Assembly (NCBI GenBank): GCA_038131935.1
Contig: JAYPQH010000032.1
Coordinates: forward strand, 160,001-224,000
DNA length: 64,000 nt
From: Alphaproteobacteria bacterium
Lineage (GTDB): Bacteria > Pseudomonadota > Alphaproteobacteria > UBA8317
Direction: 5' to 3'
The notes beneath the pieces were generated by a model. It was not told where the DNA came from and did not search any database. It worked only from the letters and a program-made list of their open reading frames with translations. Within the stretch, counting starts at the first letter, position 1; each line of letters starts with the position of its first letter. The translations under genes were made by a program, and so were the position numbers. Positions 1 to 64,000 of this stretch are shown one piece after another.

Positions 1-1
1 A

Positions 2-247
2 GCAAAGGCAACTTTGCTGCATTTTCATCTTCATCATTTTACGCCTACTGGTGTGTCTGGTGTGGCTGTGCTCGCAGAAAGTCATATTTCTATTCATACT
101 TGGCCAGAAGCACATTATGCTGCTTTGGATATTTTCATGTGCGGGGATGCGGATCCTCACAGTTGCATTAAAATTTTGAAACAAGGCTTCAATGCAAAGC
201 GCATGGATGTAAAAGAATTCTATAGAGGTAAAGATATCGATGGCTGA
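2..247 (+). CDS. speD: S-adenosylmethionine decarboxylase proenzyme (5' truncated by window)
   Basis: GVSGVAVLAESHISIHTWPE self-cleavage motif and DIFMCG; frame open to the window edge; overlaps speE. Confidence 0.93.
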   Translation, partial: AKATLLHFHLHHFTPTGVSGVAVLAESHISIHTWPEAHYAALDIFMCGDADPHSCIKILKQGFNAKRMDVKEFYRGKDIDG

Positions 248-1187
248 CAAATCCATGGAAGCCGCCGAAAACGCTTTGGGCAACGTGATCATAAGTGATA
301 ATCACGCCATTGAGACTTTACATCGTCATTATAGAACAGCGTATCGGGTCGAAAATATTTTGGTCCATGACCAAACTGACGAACAAGAGCTGTTTCTCTT
401 CGAAAACGAGTTTTTCGGTAGAATGCTCATGCTTGACGGCGTCACACAACTTACCACAAGGGATGAACCTTTTTATCATGAATTGATCACCCATATCCCG
501 TTGTTTTGTCATCCCTCGCCTCAACGCATGTTGGTCATTGGGGCTGGCGATGGTGGTGTGTTGCGAGAAGCAGTTAGACACAACACCCTTCAACATATCG
601 ACTTGGTAGAAATTGACGAAACTGTGGTTAGGTTTTCTCAGCAGTACCTACCTTCTGTGTCCGCAGGTGCGTTCGATGACCCCCGTGTCCATGTCACCAT
701 TGCTGATGCTGCCGAATTTGTAGCCAAGCATAGCGGTGATCCATATGATGCTGTCGTTGTAGATTCGACAGATCCTTTTGGCCCTGCCGCACCTTTGTTT
801 GAAATTCCTTTCTATAAAAATTTGGCCAAAATTATGTCACAAGATGCTGTGGTGATGACACAATGTGGCAACCCATTTGTACAACCAGAAGAGTTGAAAC
901 TAGCCGGAGGAAGACTTGCAGACTGCTTTGCAACCATGACCCCAGTTATGATTACCGTTCCTACCTATACTGGTGGACAAATGGCATTAGGATTTGGCTG
1001 TAAAGATAAAGAATTTTTGCTGCCATCACGTGAGAGTATTAAACAGAAATTACATCAATTACGTGATGTTAAACAGCTCAAAGTTCTTAACGAAGATGTC
1101 TTTTTTGCAAGCTTTGCGTTGCCAAATTTTGTACAATCTCACGGCTTCACCTCTTTGTTAGACAGAGGATCAAGCGCATCATTGTGA
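240..1187 (+). CDS. speE: Spermidine synthase (polyamine aminopropyltransferase)
   Basis: LDGVTQ, VIGAGDGG, VEIDE, VVDSTDP and VPTY motifs. Confidence 0.95.
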   Translation: MADKSMEAAENALGNVIISDNHAIETLHRHYRTAYRVENILVHDQTDEQELFLFENEFFGRMLMLDGVTQLTTRDEPFYHELITHIPLFCHPSPQRMLVIGAGDGGVLREAVRHNTLQHIDLVEIDETVVRFSQQYLPSVSAGAFDDPRVHVTIADAAEFVAKHSGDPYDAVVVDSTDPFGPAAPLFEIPFYKNLAKIMSQDAVVMTQCGNPFVQPEELKLAGGRLADCFATMTPVMITVPTYTGGQMALGFGCKDKEFLLPSRESIKQKLHQLRDVKQLKVLNEDVFFASFALPNFVQSHGFTSLLDRGSSASL

Positions 1188-1196
1188 TCCGCTTGA

Positions 1197-1548
1197 TCAA
1201 ATGCCACCACGAACCATGTCATGCATAAAGTTGATGGCGTCCGAGAGGTCTTGCCCCTCTAAACCAACAACCCACGCATCTGAGTCAAAACTTATATAAC
1301 GCTCAATCCAGCCATCATAAAACAGTCCTACATCTTTTTCGTCACAACGAACGGGCAACCATGATACTTTATGGGTGTGAAGATCTCTCTGAGGTTGCAA
1401 AATATATCGCCCCTGTTGGTCCTGAACATCCAAAAGCAAAAATACCACCTATAGGATCCCCACGATGAACCACAAAGGCAAAACAAGCTTGATCATTCAC
1501 CATTTTACATAGACGAGATACAACAAGATCTGTGCGAACCAAAAACAT
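1197..1548 (-). CDS. DUF1491 family protein (split by an indel near 1445)
   Basis: Joining ORFs 1369-1569 and 1197-1448 gives FAFVVHRGDPIGG...FDSDAWVVGLE, the DUF1491 pattern. Confidence 0.7.
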
Positions 1549-1590
1549 GACAATACTTATCGATAACAATGGAAAACAAGTTTTGAGAGA

Positions 1591-2628
1591 TTAATCATGC
1601 AACACAATTGGCTTTCCTGTCTTTGACAAGGCTAAACCAATTTGTCTCGTGGATGGAAATTGGTAGAGAACAATCATAATAATCACGGTAAGTGGGACAG
1701 ATAACAACATACCTGTAATTCCCCAAACAGCTGCCCAACCAAATAATGAGAGAATCACAACAAATTGTGAGATATCGAGCTGGCTGCCCATCAACTTAGG
1801 TAAAAGAATATTTCCAATCAGAAATTGCATGACAAATAAAGTGACCCCTAATGCAACAACTGAATCTGGGTTAGAAAATGTTGCCAACGCAAATACTGTA
1901 GGAAAACCAACCCCTAAGATGGTTCCCACTGTAGGAATATAATTAAGAATAAAGGCCAAAAATGCCCAAAAAATTGCAGCTGGAACATCAAACCATAGAC
2001 AGATGCAATAGGTAGCAAAACCAGTAAGCAATGACATAAGTGTCATAAGATACATATATGTACGAACATCATCCGAAATTCTTTTAAGCACCGCTTCGAC
2101 ATGGGTACGTCGCGTTTCATTTGGAATGATGGCTTTCAATTTTCGTGAAAAGAAAGGTTGGTCCGCAAAAAGAAAAAGAACATAAATAATGATTGTGCTC
2201 CCGTCACTCGCAATCAGCTGAACAGAGTCAATAATTTTTTTCAAAATTTCACTTAATGACGCTTCTATACGCTCAGGAACTGAAAATTTTGTCGATATAT
2301 CAAACGTCATGAGTAGTTCATTGATAAACGTTTCGATCTTAAGGGTTGCACGCGCAAGATCGGTACTCAATTGCGCAAATGTCGAGAATATGGCGGATCC
2401 CGCCAGCCCTACCATCAACATGATCAGGAGACTTGCAACAAAAACAGGTAACCATGAAATACGACCTATAAAAGGCAGGTGCCGCACCAATGCGTCTGCA
2501 AAGGCGTTAATCATAAACCAGACCAAAAATGCTATGGCAATTGGTATCAAAAAATCTGCTGCTTGTGATAAAAAAACCAAAAGAAGCATGGCTGTGCCAA
2601 CAAAATAAAATGGTGAAGCCATTGTCAT
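1591..2628 (-). CDS. AI-2E family transporter
   Basis: Multi-TM protein with FLAFILNYIPTVG and WAAVWGITGMLLSVPLT motifs. Confidence 0.88.
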   Translation of the reverse strand: MTMASPFYFVGTAMLLLVFLSQAADFLIPIAIAFLVWFMINAFADALVRHLPFIGRISWLPVFVASLLIMLMVGLAGSAIFSTFAQLSTDLARATLKIETFINELLMTFDISTKFSVPERIEASLSEILKKIIDSVQLIASDGSTIIIYVLFLFADQPFFSRKLKAIIPNETRRTHVEAVLKRISDDVRTYMYLMTLMSLLTGFATYCICLWFDVPAAIFWAFLAFILNYIPTVGTILGVGFPTVFALATFSNPDSVVALGVTLFVMQFLIGNILLPKLMGSQLDISQFVVILSLFGWAAVWGITGMLLSVPLTVIIMIVLYQFPSTRQIGLALSKTGKPIVLHD

Positions 2629-2717
2629 CAGTAAAAAACCTACAGATCAATTGAATGATAATTAAAGTCATGCCATGGAATAGCTTCGTAAGGAAGTACG
2701 CATGATGAGGTTTTAAA

Positions 2718-3206
2718 ATGTCTGACAATTCTGTTCGCCTACGTAATATCCTTCAAACGCGGTTAGAACTCATGCCAGAAGTCGCAATGTTCAAATGGAA
2801 TCAAAAAATACCCGTGTTAGATGACGTACGCGAACAGCAGTTGCGTGACAAACTGGTGCGTGATGCCATGAAACTAGGTATCCAACAAAAAACAGCCATC
2901 ATCTTACTTCAAGGCCAAATGGACGCGGCAAAACATTGGCAAATGAACCTGATCCAAGAATGGGAAGAAAAGAATATTCATACATTCAAAGACATACGTG
3001 ATCTCACGCAAGAAATCCGGCTGGATGTTTCTCGGATATCACAGGAGTTATTAGAGCTCATTGCTGGCATGTTAAAAGAAGCTGAAACACCAGATTTTAT
3101 CAAACTCGAAACTGCACCTCAAACCATACCAAAGGCCGTATGGAATCATGCAATTATGAGTATAAGAGATGTGTTTGAGGGTGAAGCAACAGGAGCTTCG
3201 CTATAA
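2718..3206 (+). CDS. aroQ: Chorismate mutase, AroQ gamma-subclass-like
   Basis: RLELMPEVAMFKW...DDVRE...QMDAAK...DLTQEIR pattern; GAGG RBS 7 nt upstream. Confidence 0.75.
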   Translation: MSDNSVRLRNILQTRLELMPEVAMFKWNQKIPVLDDVREQQLRDKLVRDAMKLGIQQKTAIILLQGQMDAAKHWQMNLIQEWEEKNIHTFKDIRDLTQEIRLDVSRISQELLELIAGMLKEAETPDFIKLETAPQTIPKAVWNHAIMSIRDVFEGEATGASL

Positions 3207-3283
3207 AGCCCCCATCTCTTTGGTTTCCTCACAAATCTCTGCATACTTCACCAGCAAGAGCAATAACTAGGGACGCGATCTGA

Positions 3284-4606
3284 TTAATCCACTTCGCTGA
3301 ATACATCTCTCAGCGTTTGTGTTGTGAATAGCATCTCTTCCTCACCAAACATCAAAGGCGGGGACATAGCAATACTATCTCCCATAAATCTGACCATTAA
3401 CCCTTTTGCAAAGCAGCGCTTCATAATTTCCATGCCGCGTGCCCCAACTTTTCCATCACGGGTTTCAACTTCAACGGCAGCGGTCAAGCCCCAGGTGCGA
3501 ATATCAATAACATTCTTGGCATCCCTTAATCCATGTATATGTTTTGCCCAAACAGGCTCCATGGCTGCAGCATGCTCAAACATTCTTTCATCACGATACA
3601 CAGAAATCGTAGCCAAGGCTGCTGCGCAGGCCACAGGATGGCCTGAGTATGTGTATCCATGAAACAACTCAACAGGTGCATCAGCATTTTCCATCATTGT
3701 GTCGTAGATATGTTTACGTGTCATCACCGCTCCCATGGGGATAACAGCGTTGGTTAAACCCTTTGCGGTGCACATGATGTCTGGAATTACCCCCAAGCGC
3801 TCTGCTGCTGAGGATGCACCCAGACGCCCGTAACCTGTAATGACTTCGTCAAAAATAAGCACAATCCCATGTTGATCACAAATTTCTCTTAAGCGCTCAA
3901 GATACCCCACTGGTGGGACCAATACACCTGTTGACCCCGCCATAGGCTCGACAATAACAGCGGCAATTGTTGACGCATCATGAAGCGCAATAATCCGCTC
4001 AAGGTCATCAGCTCTGTCAGCCCCTGTTTGTGGCTGGCCCACAACGAACCTCTCATTATCTGGTTGATATGTGTCTCGCAAATGATCAACACCTGTAAGG
4101 AGACTTCCGAAATACATACGGTTCTTCACCATACCTCCAACGGATGTTCCACCAAAACCAGTTCCGTGATAACCACGCTCTCTGCCAATCAAACGGGTGC
4201 GACTCCCTTGGCCACGAGCTCTTTGATAGGCCAATGCAATCTTAAGTGCTGTATCAACAGATTCTGAGCCAGAGTTGGTATAGAAGGCATGATCCAAATC
4301 ACCAGGAAATAAATCCCGCAGAACATTTGCCAGTTCGAAAGCCAAAGGATGCCCAAATTGAAAATTAGGACAATAATCAAGTTCCCCAACTTGCTGGCGC
4401 ACGGCCTCTATAATACGAGGATGATTATGACCTGCATTCACACACCATAGACCAGCGGTAGCGTCTAGCACCTTTCCGCCCTCAGAATTGGTATAGTAAA
4501 GACGGTCCGCCGATACCAACATACGTGGGTTATCGTTAAAATCCCTGTTGGCGGTAAAAGGCATCCAAAATGCCTCAAGATCATTTCTATTGTATGCATT
4601 ATCCAT
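3284..4606 (-). CDS. Omega-amino acid/beta-alanine--pyruvate aminotransferase (class III)
   Basis: FWMPFTANR, AGLWCVNAGH, IFDEVITGYGR, TAKGLTN and HGYTYSGHP motifs. Confidence 0.9.
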   Translation of the reverse strand: MDNAYNRNDLEAFWMPFTANRDFNDNPRMLVSADRLYYTNSEGGKVLDATAGLWCVNAGHNHPRIIEAVRQQVGELDYCPNFQFGHPLAFELANVLRDLFPGDLDHAFYTNSGSESVDTALKIALAYQRARGQGSRTRLIGRERGYHGTGFGGTSVGGMVKNRMYFGSLLTGVDHLRDTYQPDNERFVVGQPQTGADRADDLERIIALHDASTIAAVIVEPMAGSTGVLVPPVGYLERLREICDQHGIVLIFDEVITGYGRLGASSAAERLGVIPDIMCTAKGLTNAVIPMGAVMTRKHIYDTMMENADAPVELFHGYTYSGHPVACAAALATISVYRDERMFEHAAAMEPVWAKHIHGLRDAKNVIDIRTWGLTAAVEVETRDGKVGARGMEIMKRCFAKGLMVRFMGDSIAMSPPLMFGEEEMLFTTQTLRDVFSEVD

Positions 4607-5399
4607 GTTTTTTTCTCCACTGTGGGGTACGTTTTTCTAGGAATGCCGAAATGCCCTCATGGGCATCTGGCAAAGCCATATTTTTAGCCATTACCTTGCT
4701 CGTAAAAGCATAAGCCTCGTCAAGCTCAAGTTCTGCTTGATGATAAAATGCTTCTTTGCCAATAGCGAGTGTTCGATGCGAAAAAGACGCAATGTTTTCA
4801 GCAACTTCATAGCCTGTGCGCATAAGATCTTCAGGTGAAACAACATCATTGATCAAACCACAGCGCTGTGCCCTCTCAGCACTCAGGGTCTTTCCTGTCA
4901 GCAACATTTCCATAGCCGTGTTACGACCCACCTTGCGGGATAGGGCCACCATGGGTGTTGAGCAAAACAAACCAATTTTTACACCAGGGGTTCCAAACTC
5001 AGATAATGGTGTTGCGTAGGCCAAATCCGCTGACGCCACCAACTGGCAACCAGCTGCTGTAGCCATGCCATCCACCAAGGCGATTACCGGTTTTGGTAGT
5101 TTAACAATGCGCGTCATGACTATTGAGCATAACGAAAACAAATCTTGTATAAACTGTTCATCTTGTCGATGCGCTTGCAATTCTTTGAGGTCATGCCCTG
5201 CACAAAATGCTGGCCCTTCTGCTGAAAGAAGCACTGCACCTATTGTTTCATTATCCGCAATTTCATCCAGTTTCTCCAACAGAAGCGCTAACACCCTCAT
5301 GGACAAAGGATTCCGCTTAGCACCATTGTTTAAGCGCAAATGAGCAATACCACTGTCGGATATCTCAAGCTCTACCAATTGTGCAGATAAATTCGTCAT
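4599..5399 (-). CDS. Enoyl-CoA hydratase/isomerase family protein (ECHDC3-like)
   Basis: FCAGHDLKE, ATAAGCQLVAS and GLFCSTP motifs. Confidence 0.88.
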   Translation of the reverse strand: MTNLSAQLVELEISDSGIAHLRLNNGAKRNPLSMRVLALLLEKLDEIADNETIGAVLLSAEGPAFCAGHDLKELQAHRQDEQFIQDLFSLCSIVMTRIVKLPKPVIALVDGMATAAGCQLVASADLAYATPLSEFGTPGVKIGLFCSTPMVALSRKVGRNTAMEMLLTGKTLSAERAQRCGLINDVVSPEDLMRTGYEVAENIASFSHRTLAIGKEAFYHQAELELDEAYAFTSKVMAKNMALPDAHEGISAFLEKRTPQWRKKHG

Positions 5400-5463
5400 A
5401 ATAGACTCCTATAAGGCCACCTCCTCAGTTTATGTCTTCAACCAAAAAGGTAAAGGGATTGTT

Positions 5464-6174
5464 TTGAAAATAAGCAAAAAAGGTTGTGTTATTTTAGCCA
5501 TTGTCATGGTGACAGCCTTGCCATGGTTCATTTGCGCGTTCTCAATTGCTGGGCTGAGATTTTGGAACCCTGAGAAGACAATTTTACTTGCGACAGAACG
5601 AGAACATGCCGGTACAAAAGTTCATGAATGGGTTTCGATACAGAATGTATCTCCTAATGTGGTACAAGCTTTAATAGCCGCAGAAGACAATCGTTTTTGC
5701 GAGCATAGCGGTTTTGATTTTGCCCAAATTGCAGCAGCCTTTAATGATTGGTGGAATGGTGAAGAGCTTCGTGGTGCAAGCAGCATAAGTTCACAAGTGA
5801 TTAAAAATCTTTTTTTTCTTCCTGAGAGATCTTGGAACAGAAAATTTGTTGAATTTGTATTAACCCCGGTTCTTGAACTCACACAACGAAAAAGCAGGAT
5901 CATGGAAATTTATCTCAACATCATCCCGTTTGGTCCAGGCATTATCGGTATAGAAATGGCTGCTCAACAAATTTTTCATAAAACAGCATTTGAACTTACC
6001 ATGATGGAGTCGGCCGCGTTGGCAGCCGTACTCCCTAGCCCCTCCAAATTACCGCTTGATATTGCTTCACAGCGTGCAAAACAAATTCGCCGTGAGATGA
6101 ACAATATTGGGGCCATTGGCGCATGTGCTGGGGGATGGCACCATGTCAAAGATCTTCAAGCAACCGCACACTAA
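5464..6174 (+). CDS. mtgA: Monofunctional peptidoglycan transglycosylase
   Basis: N-terminal TM, AAEDNRFCEHSGFD, RGASSISSQVIKNLF, EIYLN. Confidence 0.88.
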   Translation: MKISKKGCVILAIVMVTALPWFICAFSIAGLRFWNPEKTILLATEREHAGTKVHEWVSIQNVSPNVVQALIAAEDNRFCEHSGFDFAQIAAAFNDWWNGEELRGASSISSQVIKNLFFLPERSWNRKFVEFVLTPVLELTQRKSRIMEIYLNIIPFGPGIIGIEMAAQQIFHKTAFELTMMESAALAAVLPSPSKLPLDIASQRAKQIRREMNNIGAIGACAGGWHHVKDLQATAH

Positions 6175-7294
6175 GAGGGGGGAAACCATTAAACCCAACT
6201 GACGAATATGTGCTCGTGTAAGCCCCTGTTGCATAAATCCATAATTTATGACCCGCCGCCAAATTATCCGGTAAAGGCACGAGATTCTTTTCATACATCG
6301 TATCAACAGAGTCACAAGTAGGACCTGCGAGAATTACAGGCGACATCTCCCCCGTTACATCCACAGAAACAATTGGATAGCGAATGGCTTCATCTTCTGT
6401 TTCTGCCAGACCATGAAACTTTCCAACGTCTAGATAAACCCAGCGATGCGAGTCTACTTCACTTTTACGGGCAACCAAAACAACTTCACTGACAATAATA
6501 CCTGCGTCTCCCACCAACGCACGCCCGGGCTCGACGATCAAATTCATGCTACGCTTAGGAAAGCTATTTTCCATGAATTGCAACAAAGAATCCGCATATT
6601 TATCAACAGTGGGGCTTAAATCATCACCGAAATCTGTTGGAAAACCACCCCCTAAATTCAGAAGGTCCATGTGTATTCCATGTTTTTCTACTTCTGCAAA
6701 TATCCATGCAGCCTGCCAAATAGCTGTTTGCCACGGTGCCATATCAGTTTGCTGTGACCCCACATGAAAAGAGACACCCCTTGGCAGAAGCCCCAATTCA
6801 GCTGCAAGCAGTAAAAGGCTAATAGCCATATGGTCATCACATCCGAATTTTCTTGATAATGGCCAAGCCGCACCGGCACCATCCAAATTTGTCAAAATGC
6901 GACAAAATACTGATGATCCAGGGGCATGAACAGAGAGTTTCTGCAACTCCTCTTCTGCATCAAACGCAAATAACCTGACCCCACGTTCAAATGCATGGGC
7001 AATATCCGATGCTTTTTTAATTGTGCTACCAAAAGATATCCTGTCAGGTGCTGCCCCTGCTTTTAAGACCATATCAATTTCAGCAAGGGATGCGCAGTCA
7101 AAATTACAGCCCTCCTGTGCAAGAACATTCAAAATTTCTTCATGAGGGTTTGCTTTTACGGCATAATAAACAGCCATACCATCCATTTCCTCTGAAAATG
7201 TTCGGTAGTTATCTCGAACACGCTCCAGGTCAATAATCAAGCATGGTGTAGGCACGTTTTTATTCTTTAAAGCTTCTTCAATACGTTTCGTCAT
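6146..7294 (-). CDS. Ornithine/lysine decarboxylase, fold-type III PLP enzyme
   Basis: YYAVKANP, WPLSRKFG, SFHVGSQ, EPGR, GPTCDS; start placed at ATG 7294 behind an AAGGGA RBS, not at 7438. Confidence 0.92.
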   Translation of the reverse strand: MTKRIEEALKNKNVPTPCLIIDLERVRDNYRTFSEEMDGMAVYYAVKANPHEEILNVLAQEGCNFDCASLAEIDMVLKAGAAPDRISFGSTIKKASDIAHAFERGVRLFAFDAEEELQKLSVHAPGSSVFCRILTNLDGAGAAWPLSRKFGCDDHMAISLLLLAAELGLLPRGVSFHVGSQQTDMAPWQTAIWQAAWIFAEVEKHGIHMDLLNLGGGFPTDFGDDLSPTVDKYADSLLQFMENSFPKRSMNLIVEPGRALVGDAGIIVSEVVLVARKSEVDSHRWVYLDVGKFHGLAETEDEAIRYPIVSVDVTGEMSPVILAGPTCDSVDTMYEKNLVPLPDNLAAGHKLWIYATGAYTSTYSSVGFNGFPPLSVRLLEDL

Positions 7295-7480
7295 GATATT
7301 TCCCTTCGATAAGGAAACATTGCCAGCGTGAAACGGAAACACCGCCCAACCTGATGCAATGATGTAGTTGCCTTCCAGAGCCAGACAAACTGGCAGTTCC
7401 AAAAAGCCCTCTACGTCGTTGCTTGCCGACTTCATCAAAAGTGAGGACGATGGGCACGCGCGTTCTGGGCAAGCAGCGTA
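7295..7480 (-). promoter_or_regulatory. Structured 5' leader, candidate speF RNA motif
   Basis: Minus-strand UGCUUGCC...GGCAAGCA 8-bp pairing, CCAG-UUUGU-CUGG hairpin, and UUUCCUU-AUCG-AAGGGAA hairpin covering the RBS; upstream of an ornithine decarboxylase as expected for the speF motif. Confidence 0.6.
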
Positions 7481-7559
7481 CTAATGCATTTTTACAATAT
7501 TACAATGGAAATTATGTAACCAACCACCATATTACTAAGCAGGAAAAAGGAGTTTAAAA

Positions 7560-8099
7560 ATGAAACGATTGGTGATCGCGCTTCTTACCCTCATGCCATT
7601 TTTTTCAATAGCCCAACCCATTCAAAACACAACGGGAAAAGTTCTTTTTATTCGACACGCATTAGCGCCAGGGACTGGTGACCCAGCTAATTTTCGTATC
7701 GATAACTGTGCCACCCAAAGAAACCTCGACGATAGGGGCCGTGAGCAAGCTAGAGCTATTGGACGCCTCTTAAAAGAGCAAATCTTACAATTTCAAACAC
7801 CAATCTATTCCTCACAATGGTGTCGTTGTTTAGAAACCGCCAAATTAATGGATATGGGCGCTGTTGAGGCATTTCCCGGTTTGAATTCATTTTATACTCT
7901 ACCTGAATTCGAAGAAGAATATCTTAGAGAGTTAAAAAGGAAGCTGGCCCAACTTCCCTCTGATGGCGCTCTTGTGATTATGGTCACTCATCAAGTGACC
8001 ATCAGTGCCATCACCAACAAATATGTCAGATCAGGCGACGGTGTTTTGTACAATCCCAAAACACAAATTGCAGAGAGCTTTGCACTACCAAGCTATTAG
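7560..8099 (+). CDS. Exported histidine phosphatase family protein
   Basis: Signal peptide, IRHALAPG, CATQRNLD, SSQWCRCLETA, VTHQV. Confidence 0.85.
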   Translation: MKRLVIALLTLMPFFSIAQPIQNTTGKVLFIRHALAPGTGDPANFRIDNCATQRNLDDRGREQARAIGRLLKEQILQFQTPIYSSQWCRCLETAKLMDMGAVEAFPGLNSFYTLPEFEEEYLRELKRKLAQLPSDGALVIMVTHQVTISAITNKYVRSGDGVLYNPKTQIAESFALPSY

Positions 8100-8884
8100 C
8101 CTTGATTGAATATCGCTTTGCGTTTTTCTAAAAAAGCTAAAATACCCTCTTTACCATCTGGCGATCCCAACGCCTCAGCGACTTGGTGAGCTTCGTCATC
8201 AAGTTGCTCATCCAAGCTCGCTTGGCGCCCAGAGGAAATAAGCTTCTTTGTTTGCGCAATTGCTCCTCTTGGGCCTTCCGCCAATCTCTTTGCCATTTGC
8301 AAGGCTGTAGAAACAGCGTCACCCTTCGGGGTAATAGCATTAACAGCGCCAAGCTGGTAAAGACGAGACAATGGTATTTTATCACCTGTAAAAGCAAGTT
8401 CTGCCAAAAGCCAACGTGGGATAGCCTCATTCATAAAATGAGTTGTTCCGCCATCTGGGGTAATACCAATACGGACATAAGCCACAGAAAAATAAGCGTC
8501 CTCGGCTCCATAAACCAAGTCACAGCTCAATGCTAAAGCCGCACCAGCGCCTGCGGCTCCGCCTTCCACAGCAGCTATGACAGGACATGGGCATGCACGT
8601 ATCGCACGAACCATGGCATGCAAACGGTCTACATTTGAACGCCGTTTTTCATAATCACCTTCACTACGTTCTTTAAGGCCAGACAAATTCCCACCTGAAC
8701 AAAAGAACCCATCTGCACCAGACAAAACAACAGCGCCAGGAACATTTCCGTCCTGATAGCTTTCCAACAAATCACGAAAGCCCGTGATAAATTCATAGGA
8801 GAGAGAATTCCGTGTACCTGGATGATCATTGATCACATGGACTACACCGTCATGCTCTTCGACATGCATTTTTCCACTCATCAA
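8096..8884 (-). CDS. Enoyl-CoA hydratase/isomerase family protein
   Basis: FCSGGNL, VEGGAAGAG, GITPDGG, EGILAFLEKR. Confidence 0.88.
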   Translation of the reverse strand: MMSGKMHVEEHDGVVHVINDHPGTRNSLSYEFITGFRDLLESYQDGNVPGAVVLSGADGFFCSGGNLSGLKERSEGDYEKRRSNVDRLHAMVRAIRACPCPVIAAVEGGAAGAGAALALSCDLVYGAEDAYFSVAYVRIGITPDGGTTHFMNEAIPRWLLAELAFTGDKIPLSRLYQLGAVNAITPKGDAVSTALQMAKRLAEGPRGAIAQTKKLISSGRQASLDEQLDDEAHQVAEALGSPDGKEGILAFLEKRKAIFNQG

Positions 8885-9986
8885 GCGTCTCCTGAGAAGG
8901 CAATAAATCTATCCAAATGATGATCAGCATCACCAAGTTGATGATCAATCATCACAAGACGTTTGGCATAATGAGCGACGTCATATTCCCAACACATTGC
9001 TATTCCGCCATGCATTTGTATTGTTTCCTCAGAACATAATTTTGCTGTCCGACCAACCAAATACTTCGCAGCAGATATAAGCTTCTCGCGCTCAATCCTG
9101 TCCTGCTCTAAATGTGCGGATGCCAACATCATGGCAGAGCGCGATTGTTCACACTCAATCACCAACTCCACCATTCGGTGCTGCAATGCTTGAAAACTGC
9201 CTAAGTTTCGGCCAAATTGCTTTCGGGTTTTCAGGTATTCTAGCGTGCTATCTTTCGCAAATTCCATCGCGCCCATGGCTTCAGCGCAGAGACATAAAGT
9301 TGCCTTGGCCATGACTTCTTCGATGATACTGAAGGCGTTTTCCATCAAACAAATTGCAGGTGTGTTATGGAGCGTTACCTCTCCTGCACGTCCTGCATCT
9401 ATGGTGCCATAACCACGAATATCAAGCCCCTCAGCATCTGCTTTAACAAGATAAAGGCCTATGCCATGGCTATCGCTTGCATCTCCCTCATGACGTGCGG
9501 AAACAATCAAATAATCGGCAGCTGGGGCGTTCATCACAACAGCCTTCCGACCTGTTAGCTGGTGTGAAGATGAGACAGTGGTTTCAACTTGCGTCTGATC
9601 ATAGCGAGATGATGGTTCCGCATGTGCAAAAGCCAATTGCACTTCTCCAGAGATGACCTTCTCCAGAAGAGCTTCCTGTCCACCTACCAGATGCAAACAG
9701 CCTGCTCCCCAAACTGCGGTTGCCAGAAATGGCTGACAACAAGGCCTCGACCCAGTGACTCAAAAACAACGGTTAAGTCTTCACCTAGCCCTCCAAAGCC
9801 TCCAGCTTCTGGGGGCAAGAGTGCTCCAATCACACCCAAATCAGCAAATTCTGACCACAAGTCTTGATCAAAACCTTTATCTGTTTCAACCATTTGCAGA
9901 CGTTTTGTAACATTGTATCGATCAGATATGAATCGATCTATGGTTTCTTGAAGCATACGACGTTCTTCAGATAGCGCAAAATCCAT
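8881..9986 (-). CDS. Acyl-CoA dehydrogenase, PimD-like small subunit (split near 9715)
   Basis: MDFALSEE start, RKQFGRNLGSFQALQHR, IQMHGGIAM; restoring one base gives VVEPFLAT. Confidence 0.85.
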
Positions 9987-9995
9987 TTTGTAACC

Positions 9996-11195
9996 TCACA
10001 AACCTAACATTGCCTTGGAGACAATATTTTTTTGAATTTCATTGGAACCACCATAGATAGAGAGTTTGCGCAGGTTAAAATATTGACGAGCCAATGGCAT
10101 CGCGTCTTCTGGGCCAATGGGCTCTTCATTATAACCATCATCAAAAAACTCTGGTACAAATGGGCTCGCATATGGGCCAATAGCTTGCCTCATAAGATTT
10201 GAGATTTCCTGCCGCACTTCGGTTCCTTTGATTTTGAGAAGAGATGATTCAGCACCTGGTGCCTGTCCTGCTCCCGCAGCGGAAACGATCCTGAGGTTGA
10301 ATATATCCATAGCCATTAAGTCTATTTCTACTTCTGCCACCTTCGATGCGAACCGAGGGTCTGAAAGCAACGGCTTGCCGTTTTTCTTTTCACGTTTGGC
10401 AATGGTTTTTAAGTGACCGAGCATCTGCTTTGAATAACCAACACCAGCAATACCTGTTCGCTCATAAGTTAGTAGGTATTTTGCGTAGGTCCAACCTTCA
10501 TTTTCAACACCAACAAGATTTTCTACAGGAACACGAACATCTGTGAACCATACCTCATTCACTTCATGCTCCCCATCCAAAGTGATAATGGGTCTAATTT
10601 CGATTCCAGGAGTACTCAAATCAACAAGAAGGAATGAAATACCTTGCTGTGGTTTCGCAGCATCTGGATTGGTACGCACCAACACAAACATCATATTCGC
10701 ATGATGACCAAGCGTTGTCCAAGTCTTCTGCCCATTCACAATGTAATGGTCGCCATCACGAACTGCTTTTGTTTTCAGCGATGCCAAGTCAGAACCTGAA
10801 CCAGGCTCTGAATAACCTTGGGACCACCAATCTTCGCATGACACAATCCTTGGAAGATATTTCTTTTTATGTTCCTCAGACCCAAATTTAATTAACACTG
10901 GTCCCAACATATTTGGACCAAAGGGGACAATTCTTGGCGCCCCCACTGCGATCATTTCTTCCTCAAAAATATGCTTTTGAATAGGCGTCCAACCCGCACC
11001 ACCATGTTCCACGGGCCAATGCCAGCATAACCACCCCCTACTGCGCAATTTCTCATGCCAAAAGTCATAATCTTCTTTTTTTAACCGCTTATGATGTCGA
11101 ACTTTATTGGCAAGTTCTTGGGGCAAGTTTTCTGATAGCCAGCCGCGAACTTCATCGCGGAAGGCTACCTCTTCTTCGGTATAATGTAAGTCCAT
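9996..11195 (-). CDS. Acyl-CoA dehydrogenase, PimC-like large subunit
   Basis: QGYSEPGSGSDLASL, NGQKTWT, LTYER, SIYGGSNEIQKNI; paired with the PimD-like gene. Confidence 0.9.
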   Translation of the reverse strand: MDLHYTEEEVAFRDEVRGWLSENLPQELANKVRHHKRLKKEDYDFWHEKLRSRGWLCWHWPVEHGGAGWTPIQKHIFEEEMIAVGAPRIVPFGPNMLGPVLIKFGSEEHKKKYLPRIVSCEDWWSQGYSEPGSGSDLASLKTKAVRDGDHYIVNGQKTWTTLGHHANMMFVLVRTNPDAAKPQQGISFLLVDLSTPGIEIRPIITLDGEHEVNEVWFTDVRVPVENLVGVENEGWTYAKYLLTYERTGIAGVGYSKQMLGHLKTIAKREKKNGKPLLSDPRFASKVAEVEIDLMAMDIFNLRIVSAAGAGQAPGAESSLLKIKGTEVRQEISNLMRQAIGPYASPFVPEFFDDGYNEEPIGPEDAMPLARQYFNLRKLSIYGGSNEIQKNIVSKAMLGL

Positions 11196-11205
11196 ATTTA
11201 GCTCC

Positions 11206-12378
11206 TTAAAGTGTGTCTGGATGGCCCCAAATACTTGTTACTTGGCTTGAAAGAACACCTCCGTTGCCGTGGGCAACGCTTAGCCGCGCATTTGGAATCC
11301 AACCGCCATCGAGACGCTGTCCCTCATCATCACCTGCAGCTGCACGAATTTGTCTGATAGCTTCAATGGTAACAAACAGGCCATACATACCTGGATGTAC
11401 ACAGGACAAACCCCCCCCATTGGTATTAACGGCTAAACCACCACCAGGAGCAATATGACCATTCTTGATAAAGTCCTTACCTTCGCCCTTGGCACAATAG
11501 CCTAGATCTTCAAGGAACAATATGGTGTTGATGGTGAACGCATCATAAAGCTGGAGCGTGTCCATATCTGATGGAGCGTAACCTGCCATTTCAAATGCTC
11601 GAGGACCAGAATCTGCAGCAGCGGTGCGGGTTAGATCTGGCATCGCAGAGATCATACGATGGTAATGCTGCATGGCAGCTCCAAGCAAATAAACAGGTGT
11701 TTTGGGTGCATCTTTGGCCCGATCTGGTCTGGTCATAATGATCGCCGCAGCCCCGTCTGTAACCAAACAACAATCTAGTTTTGTAAGAGGTGTCGAAATC
11801 ATTCTTGCACCTAATACATCCTCAACTGTGAGTGGTCCTTGCATAAATGCCTCTGGATTTAAATTGGCCCAGGCTCGCGCTGCTACAGCAACCTCAGCAA
11901 GATCTTCGCGGCTACCACCAAAGTCATGCATATAGCGACTTGCTGCCAAGGCATAAGCTGTCAAAGGCATCCGAGGCTGATAATCTGCTTCGTACGGCAT
12001 AGGTTCTGACACAGACTTAAAACCACCAGCGGTTCGTTGGTTTGATCCATAGGCAATCAACGCCGTATCAATGATGCCTGCCTCGATTGCCATGGCTGCG
12101 GTTAAAGCATGTGCCATAAATGACGATCCGCCAATATTATTCCCATCAGAAAATTTTGGGTGAATACCAAGATGTTCTGCAAGTGACATGGCTGGCATTG
12201 CGTGAACAGCAGTGGCAGCAAAAACTGCATCTATATCCTGCATTTTAATACCAGCATCCTGTACTGCACCATAGCATGCTTGTACCATGAGCTCCATAGA
12301 ATTGCGTCCTGGTGCTTCACCAACCCCAGCTGTGGCCACACCAATGCAAGCAGCTTTACCTCTTAATGTTTTGCTCAT
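11206..12378 (-). CDS. SCP2/Ltp2-type thiolase-fold protein
   Basis: LDCCLVTDG, LYDAFT, LEDLGYC, NTNGGGLS, HGNGG; adjacent to DUF35 gene. Confidence 0.85.
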   Translation of the reverse strand: MSKTLRGKAACIGVATAGVGEAPGRNSMELMVQACYGAVQDAGIKMQDIDAVFAATAVHAMPAMSLAEHLGIHPKFSDGNNIGGSSFMAHALTAAMAIEAGIIDTALIAYGSNQRTAGGFKSVSEPMPYEADYQPRMPLTAYALAASRYMHDFGGSREDLAEVAVAARAWANLNPEAFMQGPLTVEDVLGARMISTPLTKLDCCLVTDGAAAIIMTRPDRAKDAPKTPVYLLGAAMQHYHRMISAMPDLTRTAAADSGPRAFEMAGYAPSDMDTLQLYDAFTINTILFLEDLGYCAKGEGKDFIKNGHIAPGGGLAVNTNGGGLSCVHPGMYGLFVTIEAIRQIRAAAGDDEGQRLDGGWIPNARLSVAHGNGGVLSSQVTSIWGHPDTL

Positions 12379-12766
12379 GACTGGCCTCCAACAGGTTTAA
12401 ACACGATAACTTTTTTCCCATTAATTTCTTCTATGGCAGCACAAACTGACATCCCAATTGTGACATCAGCTGGTGGAATATCGACAACCCGAGCCATCAT
12501 TCGGGGGCCTTCCTCAAGGTCAACCAATGCAACATTGTAATCACCACCTTGCTCTGGACGACGACTGGTTGAGGTTGTGGCATAAACAGTTCCTCTGCCG
12601 GAAGCTTCAACCCATTCGAGGTCATCAGCTCCTGTGAATGGATTAACGACGCGTGGGTAAAGACATAAGCGCCATCGGTGGTAGAGCGCTGTATCATAAA
12701 GCGGCCTTCTTCTAGAAATTCATGGAAACGGCCTTCTGGTCCCGTTCCTGAAAAATTATCTGACAT
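12375..12766 (-). CDS. DUF35 (ChsH2-like) OB-fold protein (split near 12660)
   Basis: After adding one T: VFYPRVVNPFTG...ASGRGTVY...ALVDLEEGPRM; ATGA overlap with the thiolase-fold gene. Confidence 0.82.
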
Positions 12767-12784
12767 TTTTCTCTCCTCTGTTGT

Positions 12785-13765
12785 TCAACAAATTGATAGC
12801 TTAATTTCGCTTCGTGCATGGTTGTACTCTGCCTCAAGACGATCGATGAGATCGGAGACAGAACCACGTGTCTTTACGGAACCTATTCCTTGACCAGAGC
12901 CCCAAATATCCTTCCAAGACTTTGGCTTGGATGAACCTTTTTCAAAATTCATTGCAGACGCATCACTTTGTGGCAGGTTATTGGGATCAAGCCCTTGTGC
13001 TGTAACGGAGGCTTTCAAGTAATTTCCATGCACACCAGTAAAGTAATTTGTGTACACAATATCTTCCGCGCCTCCTGCGACAATCATGTTTTTGTAATCT
13101 TCGGAGGCATTTGCTTCGTTGGTCGCGATAAAAGCTGAGCCCATATATCCGAGATCTGCGCCCATAACTTGCGCTGCAAAAATAGCCCGCCCAGTTGCGA
13201 GCGACCCTGACAACAACAACGGACCGTCAAACCAGGACCGTATTTCTTCAATCAAAGCAAATGGCGATAATGTGCCCGCATGACCACCTGCACCCGCAGC
13301 TACAGCCACCAAGCCATCAGCCACTTTATCGATTGCTTTGAGTGCAAAACGGTTATTGATAACATCATGCAACGTGATCCCGCCACAATCATGTGCCGCG
13401 ACATTGACCTCTGCCCTAGCGCCTAAAGAGGTGATCCAAATAGGAACATTCCAGCGATGACATATTTCAATATCACGCTCGAGCCTGATGTTTGACCGAT
13501 GCACGATTTGGTTAACAGCATAAGGTGCGGCAGGATTATCCGGATGGCTTTGATTGTATCGATCAAGTTCCTCAGTTATATGACGTAGCCATGTTTCAAG
13601 CATTGGCGGCTCGCCGTCACTTTCACGCGCATTGAGTGCAGGAAAAGAACCAACAACACCAGCTTTACATTGTGCCACCACCATTTCTGGATTTGAAATC
13701 AGAAATAATGGTGATGCCACCAAAGGTATTCTCAAGCCACTCAAAATAGGAGGAAGCGACATCAA
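12785..13765 (-). CDS. Nitronate monooxygenase family flavoprotein
   Basis: SPLFLISNP, GSFPALNAR, AGAGGHAG, YMGSAFIAT, IWGSGQG. Confidence 0.88.
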   Translation of the reverse strand: MMSLPPILSGLRIPLVASPLFLISNPEMVVAQCKAGVVGSFPALNARESDGEPPMLETWLRHITEELDRYNQSHPDNPAAPYAVNQIVHRSNIRLERDIEICHRWNVPIWITSLGARAEVNVAAHDCGGITLHDVINNRFALKAIDKVADGLVAVAAGAGGHAGTLSPFALIEEIRSWFDGPLLLSGSLATGRAIFAAQVMGADLGYMGSAFIATNEANASEDYKNMIVAGGAEDIVYTNYFTGVHGNYLKASVTAQGLDPNNLPQSDASAMNFEKGSSKPKSWKDIWGSGQGIGSVKTRGSVSDLIDRLEAEYNHARSEIKLSIC

Positions 13766-15848
13766 ACAACCTCCCTAATCTGAATAAGTGCATCAAGTCC
13801 CACGCACCCGTTCGGCAGTACACGCAATGGATTGATTTCAGCTGAATCAAGTTGCTGTTCATGAGATGCTGCAAACACACTCATTTTCACGATTGCATCT
13901 ACCAATGCATTAACATCGGACACAGCTGCTCCTCGAGGACCATCAAGCAAAGCACGTAGTTTTAGACTATCAACCATACTTCTCGCTTGAGCTGCGCTTA
14001 CAGGTGCCCTCATAAAAGCCACATCTTTGAAAATTTCAGCATGGACACCTCCCATACCGATCATCACCAAGGGACCAAAAATAGGGTCAATACGCGCACC
14101 CAAAATCATGTCCACACCCTCTTCAACCATAGGTGTTAACAAAACCCCATCTATTTGTGCATTCGGCTCCAATTTCTTCACCGACGCCATCATATCCTCA
14201 AAGGCTGTTGCGGCCTCTTGAGCCGTTTTGAGATGAAGAACCACCCCTCCCACATCAGATTTATGCAAGATATCGGGTGATGAAATTTTCATGACCATTT
14301 CAGATGAATGTTTTTCCACAACCTTCATGACAGCATCAGCTGTAGACGCCAACTCATCCTGTACCATAGATAGCCCAAACTGCTGGAGAATAGCTTTCGC
14401 TTGTTGTTCGGTAGACGCATTTGGCAACGTCACAGATGTTGGCAACGCTATTTTATTGCCTTCAGTTTTATCAGCAAAAGACATTCCAAAATGCATCATA
14501 GCCTTCAACGCTGCCAGTGCGCGTGTGGGATCTGTAAATGTTGGAAAACCTTCTTTTCGTAGGCTTCACACATTTCTTGTGGTGCCAACATCACATGCAA
14601 AAACAGTCGATCAGGATAGTCCTTCATGGTATGTTTTAGATATTCAAGCAAAGGTTTCCCCAACAGTGGGGAACCTGCTACGGACGTCCAAAATCCCACC
14701 AACCCATCATAGCCACCGCGGTCTAACATGGCCTTGGTAAATTTGGGAATGAGGGACAAATCATTAAAAAATTGTGCCGTTACATCGACAGGATTTCGAG
14801 GTGCAGCGAAAGGAAGAACTTTTTTCATTTCTTCTTGTGCATCGATTGGCATAGGGGCCACATCCAATGACAAATCGGAGGCAGCATCCGCCATAAGAAT
14901 GCCTGCACCCCCTGAAATCGTAACAAGTCCAACCTTTTTTCCAACTGGATAAATGCGCGGACGTGCAGCTACCGCAACATCAATCATCTCCTCAGTTGAT
15001 TGAACACGGTAGGCACCATACTGTTTGAAAATAGCGTCATAGACAGCATCTTCGCCTGCAAGAGAAGCTGTATGACTTGAGGCTGCAGCCGCACCTACTT
15101 CAGAACGACCAACTTTTGTAATCACCACAGGCTTTTTGTTGGCCCGAGCAGCTTCCAAAGCTTCAATCATCAGCGGCCCATTTTTGATCGATTCGACATA
15201 TGCAAGGATTGTATGAACAGACTCCTCTGCTGCATACATTTTTATCACCTCTGCGACCTCAATATCTACTTCATTACCTGTTGTTACCCACTGACCAATT
15301 CCCAACCCTCGCTCATGACAGGACATGTAAATATGGCTGCCATACGCACCGGATTGTGAGGCAATTGCCAGCCCTCCTGGTCGCGGCGTGGCGCGATCAA
15401 TACTGGAGGTAAACGTGGCATAAAAATGCTCTGAAGCATTGAATAGACCCAAGCAGTTTGGTCCGATAATTCGGATATTTTTGTTTTTACCGACGAGGTA
15501 AAGCTCTTCCTGAAGCGCTGCACCCTCCTCACCCATTTCCGCAAAACCTGAAGAGAAAATCAAAGCGGCTTTTGCCCCTTTTTCTGCTGCATCACGCACT
15601 TGTCCAGCCACTTGAGCGGCTGGTACAGCAATGATTGCAAAATCAATGTCATCGGGAAGAGCCTTGAGTGAGGGATAGGAGGTTACACCCTGTATTGTCT
15701 CCCGGTTGGGATTAACCGGGTAACATATTCCTTTGAATTCTGGTTTAAGCATATAGGACATGGGTCGCCCACCAATCCGTGTTGGATTGTCTGAGGCGCC
15801 AACGATAGCTAGCCTCTTAGGGGCAGTGAGATCGCTTAATATTGTCAT
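13762..15848 (-). CDS. ADP-forming acyl-CoA synthetase (acetate--CoA ligase family, alpha-beta fusion; split near 14555)
   Basis: IVGAS, GPNCLG, SQSG, SHTASLAG, NPVD in the N-part; HKSDVGGV and EINPL ATP-grasp motifs in the C-part. Confidence 0.88.
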
Positions 15849-17374
15849 TATTTAGCCCTTATCGAAATACCCAAACGGGCACGACGTCGTAACCATGGCG
15901 TTGGACGATATCTATCAGATCCAGTTGTCCTTTGCGCACCTTCCAGAACAGCAAGAATATCTTGTGCTCCATAAGCTTCAATAAACTCTAATGGGCCATG
16001 TGGATAGTTTAGACCCAACCTCATAGCCAAATCTATATCGGTATCTGAAGCTAGGCCAACTTCCGCCATGTAACAACCTAAATTGGCGACCATTGCCACA
16101 ATTCTCTGGCCAATAAACCCGCATGAATCCTTAATCCACGTTACTTTTCGGCCTGTTTGAACCAAAGAAGATGCTACAATTTCACCCACCTCTTCGCTCG
16201 CACCGGGGGCCATCATCATGGTAACACGAACATCATGGCGCCCCATAGGATCAAGACAAACAAGACGTTTATAATCAACAGCATGATGCAGTGCGGTGTC
16301 CGTAGCATCCATACCCACTGGCGCTGCAATGATTGGGCAGGATCCATCGTCTTCGATAACCTGCAGACCTAACTCAGCACAAAGCGCCAAAGCGCGCTCA
16401 TCAGAAGAGATTATGGCCACCGAGCCTGAAACAGCTTGCGGATGATAGTCTCCAGCATCCCGCCCTAACATATCACCTGGTTTATACCCCTGCATGTCTG
16501 AGGTTGCGTAATCATACCAACCACCCGATGTTTTGCGACCATATCTACCCGCATCAAACATTGCTTTATGCTCTGGGGTGGTTTTGATTCTAGGGTCCTG
16601 GTTATAGCCATTGTAAATGATTTGTCGCACAGGATAGTTCACATCAATTCCTGTTAAATCTCCTAATTCAAAGGGCCCCATTCGAAATCCATGACAGTCT
16701 CTCATAACTGAATCAATTTGAGCTGGTGACGCCACGCCATCATGGTGAACCATAAAACCCTCAGTTGTGAACGCACTTCCACCCATATTAACCAAGAATC
16801 CCGGCGAATCTTTAACCCGAACAGGGGTTCTGGTCATAAGTTTGCCGATATGTGTAAGACTGTCTGCGGTTTCAGATGACGTATCCGCTGCAACAATCAC
16901 TTCAACCAACTTCATTAATGGAACAGGGTTAAAGAAATGAAATCCCGCAATCCGGTCTCGTTTTTTACAAGCGGATGCAATTGAAGCAATTGGAATGGAG
17001 GAGGTATTAGAGGCTATAATACAGGCCTCAGACACAACAGCCTCTACATCCTGGAAAAGCTGACGCTTAACCTCTAAGTTTTCAAAAATTGCTTCGACAA
17101 CGAGATGACATGCAGAGAGATCAGAAAGATCTTTGCAAACGACCATCAAACCAACCGCTTTTTCACATTCCTCGACTGACAAACGACCTTTTTCTACCAA
17201 CCGCTCCAAACGTGCTGTAATTTTCTCAACAGCAGCAGCTGCTCCACCTTCCTTCGCATCAAATACAAGCGTTTTCATTCCACCTTGCACAGATACTTGA
17301 ACAATTCCCTGACCCATTGCTCCGGCGCCTACCACACCCACTATCAATTGCTCTGATGAGTATTGTGCAAACAT
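15848..17374 (-). CDS. 3-hydroxyacyl-CoA dehydrogenase (PaaH-like)
   Basis: GAGAMGQGI, SNTSS, HFFNPVPLM, GFRMGPF, duplicated C-terminal domain. Confidence 0.9.
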   Translation of the reverse strand: MFAQYSSEQLIVGVVGAGAMGQGIVQVSVQGGMKTLVFDAKEGGAAAAVEKITARLERLVEKGRLSVEECEKAVGLMVVCKDLSDLSACHLVVEAIFENLEVKRQLFQDVEAVVSEACIIASNTSSIPIASIASACKKRDRIAGFHFFNPVPLMKLVEVIVAADTSSETADSLTHIGKLMTRTPVRVKDSPGFLVNMGGSAFTTEGFMVHHDGVASPAQIDSVMRDCHGFRMGPFELGDLTGIDVNYPVRQIIYNGYNQDPRIKTTPEHKAMFDAGRYGRKTSGGWYDYATSDMQGYKPGDMLGRDAGDYHPQAVSGSVAIISSDERALALCAELGLQVIEDDGSCPIIAAPVGMDATDTALHHAVDYKRLVCLDPMGRHDVRVTMMMAPGASEEVGEIVASSLVQTGRKVTWIKDSCGFIGQRIVAMVANLGCYMAEVGLASDTDIDLAMRLGLNYPHGPLEFIEAYGAQDILAVLEGAQRTTGSDRYRPTPWLRRRARLGISIRAK

Positions 17375-17468
17375 AATCGTCTCCTTTTTCCCTTAAGAAA
17401 TGTGAACAATGACAACGTCAACCTACAAGAATTTGATCTAGCCATTTTTCTCTGTTTATGAAAGAGAC

Positions 17469-17483
17469 TTTCGCAGAGCAAAA
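17469..17483. promoter_or_regulatory. Candidate IclR-family operator
   Basis: TTTCGCAGAGCAAAA imperfect palindrome in a divergent intergenic region; similar 15-mer at 20040. Confidence 0.45.
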
Positions 17484-17522
17484 CCAATCTGCCAAGTGGT
17501 GAAATAAAAGAGAGAGAAAAAA

Positions 17523-18296
17523 ATGTCTGACATTGTCACATGCGAATTTTTAGAAAATGCCACGGCACTCGTGCGCATCAACCGTCCTGAAGCATTAAAC
17601 GCTCTAAACATGGCTTTACGCAAGGACCTCGCAGAAACATTTTTAGCGTTACAAGAGCGCAGCGACGTGCGCGCAATTGTTTTAACAGGTGACGAGCGGG
17701 CATTTGCCGCAGGAGCCGACCTAAAGGAATTTGTAGATGCTTCTGCTGTTGATATGATCAAAAGAAGAGCAGAACGGTATTGGCAAGCCGTTGCATCAAC
17801 ACCTCAACCTGTCATTGCCGCTATACGTGGGTATGCCATGGGAGGTGGCTTGGAGCTCGCCATGGCATGTGATCTCATCGTGGTTGGTGAAAATGCACAG
17901 TTGGGACAACCAGAAATCAAGGTGGGGATCATGCCTGGAGCTGGGGGAACTCAAAGACTGACCAGGGCGGTAGGAAAATTCAACGCCATGAAAATCAATC
18001 TTCTAGGCAAGCCATTTTCAGGTCGAGATGCATTTAATATGGGGCTTGCATGTGAAGTTTGCGCTGATGAAGACGTTTTGGACACAGCATTGAAAATGGC
18101 TAAGAGCATATCACATATGCCACCTCTCGCTGCCCAGGCCATTAAGGAAGCTGTTGTTTTTGGAGAGAGCGCCTCTCTTGAAACAGGGTTATTGTTGGAG
18201 CGCAAATCCTTCCAAGTCCTCTTTGCGACTGAAGACCGCAAAGAGGGCATGGAAGCTTTCATTGAGAAGAGAAAGCCAAGCTTTTCAGGAAAGTAA
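17523..18296 (+). CDS. Enoyl-CoA hydratase
   Basis: AFAAGADL, GGGLEL, GQPEIKVGIMPGAGGTQRL with both catalytic Glu. Confidence 0.9.
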   Translation: MSDIVTCEFLENATALVRINRPEALNALNMALRKDLAETFLALQERSDVRAIVLTGDERAFAAGADLKEFVDASAVDMIKRRAERYWQAVASTPQPVIAAIRGYAMGGGLELAMACDLIVVGENAQLGQPEIKVGIMPGAGGTQRLTRAVGKFNAMKINLLGKPFSGRDAFNMGLACEVCADEDVLDTALKMAKSISHMPPLAAQAIKEAVVFGESASLETGLLLERKSFQVLFATEDRKEGMEAFIEKRKPSFSGK

Positions 18297-19947
18297 TCAA
18301 CGCCCACCGCGCAGTGCTTCTACGGTAGTAAAGGCACTGATTGCTTCAACTGATGACCTCACATCCAGCAGCGCTGGACCATCATGGGCCAGAAACGCTG
18401 AGACTATGTTCGCGATATCGTCACCTAAACCCACACAGAATCCCTTAGCACCAAACGATTCTGCCCAAGCGGCAAAGTCAGGATTCACAAGTTGTGTAGC
18501 TGTTATCCGATGTGGATGATCACGCTCTTGGTGCAATCTAATTGTACCATAACTGCCATTGTTGGAGACGATTATTTTGATATCCAGTTGACAGGCCATG
18601 GCTGTAGCCAGTTCATTTCCGGTCATCATTAAGCCACCATCCCCAGCGAACGCCAATATCGTTTTACCAGGATATCGCAACCCAGCTGCAACAGCCCCAG
18701 GAACCCCAAGTCCCATAGCTCCTCCAACGGCACCAAGAGTCTTCTGCTTTCCAGAAAAAGACCAAATGCGGTGAACCCATGAAGAAAAATTACCTGCATC
18801 TTCACTAATGATAGAATCCGCTGGAGCGCGCTTCACCAATTTCCAGCATCACGGCACCAAAATCCAAGCCATCATCAAAATTTCGTACAGCATAATTTTT
18901 TACTGTGGACATGAATTCTGCAATTTCTTCCATCCAAGCCATCCTATCAGCACTTGAAACGGCATCACGTGCAGCAAGAGCATAACAAAATGCAGACGGA
19001 TCTGACACGACTGGCAATTCCGTGCGGAAAACACGCCCTATTGGCGATGCATCTTGATAAACGTGGATCAACGGAGCCTGTGGCTCAGGGGCTGTGGGCA
19101 ATTGGTACCCTTGGGTTGGTGTGTCAGATAACCTCGTACCGATCGCCAACAAAAGATCGTGCTTTTTGAGCAATTCAACATGTGGCTTTGGAATCTTGAA
19201 GCCCAAATGACCTGCAAAGTGTGGGAGAGAATTGTCAAAAATTTCTTGATGCCTGAAGGTAAGGGCAACCGGAATATTATGCTTTTTTGCAAGCGCTTCT
19301 AACGCGGCACGTCCAGCATCACTATCCAAGCCTCCACCGGCCATAATGAGTGGACGCTTTGCCTTCGCCAATAAAGCTGCTGCCTGTTCCACAGCCTCAG
19401 GGTCAACACCGGGCCGAGCAACTGGCATCTTTGGCCAGATTTCTTCAGGCAAATCATCAGCGAGCATATCCTCTTGCAGGACAATCACCACAGGGCCTGG
19501 GGTGCCTGATTGGCTATCATGAAACGCGCGTGCAACCACTTCAGACAGCTGCTCTGAACGCTCAACCTCCCAAACTTTTTTGGCCATACCACCGAAAAAT
19601 TGCTCATAATCTACTTCTTGGAAAGCGCCTCGCCCTCTTTCTTCTCTTGAGACTTGTCCAATGATCAGCACAAGCGGGACAGCATCTTGTTGCGCCAAAT
19701 GAACCCCTATGGATGCGTTCGTAGCACCAGGACCCCTACTAACCGCGACAACACCAGGTTTCCCCGTCAATTTTGCGTCAGCTACGGCCATGAAGCCAGC
19801 ACCGCCTTCATGGCGACAAGCAACAACTGAAATTTCTGTATCATGTAAGGCATCTAACAATGACAGATAGCTCTCACCTGGAACACAAAAGATTCTATCA
19901 GCACCTTGTTGTGATAATGATTTGGCCATTAAGTCTGCTGCACGCAT
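18297..19947 (-). CDS. Thiamine diphosphate-dependent enzyme, acetolactate synthase-like (split near 18835)
   Basis: VPGESYL, CRHEGGA, RGPGATN, GDGG...NNGSYGTIR; AAGGAG RBS before ATG 19947. Confidence 0.88.
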
Positions 19948-20009
19948 GGGCGGTGTCTCCTTTTGGTGGTAAATGCCAGAAAAATACTGGGCGCGACAAA
20001 AAACAGTAA

Positions 20010-20062
20010 TTGACGCCAAGCATGATACGCGAGATGCTGTTTCGCAAGCTGAAATTCAGCTT
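20010..20062 (+). promoter_or_regulatory. Candidate sigma70 promoter with overlapping operator for the TAXI operon
   Basis: TTGACG-N17-GATGCT (20010-20038), then TTTCGCAAGCTGAAA (20040-20054) and inverted repeat AAGCTGAA-A-TTCAGCTT (20046-20062). Confidence 0.5.
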
Positions 20063-20115
20063 TTCGATGTTTTAACCAAAAAAACACGAAAAACATTCAT
20101 AGGGAGAACAGTATA

Positions 20116-21288
20116 ATGATAAAAACTTTTTCTGCTTTGGTAACGGGTTCAATGCTGTTAGCCACCACGGCTTTTGCTGGTGGTCATGGCGTAGATCTAC
20201 CAAAACAACTTGCTTGGACGGCATATGGCACAGGATCAGCAGGATACAACCAATCCGTTGCTATTGGCGCAGCACTAAAAGATGCAGCTGGTGTAAGCCT
20301 TAGGGTATTACCTGGTAAGAATGATATCGCCCGCACAGAGCCTTTGAGACAGGGTAAAGTGCAATTCTCAGCGACCGGTGTGGGTGGGTCGTTCATGGCT
20401 CAAGAAGGCGTCTTTCAGTTTGGCGCAAAAAATTGGGGCCCACAGAATGTTCGGGTATTGATGGCAAACAACGGGAGGACAGTAGGTCTGTCTACGTGGA
20501 TTGCTGCCGACATCTGTGAAAAAGTTGGAAAAGCTGGCTGTGATGGATTCGAATATTCTGACTTGAAGGGCATGCGTGTAGCATGGGTTAAAGGTGCACC
20601 AGCCCTCAATGTAAATAACGAAGCCTATCTTGCATATGGTGGTTTGACCTGGAATGACGTCCAAAAAGTTGAGTTTGGTGGATTTGGAGCCAGCTGGAAA
20701 GGACTCATCAATGGCGACGTGGATGCTGTTTTTGCATCAACGAATTCTGGCCGCGTGTATGAAGCTGAAACAGGTCCTCGTGGTGTTTTCCTGCCACCTA
20801 TCGATGCCAACAATAAAGAAGGACTGGCAAGAATGGCTGCCATCGCACCTTTCTTCTCGCCTATGATGGCCAAGGTTGGCGCAACTATTGACGGAAAGCA
20901 GCCACGTCCGACCGCTGGCTATGCCTATCCGGTGCTTACCGCAATGGAAGGTCAAGACGAAAACCTTGTCTACAACATGACCAAGGCCATGGTAACCTTG
21001 TTCGATAAATATGACGGCAAAGCCCCTGGGATCTCAGGCTGGGCACAAGAAAAACAAAACTACAAGTGGGTTGTTCCTTATCACAAGGGCGCCGTAAAGT
21101 TTTGGAAAGAAATGGGCGTTTGGAATGATGAGCATGATGCACATAATAACAAACTTATTGACCGCCAAAAAACACTCCAAAAAGCTTGGTCAGATCTAGC
21201 AGCAACCAATCCAAGCGATTGGGAAGCAGCGTGGCAGAAAACACGCCGCGACGCACTTCAATCTGGTGGCTTTGAGGTTGTTTTCTGA
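20116..21288 (+). CDS. TAXI-family TRAP transporter solute-binding subunit
   Basis: Signal peptide, WTAYGTGSAGY, VVPYHKGAVKF; followed by a fused TRAP permease. Confidence 0.85.
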   Translation: MIKTFSALVTGSMLLATTAFAGGHGVDLPKQLAWTAYGTGSAGYNQSVAIGAALKDAAGVSLRVLPGKNDIARTEPLRQGKVQFSATGVGGSFMAQEGVFQFGAKNWGPQNVRVLMANNGRTVGLSTWIAADICEKVGKAGCDGFEYSDLKGMRVAWVKGAPALNVNNEAYLAYGGLTWNDVQKVEFGGFGASWKGLINGDVDAVFASTNSGRVYEAETGPRGVFLPPIDANNKEGLARMAAIAPFFSPMMAKVGATIDGKQPRPTAGYAYPVLTAMEGQDENLVYNMTKAMVTLFDKYDGKAPGISGWAQEKQNYKWVVPYHKGAVKFWKEMGVWNDEHDAHNNKLIDRQKTLQKAWSDLAATNPSDWEAAWQKTRRDALQSGGFEVVF

Positions 21289-21315
21289 TTTCCTTAACTT
21301 TTTGTTTTTTACAAA

Positions 21316-21342
21316 ACCCCATCTCTTTTTGAGAGATGGGGT
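21316..21342 (+). terminator. Intercistronic hairpin after TAXI solute-binding gene
   Basis: ACCCCATCTCT-TTTTG-AGAGATGGGGT perfect 11-bp stem. Confidence 0.65.
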
Positions 21343-21365
21343 CTCACTGCTTCACGAGGTTTGTG

Positions 21366-23323
21366 ATGGACGCTCAATCTAACACCGAAAACAAGCAACA
21401 ACAGGCCCACTCTGGGATATCACAGCTTTTCATTATTATGTTGACCATTTCCGGCGTGTTATTGGCTGTTCATCAATTATTTAACCTACAAATGTTTAAT
21501 ATTGTCCTCATCGAAGGACGTTATCTATATCTTTTAGGGGCGATATTTTTATCCCTTACTTTTGTTTGCTTTCGTATCAACGGGGAAAAGACAGCTCCGG
21601 TTCCTTGGTATGACTGGACATTGGCAGCCATGGCAATTGCGGTCATGGGATATTTTGCAATCACGGCGGAAATAAGCCTTGATAGTGGGTGGGAATATGC
21701 AGCGCCTTTTAATGCTGTCGTGGCTTCAGTCTTAGGTTACTTCCTGATCCTAGAGGGCACACGTCGGGCTGGTGGTAATACAATTTTTTGCTTTGTACTT
21801 CTCTTCTCACTTTACCCCACTTTTGCTGATATGATGCCTGGCCCTATTGAAGGATTCCCTCTCCATTTTTGGACGTTGTTCCTTACCATCTTATCTCTTC
21901 TGAAAGTTCATTCGGCATCCCTATGCGTGCTTTTGGAAATCTTGTCATTGGCTTCATTCTCTTTGGAGCTTTGCTGCAAAAAACAGGAGGGGGCGCATTT
22001 TTCAATGACCTAGCACTCTCTTTAGTTGGTCGCTTCCGCGGTGGTGCTGCTAAGGTTGCAATTTTTGCCTCTGGTCTTATGGGATCAATGTCTGGCTCCG
22101 TCATCTCGAACGTTCTCACAACTGGAGCATTTTCTATACCAGCCATGCAGCGCACAGGTTTTACAAAGAGATTTGCAGCAGCAACAGAAGCTTGTGCCTC
22201 CACCGGTGGCGTTCTGATGCCACCTATCATGGGCGCCACGGCATTTATCATGGCATCATTTCTTGCGCGTCCCTATTACGAAATCGCACTTGCAGCTGCA
22301 TTGCCTTCTATTCTGTATTATTTTGGACTTTTTGTTCAAATCGATGCTTATGCTGCAAAACATGGACTCAAAGGTTTGCCAGCTGAAGATGTCCCCAAAA
22401 TGGGAAGGGTGTTGAAAGAAGGCTGGCTTTATCTAACTGTATTCGGGGTTTTAATATTCCTCATGATGGTCATGCGACAAGAGGCTCTTGCACCATTTTA
22501 TGCAGTTGTTTTGCTTCTTGTTATCAACCAAGTCATCAAAAAATATAGATTTACCCGAAAAAGCTTTGCACAACTTGTTGTCTCTGTTGGTGAGGGACTC
22601 TCAGAACTTACGGCCATTTTGCTTGGCGTTGGCCTTATTGTTGGAGCATTTTCAGTAACCGGCCTAGCAGGAACATTGGTGAATGACATTGTGTTTATCG
22701 CGGGTGACTCTGTCATGGCGTTATTGTTTATGGGTGCTTTAACAGCATTTATTTTTGGCATGGGTATGACGGTTACCGCTTGTTACATTTTTCTTGCAAT
22801 TGTTCTCGCACCAGCACTCGAGCTAGCAGGTCTGAACACGTTGGCTGTGCACTTGTTCATTCTTTATTGGGGCATGGTGAGTTACATCACCCCACCGGTT
22901 GCATTGGGCGCATTCGCAGCCGCAACCCTTGCGGGAGCCAAGCCATTGGCTACTGGTTTTGAAGCTATGCGTCTAGGAGGGACCATTTATATTGTTCCAT
23001 TTTTCTTTGTGTTAAACCCCGCTCTTGTAGCTGAAGCACCAGCTTTGGAAGTTCTGTTTGTTTTTGTAACGGCTGTTATTGGGGTCGCACTTTTAAGTAT
23101 GGCACTACAGGGCCATACTGGGATTTTTGGTGCATTAGGTAAAGGTGTTGTTTCCATCATCAATCGCACCACCTTGTTCATTGCTGGACTCTTTTTTGCA
23201 ATGCCGGCCAGTGAATTTATTGGTTTAGGCCATTGGGAACTCTCTGGAATTGGACTTGTTCTTTCAGCACCAGTCTTATTTCTATCTCTGAAACGGCGTA
23301 ACGCAATGTTGGCTCAAGAATGA
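21366..23323 (+). CDS. TRAP transporter fused 4TM/12TM permease (split near 21865)
   Basis: GGAAKVA, SGSVISNV, EACASTGG.LMPPIMGA, ITPPVALGAF. Confidence 0.88.
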
Positions 23324-24101
23324 ATGAAGCTGAAAGGATGGAAAAAGACCGTAAATTTGTGTACGCGCTGGCTCGTGGGCTTGATATTTTAAAGGCCTTT
23401 AGCCCCGATGAAGCTGAATTGAGTAATCTTGAGCTTTCAGAAAAGACAGGGTTACCAAAACCCACAGTATCACGTTTCACCTACACACTCACTGAGCTTG
23501 GTTATCTTGTTACAGCACCAAGAACTGGAAAGTTCAGGTTGGGCCCTCTGGTTCTATCATTAGGCTACACAATGCTCGCCTCGGTCGACTTGAGAGAGCG
23601 CGCGAAGCCATTTATGGATGACATTGCGCGTCGTGATCATGTTACTGTTGCCTTGGGAACACGAGATAAACTTAGCGCTGTATATATCGAGGTTTCCAAA
23701 GGTAGCCAAATCATCACAATTAGCAGAAATGTTGGCTCTAGGCTTCCCATACATAATACCGCGATGGGAAAGCCCTTATTGCTGCATTACCTGCAACAGA
23801 GTATCAATATCTCTTGAAAGCCCTCGCAGAAAAATTTCCAGAAGATATAAGAGCAATAGAAAAATCTTTGGAAATGGCTCGCGAAGACATTGAAAAATAC
23901 GGATTTTGCACATCCATTGGAGAATGGATTAAAGATGTGAATGCTGTAGCTTCACCACTATTTTCAGCAGACCGCAACGAGATTTACGCCATCAATGTAG
24001 GAGGACCTTCATTCATGATAAATCAAGAGCGACTATGCGAAGAATTGGGACCAAGATTGGTAGATGTTGTAAAAGCCCTCACGCCAAGCGCATTGACATA
24101 G
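23320..24101 (+). CDS. IclR family transcriptional regulator (split near 23770)
   Basis: ALARGLDIL, TGLPKPTVSRFTYTL HTH, GSRLPIHNTAMGK, GEW...VNAVA. Confidence 0.9.
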
Positions 24102-24119
24102 TCATAACAGTCAAAATTT

Positions 24120-24139
24120 GTGAGGGGCCTCCCCCTCAC
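24120..24139. terminator. Hairpin between convergent iclR and ggt-like genes
   Basis: GTGAGGGG-CCTC-CCCCTCAC 8-bp stem. Confidence 0.6.
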
Positions 24140-24147
24140 TATTAGAT

Positions 24148-25749
24148 TTAACCCAAAACCAAGGCCATGCCATCTTTGCGCGGATCAGACCCAGCCACAT
24201 AGCCGCCTCCAGGTAAGGTTTGGATAAGCTGAGCTCCACCGAATCCAAGCCCCTCTGACCATGGAATTATTTTGATATCATGACCTGCATCACGCAAAGA
24301 TTGAACGAGGCTTTGCGGGAATGCCTCCTCAACTTCTACCTGATTTCCCTCCATAAATCTCCATCGAGGCGCATCAATTGCTGTCTGAACATCCTGCCCA
24401 AGGATTTGTGTTCGCACCAACATTTGCAGATGTCCTTGTGCTTGCATAAAAGCACCCATCACACCTGTGGCCATTCTGAGTCCGTTTGCTCCTGTAATAA
24501 ACCCCGGAATAATCGTATGGAACGGCCTTTTCATGGGGGCAACTTCGTTTGGATGTCCTTTTTCCATGGTAAAATTCGCACCGCGATTTTGGAAATGTAT
24601 CCCCGTTCCAGGAACAGATACACCCGATCCCATTCCCATATAATTTGATTGAATAAAAGACACCATCATACCATCTTCGTCAGCAGCACAGAGATACACA
24701 GTACCACCGCCACCAGGCTTACCAGCCCCAAACACTTGAGCACGATTTGGATCAATCAAAGCTGCGCGTTCTGCTCCATACGAAGGATCAAGAAGCCGCG
24801 CTGGGTCGAACGCCATGTAATCAGGGTCTGCTACATGTGCAAGCAAATCAGAGAATGCTAACTTCATGGCCTCTATTTGAAGATGCGTTCCGCGCCAATC
24901 TTCACCGTCCCATTTGTCAAACGAGGTATGCTTTAGAATGTTTAGCGCGATGAGCGCAGCAATACCCTGTCCATTGGGCGGTATTTCATAAAGTGTGGTC
25001 TCACCAAAATCCATCTGCAATAGATCAACCCAATCTGCCTGATGCGCCTCTAGATCCGCAGCCGTCATACTCCCACCGGTTTCTTTCGCAAACGCAATGA
25101 TTTTGGCAGCCAATTCACCTGTGTAGAAATCCTCTCCTTGCGTCTTTGCGATGGCCCTGAAGCTGTCTGCCATACCGCGGTTTATAAAACGCTGTCCCAC
25201 ATTTGGTACATGTCCGTTGTCTGTGAACATTTCAATGAAACCTGGTTGATCACGGAGGATTTCATGATCACGAGACCATAGTTTTTGCACAACAGGTGTC
25301 ACAATGAACCCCCGCTCCGCTTGCGAAATAGCATCTTCAAACAATGACTCAAACGGTAGCTTTCCAAATTTTTGCCACAATGCTGACCATCCACGTACAA
25401 CACCTGGTACTGTGACCGCGTCCCAACCTCGCTTTGGAATACCACCTTTGGCATCAAAAAACTCCCTTGTCCACGCGGCGGGTGCTCGGCCAGAGGAATT
25501 CAAACCATGGACCTTCTCACCATCATGTACAATCGCAAAAGCATCCGAACCAAGACCACAGCCCGTAGGCTCAACCAGTGTTAACATAGCGGCCGTGGCT
25601 ATGGCCGCGTCAGCTGCAGACCCACCCTTTTCAAGGATACGCAATCCTGCCTGCGTTGCGAGGTATTGTGACGTTGCCACCGCTGCACGCCCAAATACGG
25701 GCGTTCGCCTTGTCATGGTCACTGGGTAATAAGGGTAGTTTATACTCAT
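24148..25749 (-). CDS. Cytoplasmic gamma-glutamyltransferase family Ntn hydrolase
   Basis: VEPTGCGLGSD, PPNGQG, GGTVYL autoproteolysis Thr, KRPFHTIIP, SDPRKDG; no signal peptide. Confidence 0.88.
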   Translation of the reverse strand: MSINYPYYPVTMTRRTPVFGRAAVATSQYLATQAGLRILEKGGSAADAAIATAAMLTLVEPTGCGLGSDAFAIVHDGEKVHGLNSSGRAPAAWTREFFDAKGGIPKRGWDAVTVPGVVRGWSALWQKFGKLPFESLFEDAISQAERGFIVTPVVQKLWSRDHEILRDQPGFIEMFTDNGHVPNVGQRFINRGMADSFRAIAKTQGEDFYTGELAAKIIAFAKETGGSMTAADLEAHQADWVDLLQMDFGETTLYEIPPNGQGIAALIALNILKHTSFDKWDGEDWRGTHLQIEAMKLAFSDLLAHVADPDYMAFDPARLLDPSYGAERAALIDPNRAQVFGAGKPGGGGTVYLCAADEDGMMVSFIQSNYMGMGSGVSVPGTGIHFQNRGANFTMEKGHPNEVAPMKRPFHTIIPGFITGANGLRMATGVMGAFMQAQGHLQMLVRTQILGQDVQTAIDAPRWRFMEGNQVEVEEAFPQSLVQSLRDAGHDIKIIPWSEGLGFGGAQLIQTLPGGGYVAGSDPRKDGMALVLG

Positions 25750-26458
25750 GTTCCGTGGCTCTCTCTTGTTGTTCGAATTTCAATATGCTTCACCATATTG
25801 GGTATTTCTACCAATCGGTCCACATAAATTCCTGGTAAATGAATATGGTCAGGATCAAGACTTCCAGCAGGAACAATTTTTTCGACCTCAGCAATACATA
25901 CACGACCACATGACGCAACATCTGGGTTAAAATTCCTTGATGTCTTTCGAAAAATAAGGTTCCCCGCGGTATCTGCAATTGATGCCCGAATAACAGAAAC
26001 ATCAACAGTTATCGCCTCTTCCAAAATATATTCACGGCCATCAAAAACTCTTGTTTCCTTACCTTCAGCGACCTTGGTACCTACCCCTGTGGGGGTATAA
26101 AATGCGGGAATTCCTGCACCGCCAGCACGCATTTTTTCAGCTAATGTTCCTTGTGGGGTAAAATCACAAGCAATCTCGCCCGCAAAATACTGCCGTACGA
26201 ACTCAGGATGATTACCGGGATAAGAGGCAATTGCTTTTTGATATGGCCTGCTTCAAGAATTAACCCTAAAGCTTTTCCAACAGCACCGGCATTGTTCGCC
26301 ACAACCGTAATATCTTTGGTGCCCTTCTCATGTATCGCAACGAGCAGATATTCTGGTGTGCCAACCAGACCAAATCCACCAACAGCCATACTCATTCCAT
26401 CAAAAACAACATCCTCTATCGCTGATGCCGGACTTTCATAAATTTTTGCCAAAACCAT
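25746..26458 (-). CDS. 3-oxoacid CoA-transferase subunit A (split near 26238)
   Basis: VGGFGLVGTPE, NNAG, PQGTLAE, RAGGAGIPAFYTPTG, HLPGIYVDR. Confidence 0.88.
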
Positions 26459-26500
26459 CTCCTTGTAATGATCAAAAATCGTAACTTCAAATGGATTACT

Positions 26501-27304
26501 TTAACTTCCAACCCGCAGAGGATTTGTCAAACCACGCAAGCAGGCAATAAGACTTAACGAAGTAATCTTGCCAGTCCCTGGGTTTTCTTCTGTAGGTATA
26601 TTTTCAATACTCATTTGCAACTTGGCAGAATCTGAATCAACAACGATATGGTGGGTGTTGCGCGTCAGAGCAGGATCAGCCCAAATCTCTAGCTTTGTGA
26701 GATCCGGCCCAATACCAGCCAATCCTAATGCTGCAGCCACATTCACGTTCGCTGGAAACGCCGCGGCTCCTTCTCGTGCGGTCCCTTTGAAAACGCACGT
26801 CGCCTCCTCCAGCATATCAACATCTATCCCTATTTCACGAAGGTAAGGGGCTTTGCGTAGAGACATTGGTGGCTTACGGGTAATCATCGTTACCTCATAA
26901 ATCTTTCCTTCTGCCGCCGCACGAACAGCATCAAAACCAAGCAACGCGCCGGTTGCCAGAATAATTTGCCCCGCTGATTCATGAGCCATGGCAACTATTT
27001 CAGGGTGTGCAAGAATACCAGCTCCACTCACAGTCACCAATTTCTTGCCATTCTCTAGGGTAGGAATTGCGATGGAGGGGAATGCAGCAGTGGGTGCACA
27101 ATCTACCACAACATCCGCATGATCAGCTATCTGGTTGTTATCAACGCATGGAACATCGAGACCATGCTTTAACAAAAACTCTTGTGCTTTCTCCTTCTGA
27201 CCTGAGCTCACAGCAACAAGTTCAAAGTCCTTGAGATGACCCTCGACAAAAGAAGACACAACTTTACGACCAATTGTACCAATACCTGCAATAGCGATTT
27301 TCAT
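26501..27304 (-). CDS. nadX: L-aspartate dehydrogenase family protein
   Basis: GIGTIG, TGALLGFD, TRKPP, FPANVNVAA, NTH, ENPGTG. Confidence 0.85.
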   Translation of the reverse strand: MKIAIAGIGTIGRKVVSSFVEGHLKDFELVAVSSGQKEKAQEFLLKHGLDVPCVDNNQIADHADVVVDCAPTAAFPSIAIPTLENGKKLVTVSGAGILAHPEIVAMAHESAGQIILATGALLGFDAVRAAAEGKIYEVTMITRKPPMSLRKAPYLREIGIDVDMLEEATCVFKGTAREGAAAFPANVNVAAALGLAGIGPDLTKLEIWADPALTRNTHHIVVDSDSAKLQMSIENIPTEENPGTGKITSLSLIACLRGLTNPLRVGS

Positions 27305-27495
27305 CCAAATACACTCCTCGTGACAACGCTTCCTGATCCACGGTCAAAATCGCGCTGACAGACAATAAAAGTAGGGCGGGTCGATGTGATCTGTTGACAT
27401 CATGCTTCGCATCATGAACGCTTCTTGCAGGCTTGACAACCAATTGCTTAAGTCTTTCGACTAATATAACGCGAAATCGAAGTTTGGGGAATCAA

Positions 27496-28475
27496 ATGAT
27501 GAAGAAACGAAATATTTTAGGTCTTGCTGCAGCTTTGTCTATGGGTGTGGCTGGTATATCCTACGCTGGGGGCCATAGTGCGGACATTCCATGTTCCACA
27601 GCGAAGTTAATCGTGCCTTGGGGTGCAGGTGGCGGAACGGATGTAATTTTCCGTCAAATTGTCGATGTTGCGAATAATCAAGGGATGAAACCGCAACTTC
27701 AGGTGGTTAATGTTGGAGGGCAAGGTGGTAACAAGGGTGCCAAGCAAGCCGTCGCAGCAAAACCTGATGGTTGCACCTTGTTCGCGATGCACCAAAGCGC
27801 CATCACAAGTTACCTAACAGGACGTGTGAATTTCACTTGGGATGGGTTTGAACCTATTGCATTGATGACAAATACTCCATCAATCTTTGGGGCTGCAGGA
27901 AATACATCATACAGCAATCTCAATGAGTTGATTGCAGAGATCAAGAAAAACCCAGGAACAGTAACTGCTGGTGCAACCTTGGGCTCTACGTCGCAAGTTG
28001 TTTTTCTTCTTACAGAGGACGCTACAGGCGGAAAATTCAAGTATGTGTCGTACGACGGAACCAAACAACGTATGACTGCTCTTCTGGCAGGCAACATTCA
28101 AGTTGGGGAAATCAATCTTGCAGCTGCAAAGAAATATATTGAAACAGGTAAACTCAAAGCGTTGGGCGTCATGTCAAACAAGCGTTTATCTGGGCTAGAC
28201 GATATCCCAACGGCTAAGGAGCAAGGGCTTGATGTTGTTTTTGGTGTGGAACGCGGTATCGTTGCGCCCAAGGGAACATCTGAGGCAATCGTTAAGCATT
28301 ATGCTGCAGCATTTCAAAAAGCCGCTTCTGACGAAAAGTTAATTGCAAGCATGCTCTCAAAGGGACATTCCTCGAATATGTAGGACCCTCAGAATATACT
28401 GCAAAGTTGGATGAAACCACCAAAAAGTGGACCACCATTTTCGATGGCATGGGTTTGCTAAAGGTGAAAAACTAA
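27496..28475 (+). CDS. tctC: Tripartite tricarboxylate transporter substrate-binding protein, TctC/Bug (split near 28365)
   Basis: IVPWGAGGGTD, PDGCTL, IPTAKEQG, APKGT; restoring one A extends the frame to TAA at 28475. Confidence 0.87.
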
Positions 28476-28528
28476 ACAAGACTATAAAAAATTACCTTGG
28501 AACAGAGGTGACATAAATTTTATGATAG

Positions 28529-28556
28529 ATCAGGGGCTTTTTAGCCCCTGATTTTT
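28529..28556 (+). terminator. Terminator-like hairpin after tctC
   Basis: ATCAGGGGCT-TTTT-AGCCCCTGAT followed by a T run. Confidence 0.7.
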
Positions 28557-28593
28557 CAGTTCTCTTTTTAACTTGACGTGGGATGCGTGATCC

Positions 28594-29097
28594 ATGAATC
28601 GTGATTTTTGGACAAGTTTGTTTTTGATATTTTTATCATTCGTACTGTATCGGGAAAGTACGTTCATTGAAGATGTTGATTATGGGAGTATGAAAGCTGA
28701 TGTCTGGCCAACCTTCTTGGTCATGCTGCTGGTTGTTTTATCAATATCTATGCTTGTGAAATCCCTAATGGAATACCGACAGGCAACGCAAAGCTCCACT
28801 CAAGACAATGAGAATGCTGAACAAACAGATTCCGTCACTGGTTGGACTTGGTTGATCAACCCAATGATAGTTTTTGTTCTATTCTTTCTATTCCTCATCA
28901 CCTTAGATTACCTTGGCATGCTCATCGGAGGTATCTTTTTTACGTTCATTACGATGACATTATTGGGGCAAATATCATGGCGGACTGTACCTATCTATTT
29001 TGTAATTTCAGTGATTAGCATCTCAGGGATGTGGGCAATTTTCACCTTTGGCTTACGCGTTATGTTGCCAGAGGGCGTACTTTTCACTGTTTGGTGA
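28594..29097 (+). CDS. tctB: Tripartite tricarboxylate transporter small permease
   Basis: Small multi-TM protein ending LRVMLPEG, between tctC and tctA. Confidence 0.82.
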   Translation: MNRDFWTSLFLIFLSFVLYRESTFIEDVDYGSMKADVWPTFLVMLLVVLSISMLVKSLMEYRQATQSSTQDNENAEQTDSVTGWTWLINPMIVFVLFFLFLITLDYLGMLIGGIFFTFITMTLLGQISWRTVPIYFVISVISISGMWAIFTFGLRVMLPEGVLFTVW

Positions 29098-29103
29098 GGA
29101 ATA

Positions 29104-30753
29104 ATGATGACTGATGCAATTATCTTGGCTGCACAAAGTATTTTTCTTGATCCCGTCACGTTAGGGCTGATTGCTTTAGGGACTTTTAGCGGACTGATAG
29201 CAGGATCGATTCCCGGTTTTACGATCGCAATGGGTGTTATCCTCGTACTTCCATTTACCTTTGGGCTAAGCCCAATCCAAGGCGTTGCCACCATGATTGG
29301 CGTTTTCGTAGGAGGGCTTTCCGGAGGTTTGTTGTCCGGCATGCTGATTGGAATTCCTGGCACACCTTCTTCAGTTGCCACGACGTTTGATGGTTTTCCA
29401 ATGGTCCGTTCAGGACGAGCAGGTTTTGCTCTTGCCTTGGGCCTATGGTCATCTTTTTTCGGAGGAATCATCTCTGCTATTTTGTTGGTGACCCTAGCCC
29501 CTCAGCTTGCTTTTCTTGGTTTGGAATTTGGGCCTTGGGACTATTTTATGCTCATCGTCTTCGCCCTCACTATTGCTGTAAGTTTATCAAGTCAAAATAT
29601 GCTCAAAGGCCTCACAGCAGGAATCTTGGGATTGATCGCCGCAACAGTTGGAGAAGATGAAATCAATGGTGTTGCACGGTTTTCTTTTGACACCGAGGCA
29701 CTCAGGCAAGGATTTGCTTTTTTACCGGTGCTGATTGGCCTGTTTGCCTTCTCTCAATTGCTGTCTGATGTAGAGGATAGAACCAAGGCAAAATCATCCA
29801 TGATGAATGCTGAAGGGGAATCTGTACGTATCGAGCATCTCCGCGCTATTCGAGAAATATTTTCTCGTTGGATTAATCTTGTTAGGTCTAGCCTGATAGG
29901 CGTGTTTGTTGGAATTCTACCAGCGGCTGGAGGTTCTATTTCCAATATTTTGGCCTATGATCAGGCACAGAAAGCATCAAAAGTCCCTGAACAATTTGGA
30001 AAAGGCGTATCAGACGGCGTTATAGCACCTGAAGCCGCCAACAATGCCACCGCGGGTGGGGCACTTATGATGATGATGGCCCTAGGTATCCCAGGTGATA
30101 TCGTGACCGCGGTCATGATCGGCGCTTTGATGATACATGACATTGTCCCGGGTCCAACCTTTATTCAAGACAAGCCTGTGTTGGCTTATGGTGTTTTTAT
30201 AGCTTTTTTCTTTGCTAACTTTGTTATGGTCTTCATGATGTCTGGGGCATTGCGTGTATTTTTGAAGGTAGCGAGGGTTCGGCTAAATATTCTTGTTGCT
30301 GTCATATTGGCTTATTGTGCCTTTGGTGTTTTTGCCTTGCACAATATTGGCTTTGACCTCTGGGTGCTCTTTGGGTTCGGCATCGTTGGTTATATCATGA
30401 AAAAGCTTGGTTTCCCTCTAGCCCCGATGATTTTGGGTGTTGTGTTGGGGAAACTCGCTGAGATCAATCTCTCAAGAGCCTTGGCGATTTCTGATGATAT
30501 CATGCTATTTGTTTCTCGCCCTTGGTCATTATTTTTCTTCCTGCTTGCCATCGTGTCGGTTATTTTTCCATTTTTCCAGCAAGCACGTGACGAAAGCCTT
30601 TTGAAACGATTTTTTGTACCCTTGAGCTTGGTTGTTCTTGCTTTACCATTATTCGTAATGGACTCTTATACACGTATGATTGTTGGTATCTTGATGATTG
30701 TTTTTGCCGCATGGCAGCTTCGCAAGAAATCTTTCGTCCCTCAAAATGGTTAA
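29104..30753 (+). CDS. tctA: Tripartite tricarboxylate transporter large permease
   Basis: IPGTPSSVATTFDGFPM, PEAANNA, LGIPGD, APMILGVVLG. Confidence 0.92.
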   Translation: MMTDAIILAAQSIFLDPVTLGLIALGTFSGLIAGSIPGFTIAMGVILVLPFTFGLSPIQGVATMIGVFVGGLSGGLLSGMLIGIPGTPSSVATTFDGFPMVRSGRAGFALALGLWSSFFGGIISAILLVTLAPQLAFLGLEFGPWDYFMLIVFALTIAVSLSSQNMLKGLTAGILGLIAATVGEDEINGVARFSFDTEALRQGFAFLPVLIGLFAFSQLLSDVEDRTKAKSSMMNAEGESVRIEHLRAIREIFSRWINLVRSSLIGVFVGILPAAGGSISNILAYDQAQKASKVPEQFGKGVSDGVIAPEAANNATAGGALMMMMALGIPGDIVTAVMIGALMIHDIVPGPTFIQDKPVLAYGVFIAFFFANFVMVFMMSGALRVFLKVARVRLNILVAVILAYCAFGVFALHNIGFDLWVLFGFGIVGYIMKKLGFPLAPMILGVVLGKLAEINLSRALAISDDIMLFVSRPWSLFFFLLAIVSVIFPFFQQARDESLLKRFFVPLSLVVLALPLFVMDSYTRMIVGILMIVFAAWQLRKKSFVPQNG

Positions 30754-30833
30754 GGATCAAACACCCTAAGCAAATGTCATGACGCCCTTTTTGCAAAAAA
30801 TGGTTCCTTAAATGAACGATAATGAGACATATT

Positions 30834-33286
30834 ATGAACAAAAACCTTGACTTTTTGGGTGCTGGTGACCCTGGAGCGCTGGATTTTCTGCTTCAACATC
30901 TCAATGGCAATACATCTCAAAAAGATTGGGATATATGGTTCGCACAATTCAGCTGGCTATATGCGGATATCAATCCACTCAAAAACCTAAACCGTTGCCA
31001 GAATTTGTTTCATCTGATCCCGATGCGAAGGGACATATAGAGCATTTTTGTGGTACAATTGGATGGGAAGTAGGCCATATTTTAAATGAAGAGAAACGCC
31101 ATTGGCTGCTTGACGCTGCCAAAACACAAAAGCAGTCATCTGTATTTACTGTAGCCGAAGCATTTGAACTTTTGTGTAAAGCAGAAGCATTTGAGGCGAT
31201 TACGAAAAAAAGGTTACCAACCATCAAGACCTTCTCTATGGAAGGAGGCGAAGGATTTCTCGTTGCCGTTGAATCGGTGATTAAGCATGCCCAAGAAATC
31301 AATATTGTTCTTGGGGGTATGCATCGCGGCAGAATGACCCAAAATGCATTATTATTTGGGGCCAGCCCAGAAGATATGATTGGCCAAATTCAAGGCAAAC
31401 CAGACCTGCCTTTTGACCTTGGAGCCTCCTCAGATGTGCCTTATCATTTGGGGGTTGCTGGCAAGCGCTCCGATGACAAGGTTATTTGGCTTTCCCCCCA
31501 CCCTTCGCATTTGTCCGTTGTTGCACCTGTTGCTATGGGTTATGCGCGCGGCCAAGAAGAACAATGCTTAAGCATTATGTTGCATACAGATGCTGCGTTT
31601 GCAGGCCAAGGAGTTAACATGGAGTTGCTCCAATTATCAGGCCTAGACGGTTATCACGTTGGTGGAAGTATCCATTTGATTTTAAATAATCAAATTGGCT
31701 TTACAACATTAGAAGAACAAGCTCGAACAGCAAGAAATAGCAGTGACATAGCTCGTATGCTCGACATACCTATATTACATGTTCATGGGGATGATATTGT
31801 AAGTCTCATAAAAGCCGGTTTTATTGCGGTAGAATACAGACGACAATTTGCCACGGATGTTGTCATTGAAGTACTGTGCACAAGGCGGCGCGGTCATAAC
31901 GAGATTGATGACCCAAGCTATACAGCGCCTATTATGCAACAGCAAATTGATGCACGCCCTCCCATCACAACCATCACCCAGCGAAAATATCAACTGACAC
32001 AACCCGACATTTCTGATTTTAACCAGCGGATTAATGATGCATTCAATTTGGATAATCTTTCAACAGATAACCAAATTCCAGATGCCCCTGGCCTGGTAAA
32101 TGATGTTGAAGCGGTATTATGCAAACCAGTTAAAACTGGCATCATGTTAGACAAACTCATTCAAATTGGGGAACAACTAACGACTTGGCCTCATGAATTC
32201 ACCATTCACCCACGGGTGGCTCAATTGCTCACCAAACGAGCTGAAGCGTTGCGTTCACATGGCAAAATAGATTGGGGGTTTGCCGAAACATTGGCTTTGG
32301 GTGGTTTGCTTGATGAAGGCTATTCCGTAAGGCTTTCCGGCCAAGATACTGTACGTGGTGCCTTTTCCCAGCGTCATTTGCATATCTATGATCAGAATGT
32401 CGGAACCTCTTTCGAACCTTTGTCCCAGCTTGGTGACGCAGAAATATTTAATTCACCTTTGATTGAGAATGCTGTGCTTGGGTTTGAATATGGTCTTAGT
32501 GTGTCGGCCCCTAACAAATTGGTCATTTGGGAGGCACAATTCGGTGATTTTCTGAATGTTTGCCAAGCCATGTTTGATCAATTTGTAACAGGCGGTGAAG
32601 ATCGTTGGTTGCAACAATCTCGGCTTGTTATGCTTCTTCCTTATGGTTTTGACGGAGGTGGCCCAGACCATTCAACCGGGCATATTGAAAGGGTGTTATC
32701 AAGAGCAGCGCGAGGTAATGTTCGTGTTGCCAATCCAACCACACCAGCCAATTATTTTCACCTTCTTCGTCGTCAAATGCATGACCATCTGGCCAAACCA
32801 TTGGTTGTTTTTTCCCCTAAGCTTCTCCTAAGACATCCTCTGTGCCTCTCAGATGTTGATCACTTCACCAAAGGTCATTTTGAAACTTTCAAGACTTGGA
32901 ATATTGAAAATGCACAACAGATTGCATTTTGTCATGGTAAAATGGCCGTTCGCATGCTTGAGGAGTGCAACAAGCGTGATTGTCATGATTGGGGTATCGT
33001 TTCACTCGAACAACTTTATCCCTTGGACAGAAATAATTTATTGAAATTAAAAGAGCTTCTTTCAACTAAGAAATTATTCTTTGTTGAAGAAGAACCCGCC
33101 AACCTAGGGGCTTTTACATATCTCGATAGAAAGTTGGAATCTATATTCCAACAAACCTTTCATCGTATTGGTCGGCCCGAAGCTGCATCACCCGCTGTTG
33201 GGTGGAAAAGTTGGCATGACAAAGAAGAAAACTTACTTTGGACACAAATATTTGGGAACAATAATCATGACAAAATTGCCAGATGA
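30834..33286 (+). CDS. Atypical, shortened 2-oxoglutarate dehydrogenase E1-like ThDP enzyme (split near 30985)
   Basis: FSMEG, HRGR, PSHL, DAAFAGQG, NNQIGFTT, GHNE, RLSGQD, WEAQFGDF, YFHLLRRQ; ~820 aa. Confidence 0.85.
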
Positions 33287-33920
33287 GATCATTGAACGGC
33301 TGAAGAAGCTTGCCACCCCAACCATTGCGAACGCAATTGATGAAATTGGCCAAGGCGGTATCATGAAAGGTATTCACGCTGTAGGCGCAGGTTTTAAATG
33401 TGCGGGACGCGCCGTAACCGTTCGTCAAGTGACAGGGCCATTAGGAAGTTTCAAAGTTGAGGACTTTCGGGTTGGTCATATGATCGATGCAGCAGGTCCT
33501 GGTGATATTATTGTGGTCGCCAATGGTGGTGCGGAGGTGTCCACATTTGGGGGCATGGCAGCCTATGCTGCAAAACATCGCGGTATTGAGGGACTGGTTG
33601 TCGATGGGGGTGTAAGAGACCGTGAAGAAATTATCGAGTTTGGTTTTGATGTTTTTTCTGTCCATGTCACCCCTACTCCTGGAAAAACGCGTTTGAAAGT
33701 TGAGCAAATCAATGAAACGATTGTAGCTTGTGGGGTAACGGTTAATCCAGGTGACGCAATACTCGCTGATGGTAGTGGTGTTGCGGTTCTACCTCGAGAT
33801 CATGCTGAGCACATCATCACCTTAGCGGAAGGGTATGCACGCGATGATGAAAAGGCTTTGGAAGAATTGGCAAATGGCCTAAGCTTTACTGAGGCCTTAA
33901 AGAAATTTGCCAAAATTTAA
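33267..33920 (+). CDS. RraA-like / HMG aldolase-oxaloacetate decarboxylase family protein
   Basis: GRAVTV, FGGMAA, GLVVDGGVRD, VNPGDAILADGSGV. Confidence 0.87.
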   Translation: MTKLPDEIIERLKKLATPTIANAIDEIGQGGIMKGIHAVGAGFKCAGRAVTVRQVTGPLGSFKVEDFRVGHMIDAAGPGDIIVVANGGAEVSTFGGMAAYAAKHRGIEGLVVDGGVRDREEIIEFGFDVFSVHVTPTPGKTRLKVEQINETIVACGVTVNPGDAILADGSGVAVLPRDHAEHIITLAEGYARDDEKALEELANGLSFTEALKKFAKI

Positions 33921-34024
33921 GGTGCTTCATGAGTTCAAGGTTCACATGTCATAGACTTTGGTCTATGTGATGGAGCTGTTTATTGGGATAACCCCCAATG
34001 AATCATCTAAAAAGGGAGAGTATA

Positions 34025-35068
34025 ATGATCAGAACAGTTACCAAAGCCCTCGTTATTGTTGGGGTGGCAAGTTCACTCAGCATGGGCACGGCTTTGGCTG
34101 GCGGCCATGGCGCCACAGTCGAAGGACCAAAAGTTTTTTGGAAACTTTCAACATGGGGAAACCCACGTGCATTTACCAAAGGTATTGAACACCTATCCGA
34201 GCAGTTGGCCAAAAAAACAGGCGGCAACTTTACCTTAAAGATTTTTTACGGTGGACAGCTGTCAAAGAACAAGGAAAACCTTGACGGTTTGAAGGCAAAT
34301 GCCTTCGAAATGGCAACATTTTGTAACTTTTATCACCCCGGCAAAAACCCGGCTTTGATGGTTATGACCATGCCATTTTTACCTGTGAAAGATTTTGATT
34401 CAGCTGCACGTGTGCGCCGTGGACTTTATGAGCATCCCATCGTCAAAGAAGAAATGGCGAAATGGAATGCGATGTATTACGAGTCAAGTCATCTTCCACA
34501 ATATGAATTTGTTGGTAAAGGTGATGCCCCTATGACACTTGAGGGTTTCAAGGGTATGCGCGTTCGTGCCGGTGGTGGCGTTGGTGTCGCCATGGAAGTT
34601 TTGGGCGCGACACGCCAGTCCATGCCAGCACCTGAAGTCTATACCGCAATGCAGCGTGGTACCGTTGACGCCGCATCATTCCCCTTCTCTTATGCTCATG
34701 GTGCATACAAAACTTTTGAAATTGGCGACTGGTTCACGTCTAATCTGTCTCCTGGCACCTCAGATTGCCCCATCGTTGTAAACAAAACAGCTTTTGATAA
34801 TCTTCCAAAACAGTATCAAGACCTCATGATGGGTATGCGTGATGAAGTGATGGAAGTTTATCGTAACGCATACAAAGCAGCGGATGAAAAATATCTGCCA
34901 ATGTTCCGTGCTAAATTAAAAGAAATCACCTACTCAGATGCAGAGCTTGCTCGTTTCCAGGAACTGGGTGGTCGTCCTGTTTGGGACAAGTGGGTTGCAG
35001 ACAACAAGGATAAGTTTGATGCTCAAGCGATCCTTGACCTAACACTCAAACTTGCTAAGGGCGAATAA
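34025..35068 (+). CDS. dctP: TRAP transporter solute-binding subunit
   Basis: Signal peptide, KGMRVR, PEVYTAMQRGTVDA, NKTAFDNLP; AGGGAG RBS. Confidence 0.88.
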   Translation: MIRTVTKALVIVGVASSLSMGTALAGGHGATVEGPKVFWKLSTWGNPRAFTKGIEHLSEQLAKKTGGNFTLKIFYGGQLSKNKENLDGLKANAFEMATFCNFYHPGKNPALMVMTMPFLPVKDFDSAARVRRGLYEHPIVKEEMAKWNAMYYESSHLPQYEFVGKGDAPMTLEGFKGMRVRAGGGVGVAMEVLGATRQSMPAPEVYTAMQRGTVDAASFPFSYAHGAYKTFEIGDWFTSNLSPGTSDCPIVVNKTAFDNLPKQYQDLMMGMRDEVMEVYRNAYKAADEKYLPMFRAKLKEITYSDAELARFQELGGRPVWDKWVADNKDKFDAQAILDLTLKLAKGE

Positions 35069-35095
35069 ACGCTCCCTTTGGTTGTTAAAATAAGA

Positions 35096-35124
35096 TTGGG
35101 GTCTGATGGTCTATTGGACCCCAA
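35096..35124. terminator. Intercistronic hairpin after dctP
   Basis: TTGGGGTC...GACCCCAA inverted repeat. Confidence 0.55.
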
Positions 35125-35203
35125 AAAATTTGCCAAAAAATTTGATTGAATAGCTGGCAAAAAAATCAAATGTTACAGGGCTGTTTCCAAGAGGAGATCG
35201 AAT

Positions 35204-35830
35204 ATGGCCGGCACATCAGAGCATACGGAAGTGAACACTCCGGTTGGTTTTTTCCCTACCATTCTAGCGAAACTAGAAGATATGCTTAATATAGTTGCAG
35301 CCGTGACAATCTTTGCGGTCATGCTACTCACCACCGCCGGTATAGTTTCACGTATTCTTGGCGCCCCCATCCCAGCTTATTTGGAGATCTCCGAACTAGC
35401 GATCGCCATTTTTGCTTTTCTTGGTGTAGCCTATGCACAAAGACTAGGTACGCATATTCGGCTCGATATGATCGTGAAAAATGCACCAGGTTCACTCCGC
35501 TGGTTCATTGAATTGCTTGGAAGTGTTGTCAGCTTGTTGCTGGTCTTGGTCTTGATACGTTATTCTTGGGACTTTTTCTTAAACGCCTATCATATAGGTG
35601 ACAGTACATATGACTATGAGATCCCGACTTGGCCAGCGAAGCTTTTGGTACCCTTCGCATTCAGCGTTTGGGCCTTGCGCATCTTGGTAGAAATTTTTGG
35701 TTATTTTGAGCTCATCATTTCTCCAAACAATCGTCCTAGAAACGTTCCCCTCACATTGTCACCTGAGGAAGAAGCCCGACTAGAGATTGAACAATCTTCC
35801 ACATCAACCGATGGTTCTCGTAACCAATAG
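35204..35830 (+). CDS. dctQ: TRAP transporter small permease
   Basis: Four TM helices, HIRLDM motif. Confidence 0.87.
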   Translation: MAGTSEHTEVNTPVGFFPTILAKLEDMLNIVAAVTIFAVMLLTTAGIVSRILGAPIPAYLEISELAIAIFAFLGVAYAQRLGTHIRLDMIVKNAPGSLRWFIELLGSVVSLLLVLVLIRYSWDFFLNAYHIGDSTYDYEIPTWPAKLLVPFAFSVWALRILVEIFGYFELIISPNNRPRNVPLTLSPEEEARLEIEQSSTSTDGSRNQ

Positions 35831-35863
35831 GCGTCACACCAACCACCCATTAGAAGGATCACC

Positions 35864-37276
35864 ATGTTGGATATCAGTGCATTGATCGCAGGCCAACCAG
35901 AGGCCATTTTTGGTATTGGATATGCAGACACCGCGACGGTGGGGATGTACTGTATGATCTTACTCCTCATCCTCGTCGCAATGGGCGTGCGCGTTGTATT
36001 CGCAGCAGGAATTACAGGTCTCGTTGGCTTGGTAGAATTGATTGGCTGGAGTGGAGCTGCAGCGACCGTTGGCTCGATTCCCTACTCCAAATCGGTATCG
36101 TTTGTATTGGGGCTCTTGCCCATGTTCATTCTCATTGGATACCTCGCGTTTCACGCTGGTATGACGCGGCAACTTTTCCATGCCTCTAAAGTATGGTTGG
36201 GTTGGGTGCCAGGAGGTATGGCCGTCGCAACTGTCTTTGCTGCTGCTGGTTTTGCAGCTGTTTCTGGTGCATCAGTCGCCACGGCAGCCGTTTTTGCGCG
36301 CGTGGCCATCCCAGAGATGTTGGAAGCAGGATACAAAAAGACTTTAGCAGCGGGTGTTGTCGCAGCAGGCGGCACTCTTGCAACCCTTATTCCCCCATCT
36401 GCTATTTTGGTCATCTATGCCATCATTGTTGAGGAGTCCGTGGGGGCCCTCCTGATCGCAGGTTTTTTACCCGGTGTCTTCTCCGCCATTATTTATGGAC
36501 TAATTATTATCATCTGGGCCAAATTAAACCCAGATGCAGGTCCTGCTATAACAGGCTTTACCTGGGGAGATCGAATACGTGCTTTACCGGGCTTACTTCC
36601 CATTATGGCGGTTGCTATCATCATTATCACGGCTGTTTATGATGGTTGGGCAACACCAACAGAAGCAGGCGCCTTAGGTGCATTTATTGTACTTATCACA
36701 GCCTTTTTGAATGGCATGAGGTGGCCTGCATTAAAAGCAGCTCTGATGGAAACATCTAAGCTCGTTGTTATGATTTTTTGTTTGATTTGGGGCGTTCTGA
36801 TATTTGGTCGTTTCTTAGGATTTTCAGCTGTGCCAGAGGCCTTTGCCAATTGGATTCTATCGTTAGACCATGATCCTTACGTCATCTTATTTGCGATACT
36901 TATGGGATATGTGATCTTGGGAATGTTCATGGATGCCATTGGCCTACTTTTGCTCACACTGCCTGTTGTTTACCCTGCTGTTATGGCCCTCAATGGCGGT
37001 GAGTATGTTACCGCGGAAGACAGTGCATTTGGCATGACAGGCGCCCAAGCAAGTATCTGGTTCGGGATAATTGTTGTTAAAATGGCGGAAGTTTGTTTGA
37101 TCACCCCCCCCATTGGACTCAATTGTTTTGTGGTGAACGGTGTGAGGCCAGACATACCTCTTACCGATGTATTTAAAGGCATTGCTTTGTTTTTCGTGGC
37201 TGATGTGTTAACAATTATTGGGCTGATATTCTTTCCAGCTATTATCACATACTTACCGGATCAAATGTTTAACTAG
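35864..37276 (+). CDS. dctM: TRAP transporter large permease
   Basis: SGASVA, GGTLATLIPPS, TPTEAG, LITPPIGLN. Confidence 0.92.
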   Translation: MLDISALIAGQPEAIFGIGYADTATVGMYCMILLLILVAMGVRVVFAAGITGLVGLVELIGWSGAAATVGSIPYSKSVSFVLGLLPMFILIGYLAFHAGMTRQLFHASKVWLGWVPGGMAVATVFAAAGFAAVSGASVATAAVFARVAIPEMLEAGYKKTLAAGVVAAGGTLATLIPPSAILVIYAIIVEESVGALLIAGFLPGVFSAIIYGLIIIIWAKLNPDAGPAITGFTWGDRIRALPGLLPIMAVAIIIITAVYDGWATPTEAGALGAFIVLITAFLNGMRWPALKAALMETSKLVVMIFCLIWGVLIFGRFLGFSAVPEAFANWILSLDHDPYVILFAILMGYVILGMFMDAIGLLLLTLPVVYPAVMALNGGEYVTAEDSAFGMTGAQASIWFGIIVVKMAEVCLITPPIGLNCFVVNGVRPDIPLTDVFKGIALFFVADVLTIIGLIFFPAIITYLPDQMFN

Positions 37277-37288
37277 AGGATAATTTCC

Positions 37289-38524
37289 TTGCAGCCTCTT
37301 ACAAATTACGCACCGCGTGATATCACGCGGGCGAGCATGGCCATTGTAGCTTTTTGCTTTTTCATGCACATGCTTGCACGCGGTTTGTCTGAGACAATAG
37401 CGGTTTTTCTACTTCCTGTAACCCAAGACATGGGCTGGTCTAGGACCGAATTCAGCTCCATTTATGCAATATTTATGGCAACCCATGGTATTACAGCGCC
37501 CTTTATTGGTGCTATGTTTGATCGTTTCGGGCCCAAATGGATTTATATTCCAGCCATCATTTGCCTCGGACTTGGGTATCAAATTGCCTCACATATGCAA
37601 CATCTTTGGCATGCACAACTTGGGTTAGGGATTTTAATAGGTTTGGCCGTGTCGGGTATGGGTATGGCCGTGGCAACTGGAGTTATAAGCCGATGGTTTG
37701 ATAAAAACCTCACCATTGCAACATCAATTACCTATGCTGGCATGTCCGTTGGCATGATTGCTGTGGCGCCATTATCACAAGAATTAATTGAAACTTTTGG
37801 ATGGCGTGACGCATATTTTTACCTGAGTCTACCACCGCTGATCCTAGCGCCCTTGCTTATTTTGCTGCCTTGGAAACGGATTACTTTTGGTTATAAAAAT
37901 CAAAAGCCTATGACTTCTAAAAGATTTCTTATCCCTGCTTATGTTTTGAAACAACCTACTTTTTGGGGTTTGTTTATTAGCTTTTATGCGACTGCTGTTG
38001 CCATCTGGAACAGTGTTCTGCAAATCGCCGCTTACCTCGTTGAAATTGGCTTTTCACCAATCTTAGCAGCTACTGGTTTTGGGACCATGGGTGCCATGAG
38101 TATGGTCGGGATGCTGTTGGTTGGCTACCTTGCAGACCGATATCAGCGACATTGGGTGATCACCATTAGTTTTTTGATGACCGTTTTAGGCATTATTTGC
38201 ATTTGGCTTCTGCAATTCACACCAACGATAAGTATGATGTTTATCTCTGTCATGATGTTTGGATCTACCATGGGGTCAAGAGGGCCTGTTATATCCGCAT
38301 TGGTGGCAAAATTGTATCCTCAAATGGTTGGGGCAGTTTACGGTATGATTACCATCGCATTTGGACTTGGTGCCGCCACGGGCGGTATGCTTTCAGGCTT
38401 TCTACATGACGTAAGTGGTGGTTATGATGTGGTGTTTGCTGCTTCAATAATCGCATGCCTGATAGGTCTTGCACCTTATTGGATTCTATATACCTTAAAA
38501 TATGGACGTTGGCCTCACAGTTGA
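37289..38524 (+). CDS. MFS transporter
   Basis: About 12 TM segments; GAMFDRFG and GYLADRY motifs. Confidence 0.85.
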   Translation: MQPLTNYAPRDITRASMAIVAFCFFMHMLARGLSETIAVFLLPVTQDMGWSRTEFSSIYAIFMATHGITAPFIGAMFDRFGPKWIYIPAIICLGLGYQIASHMQHLWHAQLGLGILIGLAVSGMGMAVATGVISRWFDKNLTIATSITYAGMSVGMIAVAPLSQELIETFGWRDAYFYLSLPPLILAPLLILLPWKRITFGYKNQKPMTSKRFLIPAYVLKQPTFWGLFISFYATAVAIWNSVLQIAAYLVEIGFSPILAATGFGTMGAMSMVGMLLVGYLADRYQRHWVITISFLMTVLGIICIWLLQFTPTISMMFISVMMFGSTMGSRGPVISALVAKLYPQMVGAVYGMITIAFGLGAATGGMLSGFLHDVSGGYDVVFAASIIACLIGLAPYWILYTLKYGRWPHS

Positions 38525-38535
38525 GGGAGAAAGAT

Positions 38536-39687
38536 ATGGATAACTTTCAAGATATTAAAGATGCCATTCATAAACTGATGGAAGGCTTCGGGGAAGAATA
38601 TTGGATGGCATGCGATCGCGACAGTCGATTTCCTGAAGAATTTCGTGAAGCCATCGTAAAATCGGGTTGGTTGGGTATTGCAGTACCTGAAGCGTATGGT
38701 GGATCAGGCCTTGGCCTTCGTGAAGGTATTGTTATGATGGAAGCTGTGGCAAATTCACCAGGTGCTATGTCTGCAGCCTCAAGCATCCATATGGATATCT
38801 TTGGCCCCAAAAGTATTGTTCATCATGGGTCAGAAACGCAAAAACAAGAATGGTTACCTCAAATTATTTCAGGTACATTACGAACATGCTTTGGTGTGAC
38901 AGAGCCTGATGCTGGTCTTGATACAGGATCCATTACAACCAGTGCCCATCGTGATGGTGATCACTATATTATACGGGGAAGAAAAATTTGGACCTCAACA
39001 GCCCAACAAGCTGACCGTGTTATTCTCCTTGCACGTACAACGCCCAAGGAAGACTGCAAAAAATCTACAGATGGCCTGAGTCTATTTTTTGCGCCCCTTG
39101 ACCGGCGTTACGTTACGATTCAAGAAATTCCCAAAATGGGGCGCCATGCGGTGAATTCTAACATGGTGTTCTATGATGAATTACCTGTCCCAGCGTCCTG
39201 TCTTATTGGTGAGGAAGGACAAGGTTTTCGTATCCTGATTGATAGCTTGAACCCAGAAAGATGCCTTGTGGCTGCTGAAGCTATTGGGATTGGACGACAG
39301 GCTCTAAAAAGGGCTTGCATGTATGCCCGTGAGCGAGAAGTCTTTGGTCGTCCTATTGGCACAAACCAATCTATTCAACATCCCCTTGCAGAGAGTTACG
39401 CTGAACTTGAAGCGGCATGGCTGATGACGCAGAAGGCAGCAGACTTATATGATCAAGGGTTATCATGCGGGATAGAGGCCAACAGTGCTAAATATCTAGC
39501 TGGCGAAGCAAGCTTTAAAGCCTGTGAACGCGCCATTTTAACCCATGGCGGTATGGGGTATGCGAAAGAATACCATGTCGAGCGATTGATGAGGGAGGTC
39601 TGGATAAACCGTATTGCTCCCGTCTCTCAACAAATGGTTCTCAACTTCATCGCAGAACGTGCTTTGGGACTACCTCGTAGTTATTAA
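38536..39687 (+). CDS. Acyl-CoA dehydrogenase
   Basis: FGVTEPDAG, LNPER, REVFGRPIG, THGGMGY, IAPVSQQM. Confidence 0.9.
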   Translation: MDNFQDIKDAIHKLMEGFGEEYWMACDRDSRFPEEFREAIVKSGWLGIAVPEAYGGSGLGLREGIVMMEAVANSPGAMSAASSIHMDIFGPKSIVHHGSETQKQEWLPQIISGTLRTCFGVTEPDAGLDTGSITTSAHRDGDHYIIRGRKIWTSTAQQADRVILLARTTPKEDCKKSTDGLSLFFAPLDRRYVTIQEIPKMGRHAVNSNMVFYDELPVPASCLIGEEGQGFRILIDSLNPERCLVAAEAIGIGRQALKRACMYAREREVFGRPIGTNQSIQHPLAESYAELEAAWLMTQKAADLYDQGLSCGIEANSAKYLAGEASFKACERAILTHGGMGYAKEYHVERLMREVWINRIAPVSQQMVLNFIAERALGLPRSY

Positions 39688-39704
39688 AGAACTGATATTG
39701 GGGG

Positions 39705-40697
39705 TTAGGGTCTAACAATAATTGTTCCGATCGGACGGCCCTCTTCTTGCCTAAGATGAGCACTAGCTATTTGCTCCAAGGTAAATTCGCTATCGATGCG
39801 TCGAGGAAAAAGACCTTGTTCTAAAGCCTTTGCAACGAGGCTTGCACAAGCGAGTTTCTCTTCTTCAGTGATTTCAAATATGGCAACACCATGAAGAGAA
39901 ATATTACGGTACATGTAAGGCGCCCAAGGCAGTTGAGGCTCGGGATTGCTCGCTGATCCATAACTCGCAATTTTCCCGTTCTGGGCTATAAATGACCATG
40001 CATCTGACAAATGCGCACCCAAATCTACGTCCACCATCAAACGTGCCCCGGCTCCATTCGTGAGATCATGAACCGTTGTTTTGATCTGTTGAACATCGGG
40101 GGAAATGACCCAATTTGCGCCGGCCTTTTTTGCATCCTCTGCCCGCCGATCATCGCGGGCTGTAGCCAGTACCTGCGCACCCAACATTTTGGCAAGGACG
40201 ATTGCTGCATTACCAACAGCACCTGCACCACCTGTCACGATAACTAGGTCATCTGGTGAAATTTCTCCCAAACGTACCGCACGCGCAGCCGTCATGGCCG
40301 GGACCCCTAAACTTGCACCATGAGCAAAATCATCTTTATCAGCAAGGGGCATAGCCCTGGTTAAGGGGACAACGGTATACTCACTTGCAGCACCATCCCA
40401 ACGCTTGTGGGCACATTCCCAAGCCCAAACTCTTTTACCTATATGATGGGATGGAACATCAATACCAACATCCACAATCACACCGGCAGCATCAAAACCT
40501 GGGATCACCCTTGGATAGTTAAGAGCACCACGAAAGCCAGAGCGCCTTTTACAGTCTGTCGGATTCACCCCATGCGCCTCTACTTTGATGAGTACTTCGT
40601 TATGAGCTGGTTGAGGTATTTCCAAGCTACCGACTTGCAAGACATCCTTCGCAGCACCGGTTTGATCATAAAATGCAGCTCTCATTGTATTTTGCAT
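39705..40697 (-). CDS. NADPH:quinone reductase family (MDR) oxidoreductase
   Basis: GVNPTD, LGVPAMTA, TGGAGAVG. Confidence 0.85.
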   Translation of the reverse strand: MQNTMRAAFYDQTGAAKDVLQVGSLEIPQPAHNEVLIKVEAHGVNPTDCKRRSGFRGALNYPRVIPGFDAAGVIVDVGIDVPSHHIGKRVWAWECAHKRWDGAASEYTVVPLTRAMPLADKDDFAHGASLGVPAMTAARAVRLGEISPDDLVIVTGGAGAVGNAAIVLAKMLGAQVLATARDDRRAEDAKKAGANWVISPDVQQIKTTVHDLTNGAGARLMVDVDLGAHLSDAWSFIAQNGKIASYGSASNPEPQLPWAPYMYRNISLHGVAIFEITEEEKLACASLVAKALEQGLFPRRIDSEFTLEQIASAHLRQEEGRPIGTIIVRP

Positions 40698-40733
40698 GAA
40701 AAATAGCCCTCTGCTTTACCTATCATTTAACAT

Positions 40734-41931
40734 TCAATTTCCGAATGATTTCTGCTGATCAAGAACTTCTTGCAATATGTTTGTTGGAACTTCAAATTGC
40801 TCCAAAACCTCTTTTGTATGCTCACCAAGACAAGGAGGCTGCAAACGCATGGGCAAATTTTTTCCATCCCAGCGACCAGGAGGTGATGCGTACATCACCT
40901 CACCAGCATGAGGATGAATATGCTTTTGGAAAAAATTTACCTCACGCAGATGTTGATCATCCAATAGATCTTCAAGAGTGTTCACTGCACCACAGGCAAT
41001 TTCCGCTGACTGTAACAATGCTAACCATTCTTGAGTAGTTCGTGTTGGCATAACCTCTTCAACCAAAGCATATACATCATTAATGTTTTCCGATCGGGCC
41101 AACATCGTTGCAAATTTAGGATCATTAATGAGTTCAGGTCGATCGATAATTTGAAAGAAACGGGCCCATTGACGATCATGGTAAGCCAACATGCACAAAT
41201 GGCCATCTTTGGTAGGGAATGCTCTACGGAATCTCGATACTGCGCGTTCATAGCCCATACGTCCCTCTGGTGGCTGGAAACGATGACCAGCCAATTGTTC
41301 CACCATGGTAAAAGCAACCATGGTTTCATACATCGGCACCTCTACATGTCCACCAACACCGGTACGTAATTTTTGAATCAAAGCAGATTGAAGTGCAGAT
41401 ACGGCCATCAATGCTGATGTTTTGTCTGCAATAATGGAGGGTATCAATGAGGGTGTACCATCTCGTGCGGTAAAGCTTCCCGCAAGACCTGACTGACCTT
41501 GGATGACATCGTCATAGGCAGGCATATCTGCCCATGGTCCGTTCTGGCCATAACCTACAAGTTCACCATATATGATGCCCGGATTTAGCGTTTTCACATA
41601 TTCATAACCAAATCCTAGCGCCTTGATTTTTGCCGCACGCATATTGTGCACAAAAAAATCAGCCCGACGGCAAAGATGGCGCAAAGCGTCCTTCCCAGTT
41701 TCAGATTTCAAATCTAAGCAAATAGACCTTTTGTTACGATTTAACCCCATGAATAATGCGGACAAGACCACCTTCCTTTGTGGGGGTAATATGACGGACA
41801 TCATCCCCACGCAAAGGTTCTATCTTGATAACATCAGCCCCTAAATCTCCCAAAATTTGTGTGGTGTATGGTCCATAGACAACAGCGGTTAAGTCAAGAA
41901 CCATCAAATCTTTTAAAGGAAGTTGTGCCAT
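40734..41931 (-). CDS. Family III (CaiB/BaiF) CoA-transferase (split near 41775)
   Basis: LDLT.VVYGPY, DLGADVIKIE, NRNKRS, PAYDDVIQ, PCLGEHT. Confidence 0.87.
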
Positions 41932-43092
41932 TATTTTGCTCTTTGATTAAAACGACGACCAACCAACGACGACGCGAGATTGCTCTTTTGGATATCGATA
42001 CTTCCACCCGCGATACCCCATCCCCAAGCATCACGCATTTTTTGTTCGATCGGATATTCACGCGAATAACCGTATCCACCCATAAGTTGCATGGCCTTTC
42101 CCGTAACGTCTCGCACAATCTCGTTGGCAAAGCATTTGGCAATTGACGCATCACCCATGGATGGCAGTCCTGCTTGCGCGTTGGTGACAGCGCGGTACAG
42201 TAACAGGCGAGCAGCATCAACTTTCATTTTCATCTCAGCAAGATGAATCTGAACTGCTTGGAAATCAACCAAGGGCTTACCAAATTGTTCACGTTCTTGG
42301 GTATAGTCCAACACATAATCCAAAGCAGATTGTGCAATGGCTAAGCTCATGGTCGTGTTTCCACAGCGCTCTAGATCAAAAGCATCCATCAAGTGCTTGA
42401 ACCCGCCTGCAGGCACCAGCATGTAATGTTTTGGCACCCGTACATTATCAAAATACATATCGCATGATGGTACGCCAGTGAAACCCATATGGCGCTCCGC
42501 CTTGCCAAAAGTAAACCCAGGACAGTCCTTTGGCACAAATACCGCACCGATTCCCTTTGCACCAGGATCATCAGACATCCTAGCATACACAACATAACCA
42601 TGAGCGTGACCAGCACCAGAACTCCAGCGTTTCTGACCATTAATCACCACCTCATTTCCTTCGATTTTGGCAGTGGTTTTCAAGTCAGTCAGTGCGGTTC
42701 CAGCTTGAGGTTCAGACATGGAAATAGCCACCATCATATCACCTGAACAAACCTTGGGAAGAACTTCCCTTTTCAATGTCTCATTACCCAGATGTGCAAT
42801 CGCTAAAGATGGTCCAAAGGAGGCTTCAAAGACAGGCCACGCACTTGCTATGGATACTTTTGCTAATTCTTCAAGAACAATAACAGCATCTAAATGAGAG
42901 ACCAAGCCCACCATATTGTGGATCGAGATTGATACCCAAGAAACCCAATTGTGCGAACTGTTTGGTCATTTCCTCTGAAACGGGATTTCCGGTTTCTTCA
43001 ATCTGTTTGGCCTCCTCAACCAGTTTTTCACGTGCAAATCGTTGGGCGGTTTCGCGCAAGGCCAATTGATCATCGCTTAACTGAAAATCCAT
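41931..43092 (-). CDS. Acyl-CoA dehydrogenase (split near 42900)
   Basis: MSEPQAG, NGQKRW, REQFGKPL, GGYGY, IAGGS; 2-bp loss in a TC repeat. Confidence 0.87.
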
Positions 43093-43195
43093 AGGTATCA
43101 TGCTCCAAGTTACGGTTGTATTGATTATGAGTTTGCTTAATACTACTTACGTCGCAGAATTTTCTCATGATTTCCAGCCCTAAGTAAGGTAAAAT

Positions 43196-44416
43196 ATGAC
43201 CCATGAAATGGCCCTTGAAGGTCTTACAGTTCTTGATCTCAGTCGCGTACTTGCTGGCCCTTGGTGTACACAGACACTTGCTGACTTGGGCGCGGAAGTC
43301 ATCAAAGTTGAAAAACCGGGACAAGGAGATGACACGCGGGGATGGGGTCCACCCTTTTTGGATGGAACCACAGATGCTGCTTATTTCACTTGTTGCAACA
43401 GGAACAAGCACTCAGTGGCCATTGATTTTTCAACAAAGGAAGGTAGCGAGCTGGTTCGAAAACTTGCAAAAAATGCGGATATCTTGGTTGAAAATTATAA
43501 GTTGGGTGGGCTTAAAAAATATGGGTTGGATTATGCTAGCCTAGCAAAAGAGAACCCGGCACTGATTTATTGTTCCATTACTGGATTTGGTCAGACTGGT
43601 CCTTACGCGCATCGTGCTGGCTATGATTTTTTGGTTCAAGGCATGAGTGGCATGATGAGCGTTACGGGTGCCCCAGACCATTTAGAAGGTGGGGGTCCTG
43701 TCAAAGCAGGTGTTGCAATTTCTGATTTGTTTACAGGACTTTACGCAACAACAAGCATCTTGGCTGCGGTACAGTACCGACATAAAACAGGCAAAGGACA
43801 ACATATCGACTGTGCACTACTGGACTGCCAAGTTGCCTTGATGGCCAATCAGGCGGCCAACTATCTGGTTGGAGGAATGGTACCTGGTAGATTTGGTAAC
43901 AATCATCCAAATGTTGTTCCCTATCGTGTTTATCAGGTCTCAGATGGCTATATCATTATCGCTTGTGGAAATGATGGACAATTTCAAAGATTATGTGATG
44001 CATTAAACATACCAGAACTTCACGGGGATGCACGTTTTTTGACCAATGCACTACGTATCATCAACCGGGATGAACTGGACCCGTTAATCGAGAATGCTAC
44101 GAGAAAGTTCACCAAAGATGAAGCTTTATCAAAACTTGAACAGCATCAGGTACCTGGTGGTCCCATCAATGATCTACCAGATGTTTTTGCGGACCCGCAT
44201 ATACAAGCCAGATCTATGCAGCAAACATTGACAAGACCCGATGGAACAGATGTCACAGTCGCATCTTTTCCGGTAAAACTGTCAGAAACTCCCGCTGCCC
44301 ATCGTAGTGCACCCCCACAACTAGGAAACGCTACCTTTGATGTTTTGCGCGACAAACTTGGTATCACACCAGAGGATCTAAAAGAATTGGCCGAGGGTGG
44401 TTTAATCCAAGGTTAA
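43196..44416 (+). CDS. Family III (CaiB/BaiF) CoA-transferase
   Basis: DLSRVLAGPW, GDDTRGWGPPF, NRNKHS, AGYDF, GNNHPNVVPY. Confidence 0.92.
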   Translation: MTHEMALEGLTVLDLSRVLAGPWCTQTLADLGAEVIKVEKPGQGDDTRGWGPPFLDGTTDAAYFTCCNRNKHSVAIDFSTKEGSELVRKLAKNADILVENYKLGGLKKYGLDYASLAKENPALIYCSITGFGQTGPYAHRAGYDFLVQGMSGMMSVTGAPDHLEGGGPVKAGVAISDLFTGLYATTSILAAVQYRHKTGKGQHIDCALLDCQVALMANQAANYLVGGMVPGRFGNNHPNVVPYRVYQVSDGYIIIACGNDGQFQRLCDALNIPELHGDARFLTNALRIINRDELDPLIENATRKFTKDEALSKLEQHQVPGGPINDLPDVFADPHIQARSMQQTLTRPDGTDVTVASFPVKLSETPAAHRSAPPQLGNATFDVLRDKLGITPEDLKELAEGGLIQG

Positions 44417-44417
44417 A

Positions 44418-45431
44418 TCAGCGTAATCCTGGCTTGCCACGTGTGGTTGAATGTTCATGATGAAGCGCAACATCTGGATAGATATGATGAAAAGCTTGAT
44501 GACAAGCTTGGGTTGCTTCAGCAAAACCTGTAAGGATCAGCTTAAGTTTATGAGGGTATCGAGCGACATCTCCTACAGCATATATGCCTGGGATGTTTGT
44601 GGTCATTGTTTCTGAATCAACAACCAATCCACCATCGATGATCTCAAAGCCCATCCCTTCAAGGTCTGACATATCATGTTTCAAGCCATAAAAAGGCAGA
44701 AGAATATCAGCTTCAAGAAGTTTTTCCTCATCTGCTTGTTTGATGCCGACATGCGTCAAGATTCCACTCTCTCCATGAACAGAAGATAGTTGTGCAGGAA
44801 CATGCATGCTAATCACATCATCAGCAGCTAATTGCTTCATCTTTTGAACCATAGATGGAGCAGCACGGAAACGATCGCGACGATGAACAACGTGAAGTTT
44901 TTCAGCGTATTCACTCAGAAGCACTGCCCAATCTACAGCGCTATCCCCACCGCCAGCGATGACAACTTTTTTATTCTTGAATATTTGTGGTTGGGTTACT
45001 GAATATCGAACATGTTCCGGCTCATATTGCGTTAACCCTACAAGAGGTGGCCTGTTTGGACCAAATGCACCTGCACCTGCAGCCACTATAATTGTTTTGG
45101 CATGGACATAAGTCCCGTCGTCTAAACTTATTTCAAAAAGTTCAGGTATTTTGTGTATTTTTTTTACCCGTCGGCGCAACAAGAAATGCGGTTCAAAAAC
45201 TTGTGCCTGACGGTGCAAGCGCTCAATCAATTCGCCTCCGGTTACGGAAGCAAAAGCTGGAATATCATAAATCGGCTTGGTCGGGTACAATGCTGCACAT
45301 TGCCCTCCTATTTCATCCAAACCATCAACGACCACGCAGTTGAGCCCAAGTTGTCCAGCGGCGAAGACGGAGAATAACCCAACCGGCCCCGCTCCAATAA
45401 CAGCCATATCAAAAATTTTTCTCTGTTCCAT
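44418..45431 (-). CDS. Thioredoxin reductase-like ferredoxin--NADP(+) reductase
   Basis: GAGPVGL, GGQCAALYP.KPIYDIP, GGGDSAVDWA, KLKLIL.GF.E, HEHST. Confidence 0.88.
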   Translation of the reverse strand: MEQRKIFDMAVIGAGPVGLFSVFAAGQLGLNCVVVDGLDEIGGQCAALYPTKPIYDIPAFASVTGGELIERLHRQAQVFEPHFLLRRRVKKIHKIPELFEISLDDGTYVHAKTIIVAAGAGAFGPNRPPLVGLTQYEPEHVRYSVTQPQIFKNKKVVIAGGGDSAVDWAVLLSEYAEKLHVVHRRDRFRAAPSMVQKMKQLAADDVISMHVPAQLSSVHGESGILTHVGIKQADEEKLLEADILLPFYGLKHDMSDLEGMGFEIIDGGLVVDSETMTTNIPGIYAVGDVARYPHKLKLILTGFAEATQACHQAFHHIYPDVALHHEHSTTRGKPGLR

Positions 45432-45576
45432 GGGCTTGATGTAATATGCTTTGGTTGTTTTGGCTACGGGGAAAATATTTTGCCTGAGGGGAAGATGATG
45501 ACAGGACAAGTACTTAGACCGTATAGCGTTGTCTTAAGTATCATAAGAAAAAAAGCGACATAAGGATGAGCATGTC

Positions 45577-46425
45577 ATGAAAGAATTTGTGATCACCATT
45601 TCATGTGACGATCAGGTAGGTATCGTTGCTGGCCTCACAACAGAAATATCAGCTCAACGTTGGAACATTACAGACAGTGCACAATTTTGGGAGCAAACCA
45701 GCAACCAATTTTTTATGCGCATCGCCTTTGCTGCAAAAGATAATGTTGAGAGAATAGATGTGGAGCGAATATTAACGCCGGTTGTCAATCGATTTGGAAT
45801 GAGCATCAAAATCCATGATCTCTCCGAAAAACAACGTATTGTGATCATGGTCTCCAAATTTGATCATGCCCTTCGTCATTTGCTGTATCAAGTTCAAGTA
45901 GGTTGGCTAAATGCTGAAATTGTCGCTATTGTATCCAATCACGAAGATGCGCAAGCTATAGCAGAAAATGCCGACATTCCATTTTACCATATGCCCATCA
46001 ACAAACAGAATAAGGCTGAACAAGAAGCCCAATTCCTTAATCTGTTATATGAATTGAGAACCGACGTCGTTGTACTTGCGCGCTATATGCAAATCTTATC
46101 GCATGACCTTTGCAATCGCCTCTATGGGAAAGTTATCAATATCCACCATTCATTTTTACCTAGCTTCAAAGGGGCAAAGCCCTATCACCAAGCTCATGCG
46201 CGGGGTGTAAAGATTATAGGAGCCACCGCTCATTATGTGACCACTGACCTTGATGAAGGTCCGATTATAGAACAAGAAACCATAAGGGTTAAACATTCAC
46301 ATACCGCTGAAGATTTGCTTGCCCATGGCAGAGATATTGAGGCGAGGGTATTGTCACGTGCTGTCAAATTACATGTGGAAGGGCGGGTCTTAATAAATGG
46401 TCACACAACAATTGTTCTTGAGTGA
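45577..46425 (+). CDS. purU: Formyltetrahydrofolate deformylase
   Basis: ACT domain, LARYMQILS, INIHHSFLPSFKGAKPYHQA, LDEGPIIEQ. Confidence 0.95.
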   Translation: MKEFVITISCDDQVGIVAGLTTEISAQRWNITDSAQFWEQTSNQFFMRIAFAAKDNVERIDVERILTPVVNRFGMSIKIHDLSEKQRIVIMVSKFDHALRHLLYQVQVGWLNAEIVAIVSNHEDAQAIAENADIPFYHMPINKQNKAEQEAQFLNLLYELRTDVVVLARYMQILSHDLCNRLYGKVINIHHSFLPSFKGAKPYHQAHARGVKIIGATAHYVTTDLDEGPIIEQETIRVKHSHTAEDLLAHGRDIEARVLSRAVKLHVEGRVLINGHTTIVLE

Positions 46426-46432
46426 GCCACAT

Positions 46433-46463
46433 AAAAAGCCTTCGCTAATTTGATAGCGAAGGC
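46433..46463 (-). terminator. Rho-independent terminator between convergent purU and ABC ATPase genes
   Basis: AAAAA-GCCTTCGCTA-ATTTGA-TAGCGAAGGC; 10-bp stem with U tail on the minus strand. Confidence 0.75.
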
Positions 46464-46534
46464 CGTGGAAAGCCCAGGAAAATCTGGGAGAAACATTGCG
46501 CCATAGACTTTAATCCAGGACAAATACCTTCATA

Positions 46535-47587
46535 CTAAGCATGCTCAGCTTGAATTTCTTCAATTGTCGGACGTTTCATGCCGCGTATAAGATCTGCGAT
46601 AGACAATACCCCAACCCGTTGATTGCTCCGGTTATGTATCACAGCATGTTCAACATTATTCTCTGCAAAAAATTGCAACGCTTGTTCTAAAGTCGTGGCA
46701 CCGCTCATTGAGGGCCCTTCTACACTGGGGTCGTCTGCATGCATAATGGCACGGACACGCAAAACACGAGCCCTGTTAATGTCTTTCATAAAGTCAGCCA
46801 CATACGCATCGGCTGGTTTCATCAAAATATTTTGTGGATCATCAGTTTGAATAATCATCCCATCGCGCAAGATGGCGATGTTATCGCCTATTCTCAGCGC
46901 TTCATCTAAGTCATGCGTGATGAAGACGATGGATTTATGAAGCTCTTCCTGCAAATCAAGCAAGATATCTTGCATCTCAGTCCTGATGAGTGGGTCTAAA
47001 GCAGAAAAGGCTTCATCCATCAACAAAATATCGGCATCTGTTGTTAACGCACGTGCCAAACCCACCCGTTGCTGCATACCACCTGATAATTGGGCAGGAT
47101 AGTAATCTTCATACCCAGATAGGCCAACACGCGAAATCCAACGTTCCGCACGCGTACGGACATCATCTCCTTTGAGACCTTGAATATTCAAACCGAAGGA
47201 AACATTTTCGATGACTGTCCTATGAGGGAAAAGCGCAAATTTTTGAAAAACCATTGAGATTTTATGACGCCTTAAATCACGCAACTCATTTTTGTTCATG
47301 CCTAGGACATTGATGTTATCAATGATAATTTCCCCGCTGGTGGGTTCAATCAACCTGTTAATATGACGGATAAGGGTGGACTTCCCAGAACCAGATAGTC
47401 CCATGATAACTTGTATTTGATTACGAGGCATCTCCAAGTTGATGTCACTTAATCCCAATACATGACCGGTCTTTTCCAGCAATTCATCCTTTCCAACACC
47501 ATCTTGTACAAGCTCAAGTGCTTTTTGAGGATTCGGACCAAAAATTTTGTATAAGTTTTTAATGGTAATGATACTATCCATGCTCAA
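46535..47587 (-). CDS. proV: Glycine betaine/proline-type ABC transporter ATP-binding protein
   Basis: GLSGSGKST, LSGGMQQRVGLARAL, MDEAFSALDPLIR. Confidence 0.9.
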   Translation of the reverse strand: MSMDSIITIKNLYKIFGPNPQKALELVQDGVGKDELLEKTGHVLGLSDINLEMPRNQIQVIMGLSGSGKSTLIRHINRLIEPTSGEIIIDNINVLGMNKNELRDLRRHKISMVFQKFALFPHRTVIENVSFGLNIQGLKGDDVRTRAERWISRVGLSGYEDYYPAQLSGGMQQRVGLARALTTDADILLMDEAFSALDPLIRTEMQDILLDLQEELHKSIVFITHDLDEALRIGDNIAILRDGMIIQTDDPQNILMKPADAYVADFMKDINRARVLRVRAIMHADDPSVEGPSMSGATTLEQALQFFAENNVEHAVIHNRSNQRVGVLSIADLIRGMKRPTIEEIQAEHA

Positions 47588-48467
47588 TGACCCATTTCCT
47601 GATGCTTCTGCAATCTTTTTCCAAGTCTTTGCGTAACACGGTCAAAAATAATCGCGAGCGCAACAATGGCCAAACCATTCATCAGCCCAAGGGCTAAATA
47701 CTGGTTAGAAATTGCCTGTAAAACAGGAATGCCAAGTCCTTTCACACCAATCATCGATGCAATCACAACCATGGACAAAGCCATCATAATGGTTTGGTTT
47801 ACACCTGCAAAAATGTTTGGAAGCGCCAATGGAATTTGGACGCCTACAAGTCTCTGATAAACACTCGCACCAAATGCATCAGCAGCTTCAAGCACTTGTT
47901 TGTCAACAAGCCGAATACCTAAGTTGGTTAAGCGAACAATAGGTGGAAGCGCATAAATACACACAGCCAAAAGACCAGGGACCTTCCCAATCCCCAACAA
48001 CATCACCACGGGTATCAAATATACAAATGAGGGTATGGTTTGCATAACATCCAATATAGGTGTGATGATACCCTGCAAGCGATCTGAGCGCGACATTAAA
48101 ATGCCGATAGGTATGCCCACCCCAATACAGATCATGGTGGCCACTGAAATCATGGCCAATGTGGATAAAGTGTCTTTCCACATACCTAAATAACCAATGG
48201 CGAGAAAGCAGACAACGGACCCCAATGTCACGAACTTACTTCGTGAGCCTAACCATGCCAACAAAGCCACACCGACTATGACAACAGGCCAAGGTGCCGC
48301 CAATAAAAGCTTTTCTAGCCAAATCAAAAATTGCAAAAGTGGATCAAAGAAATCCTCTAGTGCCTCACCATAGGCCCTGGAAAATTCTCTGAAGCCCCGT
48401 CGATATCACGACGCAGTTCCATAAGATCACGTCGCCCCATAGCTGGGAAATCGTCAAAAAAACTCAT
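47584..48467 (-). CDS. proW: Glycine betaine/proline-type ABC transporter permease (split near 48400)
   Basis: LDVMQTIPSFVYLIP, RLTNLGIR, GVNQTIMMALSMVV; upstream fragment starts MSFFDDFP. Confidence 0.88.
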
Positions 48468-48491
48468 AAAATCCTCTAAATTTTGAGTTAA

Positions 48492-48514
48492 GGGGTGGCT
48501 TACACGGCCACCCC
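48492..48514 (-). terminator. Intercistronic hairpin after the ABC substrate-binding gene
   Basis: GGGGTGGC-N7-GCCACCCC inverted repeat. Confidence 0.6.
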
Positions 48515-48538
48515 CTCTGTCTGGTTTGACTTGGTAAA

Positions 48539-49555
48539 TTACAGAGCAGCTTTGATTTTCTTTGCTGCGTCTTCACTCACCCAAGTTGTCCAGATGTCTT
48601 CATGCTTCACCAAAAACTCTATGGCTGCATCAGCACCATTCGCTTGATTGTCTGTCATGAAGACCAACATGCTGTTCATGACATCACCAGGATACGTCCT
48701 CTTTGCAAGGTAAGCCGCTGCGTCTCCGCCACGGTTTGCAAAATCCGTTGTAATGATCGAACGCACCTCTGATTTTGTCCAACTTGAAGGCTTTGGATTT
48801 GCACATTCTTGTTCTGGTTTAACAATACAACCATCCCAGTTTTCTGCGCCAGCCCACTTTGCTTCAAAAGGCAACATTTGAAGATTATACTTGCCCACAA
48901 CCGCAGTTGGGTTCCAATAATAACCAAACCAATATTCACCTCTGTTCGCCGCCTTAGCAATAGAACCATCAAGGCCCGCAGCTGAACCTGGGTCAACCAA
49001 AACCCATCCTTTGGCTTCCATATCGAACGCGCGATAGAGGTTAGCATTGGCAAGTTGGCAACCCCAACCAGCTGGGCATCCCATGAACGCGCCTTTGCTA
49101 TTGTCTTCAGCATAAGGGAACAGATCCGGACGCGCGAGTACTTTTTCCACTGTATCTAACTCAGGATGATCCTTACGGAATTTCGCGGTCACCCACCAAC
49201 CTTCGCCAAGACCTGTGATAGGTGCTCCATTAATTCCTTGTAAACGACCCTCATTGATCGCTTTCTCCAGAGGTCCTCGGTATGCATTAACCCACATCTC
49301 TGGTGCAACGTCTGGCTTTGCCTTTTCATTCATGGATGTGAATGTTGGCATCGTATCCCCAGGAATAACGCTTGCGTTACACCCATAACCTTCTTGAAGA
49401 ATAAATTGATCAACATTGGCCATCAGCTGTGCTGAGGCCCAGTTCATTTCCGCAATTGTGATATCACCACAGTCTGCGCGCGCAATGTCAGCCGTAGATA
49501 GGCTCACGGTTACGGCAGCCGCGCACAAAATGGCGGTTCCGGTTACCCGTTTCAT
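48539..49555 (-). CDS. Quaternary amine (betaine-type) ABC transporter substrate-binding protein
   Basis: Signal peptide, MNWASA, GCPAGWGC, GYYWNPT; AAGGAG RBS before ATG 49555. Confidence 0.87.
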   Translation of the reverse strand: MKRVTGTAILCAAAVTVSLSTADIARADCGDITIAEMNWASAQLMANVDQFILQEGYGCNASVIPGDTMPTFTSMNEKAKPDVAPEMWVNAYRGPLEKAINEGRLQGINGAPITGLGEGWWVTAKFRKDHPELDTVEKVLARPDLFPYAEDNSKGAFMGCPAGWGCQLANANLYRAFDMEAKGWVLVDPGSAAGLDGSIAKAANRGEYWFGYYWNPTAVVGKYNLQMLPFEAKWAGAENWDGCIVKPEQECANPKPSSWTKSEVRSIITTDFANRGGDAAAYLAKRTYPGDVMNSMLVFMTDNQANGADAAIEFLVKHEDIWTTWVSEDAAKKIKAAL

Positions 49556-49971
49556 ATGTGTCTCCTTTTGTTCACACTCTGATTTCACAAGGTTCGAAAA
49601 AATCTGCTCGACAGAACAGTTAAGGTGAAAAACTGCTGCACCACCACAAACAGATCCCAACACAAACCTCGAAGTAACATCCCACCAGGGACGCGCGCTT
49701 ATCTAAACATGCCAAGAAAGGAATTGCAAATTTTAACCTAAAGCTATGAAAAGCAACATAATTATGCCATCAGAAACCAAAATGGGATGCATAGTGCGAT
49801 AATAACAGCGATTACGCGCAAACGAGTTGATGACAAAACAGGTTCCCCCGTGCAGAATTCAAGCATGAGTAGTGAACAATTTCAGCGCTTATGCCAATTA
49901 TCCTAAAGTATGCAAGATCAGTCTTAACCACGTATTTAAATTGAATTTTTCAAAAAATTTTTTACAAAAAA

Positions 49972-50424
49972 TCAATGAACACGGCGCGCATGCGCGGTGA
50001 AAACAACATAATCACCACGCATTCCGCGCTTAATAACACTTCCTTGGGAAAAAGACCAAATGGAGGTAACGACAGCCCCTAGAAGAGCAGATATGCGAGG
50101 TAGAGTTGCGGCAGATGAGCGCAAGTCTAACATGCTTGCCTCATCCAATGCGAGACAAACTTTATCTTGTACAATCATTGGCATAAAACCATGGGCATCA
50201 TCCCCTGATCGGACAAAAACTAGGCACCATTTTTCGACAGTTGCGTTTGGCTCTTCATAAACGTCCTGTAAATCGATGGGGGCGTTCTCTATCAACGCAA
50301 TGATTGCTTTATCGATAATATCATGTCCCTTTGCTTTACCATAAACATGGATACCTTCGAATCTAGGCAACAACATTCCCAAATCTCGCTCGTGAACCAT
50401 TTCTTTTTCTGGGTTCTCCGCCAA
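49972..50424 (-). CDS. Hypothetical protein (~150 aa)
   Basis: Open frame with GGAG RBS before TTG at 50424; no recognised motif. Confidence 0.55.
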   Translation of the reverse strand: MAENPEKEMVHERDLGMLLPRFEGIHVYGKAKGHDIIDKAIIALIENAPIDLQDVYEEPNATVEKWCLVFVRSGDDAHGFMPMIVQDKVCLALDEASMLDLRSSAATLPRISALLGAVVTSIWSFSQGSVIKRGMRGDYVVFTAHARRVH

Positions 50425-50487
50425 ATTAATCTCCAACTTTTATCACATTTTGATGAACATACCCTCACCAATCAAAGGGGTATTGGG

Positions 50488-52088
50488 TTAAGATATCATA
50501 GAAAACGTTTCTGCCGAGGCGCGCTTCCAAAAAAGGCTCCATTCAACCGGCACTGTATCCTCTTGCAATAAACATCCCTCAGGAATTGATGGATATATAT
50601 CTTCGTAGGTGGCAATATGCTGCGGAGCAAGACGTCGATGTATCAAACGCGGGCTGATATCACTTGGACTATCCAGTCCCATAGCACCTACAATAGACAG
50701 AAAATTGTTAAGTGTTTCAGAATGAAAATTGTATGCACGCTCAGCTTTTTCAGATACATCCAACCATTTGTAAAGCCTAGGGTTTGTTGTTGCGACACCA
50801 ACGGGACAGGTATTTTTATTGCACTGTTTTGATTGAATACATCCTACAGCCATCATCATCGCACGCGCACTGTTACAAAGATCCGCCCCCAGTGCGAGCT
50901 TTCTTACCATATCAAAACCTGTGGCAATTTGGCCGCTCGCGATAATACGAATTTGCTCACGGATACCAAATCCAACCAAACTGTGATGCACGAATGCGAG
51001 TGCATCATCTAAAGGCATACCTATATGATTGGCAAATGCCGCGGGAGCAGCACCTGTTCCGCCCTCACCTCCATCAACCGTAATAAAATCAGGAAAAATC
51101 TGCTCAGCAACCATGGCCTTACACAGTGCCAAGAATTGACTTCTCATGCCTATACAAAGCTTAAACCCAACTGGCTTTCCCCCTGATAGCTCTCGCAATT
51201 GCCTTATGAAGTGACATAACCCCTTGGGATCATCAAACATCTGGTGATGTGCGGGTGAATGAACATCTTCTCCCATTTTCACCCCACGCAATCGTGCTAT
51301 TTCCGGTGTAATTTTACCTGCTGGTAGCAAACCACCATGGGCAGGCTTTGCGCCTTGCGATAGTTTGACTTCTATCATCACGATTTGTGGCATAAGCGCC
51401 TTTTCAGCAAATCTCTTCGGACAAAATAAGCCTGTATCAGGGTTACGGACGCCAAAATATGCTGTCCCAATTTGCAAACAAACATCCCCACCCATCAAAT
51501 GATAGTCACTTAGCCCCCCTCACCTGTGTTGTGAAAAAACGCACCTTTTTTCGCAGCAAGGTTTAAAGCTTTCAAAGCCGCAGGAGATAGCGCTCCATAA
51601 GACATAGCTGAAATATTTAGACGTGAGGCCGTGTAGGGGTGCTGACAATCAGCCCCTCCGATTTTCACGCAAGCCTCATTAAGATCAACAATTTTTGGTG
51701 CGAGTGAATGCGATACCCATTCATAACCAGACATGTACATATCACGATCTGTACCAAATGCTATCGTATCATTTACCCCTTTTGCACGGCGGTAAATCAA
51801 TGACCTTGTTTCCCGGTCAAACGGCCGTTCACTCTTATCATCTTCCAGAAAGTATTGTCTTATTTCAGGGCGGAAAAACTCCAGAATGTAGCGAATATGT
51901 CCTAGGACAGGAAATGTCCTCAACAGCGTGTGTTTGGTTTGAAATAGGTCATGCAAAGCAATGCCCAAAAGCACAAATACAAGAGCAAAAAACCAAAAGA
52001 TATGTGCTTGTTGTATCAACAACCAAAAGAAAACAAATGTTAATACAACAGCAAAACCGGCATACCATGTAAGACGCGATTCCATCAC
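50488..52088 (-). CDS. FMN-binding glutamate synthase family protein with N-terminal TM segments (split near 51515)
   Basis: NISAMSYGALS, HNTGEGG, KLSQGAKP, DGGEGGTGAAP, GCIQSKQCNKNTCPVG. Confidence 0.88.
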
Positions 52089-52187
52089 AAAGCCCCCATG
52101 CTCACTGAATAAATTTTAGAAAAAAGCTAAAAACAATTTATTTTTTGACATTAGCATAGGTGAAGATGAAATGTCAGTTTCAATCCA

Positions 52188-52882
52188 TCATTCTCGACGC
52201 AAGACATGATCAACAATATGGTTTGCCCAGCGTTGTGCAAGAAACTTTTTTTTCAACGCATCAGGATCATAATGCTCCTCCAACCAGGTTTCGAAGCTAA
52301 CCCCTTGGCGTGCAAACTTAGCGTAATCTGCGACGAAAGCATCCAATAAACCAGTCTTAGCCTGCCGAAAATGACCAAACCGCAATGATAGTTGTGCAGC
52401 GGCCTCTTCTGGTTTTGAGGATTTTTGCGTCAATAAATACAATGCTGCGCCGAGACCAGCACGATCGGCACCAGATTTACAATGCATAAAAGCGGGAAAG
52501 TAATCTCCTGAAGAAGCCCAGAAAATTTCTGCACATCACCAACTTGCGGCACATCACGTGACCTCAAACGAAAATCTACCAATGTTAACCCAAGCCGATG
52601 ACAAGCCTCTGCTTCCAATTGCCAAGTCCCATCATCCCGCGGTCCTCTTAGGTTGATGATGGTACGAACTCCTTTTTCAGCTAGCCAACGTATTCTTCGG
52701 GGTCCAGGTTGATTTCCACGCCACATTTTGTCGTCAATTTTGGCAAAATTTGTCCAGAACCAACCTCTGAGAAACCCATGATCTGTCATCACCAGGTCCC
52801 ACCAATCACGCAAGCCATTGCGTTGGTAGCTTCGATCAATATGTGGAATAAATTCAGGAGAAAAATTATTCATGGCCATCAA
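52188..52882 (-). CDS. Cys-based protein tyrosine/dual-specificity phosphatase family protein (split near 52492)
   Basis: WRGNQP, TIINLRG, HCKSGADR (CX5R) loop. Confidence 0.83.
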
Positions 52883-53451
52883 ATTTTTTCAGAGACCTTT
52901 ATGGCAAATCTACATCCAGCCTCAATAAGCCCACGAACCACGCCAAACATCGGAACATCCTGGGCACCATGGGCAAGGGCCAAATCACGGTGTTCTACTT
53001 CCTCTGATTGGAATTGCGTAAGCTTTTCTGCCAACTCTTCATCACCTTCTTGCCTCACAGTAACGATTTGCTCTTCATAATGGTGATCAATGACAGTCTC
53101 CACCGCGGCGGTACAAGCATGCGCCATTTTAGGTCCCCATAGGGCTGTTCCTAAGCCCAAAACGGTACCTGCAACTTTCCATATTGGCTGTAACATTGTG
53201 GGAGCAACATCATGCTTTGGCAACGTTTTCTCAAAATGCTTGAGGTGTGCAACTTCCTGATGATGCATATGTTGCACCTGCCCCAATGTGGCTTTGGCAT
53301 TTCGATGCACGGCAAGGCCAGCAAGCTGTCCCTCATAAATACGCACAGCGCCCAATTCACCCGCATGATCAACACGAAGCATCTCTTTTAGCCTCTGCTG
53401 CTCATGAAATCGCGACCTGGGGATCTTGAGTTGTTTCCTTATTGTATTCAT
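52879..53451 (-). CDS. coq7: Demethoxyubiquinone hydroxylase (di-iron)
   Basis: RVDHAGELGAVRIYEGQ, EVAH, AVETVIDHHY, EEVEH. Confidence 0.92.
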   Translation of the reverse strand: MNTIRKQLKIPRSRFHEQQRLKEMLRVDHAGELGAVRIYEGQLAGLAVHRNAKATLGQVQHMHHQEVAHLKHFEKTLPKHDVAPTMLQPIWKVAGTVLGLGTALWGPKMAHACTAAVETVIDHHYEEQIVTVRQEGDEELAEKLTQFQSEEVEHRDLALAHGAQDVPMFGVVRGLIEAGCRFAIKVSEKI

Positions 53452-53527
53452 TTACTCCTCTGGAAAAATCTCATAAGCCTTATGTCCACATAGTGCATAT
53501 GCAAGCAATCAGCAAATAGGTAACCAG

Positions 53528-54601
53528 ATGAGCGTATATAAAATTGCCGCTATCCCGGCAGACGGTATCGGAATTGAAGTCATTGATGCAGGCTTGCAAG
53601 TCCTCGAGAGTTTGGCTGAGCGTGATGGTGGCTTCCAATTGGACGTTACCCATTTTGATTGGGGATCTGAGAGATATAAAAAAACCGGGAAATTCATGCC
53701 AGATAATGGACGAGACGAACTGCAACGGTTTGACGCCATTTTCTTTGGCGCTGTTGGTGCGCCAGATGTCCCTGATCACATAAGTTTGTGGGGCCTCAGG
53801 CTTCCTATTTGCCAAGGGTTTGACCAGTACGCGAATGTTCGCCCGACAAAAATCTTACCTGGTATAAAAACACCACTTGCCGATGTCGGACCTGGAGATC
53901 TTGACTGGGTGATTGTTCGAGAAAATTCAGAGGGCGAATATGCAGGCCATGGTGGCCGTGCACATCGTGGATTTCCTGAAGAAGTTGCGACGGAAACCGC
54001 TATATTTACGCGCGCGGGCGTTTCCCGCATTATGCGTTATGCGTTCACCTTGGCGCAGTCGCGACCTCGCAAACTGCTGACGGTGGTTACAAAATCAAAT
54101 GCGCAGCGCTTTGGGATGGTCATGTGGGATGAAATCGCAGCTGAATTTGCTCTAGAATTTCCAGATGTGACATGGGACAAGATGATGGTCGACGCCATGA
54201 CCATGCGCATGGTCAAAGATCCAAAATCTTTAGATACGATTGTTGCGACAAACCTTCATGCTGACATTCTCTCCGACCTTGCAGGTGCGCTTGCAGGAAG
54301 CTTAGGTGTTGCGCCAACCGCCAACATTGATCCTGAAAGACGCTACCCCTCAATGTTTGAGCCTATCCATGGTTCTGCCTTTGACATTGTAGGAAAAGGC
54401 ATTGCTAATCCCATTGCAACATTTTGGACTGCGTCCCAAATGCTTGATCACTTGGGCGAATCTAACGCAGCTATGCGCTTAATGTCTGCTATAGATCATG
54501 TATGTGCCCAGGGTATTTCCACACCTGATATCGGTGGAAATGCGACCACCCAAGAAGTCACTGATGCTATCTGTGATTATATTCGAACATCCAATTCATG
54601 A
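53528..54601 (+). CDS. ttuC: Tartrate dehydrogenase/decarboxylase (D-malate dehydrogenase)
   Basis: ADGIGIEV, PDHISLWGLRL, RENSEGEY, TKSNAQ, FEPIHGSAFDI. Confidence 0.9.
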   Translation: MSVYKIAAIPADGIGIEVIDAGLQVLESLAERDGGFQLDVTHFDWGSERYKKTGKFMPDNGRDELQRFDAIFFGAVGAPDVPDHISLWGLRLPICQGFDQYANVRPTKILPGIKTPLADVGPGDLDWVIVRENSEGEYAGHGGRAHRGFPEEVATETAIFTRAGVSRIMRYAFTLAQSRPRKLLTVVTKSNAQRFGMVMWDEIAAEFALEFPDVTWDKMMVDAMTMRMVKDPKSLDTIVATNLHADILSDLAGALAGSLGVAPTANIDPERRYPSMFEPIHGSAFDIVGKGIANPIATFWTASQMLDHLGESNAAMRLMSAIDHVCAQGISTPDIGGNATTQEVTDAICDYIRTSNS

Positions 54602-54658
54602 GGTAGACCGAAGGCTTTTTTGAATATGGCACCCACAATCTTAGCAAACGTTACATAG

Positions 54659-55591
54659 ATGCATATTTTGTTGGCAGGGCCAACCGGCCAGATTGGATCA
54701 GCCCTGCTTGCACAATTGCTAGTGGCAGGGCACCAAGTCACTGCCGCTACAAGAAAAGTTCCGTCTCATACAGCTTGCCAATATAAGCATGTTACCTGGA
54801 TTCATTATGAAAAACTTTTTGAAGACAAGTTTTTACCTCATAGCCCCATAGATTGGGTTATTTCTTGCGTTGCTTCACGAACAGGTGCACCATTGGATGC
54901 GAAGAAAGTTGATTTTGGACTTAATATCGAACTTCTTACCTTCGCCCAGAAGCATAAGCTAAAGGGCTTCATGTTGCTCTCTGCCATTTGCGTACAAAAA
55001 CCCAAATTAGCCTTTCAGGGAGAAAAATTAAAATTTGAAAAATGCCTAAGAGAAGCTGATTTACCATTCGTGATCGTCAGACCAACAGCCTTTTTTCAAT
55101 CCCTCTCAACACAAGTGCGCCGTTGTTACGACGGAAAGGTTTTTTACCTTTTTGGCAATGGGCACCTTACAGCATGCAAACCAATATCACCAAGTGATTT
55201 GTCCGCTTTTATGATTGGATGTCTCAACGACCAAACGAGGCACTATCAAATTCATAATATTGGTGGCCCGGGACCTGCAATAACACCAAGAGATCAAGTT
55301 AAATTGCTTGAAAGCATATTACAAAGATCTATAAAAACACGCTCTATATCACCCAAAATTTTTGATGTTTTACGTTGGTTTTTATGGCCCTTTTGTGCGG
55401 TTTCTTCACGCGCAAGCACCGCTCATGAGTACCTGCGGATCGCAAAATATTACGCAACAGAGTCCATGCTGGTCTGGGATTCTCAGACGAATACATACAA
55501 CGCTGATTTGACAGCCGAGACAGGTCAGGACACTCTTGATGCTCATTATCGAGACCTCATTGCAGGCTTTGAAACGGAGCGTAACGCGTAA
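54659..55591 (+). CDS. BciA/DVR-like NAD(P)H-dependent 8-vinyl reductase homologue
   Basis: CVASRTG, LLSAICVQKPKLAFQ, IVRPTAFF, FGNG..TACKPIS, IGGPG, YYATESMLVWD. Confidence 0.78.
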   Translation: MHILLAGPTGQIGSALLAQLLVAGHQVTAATRKVPSHTACQYKHVTWIHYEKLFEDKFLPHSPIDWVISCVASRTGAPLDAKKVDFGLNIELLTFAQKHKLKGFMLLSAICVQKPKLAFQGEKLKFEKCLREADLPFVIVRPTAFFQSLSTQVRRCYDGKVFYLFGNGHLTACKPISPSDLSAFMIGCLNDQTRHYQIHNIGGPGPAITPRDQVKLLESILQRSIKTRSISPKIFDVLRWFLWPFCAVSSRASTAHEYLRIAKYYATESMLVWDSQTNTYNADLTAETGQDTLDAHYRDLIAGFETERNA

Positions 55592-55625
55592 GTTGGGTTT
55601 TGCTCAGGCACGGAAGGGACAATGT

Positions 55626-56153
55626 ATGCAGGAAGATGATACAAAACTCAAAACGCCCCCACAAACAGAATATTCCATATTGCAACAGAGGGAAATCGAA
55701 GCGCATATCCTCAAAAACGTCTTTGTTATTGCCTCTCAACGTTGGGGCGAACAAGCCGCGAAAGAATTGATCGCTGAGACATGTGCGCAAGCGGCAATAG
55801 AGCATGGACAACATCTTGCACAAGAGAATGGGAAGATACCTAATTTGGAAGATTTCATGAATATTCTTCCTCGCTGGACTGCAGGAAACGCCCTTGAAAT
55901 TGAAGTTCTCGAATCAAGCGCCACCAAACTGCATTTCAATGTTACGCGCTGTCGTTATGCTGAATTGTACAAGGATTTAGGTCTTCAAGATTTGGGACCA
56001 TTGCTAAGTTGTGAGCGGGATGGGCGTTTTTGTGAAGGATACAACAGGGACATTGTCTTTCAAAGAACCCAAACCATCATGCAAGGCGCCAGTCATTGTG
56101 ACTTCAAATATGACATGCCCTCCACGGGAAATAATGAAGAAAGCCAATCTTAA
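55626..56153 (+). CDS. ATC (L-2-amino-thiazoline-4-carboxylate) hydrolase family protein
   Basis: QREIEA, FNVTRCRYAE, LLSCERD, RTQTIMQGASHCDF. Confidence 0.8.
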   Translation: MQEDDTKLKTPPQTEYSILQQREIEAHILKNVFVIASQRWGEQAAKELIAETCAQAAIEHGQHLAQENGKIPNLEDFMNILPRWTAGNALEIEVLESSATKLHFNVTRCRYAELYKDLGLQDLGPLLSCERDGRFCEGYNRDIVFQRTQTIMQGASHCDFKYDMPSTGNNEESQS

Positions 56154-56223
56154 TAACTCACAGAAATACAATCATATTCTTAGCAAAATGTCAGAATGCA
56201 AAACCATAAAATACTTCTGCTAT

Positions 56224-56240
56224 CTGGCATGGTATGTGCA
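56224..56240 (+). promoter_or_regulatory. Candidate sigma54 (-24/-12) promoter for the giant protein gene
   Basis: CTGGCATGGTATGTGCA with exact GG-N10-GC spacing. Confidence 0.45.
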
Positions 56241-56459
56241 CAAATCTTGTGTAAAATTTACCGAACCGAGAGGTATGCGATCTTGAAGCCCGCTGCATAT
56301 GTGAATGAGTACAAAGTTTTGAAAATGAATTGCTCTTTGCAAGGACAACAGGATAGCTGGCCAGGTACCGGCCCACATTGCTTCACCACAATGTCATCTC
56401 ATAGGTTGGAAAGTAGGCAAAGATACGTCGCCGTTAAGACAGCAAAAATGGAACATCAC

Positions 56460-59400
56460 ATGGATTACAACATGGCAGAATTACAGAAATATAAAAAACA
56501 AAAAAGCTGGAAATCCAATTTTTGGTTTTTGTCTTCCACGTCGATAATAGCTTTTGCAGCCATGAATTCTTCTGTTGAGGCTCAGTCTTCCTCAACAAAT
56601 ATCATTGGTGAAAGTGGCTCTTACTGGTTGCCTCAATTTGATAAGATTGCATGGGTTCAACAGACAGGTCGCGGCCTTGAAATCAAACTATTTGATGGTG
56701 AAACCCTTCTGGTTCCACCTCAATATTTTGTCATGCGTGAACATGAAATCTTTGTAGGCGAAGCCTGGCTTCAAGAGAATGCCCCTGAATTCATGACACC
56801 TAAACAGACGGCTAAAGGTGATTTCTTAGCGCTTGTATCCTGTTGGCAGGGCAGTGAACGTTCATGGAAAAGTGGCATCAATGATTTTGGTCAAAAGCGA
56901 TCAGACATAGATTTTTACGCCAACCTCGAAGGAATCAAGGGGGGGGAATTTTTAGAAAACGGTCTTGCGCGGCTTGAACAATTTGATGGTGGTTATTTGA
57001 CCATCAACCCACAACAAAATGCCATGATCAACGGTACGGTTTATGTATCAGGATCTTGGTTGAAAAATATTGCACCTGATGTTGTAAGCTTGTCTCTTGA
57101 TAAAGCTGAGGGAAGCCTAGGGTCCATCATTGCCTGCGCGGTTGATCAATTACCACCACCCTCACCCCAAACAGAATTTGTCGTGGTTGAAAATCTTGAA
57201 GATGCCGTTTTGGTACCGGGTCAAGGTGCAGAATTTTTTACCAAAAACGGTAAGCAACTATGGGCACCACTTGATGTTATTAGCACTGCTGGAGGTACAT
57301 TAACCGTCGACCAAGAATGGTTGAATAGCGTGGGTTACGATAATACGCTTCCACCGCCACCTCAACCCACAGTGACATCTTCTGATCAGGCGTCATCTGA
57401 TGGAGGCTGGATGGGTATACTTGCAGGTGTTGCAGGTCTTGGATTGGGTGGCGCAGCACTTGGTGGAATGGGAGGAGGATCTTCATCCAGTGACCAAGCT
57501 GGCAACGCTGATGAACCTTTAACACCAAATTTTACATCCATTGTTTCTGAAAATGGCGAAGTGGTTACCGAAATCATAGACTTAGGAAGTTTACCAATTC
57601 AGATACAAGTGAACGAAAATGTCAGTGCGGGAACGTCAGCATTCCAAATACAAGCCGAAGATGGGAACACAGGCGCGACGATTTCTTACGCTATCACGGG
57701 AAAAGATGCCTCACAATTCATCATCAACAAAACAACGGGCAATGTTACCTTTAAAAACGCTCCTGATTATTAAAGCCAACAACAATACCAACTTTTGTGT
57801 TGGCTACAGATAACCTGAACAGAGTCCACAATCAAAAGTTCTCGTAAATATCAACGATCTTGACGAAGCCGGCAATGAGGCGCCTCAAGTCACTTTTGAA
57901 AATATTCAAATCATTGAGGAAACCAACGAAATTGGCACCTTAATATTTGAGGCGACAGTAAATGACGTTGATGAAAATGAGAGCTTTTTTTATCAAATCT
58001 CAGGCCCCGCAGAGGACTCATTTGCAATTGATGCTCATGGAAACATCACCAACCTCGTCGCCCTCGATTATGAGACAAAATCGAGCATGTGATCAAAGTT
58101 ACGGTGATAGATTCTGGGGGATTAAGTGCAAGTCAGGATGTCGCCATTGTTGTAAAACACATCTGTTGGCGATGTGACTAACAACACACCAGTTTCTATC
58201 TGATAATAAAACTTTTATTGCAGAAGGGATTAGCAACATTGTTTTGTTTAAACCTGATGTTCATGATCCAGATTCTGAAGCTTCATTATCCTACAGCATT
58301 TCAGGAAAAGATGCCGCATTCTTAGAAATCGATATAAATACTGGTTTTGTCTACCTTAAAGACAAAGAAGCAGCGAATTTTGAAACAAAACGACTCTACG
58401 AATATGTGGTTGAGGTCACAGATGGCATCATCGCTGAGCCGGTGGGTCATAGCATGCTCACAGAAGTTATTGATGGAAATGACATCAACCAAAACGATCA
58501 GCCAGAATTTGCAAGTGAGTCAACTTACAATATCCTTGGTTCGCCTAGCTTAGGCCAAGTCATTTACCGTGCCGGTATCTATGACGCTGATTCCAATGAC
58601 AGCCACACATTTGCCCTCACCGCAAATCCAGGAGCACCCCTGAATATTGACACAAAGACTGGTGCTGTCTCCATCAACAGTGCAGAATTGGGGGATGAAG
58701 AAATAGGCTTTAACTTTCGCGTGTCCGTTACCGACAGCGCGGGGGCAACTGATAGCCAGAATGTTGCTGTAAACTTTTCAGGTACATCAACTTATTCAGT
58801 AGGTGTGGCCAAAGGCATTCCTAGTGATGTCCAGGTCTTTTTTGACACCAATGGAGATCTTAGCCATACCCCTGGCATAGACTCCGACTTGGGCGTCGCT
58901 GATGCTGATGGTAATTTCACCTTGCGCATCAAAAATCTAGACAATGGTGTGCTTGTTATGCGTGCAAGCAATATATCAGAAGATCTAATCACCAACATTG
59001 ACATATCCGGCTTGGTTTTGACGGCGCCAGTTGGGGCTAATGTGATATCGCCCCTGACCACCTTGCTCAATGATATGGATGAGTCAAACCTCCTTTTGCA
59101 AAAGCTGGGTCTGTCTCCTGATATCAACCTCACAAATTATCATCCTTATAGCGATATGACTGCGGAAGCCGTTCTTGACCCAGAGCATGGTTTGGCATTT
59201 GAAAAGTTATCTTATCAAATTTTTAATATTATATCGCTGTTGCAAGATTATGGTGATGCGGCTGAGTTGTTACCTGAGAAAAGTGAAACATCATTCTTAA
59301 ATCTTCTTGGACAGGCGATACTGCAAAATGAGCAGGAAGTTGTCGACCTTTCAGACGTCGACACGCTGAATCAGTTGATTCTAGAGGTTCAATCTATCCC

Positions 59401-62400
59401 TCAAATACAACAATCTAACGTCGCAGATGATTTGCTAAACCTCTCGCTTGAAATGGGGGCCGTTGCCGTAGCGCAATTAAACAGCAAAATTGCAGATGCA
59501 GCAGATGAAACGACCTTCATTGACGTTATAACGAGCATTCTTCCTGAATATAACGCAGAAATTAATGAAAGCCTCACGCTGCGCAACCCAACCATAGAGA
59601 TCAATACCTTTGCTGGTAAAGGATATTTCACAGCATCAAAAACCACGCCTCACGCTTTAGATGGCTCACCACAGGATGACCTTTTTGAGTTGCGCGATAC
59701 CTTAGATGTTACAGATGTGGTCACTGGTGGTACAGGTCTTGATGAGCTGAGGTATACTGATACCAATAACGATGTGAACGAGTTAGACAACGTTACAGGT
59801 ATAGAGAGAGTTGTTTTTGGCAATGCCAATACTGTTCTTGTGACAAGGGATGTATTGGTACCAGATGGCGGGAGCATTGTATTTGATGCGACCAACATTC
59901 TTGCACCTAATGCATTGAACCTGGACACCCGTGCTGAAACAAATGGCTTTGTTACAGTACGCGCAGGAACCGGCGATGATGTCATTACAACCGGTCAACG
60001 TGACGATATCATTGATATGGGAGAATCCCTCAGCGCCGCAGATACTATTGATGGACAAGCAGGCGTTGATAGGCTTTTATTCACTGACAACAACAATGCC
60101 ATTGACGATCTTAATGGTGTAAAAAATGTAGAATATGTTGTGCTAGGAAACGCCACCACCAGGATTACGTCGTCTGATGAGGTTGTTGCTGCCAACGAAA
60201 CATTGCATATTGATGCAACCAACATCTTGGCGGACCAGTTTTTGGTGTTCGATGGTGGTGCGGAACTTGATGGACAATTTCATATTACAGCAAGCCAAGG
60301 AAATGACCAACTTACAGGTGGACAAGGTGATGATGCGTTTATTATGGACATTTATCTTACCAGTCTCGATCTCATAGATGGTCAAACAGGAACAGATAGT
60401 TTGGCCTTTACGGATTCAGGTGAGGCCACATCAGACCTAGATAATGTCCGAAATGTGGAAAATATTACACTCGGCAACGCAACAACTGGAAGTGGTTGCT
60501 CGTGATAGCCTTATTTCTGAAGGGGCAACCGTAAAGATTGACGCAACCTCTATTGATGTGACGAATAGCCTTACATTTGATGGCCGGGCAGAAACTGATG
60601 GTGCCTACATATTCACTTTAGGTGAAAGCAGTTTAGATGTTTCAACTGGTAGGGGTGATGATGAATTCATTCTGGAATCCATTTTAGACAGTGCAGACAG
60701 CATAGACGGTGGAGACGGAACAGACAGTATTCAATTTACTGATGGAAATGGCGCTGATGATGACCTCAACAATGTCAAAAATATTGAAAAAATTATTTTG
60801 GGCGATGCCGTCACCTCCATTGTAGCCACAGATGATTTGCTGTCATCGGGAGGACAATTGGAGCTCGATGCAAGTGCCCTCACCATAGCACATGGTTTGA
60901 ATTATGATGCATCTGCTGAGACGGATGGTCATTATTTGGTAACAGCGGGGTTAGGCAATGATCGGCTTGTGTTGGGTGCTGGAGATGACATCATCAAAAT
61001 GTCATCTCACCTCACACAAGCAGACGAAATCGATGGCGGCGCAGGCGAAGACCGTCTTGTTTTAAAGGATAATGACGAAAATAATGATTATTTGGACAGT
61101 GTGAGAAACATTGAAATCATTGAATTAGAAAATAGCGCCACGACCATTGCAACAATTGATGCACTCGTTGCAGAAAATGCACAAATCTTTTTTGATGCAT
61201 CAAAACTCACCTCAGAAAATAACCTCAACCTTAATGCATCCGAAGAAAGTGATGGACATTACCAAGTTCATGCAGGCCTCGGTAATGACATCATTCAATT
61301 GGGAACAGGGAATGACATTGTTAACTTTGGGCAAGGATTGAATAGCCTAGATGAAGTGAGCGGTGGCCTTGGTGAGGATCAACTTATTTATCGTGATAGT
61401 AATGAGGCCAGCGACGAATTAAACAACGTCAAAGGCTTCGAAAAGATCATTCTAGAAGATGCCATCACAGACATCGAAACGATAGATGAACTCATTCTGG
61501 CGAATGAAACGTTGACCATTGATGCACGTGCACTGTCTTCCAGAGCAACCTTACACTTGTTGCAACGGCTGAAGCTGATGGTCATTATATTGTATCAACA
61601 GGGTCAGGAAATGATAGACTTGTGATGGGTGCGGGAGATGACATCATTAACATGTCAACGCATCTCACCAAATCAGATATCATCGATGGTGGAACGGGAA
61701 CAGATACACTTACCTTCACAGACAGCAACAATGCTGCCGATGATCTTGATCAGGTGACCAATATTGAAACCATCACCTTGGGCGATGCCACTACCAATCT
61801 AACAATCAAAGATAGTCTTGTAGCCAACGGTGCATCCCTCACTTTAGATGCGAGCAACCTTACTTCCACCAACACCCTCACATTTGATGCCTCAGCTGAA
61901 TTAGATGGTAACTTTGTGCTGACCGGTGGTGCAGGTAATGACCAAGTAACAATGGGTCAAGGCACAGACCGAGTATCTCTTGGTATCGGTGATGACTATG
62001 TACATTTTGGTGCCTACCTCACAACAACAGACATTATTGATGGTGGCGCAGGAAGCGATACCCTTACCTTTACCGATAATGGGTTAGGCACAGATGAACT
62101 CGATAACGTCCGAAATTTTGAGTTCATTACTTTAGGTGACGCCAATACATCTATTGTTGCCACGGATGAATTAATCATTTCTGAGGGCAATATAACACTT
62201 GATGCGCGCAATCTCTCTGCAGCTCATGGTTTAAACTTTGATGCATCTGCTGAAACTGACGGTGATTACTTTGTGAGCACGGGAGCGGGAGATGACAGCC
62301 TGATCTTGGGCGGCGGGGATGATGTCATCAGCATGTCTACTCATCTAACACGCGATGATCAAATCGATGGTGGTGCGGGACAAAACACCCTTACCTTTAC

Positions 62401-64000
62401 GGATAATGGCGGGGGAACTGACGAATTGGACCAAGTCACCAACATTGCAAACATTATCTTTGGAAATGCCGCAACAGACTTGGTGATCAAAGATAGCCTT
62501 ATTGCAGATGATGCTTGGCTTAACTTGGATGCAAGATCGATTACATCTGGTTTCAGGCTAGACGCCTCTGCAGAGACCAACGGGAATATAATATTTGGAG
62601 GTAGCTCTTCTTCCGATATCATCATAGCCGGCAAAGGAAATTATCAAGCATTGCTGTCCTCTGGTAATGATGAAATTCATATGTCAAACCATCTTACAGC
62701 CGATGATTATATCGATGGTGGTCAAGATGGTGTGGACATACTCACCTTTGCCGACAATGGTGAGGGGACAGATGAATTGGCAAATGTGCGCCATTTTGAA
62801 ACAATCATTCTAGAAAATGCCAACACCGATATAGTCTTGACCAATAATGAACTTGTGGTGGCAGGCAAAACCATTCGGATAGACGCATCTGCCTTGGACC
62901 AAACCCATAGTTTGAGCATGAACCTTGCCAGTGAAACAGATGGTTATTTTGACATTACAGGTGGTCAAGGCGATGACGAATTTATTATGGATGCTCGTTT
63001 GTCTTCCGATGACCATGTTGATGGTGGAGATGGCATAGATACGTTGAGCTACTCTGATTTGGATGTGGACGATCTCACAGAACTAAACAATATCTCCAAC
63101 ATCGAAATTATCCGTCCAAATGATTTTACAACAAAAATTATTGCACCAGACAGATTATTGGATGACACCTCAACGTTGACAATTGATGGCTCACTCATCA
63201 CTCAGCCTAATTTTCTTGACTTTGATGCAACAGCCGAAATTGCAGGAAATTACATTATTGAGGGCAGTACGGGGGATGACATTCTCAAAACCGGAGGTGG
63301 TAACGATAATATTAATGGTAATGATGGGGATGATCTCATCCACACAGGAACAGGGATTGATGTTGTTACCGCAGGTTCAGGTGATGACAGTATAAATTTT
63401 GGAACAGATCTTACCCTAGATGACCGTGTAGATGGTGGCACGGGAACAGATACCCTCATATTCCAAGGTAATCTGAATTCCACTTCAGCGTTAGATCAAG
63501 TCACCAATGTTGAAGTCATCACTCTCTTGGCATCTTCCACAACACTGGTTTTAAAAGACACTGTTGTGCAAACAGGCGCCAACCTGAGCATTGACGCCAG
63601 CTCATTCGAATTTGGGCAATTGATAACCTTGGATGCCACAGGGAAACTGACGGTCATATTTCCCTCACATCTGGCTTGGGCAACGACATTATTTCTGCTG
63701 GTGGTGGAAATGACAGTTTTGAAACTGGCGGTGGCAATGATCAGATTGCGATGGGTAACAATTTGACCTCAGAAGATCTTATTGATGGTGGTACGGGCAA
63801 TGATACCCTCACCTTCACAGACAGCAACAATGCTGCCGATGATCTTGATCAAGTTACCAATATCGAAACCATCATCTTAGAGGACGCAGCCACCACGATT
63901 ACCGTTGTGGACAGTACCGTGGCTGCAGATGCCCGTCTGCATATCAACGCGACAGCCTTAACAGCTGGTCAGGTTTTAACTTTAGACCTCTCTGCTGAAA
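56460..64000 (+). CDS. Giant secreted Ca-binding adhesin/S-layer-like protein (cadherin-like domains plus RTX-like repeats); fragmented by about 9 breaks, runs off the window
   Basis: Consecutive + strand ORFs join into signal peptide, novel N-terminal repeats, about 4 cadherin-like domains (V.EN, DYE/NFE), an SPLTTL domain and GGxGxD-rich repeats; start could be 56448, 56460 or 56472. Confidence 0.8.
59670..64000 (+). repeat. 13 or more degenerate tandem protein repeats of ~109 aa
   Basis: Consensus LT..D.IDGG.G.D.L.FTD.....D.L..V.NIE.I.L..A.T.....D.L......L.IDA..L.....L.FDA.AE.DG...V..G.GND counted 13 times by eye (last one partial). Confidence 0.85.

Follow-up and report, generated by a model that had tools for sequence, protein, structure and literature searches.

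Three solute-binding proteins encoded within one 64,000-nucleotide stretch of DNA (the window) carry Gly-Gly-His (GGH) immediately after a predicted signal peptidase I cleavage site. The source of the window is a marine alphaproteobacterium that is uncultured; its closest named relatives bear the label SAR116 cluster. The GGH pattern is real, nonrandom, and evolutionarily maintained. The best reading of these tips, and one that we favor tentatively at somewhat less than even probability, is that signal peptidase would unmask, on a flexible tail, an ATCUN-type site for Cu(II)/Ni(II). The three carriers, their GGH codons, and the membrane components encoded downstream of them are as follows.

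20116..21288, plus strand: TAXI-family TRAP solute-binding protein, 390 amino acids (open reading frame and translation; Pfam NMT1_3, E = 2e-14)
20179..20187, plus strand: GGH codons of TAXI (GGT GGT CAT), predicted mature residues 1 to 3, followed by G and then VDLPKQ
21336..23323, plus strand: fused TRAP membrane component partnering the TAXI protein (DctM, E = 8.3e-91 for 21869-23323)
27496..28383, plus strand: TctC (Bug-family) solute-binding protein (Pfam TctC, E = 3.4e-34)
27568..27576, plus strand: GGH codons of TctC (GGG GGC CAT), predicted mature residues 1 to 3, followed by S and then ADIPC
28594-29097, plus strand: TctB, TTT membrane component (Pfam TctB, E = 2.9e-14)
29104-30753, plus strand: TctA, TTT membrane component (Pfam TctA, E = 3e-137)
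34025..35068, plus strand: DctP-family TRAP solute-binding protein, 347 amino acids (Pfam DctP, E = 1.2e-32)
34100..34108, plus strand: GGH codons of DctP (GGC GGC CAT), predicted mature residues 1 to 3, followed by G and then ATVEGP
35204-35830, plus strand: DctQ, membrane component of the DctP system (Pfam DctQ, E = 3.2e-22)
35864-37276, plus strand: DctM, membrane component of the DctP system (Pfam DctM, E = 1e-65)

A sequence-only reading of the window had placed GGH directly after a signal peptidase I-type site in these three proteins, noted that the codons differ, and assigned the proteins to different families; all of this was confirmed. Each protein scores above the curated cutoff of its own Pfam family (NMT1_3/TAXI, 54.4 bits against a cutoff of 27; TctC, 119.1 bits against 27; DctP, 113.8 bits against 23.4), and each is followed by cognate membrane genes (DctM for TAXI, TctB and TctA for TctC, and DctQ and DctM for DctP). 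Two gene starts were corrected: that of TctC to 27496 from 27433, on the basis of a Shine-Dalgarno sequence and database proteins, and that of DctP from 33998 to 34025, a start that has a GGGAGAG Shine-Dalgarno sequence upstream and an ATG shared with a 100% identical database protein. The fused TRAP membrane component is split by a frame change into two open reading frames (21336-22013 and 21869-23323); in the syntenic relative L001, the matching stretch is a single frame. TctC has lost its 3′ end to a frame change near 28360, with the other frame carrying on to about 28475, and is 295 amino acids long in the window versus 325 to 326 in 13 of the 14 members of its 90% cluster.

These frame changes indicate an imperfect assembly and, as such, lend something to the trivial explanation that the motif arose by coincidence or as an assembly artifact. 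GGH occurs five times among the 59 open reading frame products of the window (19,633 residues), against 3.6 occurrences expected from composition. Three of the five, however, occupy predicted mature positions 1 to 3, in three of the five proteins with signal peptides. With five such positions among 19,633 residues, the chance of three GGH motifs falling on the first mature residue is of the order of 1e-10. For each protein, moreover, 12 to 19 member sequences have the motif, and these come from several independent sources (NCBI, JGI, ENA, and Logan). We conclude that coincidence or artifact, to which we assign almost no probability, is effectively refuted.

Cleavage sites were predicted by applying the −3/−1 rule in a crude heuristic of our own, which gave the wrong site in 3 of 10 X-X-His TAXI homologs and, before filtering, also called membrane proteins. 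By this heuristic, all three proteins have Sec/signal peptidase I features, namely, an early K or R and a hydrophobic stretch of 11 to 13 residues followed by A/S-x-A. The predicted signal peptides span 20116-20178 in TAXI, 27496-27567 in TctC, and 34025-34099 in DctP. Their terminal boxes (AFA↓, SYA↓, and ALA↓, respectively, with the arrow marking the cut) are the best −3/−1 matches and directly precede GGH; weaker boxes follow GG and GGHG or GGHS, and TctC has a third candidate site, GVA↓. No other signal peptidase box is nearly as common as Ala at both −1 and −3, and most alphaproteobacteria, with 11 to 15% Ala, group with species shown to keep A-x-A, divergent species having about 5% (PMC3509430). 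The A-x-A rule should hold here as well, because the Ala content of the window proteins (10.9%) is near that of most alphaproteobacteria and unlike the lower value. Three other leader types were rejected: a lipoprotein signal (signal peptidase II), given that none of the three proteins has a Cys at or beside the junction; a Tat signal, given that the n-regions (MIK, MMKKRN, and MIRTVTK) have no RR pair; and a double-glycine bacteriocin leader, given that the leaders are classic hydrophobic Sec peptides.

The box after Gly-Gly raises the idea that the cut falls there (A-G-G↓), which would make His the first mature residue and create a copper site resembling the histidine brace of CopC or lytic polysaccharide monooxygenases (LPMOs). 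In such histidine-brace proteins, the site is made by signal peptide cleavage from the free amino terminus and a His side chain, the His being residue 1 and the fold supplying another ligand, whereas the His of the window proteins is predicted at residue 3. A-G-G↓, A-G-S↓, and A-D-G↓ do obey the small-residue rule at −3/−1, but a Gly or Ser makes a far poorer −1 residue than the Ala two positions earlier, and the DDH variants found in homologs (P0133, L006, and L016) would place at −1 an Asp that the rule forbids. A brace would also need a second His or another ligand from the fold, and none is evident. We consider a His-1 terminus very improbable.

Comparison with homologs suggests how the motif arose. 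X-X-His is absent from 110 of the 120 TAXI, 119 of the 120 TctC, and 117 of the 120 DctP homologs listed; the TAXI homologs number at least 120, and those listed range from 68 to 98% identity. Most listed homologs start a few residues ahead of conserved VEGP, LP, or IPC anchors. Most of the DctP proteins begin A↓ANVDGP or a close variant, in many of the TctC proteins the predicted signal peptide end is only a few residues away from ADIPC or a similar sequence, and most TAXI orthologs begin two residues ahead of VDLP or its equivalent, the TAXI tail in the window being about two residues longer. GGHS in TctC looks like an insertion of about four residues, and GGHG or GGHS is, to judge from these alignable starts, a lineage-specific insertion of two to four residues at the cleavage junction. 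Of 150 diverse TAXI representatives, 122 have a predicted signal peptide; in none of these is residue +3 a His, and only one has a His anywhere from +1 to +10. In one TAXI clade, His stands in place of D or E with tail length equal, a single base change from D; that replacement could be drift.

An insertion at the junction is also the basis of the main rival to the ATCUN reading. The four residues could be an insertion into the c-region of the signal peptide, with cleavage after the weak box G-H-G↓ or G-H-S↓; the His, at −2, would then leave with the signal peptide, and the mature protein would start like its orthologs and have no metal site. Such a cut yields ATVEGP in DctP and ADIPC in TctC, which are the predicted mature starts of the orthologs, and also fits L001 (GHS↓), P0002 (SHS↓), and P0047 (SHA↓). 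The +4 residue is small in all four origins outside the other TAXI lineages, the orthologs P0306, P0328, P0309, L037, and L045 have A-H-A↓ boxes, in which the −2 residue is His, and signal peptides evolve fast by insertion and deletion. However, A-L-A and the His are both kept over diverged DctP lineages while +2 and +4 vary, and we know of no constraint on the −2 position of signal peptides. Cleavage after the His moreover gives no account of the TAXI variants GGHIS, DGHIT/IA/VT, DGHD, DDHIE/IT, and AGHIA, in which +4 is I, V, or D, and leaves the 3-fold recurrence of A-G-G-H unexplained unless by copying. Finally, a canonical A↓ box, of the kind most commonly used (PMC3509430), lies two residues upstream of the His in every case. 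Overall, we regard loss of the His with the signal peptide as unlikely.

Evidence that the motif is maintained, as the ATCUN reading would predict, comes from close and distant relatives. At the strain level, His occupies predicted position +3 in 71 of 71 sequences having the N terminus (five 90% clusters), while the residues beside this invariant His vary (G or D at +1, G or S at +2, and G or S at +4). A-L-A-G-(G or S)-H is kept in the DctP proteins of the window, L001, and P0002 (73 to 77% identity) despite diverged signal peptides. On trees built from mature domains only, X-X-His requires eight changes in TAXI, at least four of these being forced by strongly supported branches, and two in DctP, both forced, and it has one origin in TctC. 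This amounts to at least seven origins of the A↓X-X-His phase over the three ortholog groups, with the variants GGH, GSH, DGH, DDH, and AGH all reading A↓X-X-His, and the same-phase recurrences lie in other marine alphaproteobacterial lineages and are independent. No homolog has His at predicted +2, though D is common there (45 of 117 TAXI proteins) and one base change from His. The G+C content of the six X-X-His TAXI loci was no different from that of the other 74 (Mann-Whitney P = 0.84). An invariant +3 His together with independent same-phase recurrence is the pattern that selection for NH2-X-X-His would produce.

Two other proteins with signal peptides in the window had been described as lacking GGH, and they do lack it.

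7560..8099, plus strand: histidine phosphatase family protein with a signal peptide (SIA↓QPIQ), untagged internal control
48539..49555, minus strand: OpuAC ABC-type, betaine-type binding protein that has a signal peptide but lacks any His close to the junction, untagged internal control

To gauge how general the tag is, a TAXI-profile search of genome contigs was used, and the best 80 of 603 stretches, none of these 80 coming from the window's own species, were surveyed together with the window; the crude heuristic made 230 raw calls, of which 112 remained after filters. Across these 80 loci and the window, it placed His at +3 in 5 of 67 non-TAXI predicted secreted proteins. Of these five, the L001 DctP accounts for one, another is doubtful, and the remaining three, all from a single family that looks cytoplasmic, are probably false positives. 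At the loci inspected, the heuristic found no further X-X-His among secreted proteins adjoining X-X-His TAXI genes. L001 itself carries the tag on DctP and has none on TAXI, and no metal-homeostasis gene lies within the window. The proposal of a Cu/Ni tag is supported in part: the maintained +3 His and a sterically plausible candidate site speak for it, but a general tag on abundant binding proteins was not borne out beyond this lineage, the L001 TAXI protein and the neighboring secreted proteins at the other X-X-His TAXI loci being untagged.

The earlier statement that the motif is not a DNA repeat holds for any long repeat; nevertheless, the TAXI and DctP junctions are identical at 22 of 25 bases and use the same codon at 5 of 7 identical residues (P about 0.04, post hoc). 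In view of the 22/25 identity, the motif may owe its spread in this genome to short-tract copying instead of independent selection. Copying enters a further explanation, namely, that the mature proteins do start with GGH but form no Cu/Ni site in vivo. The tips would then be a near-neutral linker spread by short-tract copying or would have another role (processing efficiency, contact with Zn or another metal, or protein contact). The likeness of the two junctions in bases and synonymous codons is consistent with this explanation, as are the patchy occurrence of the tag in close relatives, its absence from other secreted proteins, and the lack of metal genes nearby. Against it stand the invariance of the His beside variable neighbors and the repeated independent origins, every one of them in the X-X-His phase and none at +2, a position that mutation could reach just as easily. 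Moreover, a free NH2-Gly-Gly-His, once exposed, will bind Cu(II) by virtue of its chemistry (PMC7701195). We judge a GGH start devoid of a Cu/Ni site to be improbable.

We next consider the ATCUN reading in structural terms. GGH is the simplest ATCUN model, in which the ligands are the terminal amine, two backbone amides, and the His imidazole. ATCUN motifs form a four-nitrogen square-planar site with Cu(II) and Ni(II) at physiological pH, and GGH and GGHG are classic designed tags (PMC7701195). Conditional on cleavage at A↓, His is at position 3 in the three window proteins and in every strain-level sequence. Position 2 is never Pro: all three window proteins have G there, and relatives have G, S, or D. 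In an AlphaFold2 model of DctP, mature residues 1 to 11 are coil and the first strand begins at residue 12; the mean pLDDT is 75 for residues 1 to 10 versus 94.6 overall. PDB homologs can be aligned only from mature residue 4 to 10 onward. A tail outside the folded core makes an ATCUN site sterically plausible, and the model predicts an N terminus that is sterically free of the fold.

The binding proteins of the TAXI-TRAP, TTT, and DctP-TRAP systems have each gained a two- to four-residue G-G-H-(G or S) segment exactly at the predicted signal peptidase I junction. If the ATCUN reading is right, a cut after the A-x-A or S-x-A box would free an amino terminus whose third residue is His, and this terminus, on a flexible tail ahead of the first β-strand, would present the ATCUN arrangement for square-planar Cu(II) or Ni(II). 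The likely effect would be tight capture of periplasmic Cu(II), and less tight capture of Ni(II), in a form resisting reduction to Cu(I), so that the tag, carried by the binding proteins, would be an inexpensive means of buffering or scavenging metal. Reduction of Cu(II) to Cu(I) is difficult in the DAHK site, and weaker Cu(II) binding is expected of Asp-containing variants (PMC7701195). The actual cleavage site, the binding of metal, the choice of metal, and a physiological benefit are what we infer here.

The sequence-only reading knew of no description of such a system. In a search of the literature outside subscription journals, no paper described such tags on solute-binding proteins, and, by title or abstract, none of the papers listed on ATCUN and the periplasm concerned natural tags of binding proteins. 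In the ATCUN sites of secreted eukaryotic proteins and peptides, as in the reading favored here, NH2-X-X-His is bared by removal of a leader and forms a square-planar four-nitrogen Cu(II)/Ni(II) site; the natural examples named in the review passages used here are serum albumin (DAH), histatins, hepcidin, neuromedins, and protamine P2, all of them eukaryotic (PMC7701195). The window carriers, in contrast, are bacterial periplasmic organic-acid binding proteins, their tag is a recent lineage-specific add-on, and metal binding is predicted. Engineered tags place the identical tri- or tetrapeptide on the N terminus of a folded protein, as in GGHG-Hin recombinase and GGH-ecotin, ecotin being a periplasmic protein of E. 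coli (PMC7701195). Those are laboratory constructs for cleavage and cross-linking chemistry, whereas the window proteins would be a natural counterpart. Among periplasmic metal proteins, PcoB has internal His/Met motifs (PMC12509749), and ZinT has a flexible His-bearing N-terminal tail for which first metal capture has been proposed (PMC9175090). ZinT differs in that it is a chaperone dedicated to zinc, has several His residues, and carries a second site in its fold; the window proteins come from nonmetal transport families and have a single His. Residue 24 of ZinT, which we take to be its first mature residue, would also give H-X-H.

More broadly, marine alphaproteobacteria may repeatedly add a minimal ATCUN tag to solute-binding proteins and thereby build a layer for periplasmic Cu(II) (or Ni(II)) buffering or capture, a moonlighting function unmasked by cleavage and evolving through junction insertions of a few residues; we hold this wider view to be doubtful, though not negligible. 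Seawater holds a pool of strong copper-binding ligands, and tagged proteins, if released, might add to it; this is speculation, made conceivable by the great abundance of such binding proteins in marine bacteria. Should cleavage instead remove the His, the finding would be a curiosity of signal peptide evolution. If the tips are true metal sites, binding proteins themselves would take up Cu or Ni in binding assays and metal-affinity purification, and annotation pipelines could screen for His at mature position 3. ATCUN would then also be a natural bacterial device, beyond the secreted proteins of animals and designed tags, added convergently to unrelated periplasmic proteins through tiny insertions, and it would give ocean bacteria a simple way to buffer periplasmic copper or to capture trace metals.

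The three solute-binding proteins with a GGH motif belong to different families, as the sequence-only reading had proposed, and each matches its Pfam family above the curated cutoff.

20116-21288, TAXI-TRAP solute-binding protein, Pfam NMT1_3
27496-28383, TctC/Bug solute-binding protein, Pfam TctC
34025-35068, DctP-TRAP solute-binding protein, Pfam DctP

The starts of TctC (27496) and DctP (34025) are supported by Shine-Dalgarno sequences and identical database proteins. All three are binding proteins of secondary transporters, and their genes adjoin those of their own membrane partners; the downstream Pfam matches are DctM (TAXI), TctB/TctA (TctC), and DctQ/DctM (DctP). The precursors share one layout: after a basic n-region and a hydrophobic core comes a small-x-small box (AFA in TAXI, SYA in TctC, and ALA in DctP), followed directly by GGH. 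The GGH codons lie exactly where that reading had placed them (GGT GGT CAT, GGG GGC CAT, and GGC GGC CAT, respectively), and its statement that the histidine phosphatase (7560) and the betaine-type (OpuAC) binding protein (minus strand, 49555) lack the motif was borne out: neither of these, the other two signal-peptide proteins of the window, carries a His close to its junction. The binding-protein genes sit in an acyl-CoA/organic-acid catabolic island (window 1-20000 and 38000-45000) with several acyl-CoA dehydrogenases, enoyl-CoA hydratases, family III CoA-transferases, a thiolase, and an ADP-forming CoA ligase. No metal homeostasis gene was found within the window.

Chance or artifact as the origin of the tags was excluded by the following counts. 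Among 59 open reading frame (ORF) products (19,633 residues), five GGH tripeptides were observed versus 3.6 expected from composition, and three of these five are predicted mature residues 1 to 3, in three of the window's five signal-peptide proteins. Given five such positions among 19,633, the probability of three matches is on the order of 1e-10. At 90% identity, the three proteins fall into clusters of 12, 19, and 14 members from several independent sources, and every member with an N terminus has the motif, which is therefore not an assembly quirk. Identical and near-identical proteins carry the source name "MAG: Alphaproteobacteria bacterium," and the next DctP cluster, at 73% identity, bears the name "SAR116 cluster bacterium."

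Judged from homologs, the tags are insertions at the junction (signal-peptide and cleavage-site calls throughout come from our own crude heuristic; a slash marks the predicted cut). X-X-His is lacking in 117 of 120 best DctP homologs, most of which begin A/ANVDGP or a near variant, and the window protein reads A/GGHG-ATVEGP. For TctC, 119/120 homologs lack it; in many, ADIPC or a near variant lies at most a few residues from the predicted signal-peptide end, and the window protein reads A/GGHS-ADIPC. Most TAXI homologs begin two residues ahead of a conserved VDLP or equivalent (110/120 without X-X-His), and the window protein reads A/GGHG-VDLP.

Once present, the His is retained: it occupies +3 in all 71 sequences with an N terminus from five clusters, among which +1 is G or D (one case), +2 is G or S (four cases), and +4 is G or S. 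In DctP of the window, of L001 (a locus described below), and of the homolog P0002, A-L-A-G-(G or S)-H is retained while the signal peptides have largely diverged. A genome scan with the TAXI profile gave at least 80 species-level loci, the basis for locus counts; the window's own species was not among the matches listed. In the TAXI group, A/X-X-His occurs in 10 of 120 cluster representatives and in 6 of 80 species loci among the matches listed, with GG, DG, DD, or AG as the X-X pair. When the TAXI tree was built from mature domains alone, eight changes were required to account for the trait, at least four forced by strongly supported branches; on the DctP tree it needs two, both forced (a SAR116-like clade and the homolog P0047, with GSH). 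With one TctC origin included, X-X-His arose independently at least seven times on these trees, each time in a single fixed phase to the Ala box. No homolog has His at predicted +2, where Asp, one base change from His, is common (45/117 TAXI). Four homologs were called with His at +1; by eye, these are misplaced calls of a His within the signal peptide. Among 122 diverse TAXI representatives with a predicted signal peptide (150 retrieved), none has His at +3 and one has His anywhere from +1 to +10. X-X-His showed no link with G+C content among TAXI loci.

A rival reading concerns where the precursor is cut. Cleavage after (G or S)-H-(G, S, or A) would place His at −2 and discard it with the signal peptide. 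Such a site is legal though weak: the residue after His is small in the window proteins, L001, P0002, and P0047, and the products would begin ATVEGP and ADIPC, like orthologs. A-H-A boxes, with His at −2 in the signal-peptide c-region, do occur among orthologs (L037, L045, L080, P0306, P0328, and P0309); in these sequences, a His close to the junction thus lies on the signal-peptide side as well. However, the Ala box upstream is a far stronger site, A-L-A and His are both conserved while +2 and +4 vary, and the downstream cut fails for other TAXI variants, in which +4 is I, V, or D. A cut after GG, which would make His residue 1 (a His-1 brace), is opposed by the DDH variants.

The order of gain is suggested by L001, an alphaproteobacterial MAG locus with 78% TAXI identity, the closest among the matches listed, which is syntenic with window positions 8.5 to 35.8 kb. 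L001 lacks the block at ∼26.5 to 34 kb that carries the window's TTT genes; the missing block (∼26500-34000) holds aspartate dehydrogenase, TctC/TctB/TctA, a 2-oxoglutarate-dehydrogenase-E1-like gene, and an RraA-like aldolase, and in L001 the DctP gene directly follows the CoA-transferase. L001 DctP begins ALA/GGHSATVEGP, and its TAXI protein begins ALA/ADAKLP, untagged. By this comparison, the DctP tag is therefore older than the divergence of these lineages, and TAXI and TctC acquired theirs afterward in the window's lineage. Tagging is not general even here: the window OpuAC protein, the phosphatase, and L001 TAXI are without it, and it was not found, by our heuristic, in the few secreted neighbors of other X-X-His TAXI genes.

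Separately, frame changes interrupt or shorten at least six window genes.

18297-20019, minus strand, TPP enzyme
21336-23323, plus strand, fused TAXI permease
23320-24101, plus strand, IclR regulator
25746-26458, minus strand, CoA-transferase
about 28360, plus strand, TctC 3′ end, in an AAAGGG run
50488-52088, minus strand, Glu_synthase-like gene

Assembly indels or decay specific to this strain seem to account for them, because TctC is intact (325 to 326 aa) in 13/14 cluster members from other assemblies and the L001 fused TAXI permease is in one frame. Three large consecutive ORFs at 58244-63766 (plus strand; 753, 393, and 714 aa) may together encode a single large secreted repeat protein, perhaps also interrupted by frame changes; RTX calcium-binding nonapeptide repeats occur in the 393- and 714-aa ORFs, and the 753-aa ORF has no Pfam match.

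The tail may also be real yet neutral, or serve a role other than metal binding. TAXI 20167-20191 and DctP 34088-34112, spanning the last signal-peptide codons and GGHG, are identical at 22 of 25 bases, and five of seven codons for identical residues use the same synonym (P about 0.04, post hoc). From this likeness, short-tract copying from one gene to the other may have occurred and spread the tail within the genome.

In the likeliest mechanism, signal peptidase I would cut at the canonical box and all three proteins would mature to NH2-Gly-Gly-His. This is the ATCUN arrangement, a square-planar Cu(II)/Ni(II) site made at physiological pH by the His imidazole, two backbone amides, and the terminal amine (PMC7701195). 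GGH and GGHG are the classics among designed tags, and once bound in the DAHK site, Cu(II) is not readily reduced to Cu(I) (PMC7701195). Expecting A-x-A is reasonable here because the window proteins contain 10.9% Ala, near the 11 to 15% of most alphaproteobacteria, which group with species keeping A-x-A by proteomics; in divergent Pelagibacter and Ehrlichia, the figure is about 5% (PMC3509430). Solved homologs align only from mature residue 4 to 10 on, and in an AlphaFold2 model of mature DctP (mean pLDDT, 94.6; pTM, 0.90) residues 1 to 10 are coil (average pLDDT, 75) and the first strand begins at residue 12; the tail therefore lies clear of the fold and should be unhindered.

Natural ATCUN carriers listed in one review all come from eukaryotes (albumins, hepcidin, neuromedins, protamine P2, and histatins) (PMC7701195). 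The nearest bacterial analog that we found documented is the periplasmic zinc chaperone ZinT, with a flexible His-rich N-terminal stretch (PMC9175090). The open literature, subscription journals aside, yielded no paper linking ATCUN to solute-binding proteins, on which SAR11 bacteria reportedly rely heavily (PMC11485210). At its simplest, the function would be for proteins already present in quantity to bind periplasmic Cu(II) tightly and Ni(II) less tightly; the benefit could be either protection or acquisition. It is the evolutionary pattern that points to the GGH tags as a natural occurrence of a known metal-binding motif in a setting that, to our knowledge, has not been described.

Follow-up and report, generated by a model that had tools for sequence, protein, structure and literature searches.

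The 64,000-nucleotide stretch of DNA analysed here (the window), from a marine alphaproteobacterium, carries a gene that is predicted to encode an intact 817-aa ThDP enzyme. The enzyme belongs to a deep and distinct clade, as yet uncharacterised, within the 2-oxoglutarate-dehydrogenase E1 family. This gene, which the genome has in addition to its housekeeping sucAB, is translationally coupled to a gene for an RraA-like class II pyruvate aldolase. Regarding its function, we tentatively propose, at somewhat less than even chances, that the E1 and the aldolase act on one 2-oxo-dicarboxylate, that the E1 uses the housekeeping SucB/Lpd, and that the CoA-ester product is processed by the neighbours.

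The gene of this short E1 (30834..33286, plus strand; E1_dh, Transket_pyr and OxoGdeHyase_C domains), referred to as a member of the HTD clade hereafter, is broken into two frames in the window: WDIWFAQFSWLYADINPLK is encoded in 30816–31040, and the remainder lies in the −1 frame at 30869–33286. The frameshift is located at an A5 run (AAAAA, 30981..30985, plus strand) that is one A short. A second lesion is a TAT (Tyr) codon (32642..32644, plus strand) at a site that is otherwise an invariant His (LLPHG; LLPYGF in the window). In the contigs of four of four public runs (4 studies), an extra A is found behind 30980, and C replaces T at 32642 (TAT>CAT, Tyr>His); the same contigs also have an extra A behind 28358, which restores the C-terminus of the tctC product. 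One of these runs, X1, is near-identical to the window elsewhere (0–4 differences per piece), yet it contains neither the E1 frameshift, nor the Tyr, nor the tctC frameshift. Furthermore, the His was found in all of the 117 relatives with a readable motif (120 examined), and P0001, a relative with 99% identity to the window E1, is an 817-aa protein in a single frame. Since the runs and the relatives disagree with the window, the Tyr and both frameshifts are private to the window assembly; the E1 frameshift and the His>Tyr change are assembly errors. The runs restore the missing A and the His, and the true gene therefore specifies an intact protein. The first-pass annotation read across the frameshift; its length of about 820 aa holds after frameshift correction (817 aa) and not for one open frame in the window. 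Genuine decay of the E1 gene in this organism would fit the presence of both lesions in the window sequence and the split appearance of several further window genes. However, all four runs, X1 included, are free of these lesions and of the tctC frameshift, each indel is one A missing from an A-run, and the density of split genes across the 64 kb itself points to assembly error; the idea of a pseudogene is hardly credible, and we rejected it. This case indicates that single-base assembly errors can imitate the loss of a catalytic residue.

In the phylogenetic tree, which covered clade and SucA/Kgd sequences, 46 clade rows and 38 canonical SucA/Kgd rows are split by a branch with support 100. 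The window E1 is apart from canonical SucA there, all 38 SucA/Kgd rows being on the other side, and the actinobacterial rows (Streptomyces, Nanopelagicales, Ancrocorticia) group with the canonical clade. The E1 also scores under the cut-offs of both curated families (NF006914, 750.8 bits against 764; TIGR00239, 614.6 bits against 770). A canonical sucA is located on another contig of the same genome (1383 bits against NF006914, cut-off 764) and is followed by an adjoining sucB with lipoyl, E3-binding and catalytic domains, so the short E1 is not the housekeeping enzyme. A canonical SucA accompanies the clade E1 in 4 of 4 genomes checked, and also in G237, G317 and G181. The clade E1 is rare: of 400 genomes sampled from the class, 3 have it. 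A profile scan of genome contigs with the family alignment gave at least three clade loci among the 80 matches listed, few because one pattern is common to canonical SucA; a metagenome scan with a clade-specific sub-alignment gave at least 13 clade loci by motif among the 80 matches listed, or at least 16 with the genome loci. Public records label the clade proteins '2-oxoglutarate dehydrogenase E1 component', and the cultured carriers in these records are Albimonas pacifica, Oceanibacterium hippocampi and Acuticoccus spp. Our literature search found no paper on the HTD clade or on the E1–RraA pair.

The altered motifs that had been noticed in the window E1 proved to be real. This protein has HTDAAFAGQG, SDVPYH, HPSHLS and LLPYGFDGGGPDHS, where the canonical SucA of the same genome has HGDAAFAGQG, GDVKYH, NPSHLE and LPHGYEGQGPEH; except for His>Tyr, the alterations persist after polishing, being supported by the four runs and by clade traits in the 120 relatives. 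The traits are HTD (115/120), HPSHL[SQ] (119/120) and DGGGPDH, and the clade-wide replacements (GDVKYH>SDVPYH, NPSHLE>HPSHLS, HGD>HTD and EGQG>DGGG) flank pocket and cofactor residues. In the pocket itself, F134, F290, Y204 and D612 (P0001 numbering) are the same as in M. smegmatis KGD at four positions distinguishing DHTKD1, the signature positions being those given in PMC7340257 (DHTKD1 Tyr190, Tyr370 and Ser263) and PMC8146983 (KGD Phe506, Phe682 and Tyr578). F134, F290 and Y204 are invariant in the aligned relatives, and so are H164, H205 and H613 in 22 of 22 rows. The latter align to His residues of the KGD chain, presumably the distal-carboxylate-binding His539, His579 and His1020 of MsKGD. 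The pocket thus resembles those of 2-oxoglutarate enzymes rather than that of DHTKD1, and a DHTKD1-like 2-oxoadipate pocket was rejected on three of the four discriminating residues. An improbable explanation is that the clade E1 is a second, redundant or condition-specific SucA for 2-oxoglutarate, mechanistically unlinked to the aldolase and the transporters. The wholly 2-oxoglutarate-type pocket positions, the retained His triad and the public record name accord with it, while the clade-wide replacements beside pocket and cofactor residues, the rarity of the gene, its tight and recurrent coupling to the aldolase gene and its absence from the side of sucB in every annotated locus speak against it.

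Concerning the coupling, the ATG (33267) of the RraA-like gene (33267..33920, plus strand; PF03737, 110 bits), whose product is a predicted class II pyruvate aldolase/decarboxylase, overlaps the E1 stop codon (33284–33286) by 20 nt, exactly the overlap reported by the first-pass annotation. The synteny recurs in other genomes and loci, with the junctions ATGA (L005 and L006) and GTGA (L085), a 3-nt gap (G237) and a 159-nt gap (L089). Among the matches listed, 5 of the 8 loci of the ~820-aa subgroup that could be assessed have an RraA-like gene 3′ of E1, overlapping it or within 3 nt. Adjacency of the two genes occurs in 1 of 5 loci with the longer E1 forms, and an RraA-like gene is beside 0 of 145 canonical loci. 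The longest source contig was of equal size in 8 E1 and 8 RraA matches, three of these being 5.5–7.3 kb. In the annotated loci, no RraA-like gene is next to E1 in L004, L086 and L088, nor in most 860–897-aa members, which counts against our proposal. The RraA-like protein is under all NCBIfam equivalog cut-offs, both of the HMG/CHA aldolases (TIGR02798, 86.1 against 304.5; NF006731, 98.5 against 179) and of RraA, the regulator of RNase E (NF006875, 47.3 against 136; TIGR02998, 24 against 241); its best PDB match is 3K4I, an uncharacterised protein. Its R117, D118 and D193 (with D194) align to the catalytic Arg-123 and to the metal-binding Asp-124 and Glu-199 of 3NOJ (PMC5065237). In 21 of 21 rows, R117, D118 and D194 do not vary, and D193 is nearly invariant. 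The alignment thus indicates that the residues for catalysis and metal binding are kept.

The order tctC–tctB–tctA, E1, RraA-like gene, dctP–dctQ–dctM, all on the plus strand, is as first annotated. The TTT solute-binding protein gene tctC (27496..28475; PF03401, 118.8 bits, profile positions 1–240 of 274), whose frame is broken near 28358 and whose C-terminus continues in another frame, is followed by tctB (28594..29097; PF07331, 53.9 bits) and tctA (29104..30753; PF01970, 458 bits). Downstream of the aldolase gene are the TRAP genes dctP (solute-binding protein, 33998..35068; PF03480), dctQ (35204..35830; PF04290) and dctM (35864..37276; PF06808). These are followed on the same strand by an MFS transporter gene resembling those of lactate/oxalate-formate antiporters (37289..38524; PF07690; NF049980, 133 bits, and TIGR00890, 91 bits, both under cut-off) and an acyl-CoA dehydrogenase (ACAD) gene (38455..39687; ACAD N, M and C domains), and on the minus strand by genes for a Zn-dependent alcohol dehydrogenase/quinone oxidoreductase-like protein (39705..40697; PF00107 and PF08240) and a family III CoA-transferase (40734..41810; PF02515, 281 bits). 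The match of the last begins at profile position 50, so it is possibly N-truncated through another assembly error; among PDB entries, it matches formyl-CoA transferase and SUGCT best. The contigs of RNA run X15 cover parts of tctC–tctA, E1 and rraA–dctP, a presence that does not show transcription. A promoter and terminator scan was at chance (31 vs 24.2±5.3 and 15 vs 13.2±3.4), and therefore no operon boundaries were drawn from it.

Which of these neighbours recur in the clade was also examined. The most recurrent is the family III CoA-transferase, found within about 5 kb in at least nine loci (homologues of 42–43% abut E1 in G317 and G181), and an ACAD occurs in at least five (68% in L085 and 44% in L084). 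MFS genes are found by E1 in L084, L085, L089, L086 and L092/L093, and the TRAP system of the window also recurs beside E1 (dctP, 68% in L085 and 53% in G317 and G181; dctM, 80% in L085 and 64–65% in G317 and G181). The tctCBA synteny, on the other hand, is not conserved, TctC being near E1 in one other listed locus (L112). The neighbourhoods are otherwise heterogeneous, including sulfonate-type and phosphonate-type ABC transporters, F420 genes and formate-THF ligase, which counts against our proposal. The reported absence of sucB and lpd near E1 was confirmed: neither an E2 (PF00198) nor an Lpd-type gene exists among the window ORFs of at least 100 aa, and no sucB, E2 or E3 gene was found in the annotated clade loci, while the genome's own canonical sucA does adjoin sucB.

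The collapsed N-terminus of the E1 is also real: about 26 residues stand in place of about 100 canonical ones, and another stretch of about 21 residues is deleted. The N-terminal E2/E3-docking motif PF16078 is matched at E ≤ 1 by neither P0001 nor P0005, whereas the genome's own SucA matches at 8e-13. The canonical N-terminal profile matches 8 of 120 relatives, all of them 860–897-aa forms (0 of 600 shuffles), with no significant match in the ~820-aa forms among the relatives searched; in a profile–profile comparison by hhalign, the N-terminus of the ~820-aa subgroup matches the canonical one weakly (P 8e-4, probability 24%). At its extreme N-terminus, the E1 keeps a conserved motif, LGAGDPGAL, that is weakly like the canonical one. 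The His of the GHNE loop is found in 120 of 120 relatives, and PMC7340257 assigns it to acyl transfer to E2. According to the same paper, human DHTKD1, whose N-terminus is likewise short and lacks the OGDH docking motifs, has no dedicated E2 but binds and uses the E2 of the OGDH complex. Use of an E2 by the clade E1 would be consistent with this His and this precedent.

E2-independence of the E1, in turn, is suggested by the short N-terminus only. It would make the short E1 a non-oxidative 2-oxoacid decarboxylase/carboligase of Kgd/HOAS type, and the aldolase translated with it would form or use up the resulting aldehyde or acyloin; we regard this as possible, though on the unlikely side. The specific loss of the docking motif in the ~820-aa subgroup, the concentration of RraA adjacency in that subgroup, the lack of E2 and E3 genes in all annotated loci and the Zn-ADH-like gene close by are in its favor. 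Nevertheless, the invariant loop His is assigned to E2 acyl transfer (PMC7340257), DHTKD1 combines a short N-terminus and orphan status with E2 use, LGAGDPGAL is retained, and the recurrent CoA-transferase and ACAD suit CoA-ester products better than aldehydes.

In the E2-using scheme that we propose, the E1 and the aldolase would both act on the same 2-oxo-dicarboxylate, a compound with the chain length of 2-oxoglutarate. In the simplest case, this would be a 4-substituted 2-oxoglutarate, because such aldolases make or cleave it from pyruvate and a carbonyl partner (4-hydroxy-2-oxoglutarate, HMG and CHA types). OGDH complexes accept 4-hydroxy-2-oxoglutarate, although our literature search yielded no paper that says so. 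Import of the substrate or a precursor would be the task of the flanking TRAP, MFS and TTT transporters. The E1 would then decarboxylate the 2-oxoacid on ThDP and, as DHTKD1 does, load the acyl moiety onto the housekeeping SucB/Lpd through its lipoyl arm, and the hydroxy-dicarboxyl-CoA product would go to the recurrent CoA-transferase and ACAD. This proposal is also weakened by the ACAD, which has no place in a malyl-, citramalyl- or citryl-CoA scheme, by the presence of malate synthase in the genome, and by the failure to detect the canonical N-terminal motif in the ~820-aa subgroup.

A more speculative and quite improbable version is a two-step route in marine Alphaproteobacteria, in which the aldolase is the dedicated partner of the docking-less ~820-aa E1. 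The aldolase would condense pyruvate with glyoxylate, or with another small carbonyl compound, to a 4-hydroxy-2-oxoglutarate-type acid, and the E1 would decarboxylate this acid to give malyl-CoA or malate semialdehyde (or their citramalyl or citryl counterparts); the glyoxylate would come from glycolate via GlcD-like oxidases, which are present in the L004, L006 and G317 loci. Such a route, if it exists, would be a novel means of glyoxylate or glycolate assimilation. The need for such a route is unsupported: the genome has malate synthase, four GlcD-like genes and six HpcH/CitE-like genes.

The E1s of 2-oxoacid dehydrogenases are usually taken for housekeeping enzymes, and the clade proteins bear the name '2-oxoglutarate dehydrogenase E1' in databases. 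A rare but conserved paralogue with a remodelled pocket rim, a lost docking motif and a coupled aldolase points to a step of dicarboxylate metabolism in marine bacteria. Returning to the E2-using proposal, the clade E1 may be a bacterial parallel to DHTKD1, with several E1s sharing a single E2/E3 core.

Among the known systems, SucA/E1o (E. coli 2JGD, 466 bits; NF006914 and TIGR00239) shares with the clade E1 the three domains, the ThDP motif D...NN, the His164, His205 and His613 equivalents, and F134, Y204 and F290 as in 2-oxoglutarate enzymes. The clade E1 differs from it in being about 110–170 residues shorter, in lacking PF16078 and an adjacent sucB/lpd, in scoring under the curated cut-offs, in forming a separate clade and in carrying HTD, SDVPYH, HPSHLS and DGGGPDH. 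DHTKD1/E1a (6SY1 and 6U3J) is similarly an orphan among E1 paralogues; its N-terminus is short and lacks the OGDH docking motifs, and it relies on the E2 and E3 of the OGDH complex (PMC7340257). The SUGCT-like CoA-transferase and ACAD near the clade E1 recall the DHTKD1–SUGCT–GCDH trio. However, the clade E1 has F134, F290 and Y204 in place of the Tyr190, Tyr370 and Ser263 signature of DHTKD1, and it is no nearer to DHTKD1 by PDB bit score (451, versus 486 for Kgd and 466 for SucA). The best score, 486 bits, is that of mycobacterial Kgd and corynebacterial OdhA (2XTA and 8P5S), with four identical pocket residues. Kgd decarboxylates, and carboligates with glyoxylate; the 817-aa clade E1, unlike Kgd/OdhA, has no fused N-terminal acyltransferase (E2-like) domain (no PF00198). 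Finally, the RraA-like protein differs from the HMG/CHA aldolase of LigK/ProA type (P. putida 3NOJ, 70.5 bits) at the equivalents of Arg-40, Asn-71, His-75, Thr-145 and Arg-195; it is below the LigK cut-off, and aromatic-cleavage genes are absent nearby. Nevertheless, it belongs to the same RraA-like fold family (PF03737), together with the RraA-like aldolase/oxaloacetate decarboxylases, and keeps the equivalents of Arg-123, Asp-124, Glu-199 (as Asp), Gly-101 and Gly-144.

The tctC gene (27496 onwards) is followed on the + strand by tctB, tctA, the E1-like gene (30834..33286) and an RraA-like gene whose ATG at 33267 gives a 20-nt overlap with the end of E1, and both the gene order and the overlap described in the first-pass annotation are present in the sequence. 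The genes 3′ of the RraA-like gene are dctP, dctQ, dctM, an MFS transporter gene and an acyl-CoA dehydrogenase (ACAD) gene on the same strand, followed by a Zn-ADH-like gene and a family III CoA-transferase gene on the − strand. As also described there, sucB and lpd are missing from the locus: a search of the ORFs of at least 100 aa in the 64-kb window turned up neither an E2 nor an Lpd-type gene. The G+C content of the region is even (0.43–0.46). Upstream of the tct genes, the − strand carries a split CoA-transferase subunit gene, a gamma-glutamyltranspeptidase gene and, directly upstream of and divergent to tctC, an aspartate-dehydrogenase-like gene (26501–27304; NCBIfam equivalog cut-off passed, 316 vs 253 bits), which could supply oxaloacetate from aspartate. 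Between tctC and tctB lies a strong hairpin, rich in G+C and with a T-run behind it (28531–28560), suggestive of a terminator that attenuates transcription past the binding-protein gene; this hairpin is absent from the list of the consensus promoter/terminator scan. Other features are a formyltransferase-like gene (45577–46422) and three large ORFs at 58244–63763 (+), two of which have RTX calcium-binding repeats and match no other family. Outside the window, ~25 kb upstream on the same contig, lies a malate synthase G-type gene (G000:C32:134766-135491); the genome contains 4 GlcD-like and 6 HpcH/CitE-like genes as well.

The length of ~820 aa first given for E1 holds for its relative P0001 (817 aa, 99% identical), which is continuous in one frame ('...ADINPLKKPKPLPEFV...'), but not for a single frame of the window: there, the N-terminal ~50 residues lie in frame 30816–31040 and the remainder in the −1 frame 30869–33286, with the switch at an AAAAA run (30981–30985). 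Four runs from as many studies (three of DNA and one of an RNA library) supplied contigs for comparison over 27400–34000. An extra A was found behind 30980 and another behind 28358 in all four runs; the latter restores the normal TctC C-terminus, which the window has in another frame. Position 32642 is C in all four runs, by which the window's TAT (Tyr, LLPYGF) becomes CAT (His), and His occupies this codon position in 117/117 relatives with a readable motif (120 examined). Run X1 is otherwise near-identical to the window (0–4 differences per piece). The break in E1 is a feature of the window's sequence, and in nature the gene is intact. Further genes appear split into adjacent ORFs (an ACAD, 8884–9986; a ThDP enzyme, 18300–20019; the CoA-transferase subunit, 25746–26458; a glutamate-synthase domain protein, 50491–52088) or look truncated (IclR, 23320–23814; CoA-transferase III, 40734–41810; another ACAD, 41934–42914), and homopolymers lie at two split-gene junctions (T6 at 26132 and C6 at 51514). 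The split genes and the two verified indels suggest an assembly rich in single-base errors, and such errors are the likeliest origin of these split and truncated genes, ahead of decay.

The E1 contains the E1_dh, Transket_pyr and OxoGdeHyase_C domains and scores slightly below the curated SucA cut-offs (750.8 vs 764; 614.6 vs 770). Its best 120 database relatives are 41–51% identical to it, and 80 of them are 780–845 aa long. The altered motifs singled out earlier proved to be clade traits: HTD occurs in 115/120 and HPSHL[SQ] in 119/120 of these relatives, and [GAT]GPDH stands behind LPHG in all 117 with a readable motif, versus HGD, GDVKYH, NPSHLE and EGQGPEH in the genome's own canonical SucA. 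In a FastTree tree of 85 rows, in which DHTKD1 is absent, all 38 canonical rows (many phyla, including actinobacterial Kgd-type rows and the own SucA) lie on one side of a branch with a support of 100, and 46 clade rows lie on the opposite side, also with a support of 100; one long-branch row (locus L090) adjoins the canonical side. Thus, the E1 does not group with canonical SucA but falls in a clade of its own within the E1o family. Within the clade, P0001 stands beside locus L088, a placement that is unsure as two long branches are joined. The canonical sucAB that was to be sought elsewhere lies on another contig of the same genome (sucA, 1383 bits, with a lipoyl/E3-binding/catalytic sucB after it), and canonical SucA was present in 4/4 genomes checked: the window's own, L004, L005 (Oceanibacterium hippocampi) and L006 (Albimonas pacifica). 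Among 400 other genomes sampled evenly within the class (the unpublished G242 in the denominator only), three have a clade member, each alongside a canonical copy (G237, G317 and G181), a count in which kin are not independent (G317 and G181 belong to one genus) and absence holds for the sampled genomes alone. In public records, the clade's proteins are listed either as "2-oxoglutarate dehydrogenase E1 component" or as "thiamine pyrophosphate-dependent enzyme", and no paper on the clade or the E1–RraA pair was found in a full-text literature search (subscription journals and supplements excluded).

The collapsed N-terminus is also borne out: the profile–profile alignment starts at clade column 27 and canonical SucA column 103, with a further gap of ~21 residues. 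PF16078 matches the own SucA at 8e-13, and no match at E ≤ 1 was obtained in P0001 or in another relative, P0005. An HMM of the canonical N-terminus matched 8 of 120 clade proteins at E ≤ 1e-3, all of them 860–897-aa forms, and none of the ~820-aa forms (control: 0/600 shuffles at E ≤ 0.01). This restriction indicates that the docking motif faded within the clade, in a graded loss towards the ~820-aa forms. The canonical docking motif is still detectable in the 860–897-aa members P0085–P0091, P0103, P0104 and P0117. The short forms keep an extreme N-terminal motif, LGAGDPGAL (18/22), which aligns weakly with the canonical motif (P 8e-4, probability 24%).

The E1–RraA adjacency is recurrent. 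Besides the window (20-nt overlap), it was found in L005 (ATGA), L006 (ATGA), L085 (GTGA), G237 (3-nt gap) and L089 (159-nt gap). Among the loci listed, it was seen in 5 of the 8 assessable ~820-aa loci and in 1 of the 5 longer clade forms; among the matches listed, none of the 145 canonical-motif E1 loci has an RraA-like gene beside it. No such neighbor was found in L004, L086 (the same sequence as L087) and L088, and the contig of L084 ends ~215 nt past E1. Eight E1 and eight RraA matches share identical longest-contig sizes, three of them 5.5–7.3 kb. The short E1 of L086, a TARA contig, has IS240-type DDE transposase genes on both sides (4974–5627 and 12675–13328) and may be a mobilised copy.

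The 217-aa RraA-like protein matches PF03737, and its closest solved structures are the uncharacterised 3K4I and the HMG/CHA aldolase 3NOJ. In PMC5065237, Arg-123 of the 3NOJ-type aldolase is described as essential, and Asp-124 and Glu-199 as metal ligands. These residues (R117, D118 and D193 here), Gly-101 and Gly-144 are kept, whereas Arg-40, Asn-71, His-75, Thr-145 and Arg-195 are changed. The score of the protein falls short of every NCBIfam equivalog cut-off; aldolase chemistry is likely kept with an altered specificity. The protein is far better conserved than E1 (57–72% identity over the 119 relatives listed) and common in marine metagenomes. Taken together, the comparisons establish that the accessory E1 is intact, belongs to a distinct clade and is co-translated with a class II aldolase that looks catalytically competent.

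The tctCBA set is not recurrent: TctC lies near E1 only in L112 among the annotated loci, and the supposed E1–tct synteny was not upheld. Other neighbors recur: a family III CoA-transferase (window, L006, L084, L090, L098, L112, G237, G317 and G181), an ACAD (window, L084, L085, L090 and G237), an MFS transporter (window, L084, L085, L089, L086 and L092/L093), a TRAP system of the window type (L085 at 68/58/80%; G317 and G181 at 53/38–40/64–65%) and a GlcD-like FAD oxidase (L004, L006 and G317). The closest solved relatives of the window CoA-transferase are formyl-CoA transferase and human SUGCT; those of the ACAD are generic, glutaryl-CoA dehydrogenase included. The remaining contexts vary (sulfonate-type and phosphonate-type ABC systems, F420 biosynthesis, formate-THF ligase and IS elements). 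In L088, a divergent short E1 lies within an F420 gene set (720–3083 and 5577–8573) of CofH/CofG-like radical SAM, CofC, CofD, F420 ligase and F420-dependent oxidoreductase genes, and in L098 (2314–7699), an 860–897-aa-form E1 lies downstream of CoA-transferase III, formyltransferase and formate-tetrahydrofolate ligase genes.

Four residues of the 2-oxoadipate E1 DHTKD1 (Tyr190, Tyr370, Ser263 and Asp707) set it apart from OGDH and suit its longer substrate (PMC7340257), and their M. smegmatis KGD equivalents are Phe506, Phe682, Tyr578 and Asp1019 (PMC8146983). With KGD native numbering as chain index + 359 (an inferred offset, consistent at 4/4 residues), F134, F290, Y204 and D612 of P0001 align with the four KGD positions and are invariant in the family alignment, so the pocket is KGD/OGDH-like; a DHTKD1-like 2-oxoadipate pocket is ruled out by F134, F290 and Y204. 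Also invariant are H164, H205 and H613, which align with the three KGD histidines that bind the distal carboxylate, the first two corresponding to E. coli His260 and His298. The clade-specific changes adjoin these residues: K>P/S ahead of Tyr-His, N>H and E>S/Q flanking the wedge Leu, G>T preceding the Mg-binding Asp, and EGQG>DGGG. The pocket and the adjoining changes argue for a 2-oxodicarboxylic acid with the length of 2-oxoglutarate in altered surroundings. 4-Substituted 2-oxoglutarates are the compounds that class II RraA-like aldolases form or split, and the simplest link would be that the remodelled pocket takes one of them. Oxidative decarboxylation would then yield malyl-, citramalyl- or citryl-CoA-type esters, a scheme that would be consistent with the CoA-transferase neighbors and inconsistent with the ACAD. 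4-Hydroxy-2-oxoglutarate is accepted by OGDH complexes (a literature search found no source).

For the acyl group, the two readings are close. The first-pass annotation had E1 working alone, as an E2-independent decarboxylase/carboligase, and the lost docking motif speaks for this. The loop His, assigned to acyl transfer to E2 in PMC7340257, is nevertheless kept as GHNE in 120/120 relatives, placed there by an equal 65-residue spacing from the Gly-Tyr/Phe motif in both proteins. Together with the precedent of DHTKD1, which borrows the E2 of the OGDH complex, this conservation puts acyl transfer to the housekeeping SucB/Lpd a little ahead of E1 working alone. The PDB bit scores of E1 against Kgd (486), SucA of E. 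coli (466) and DHTKD1 (451) place it at a roughly equal distance from all three.
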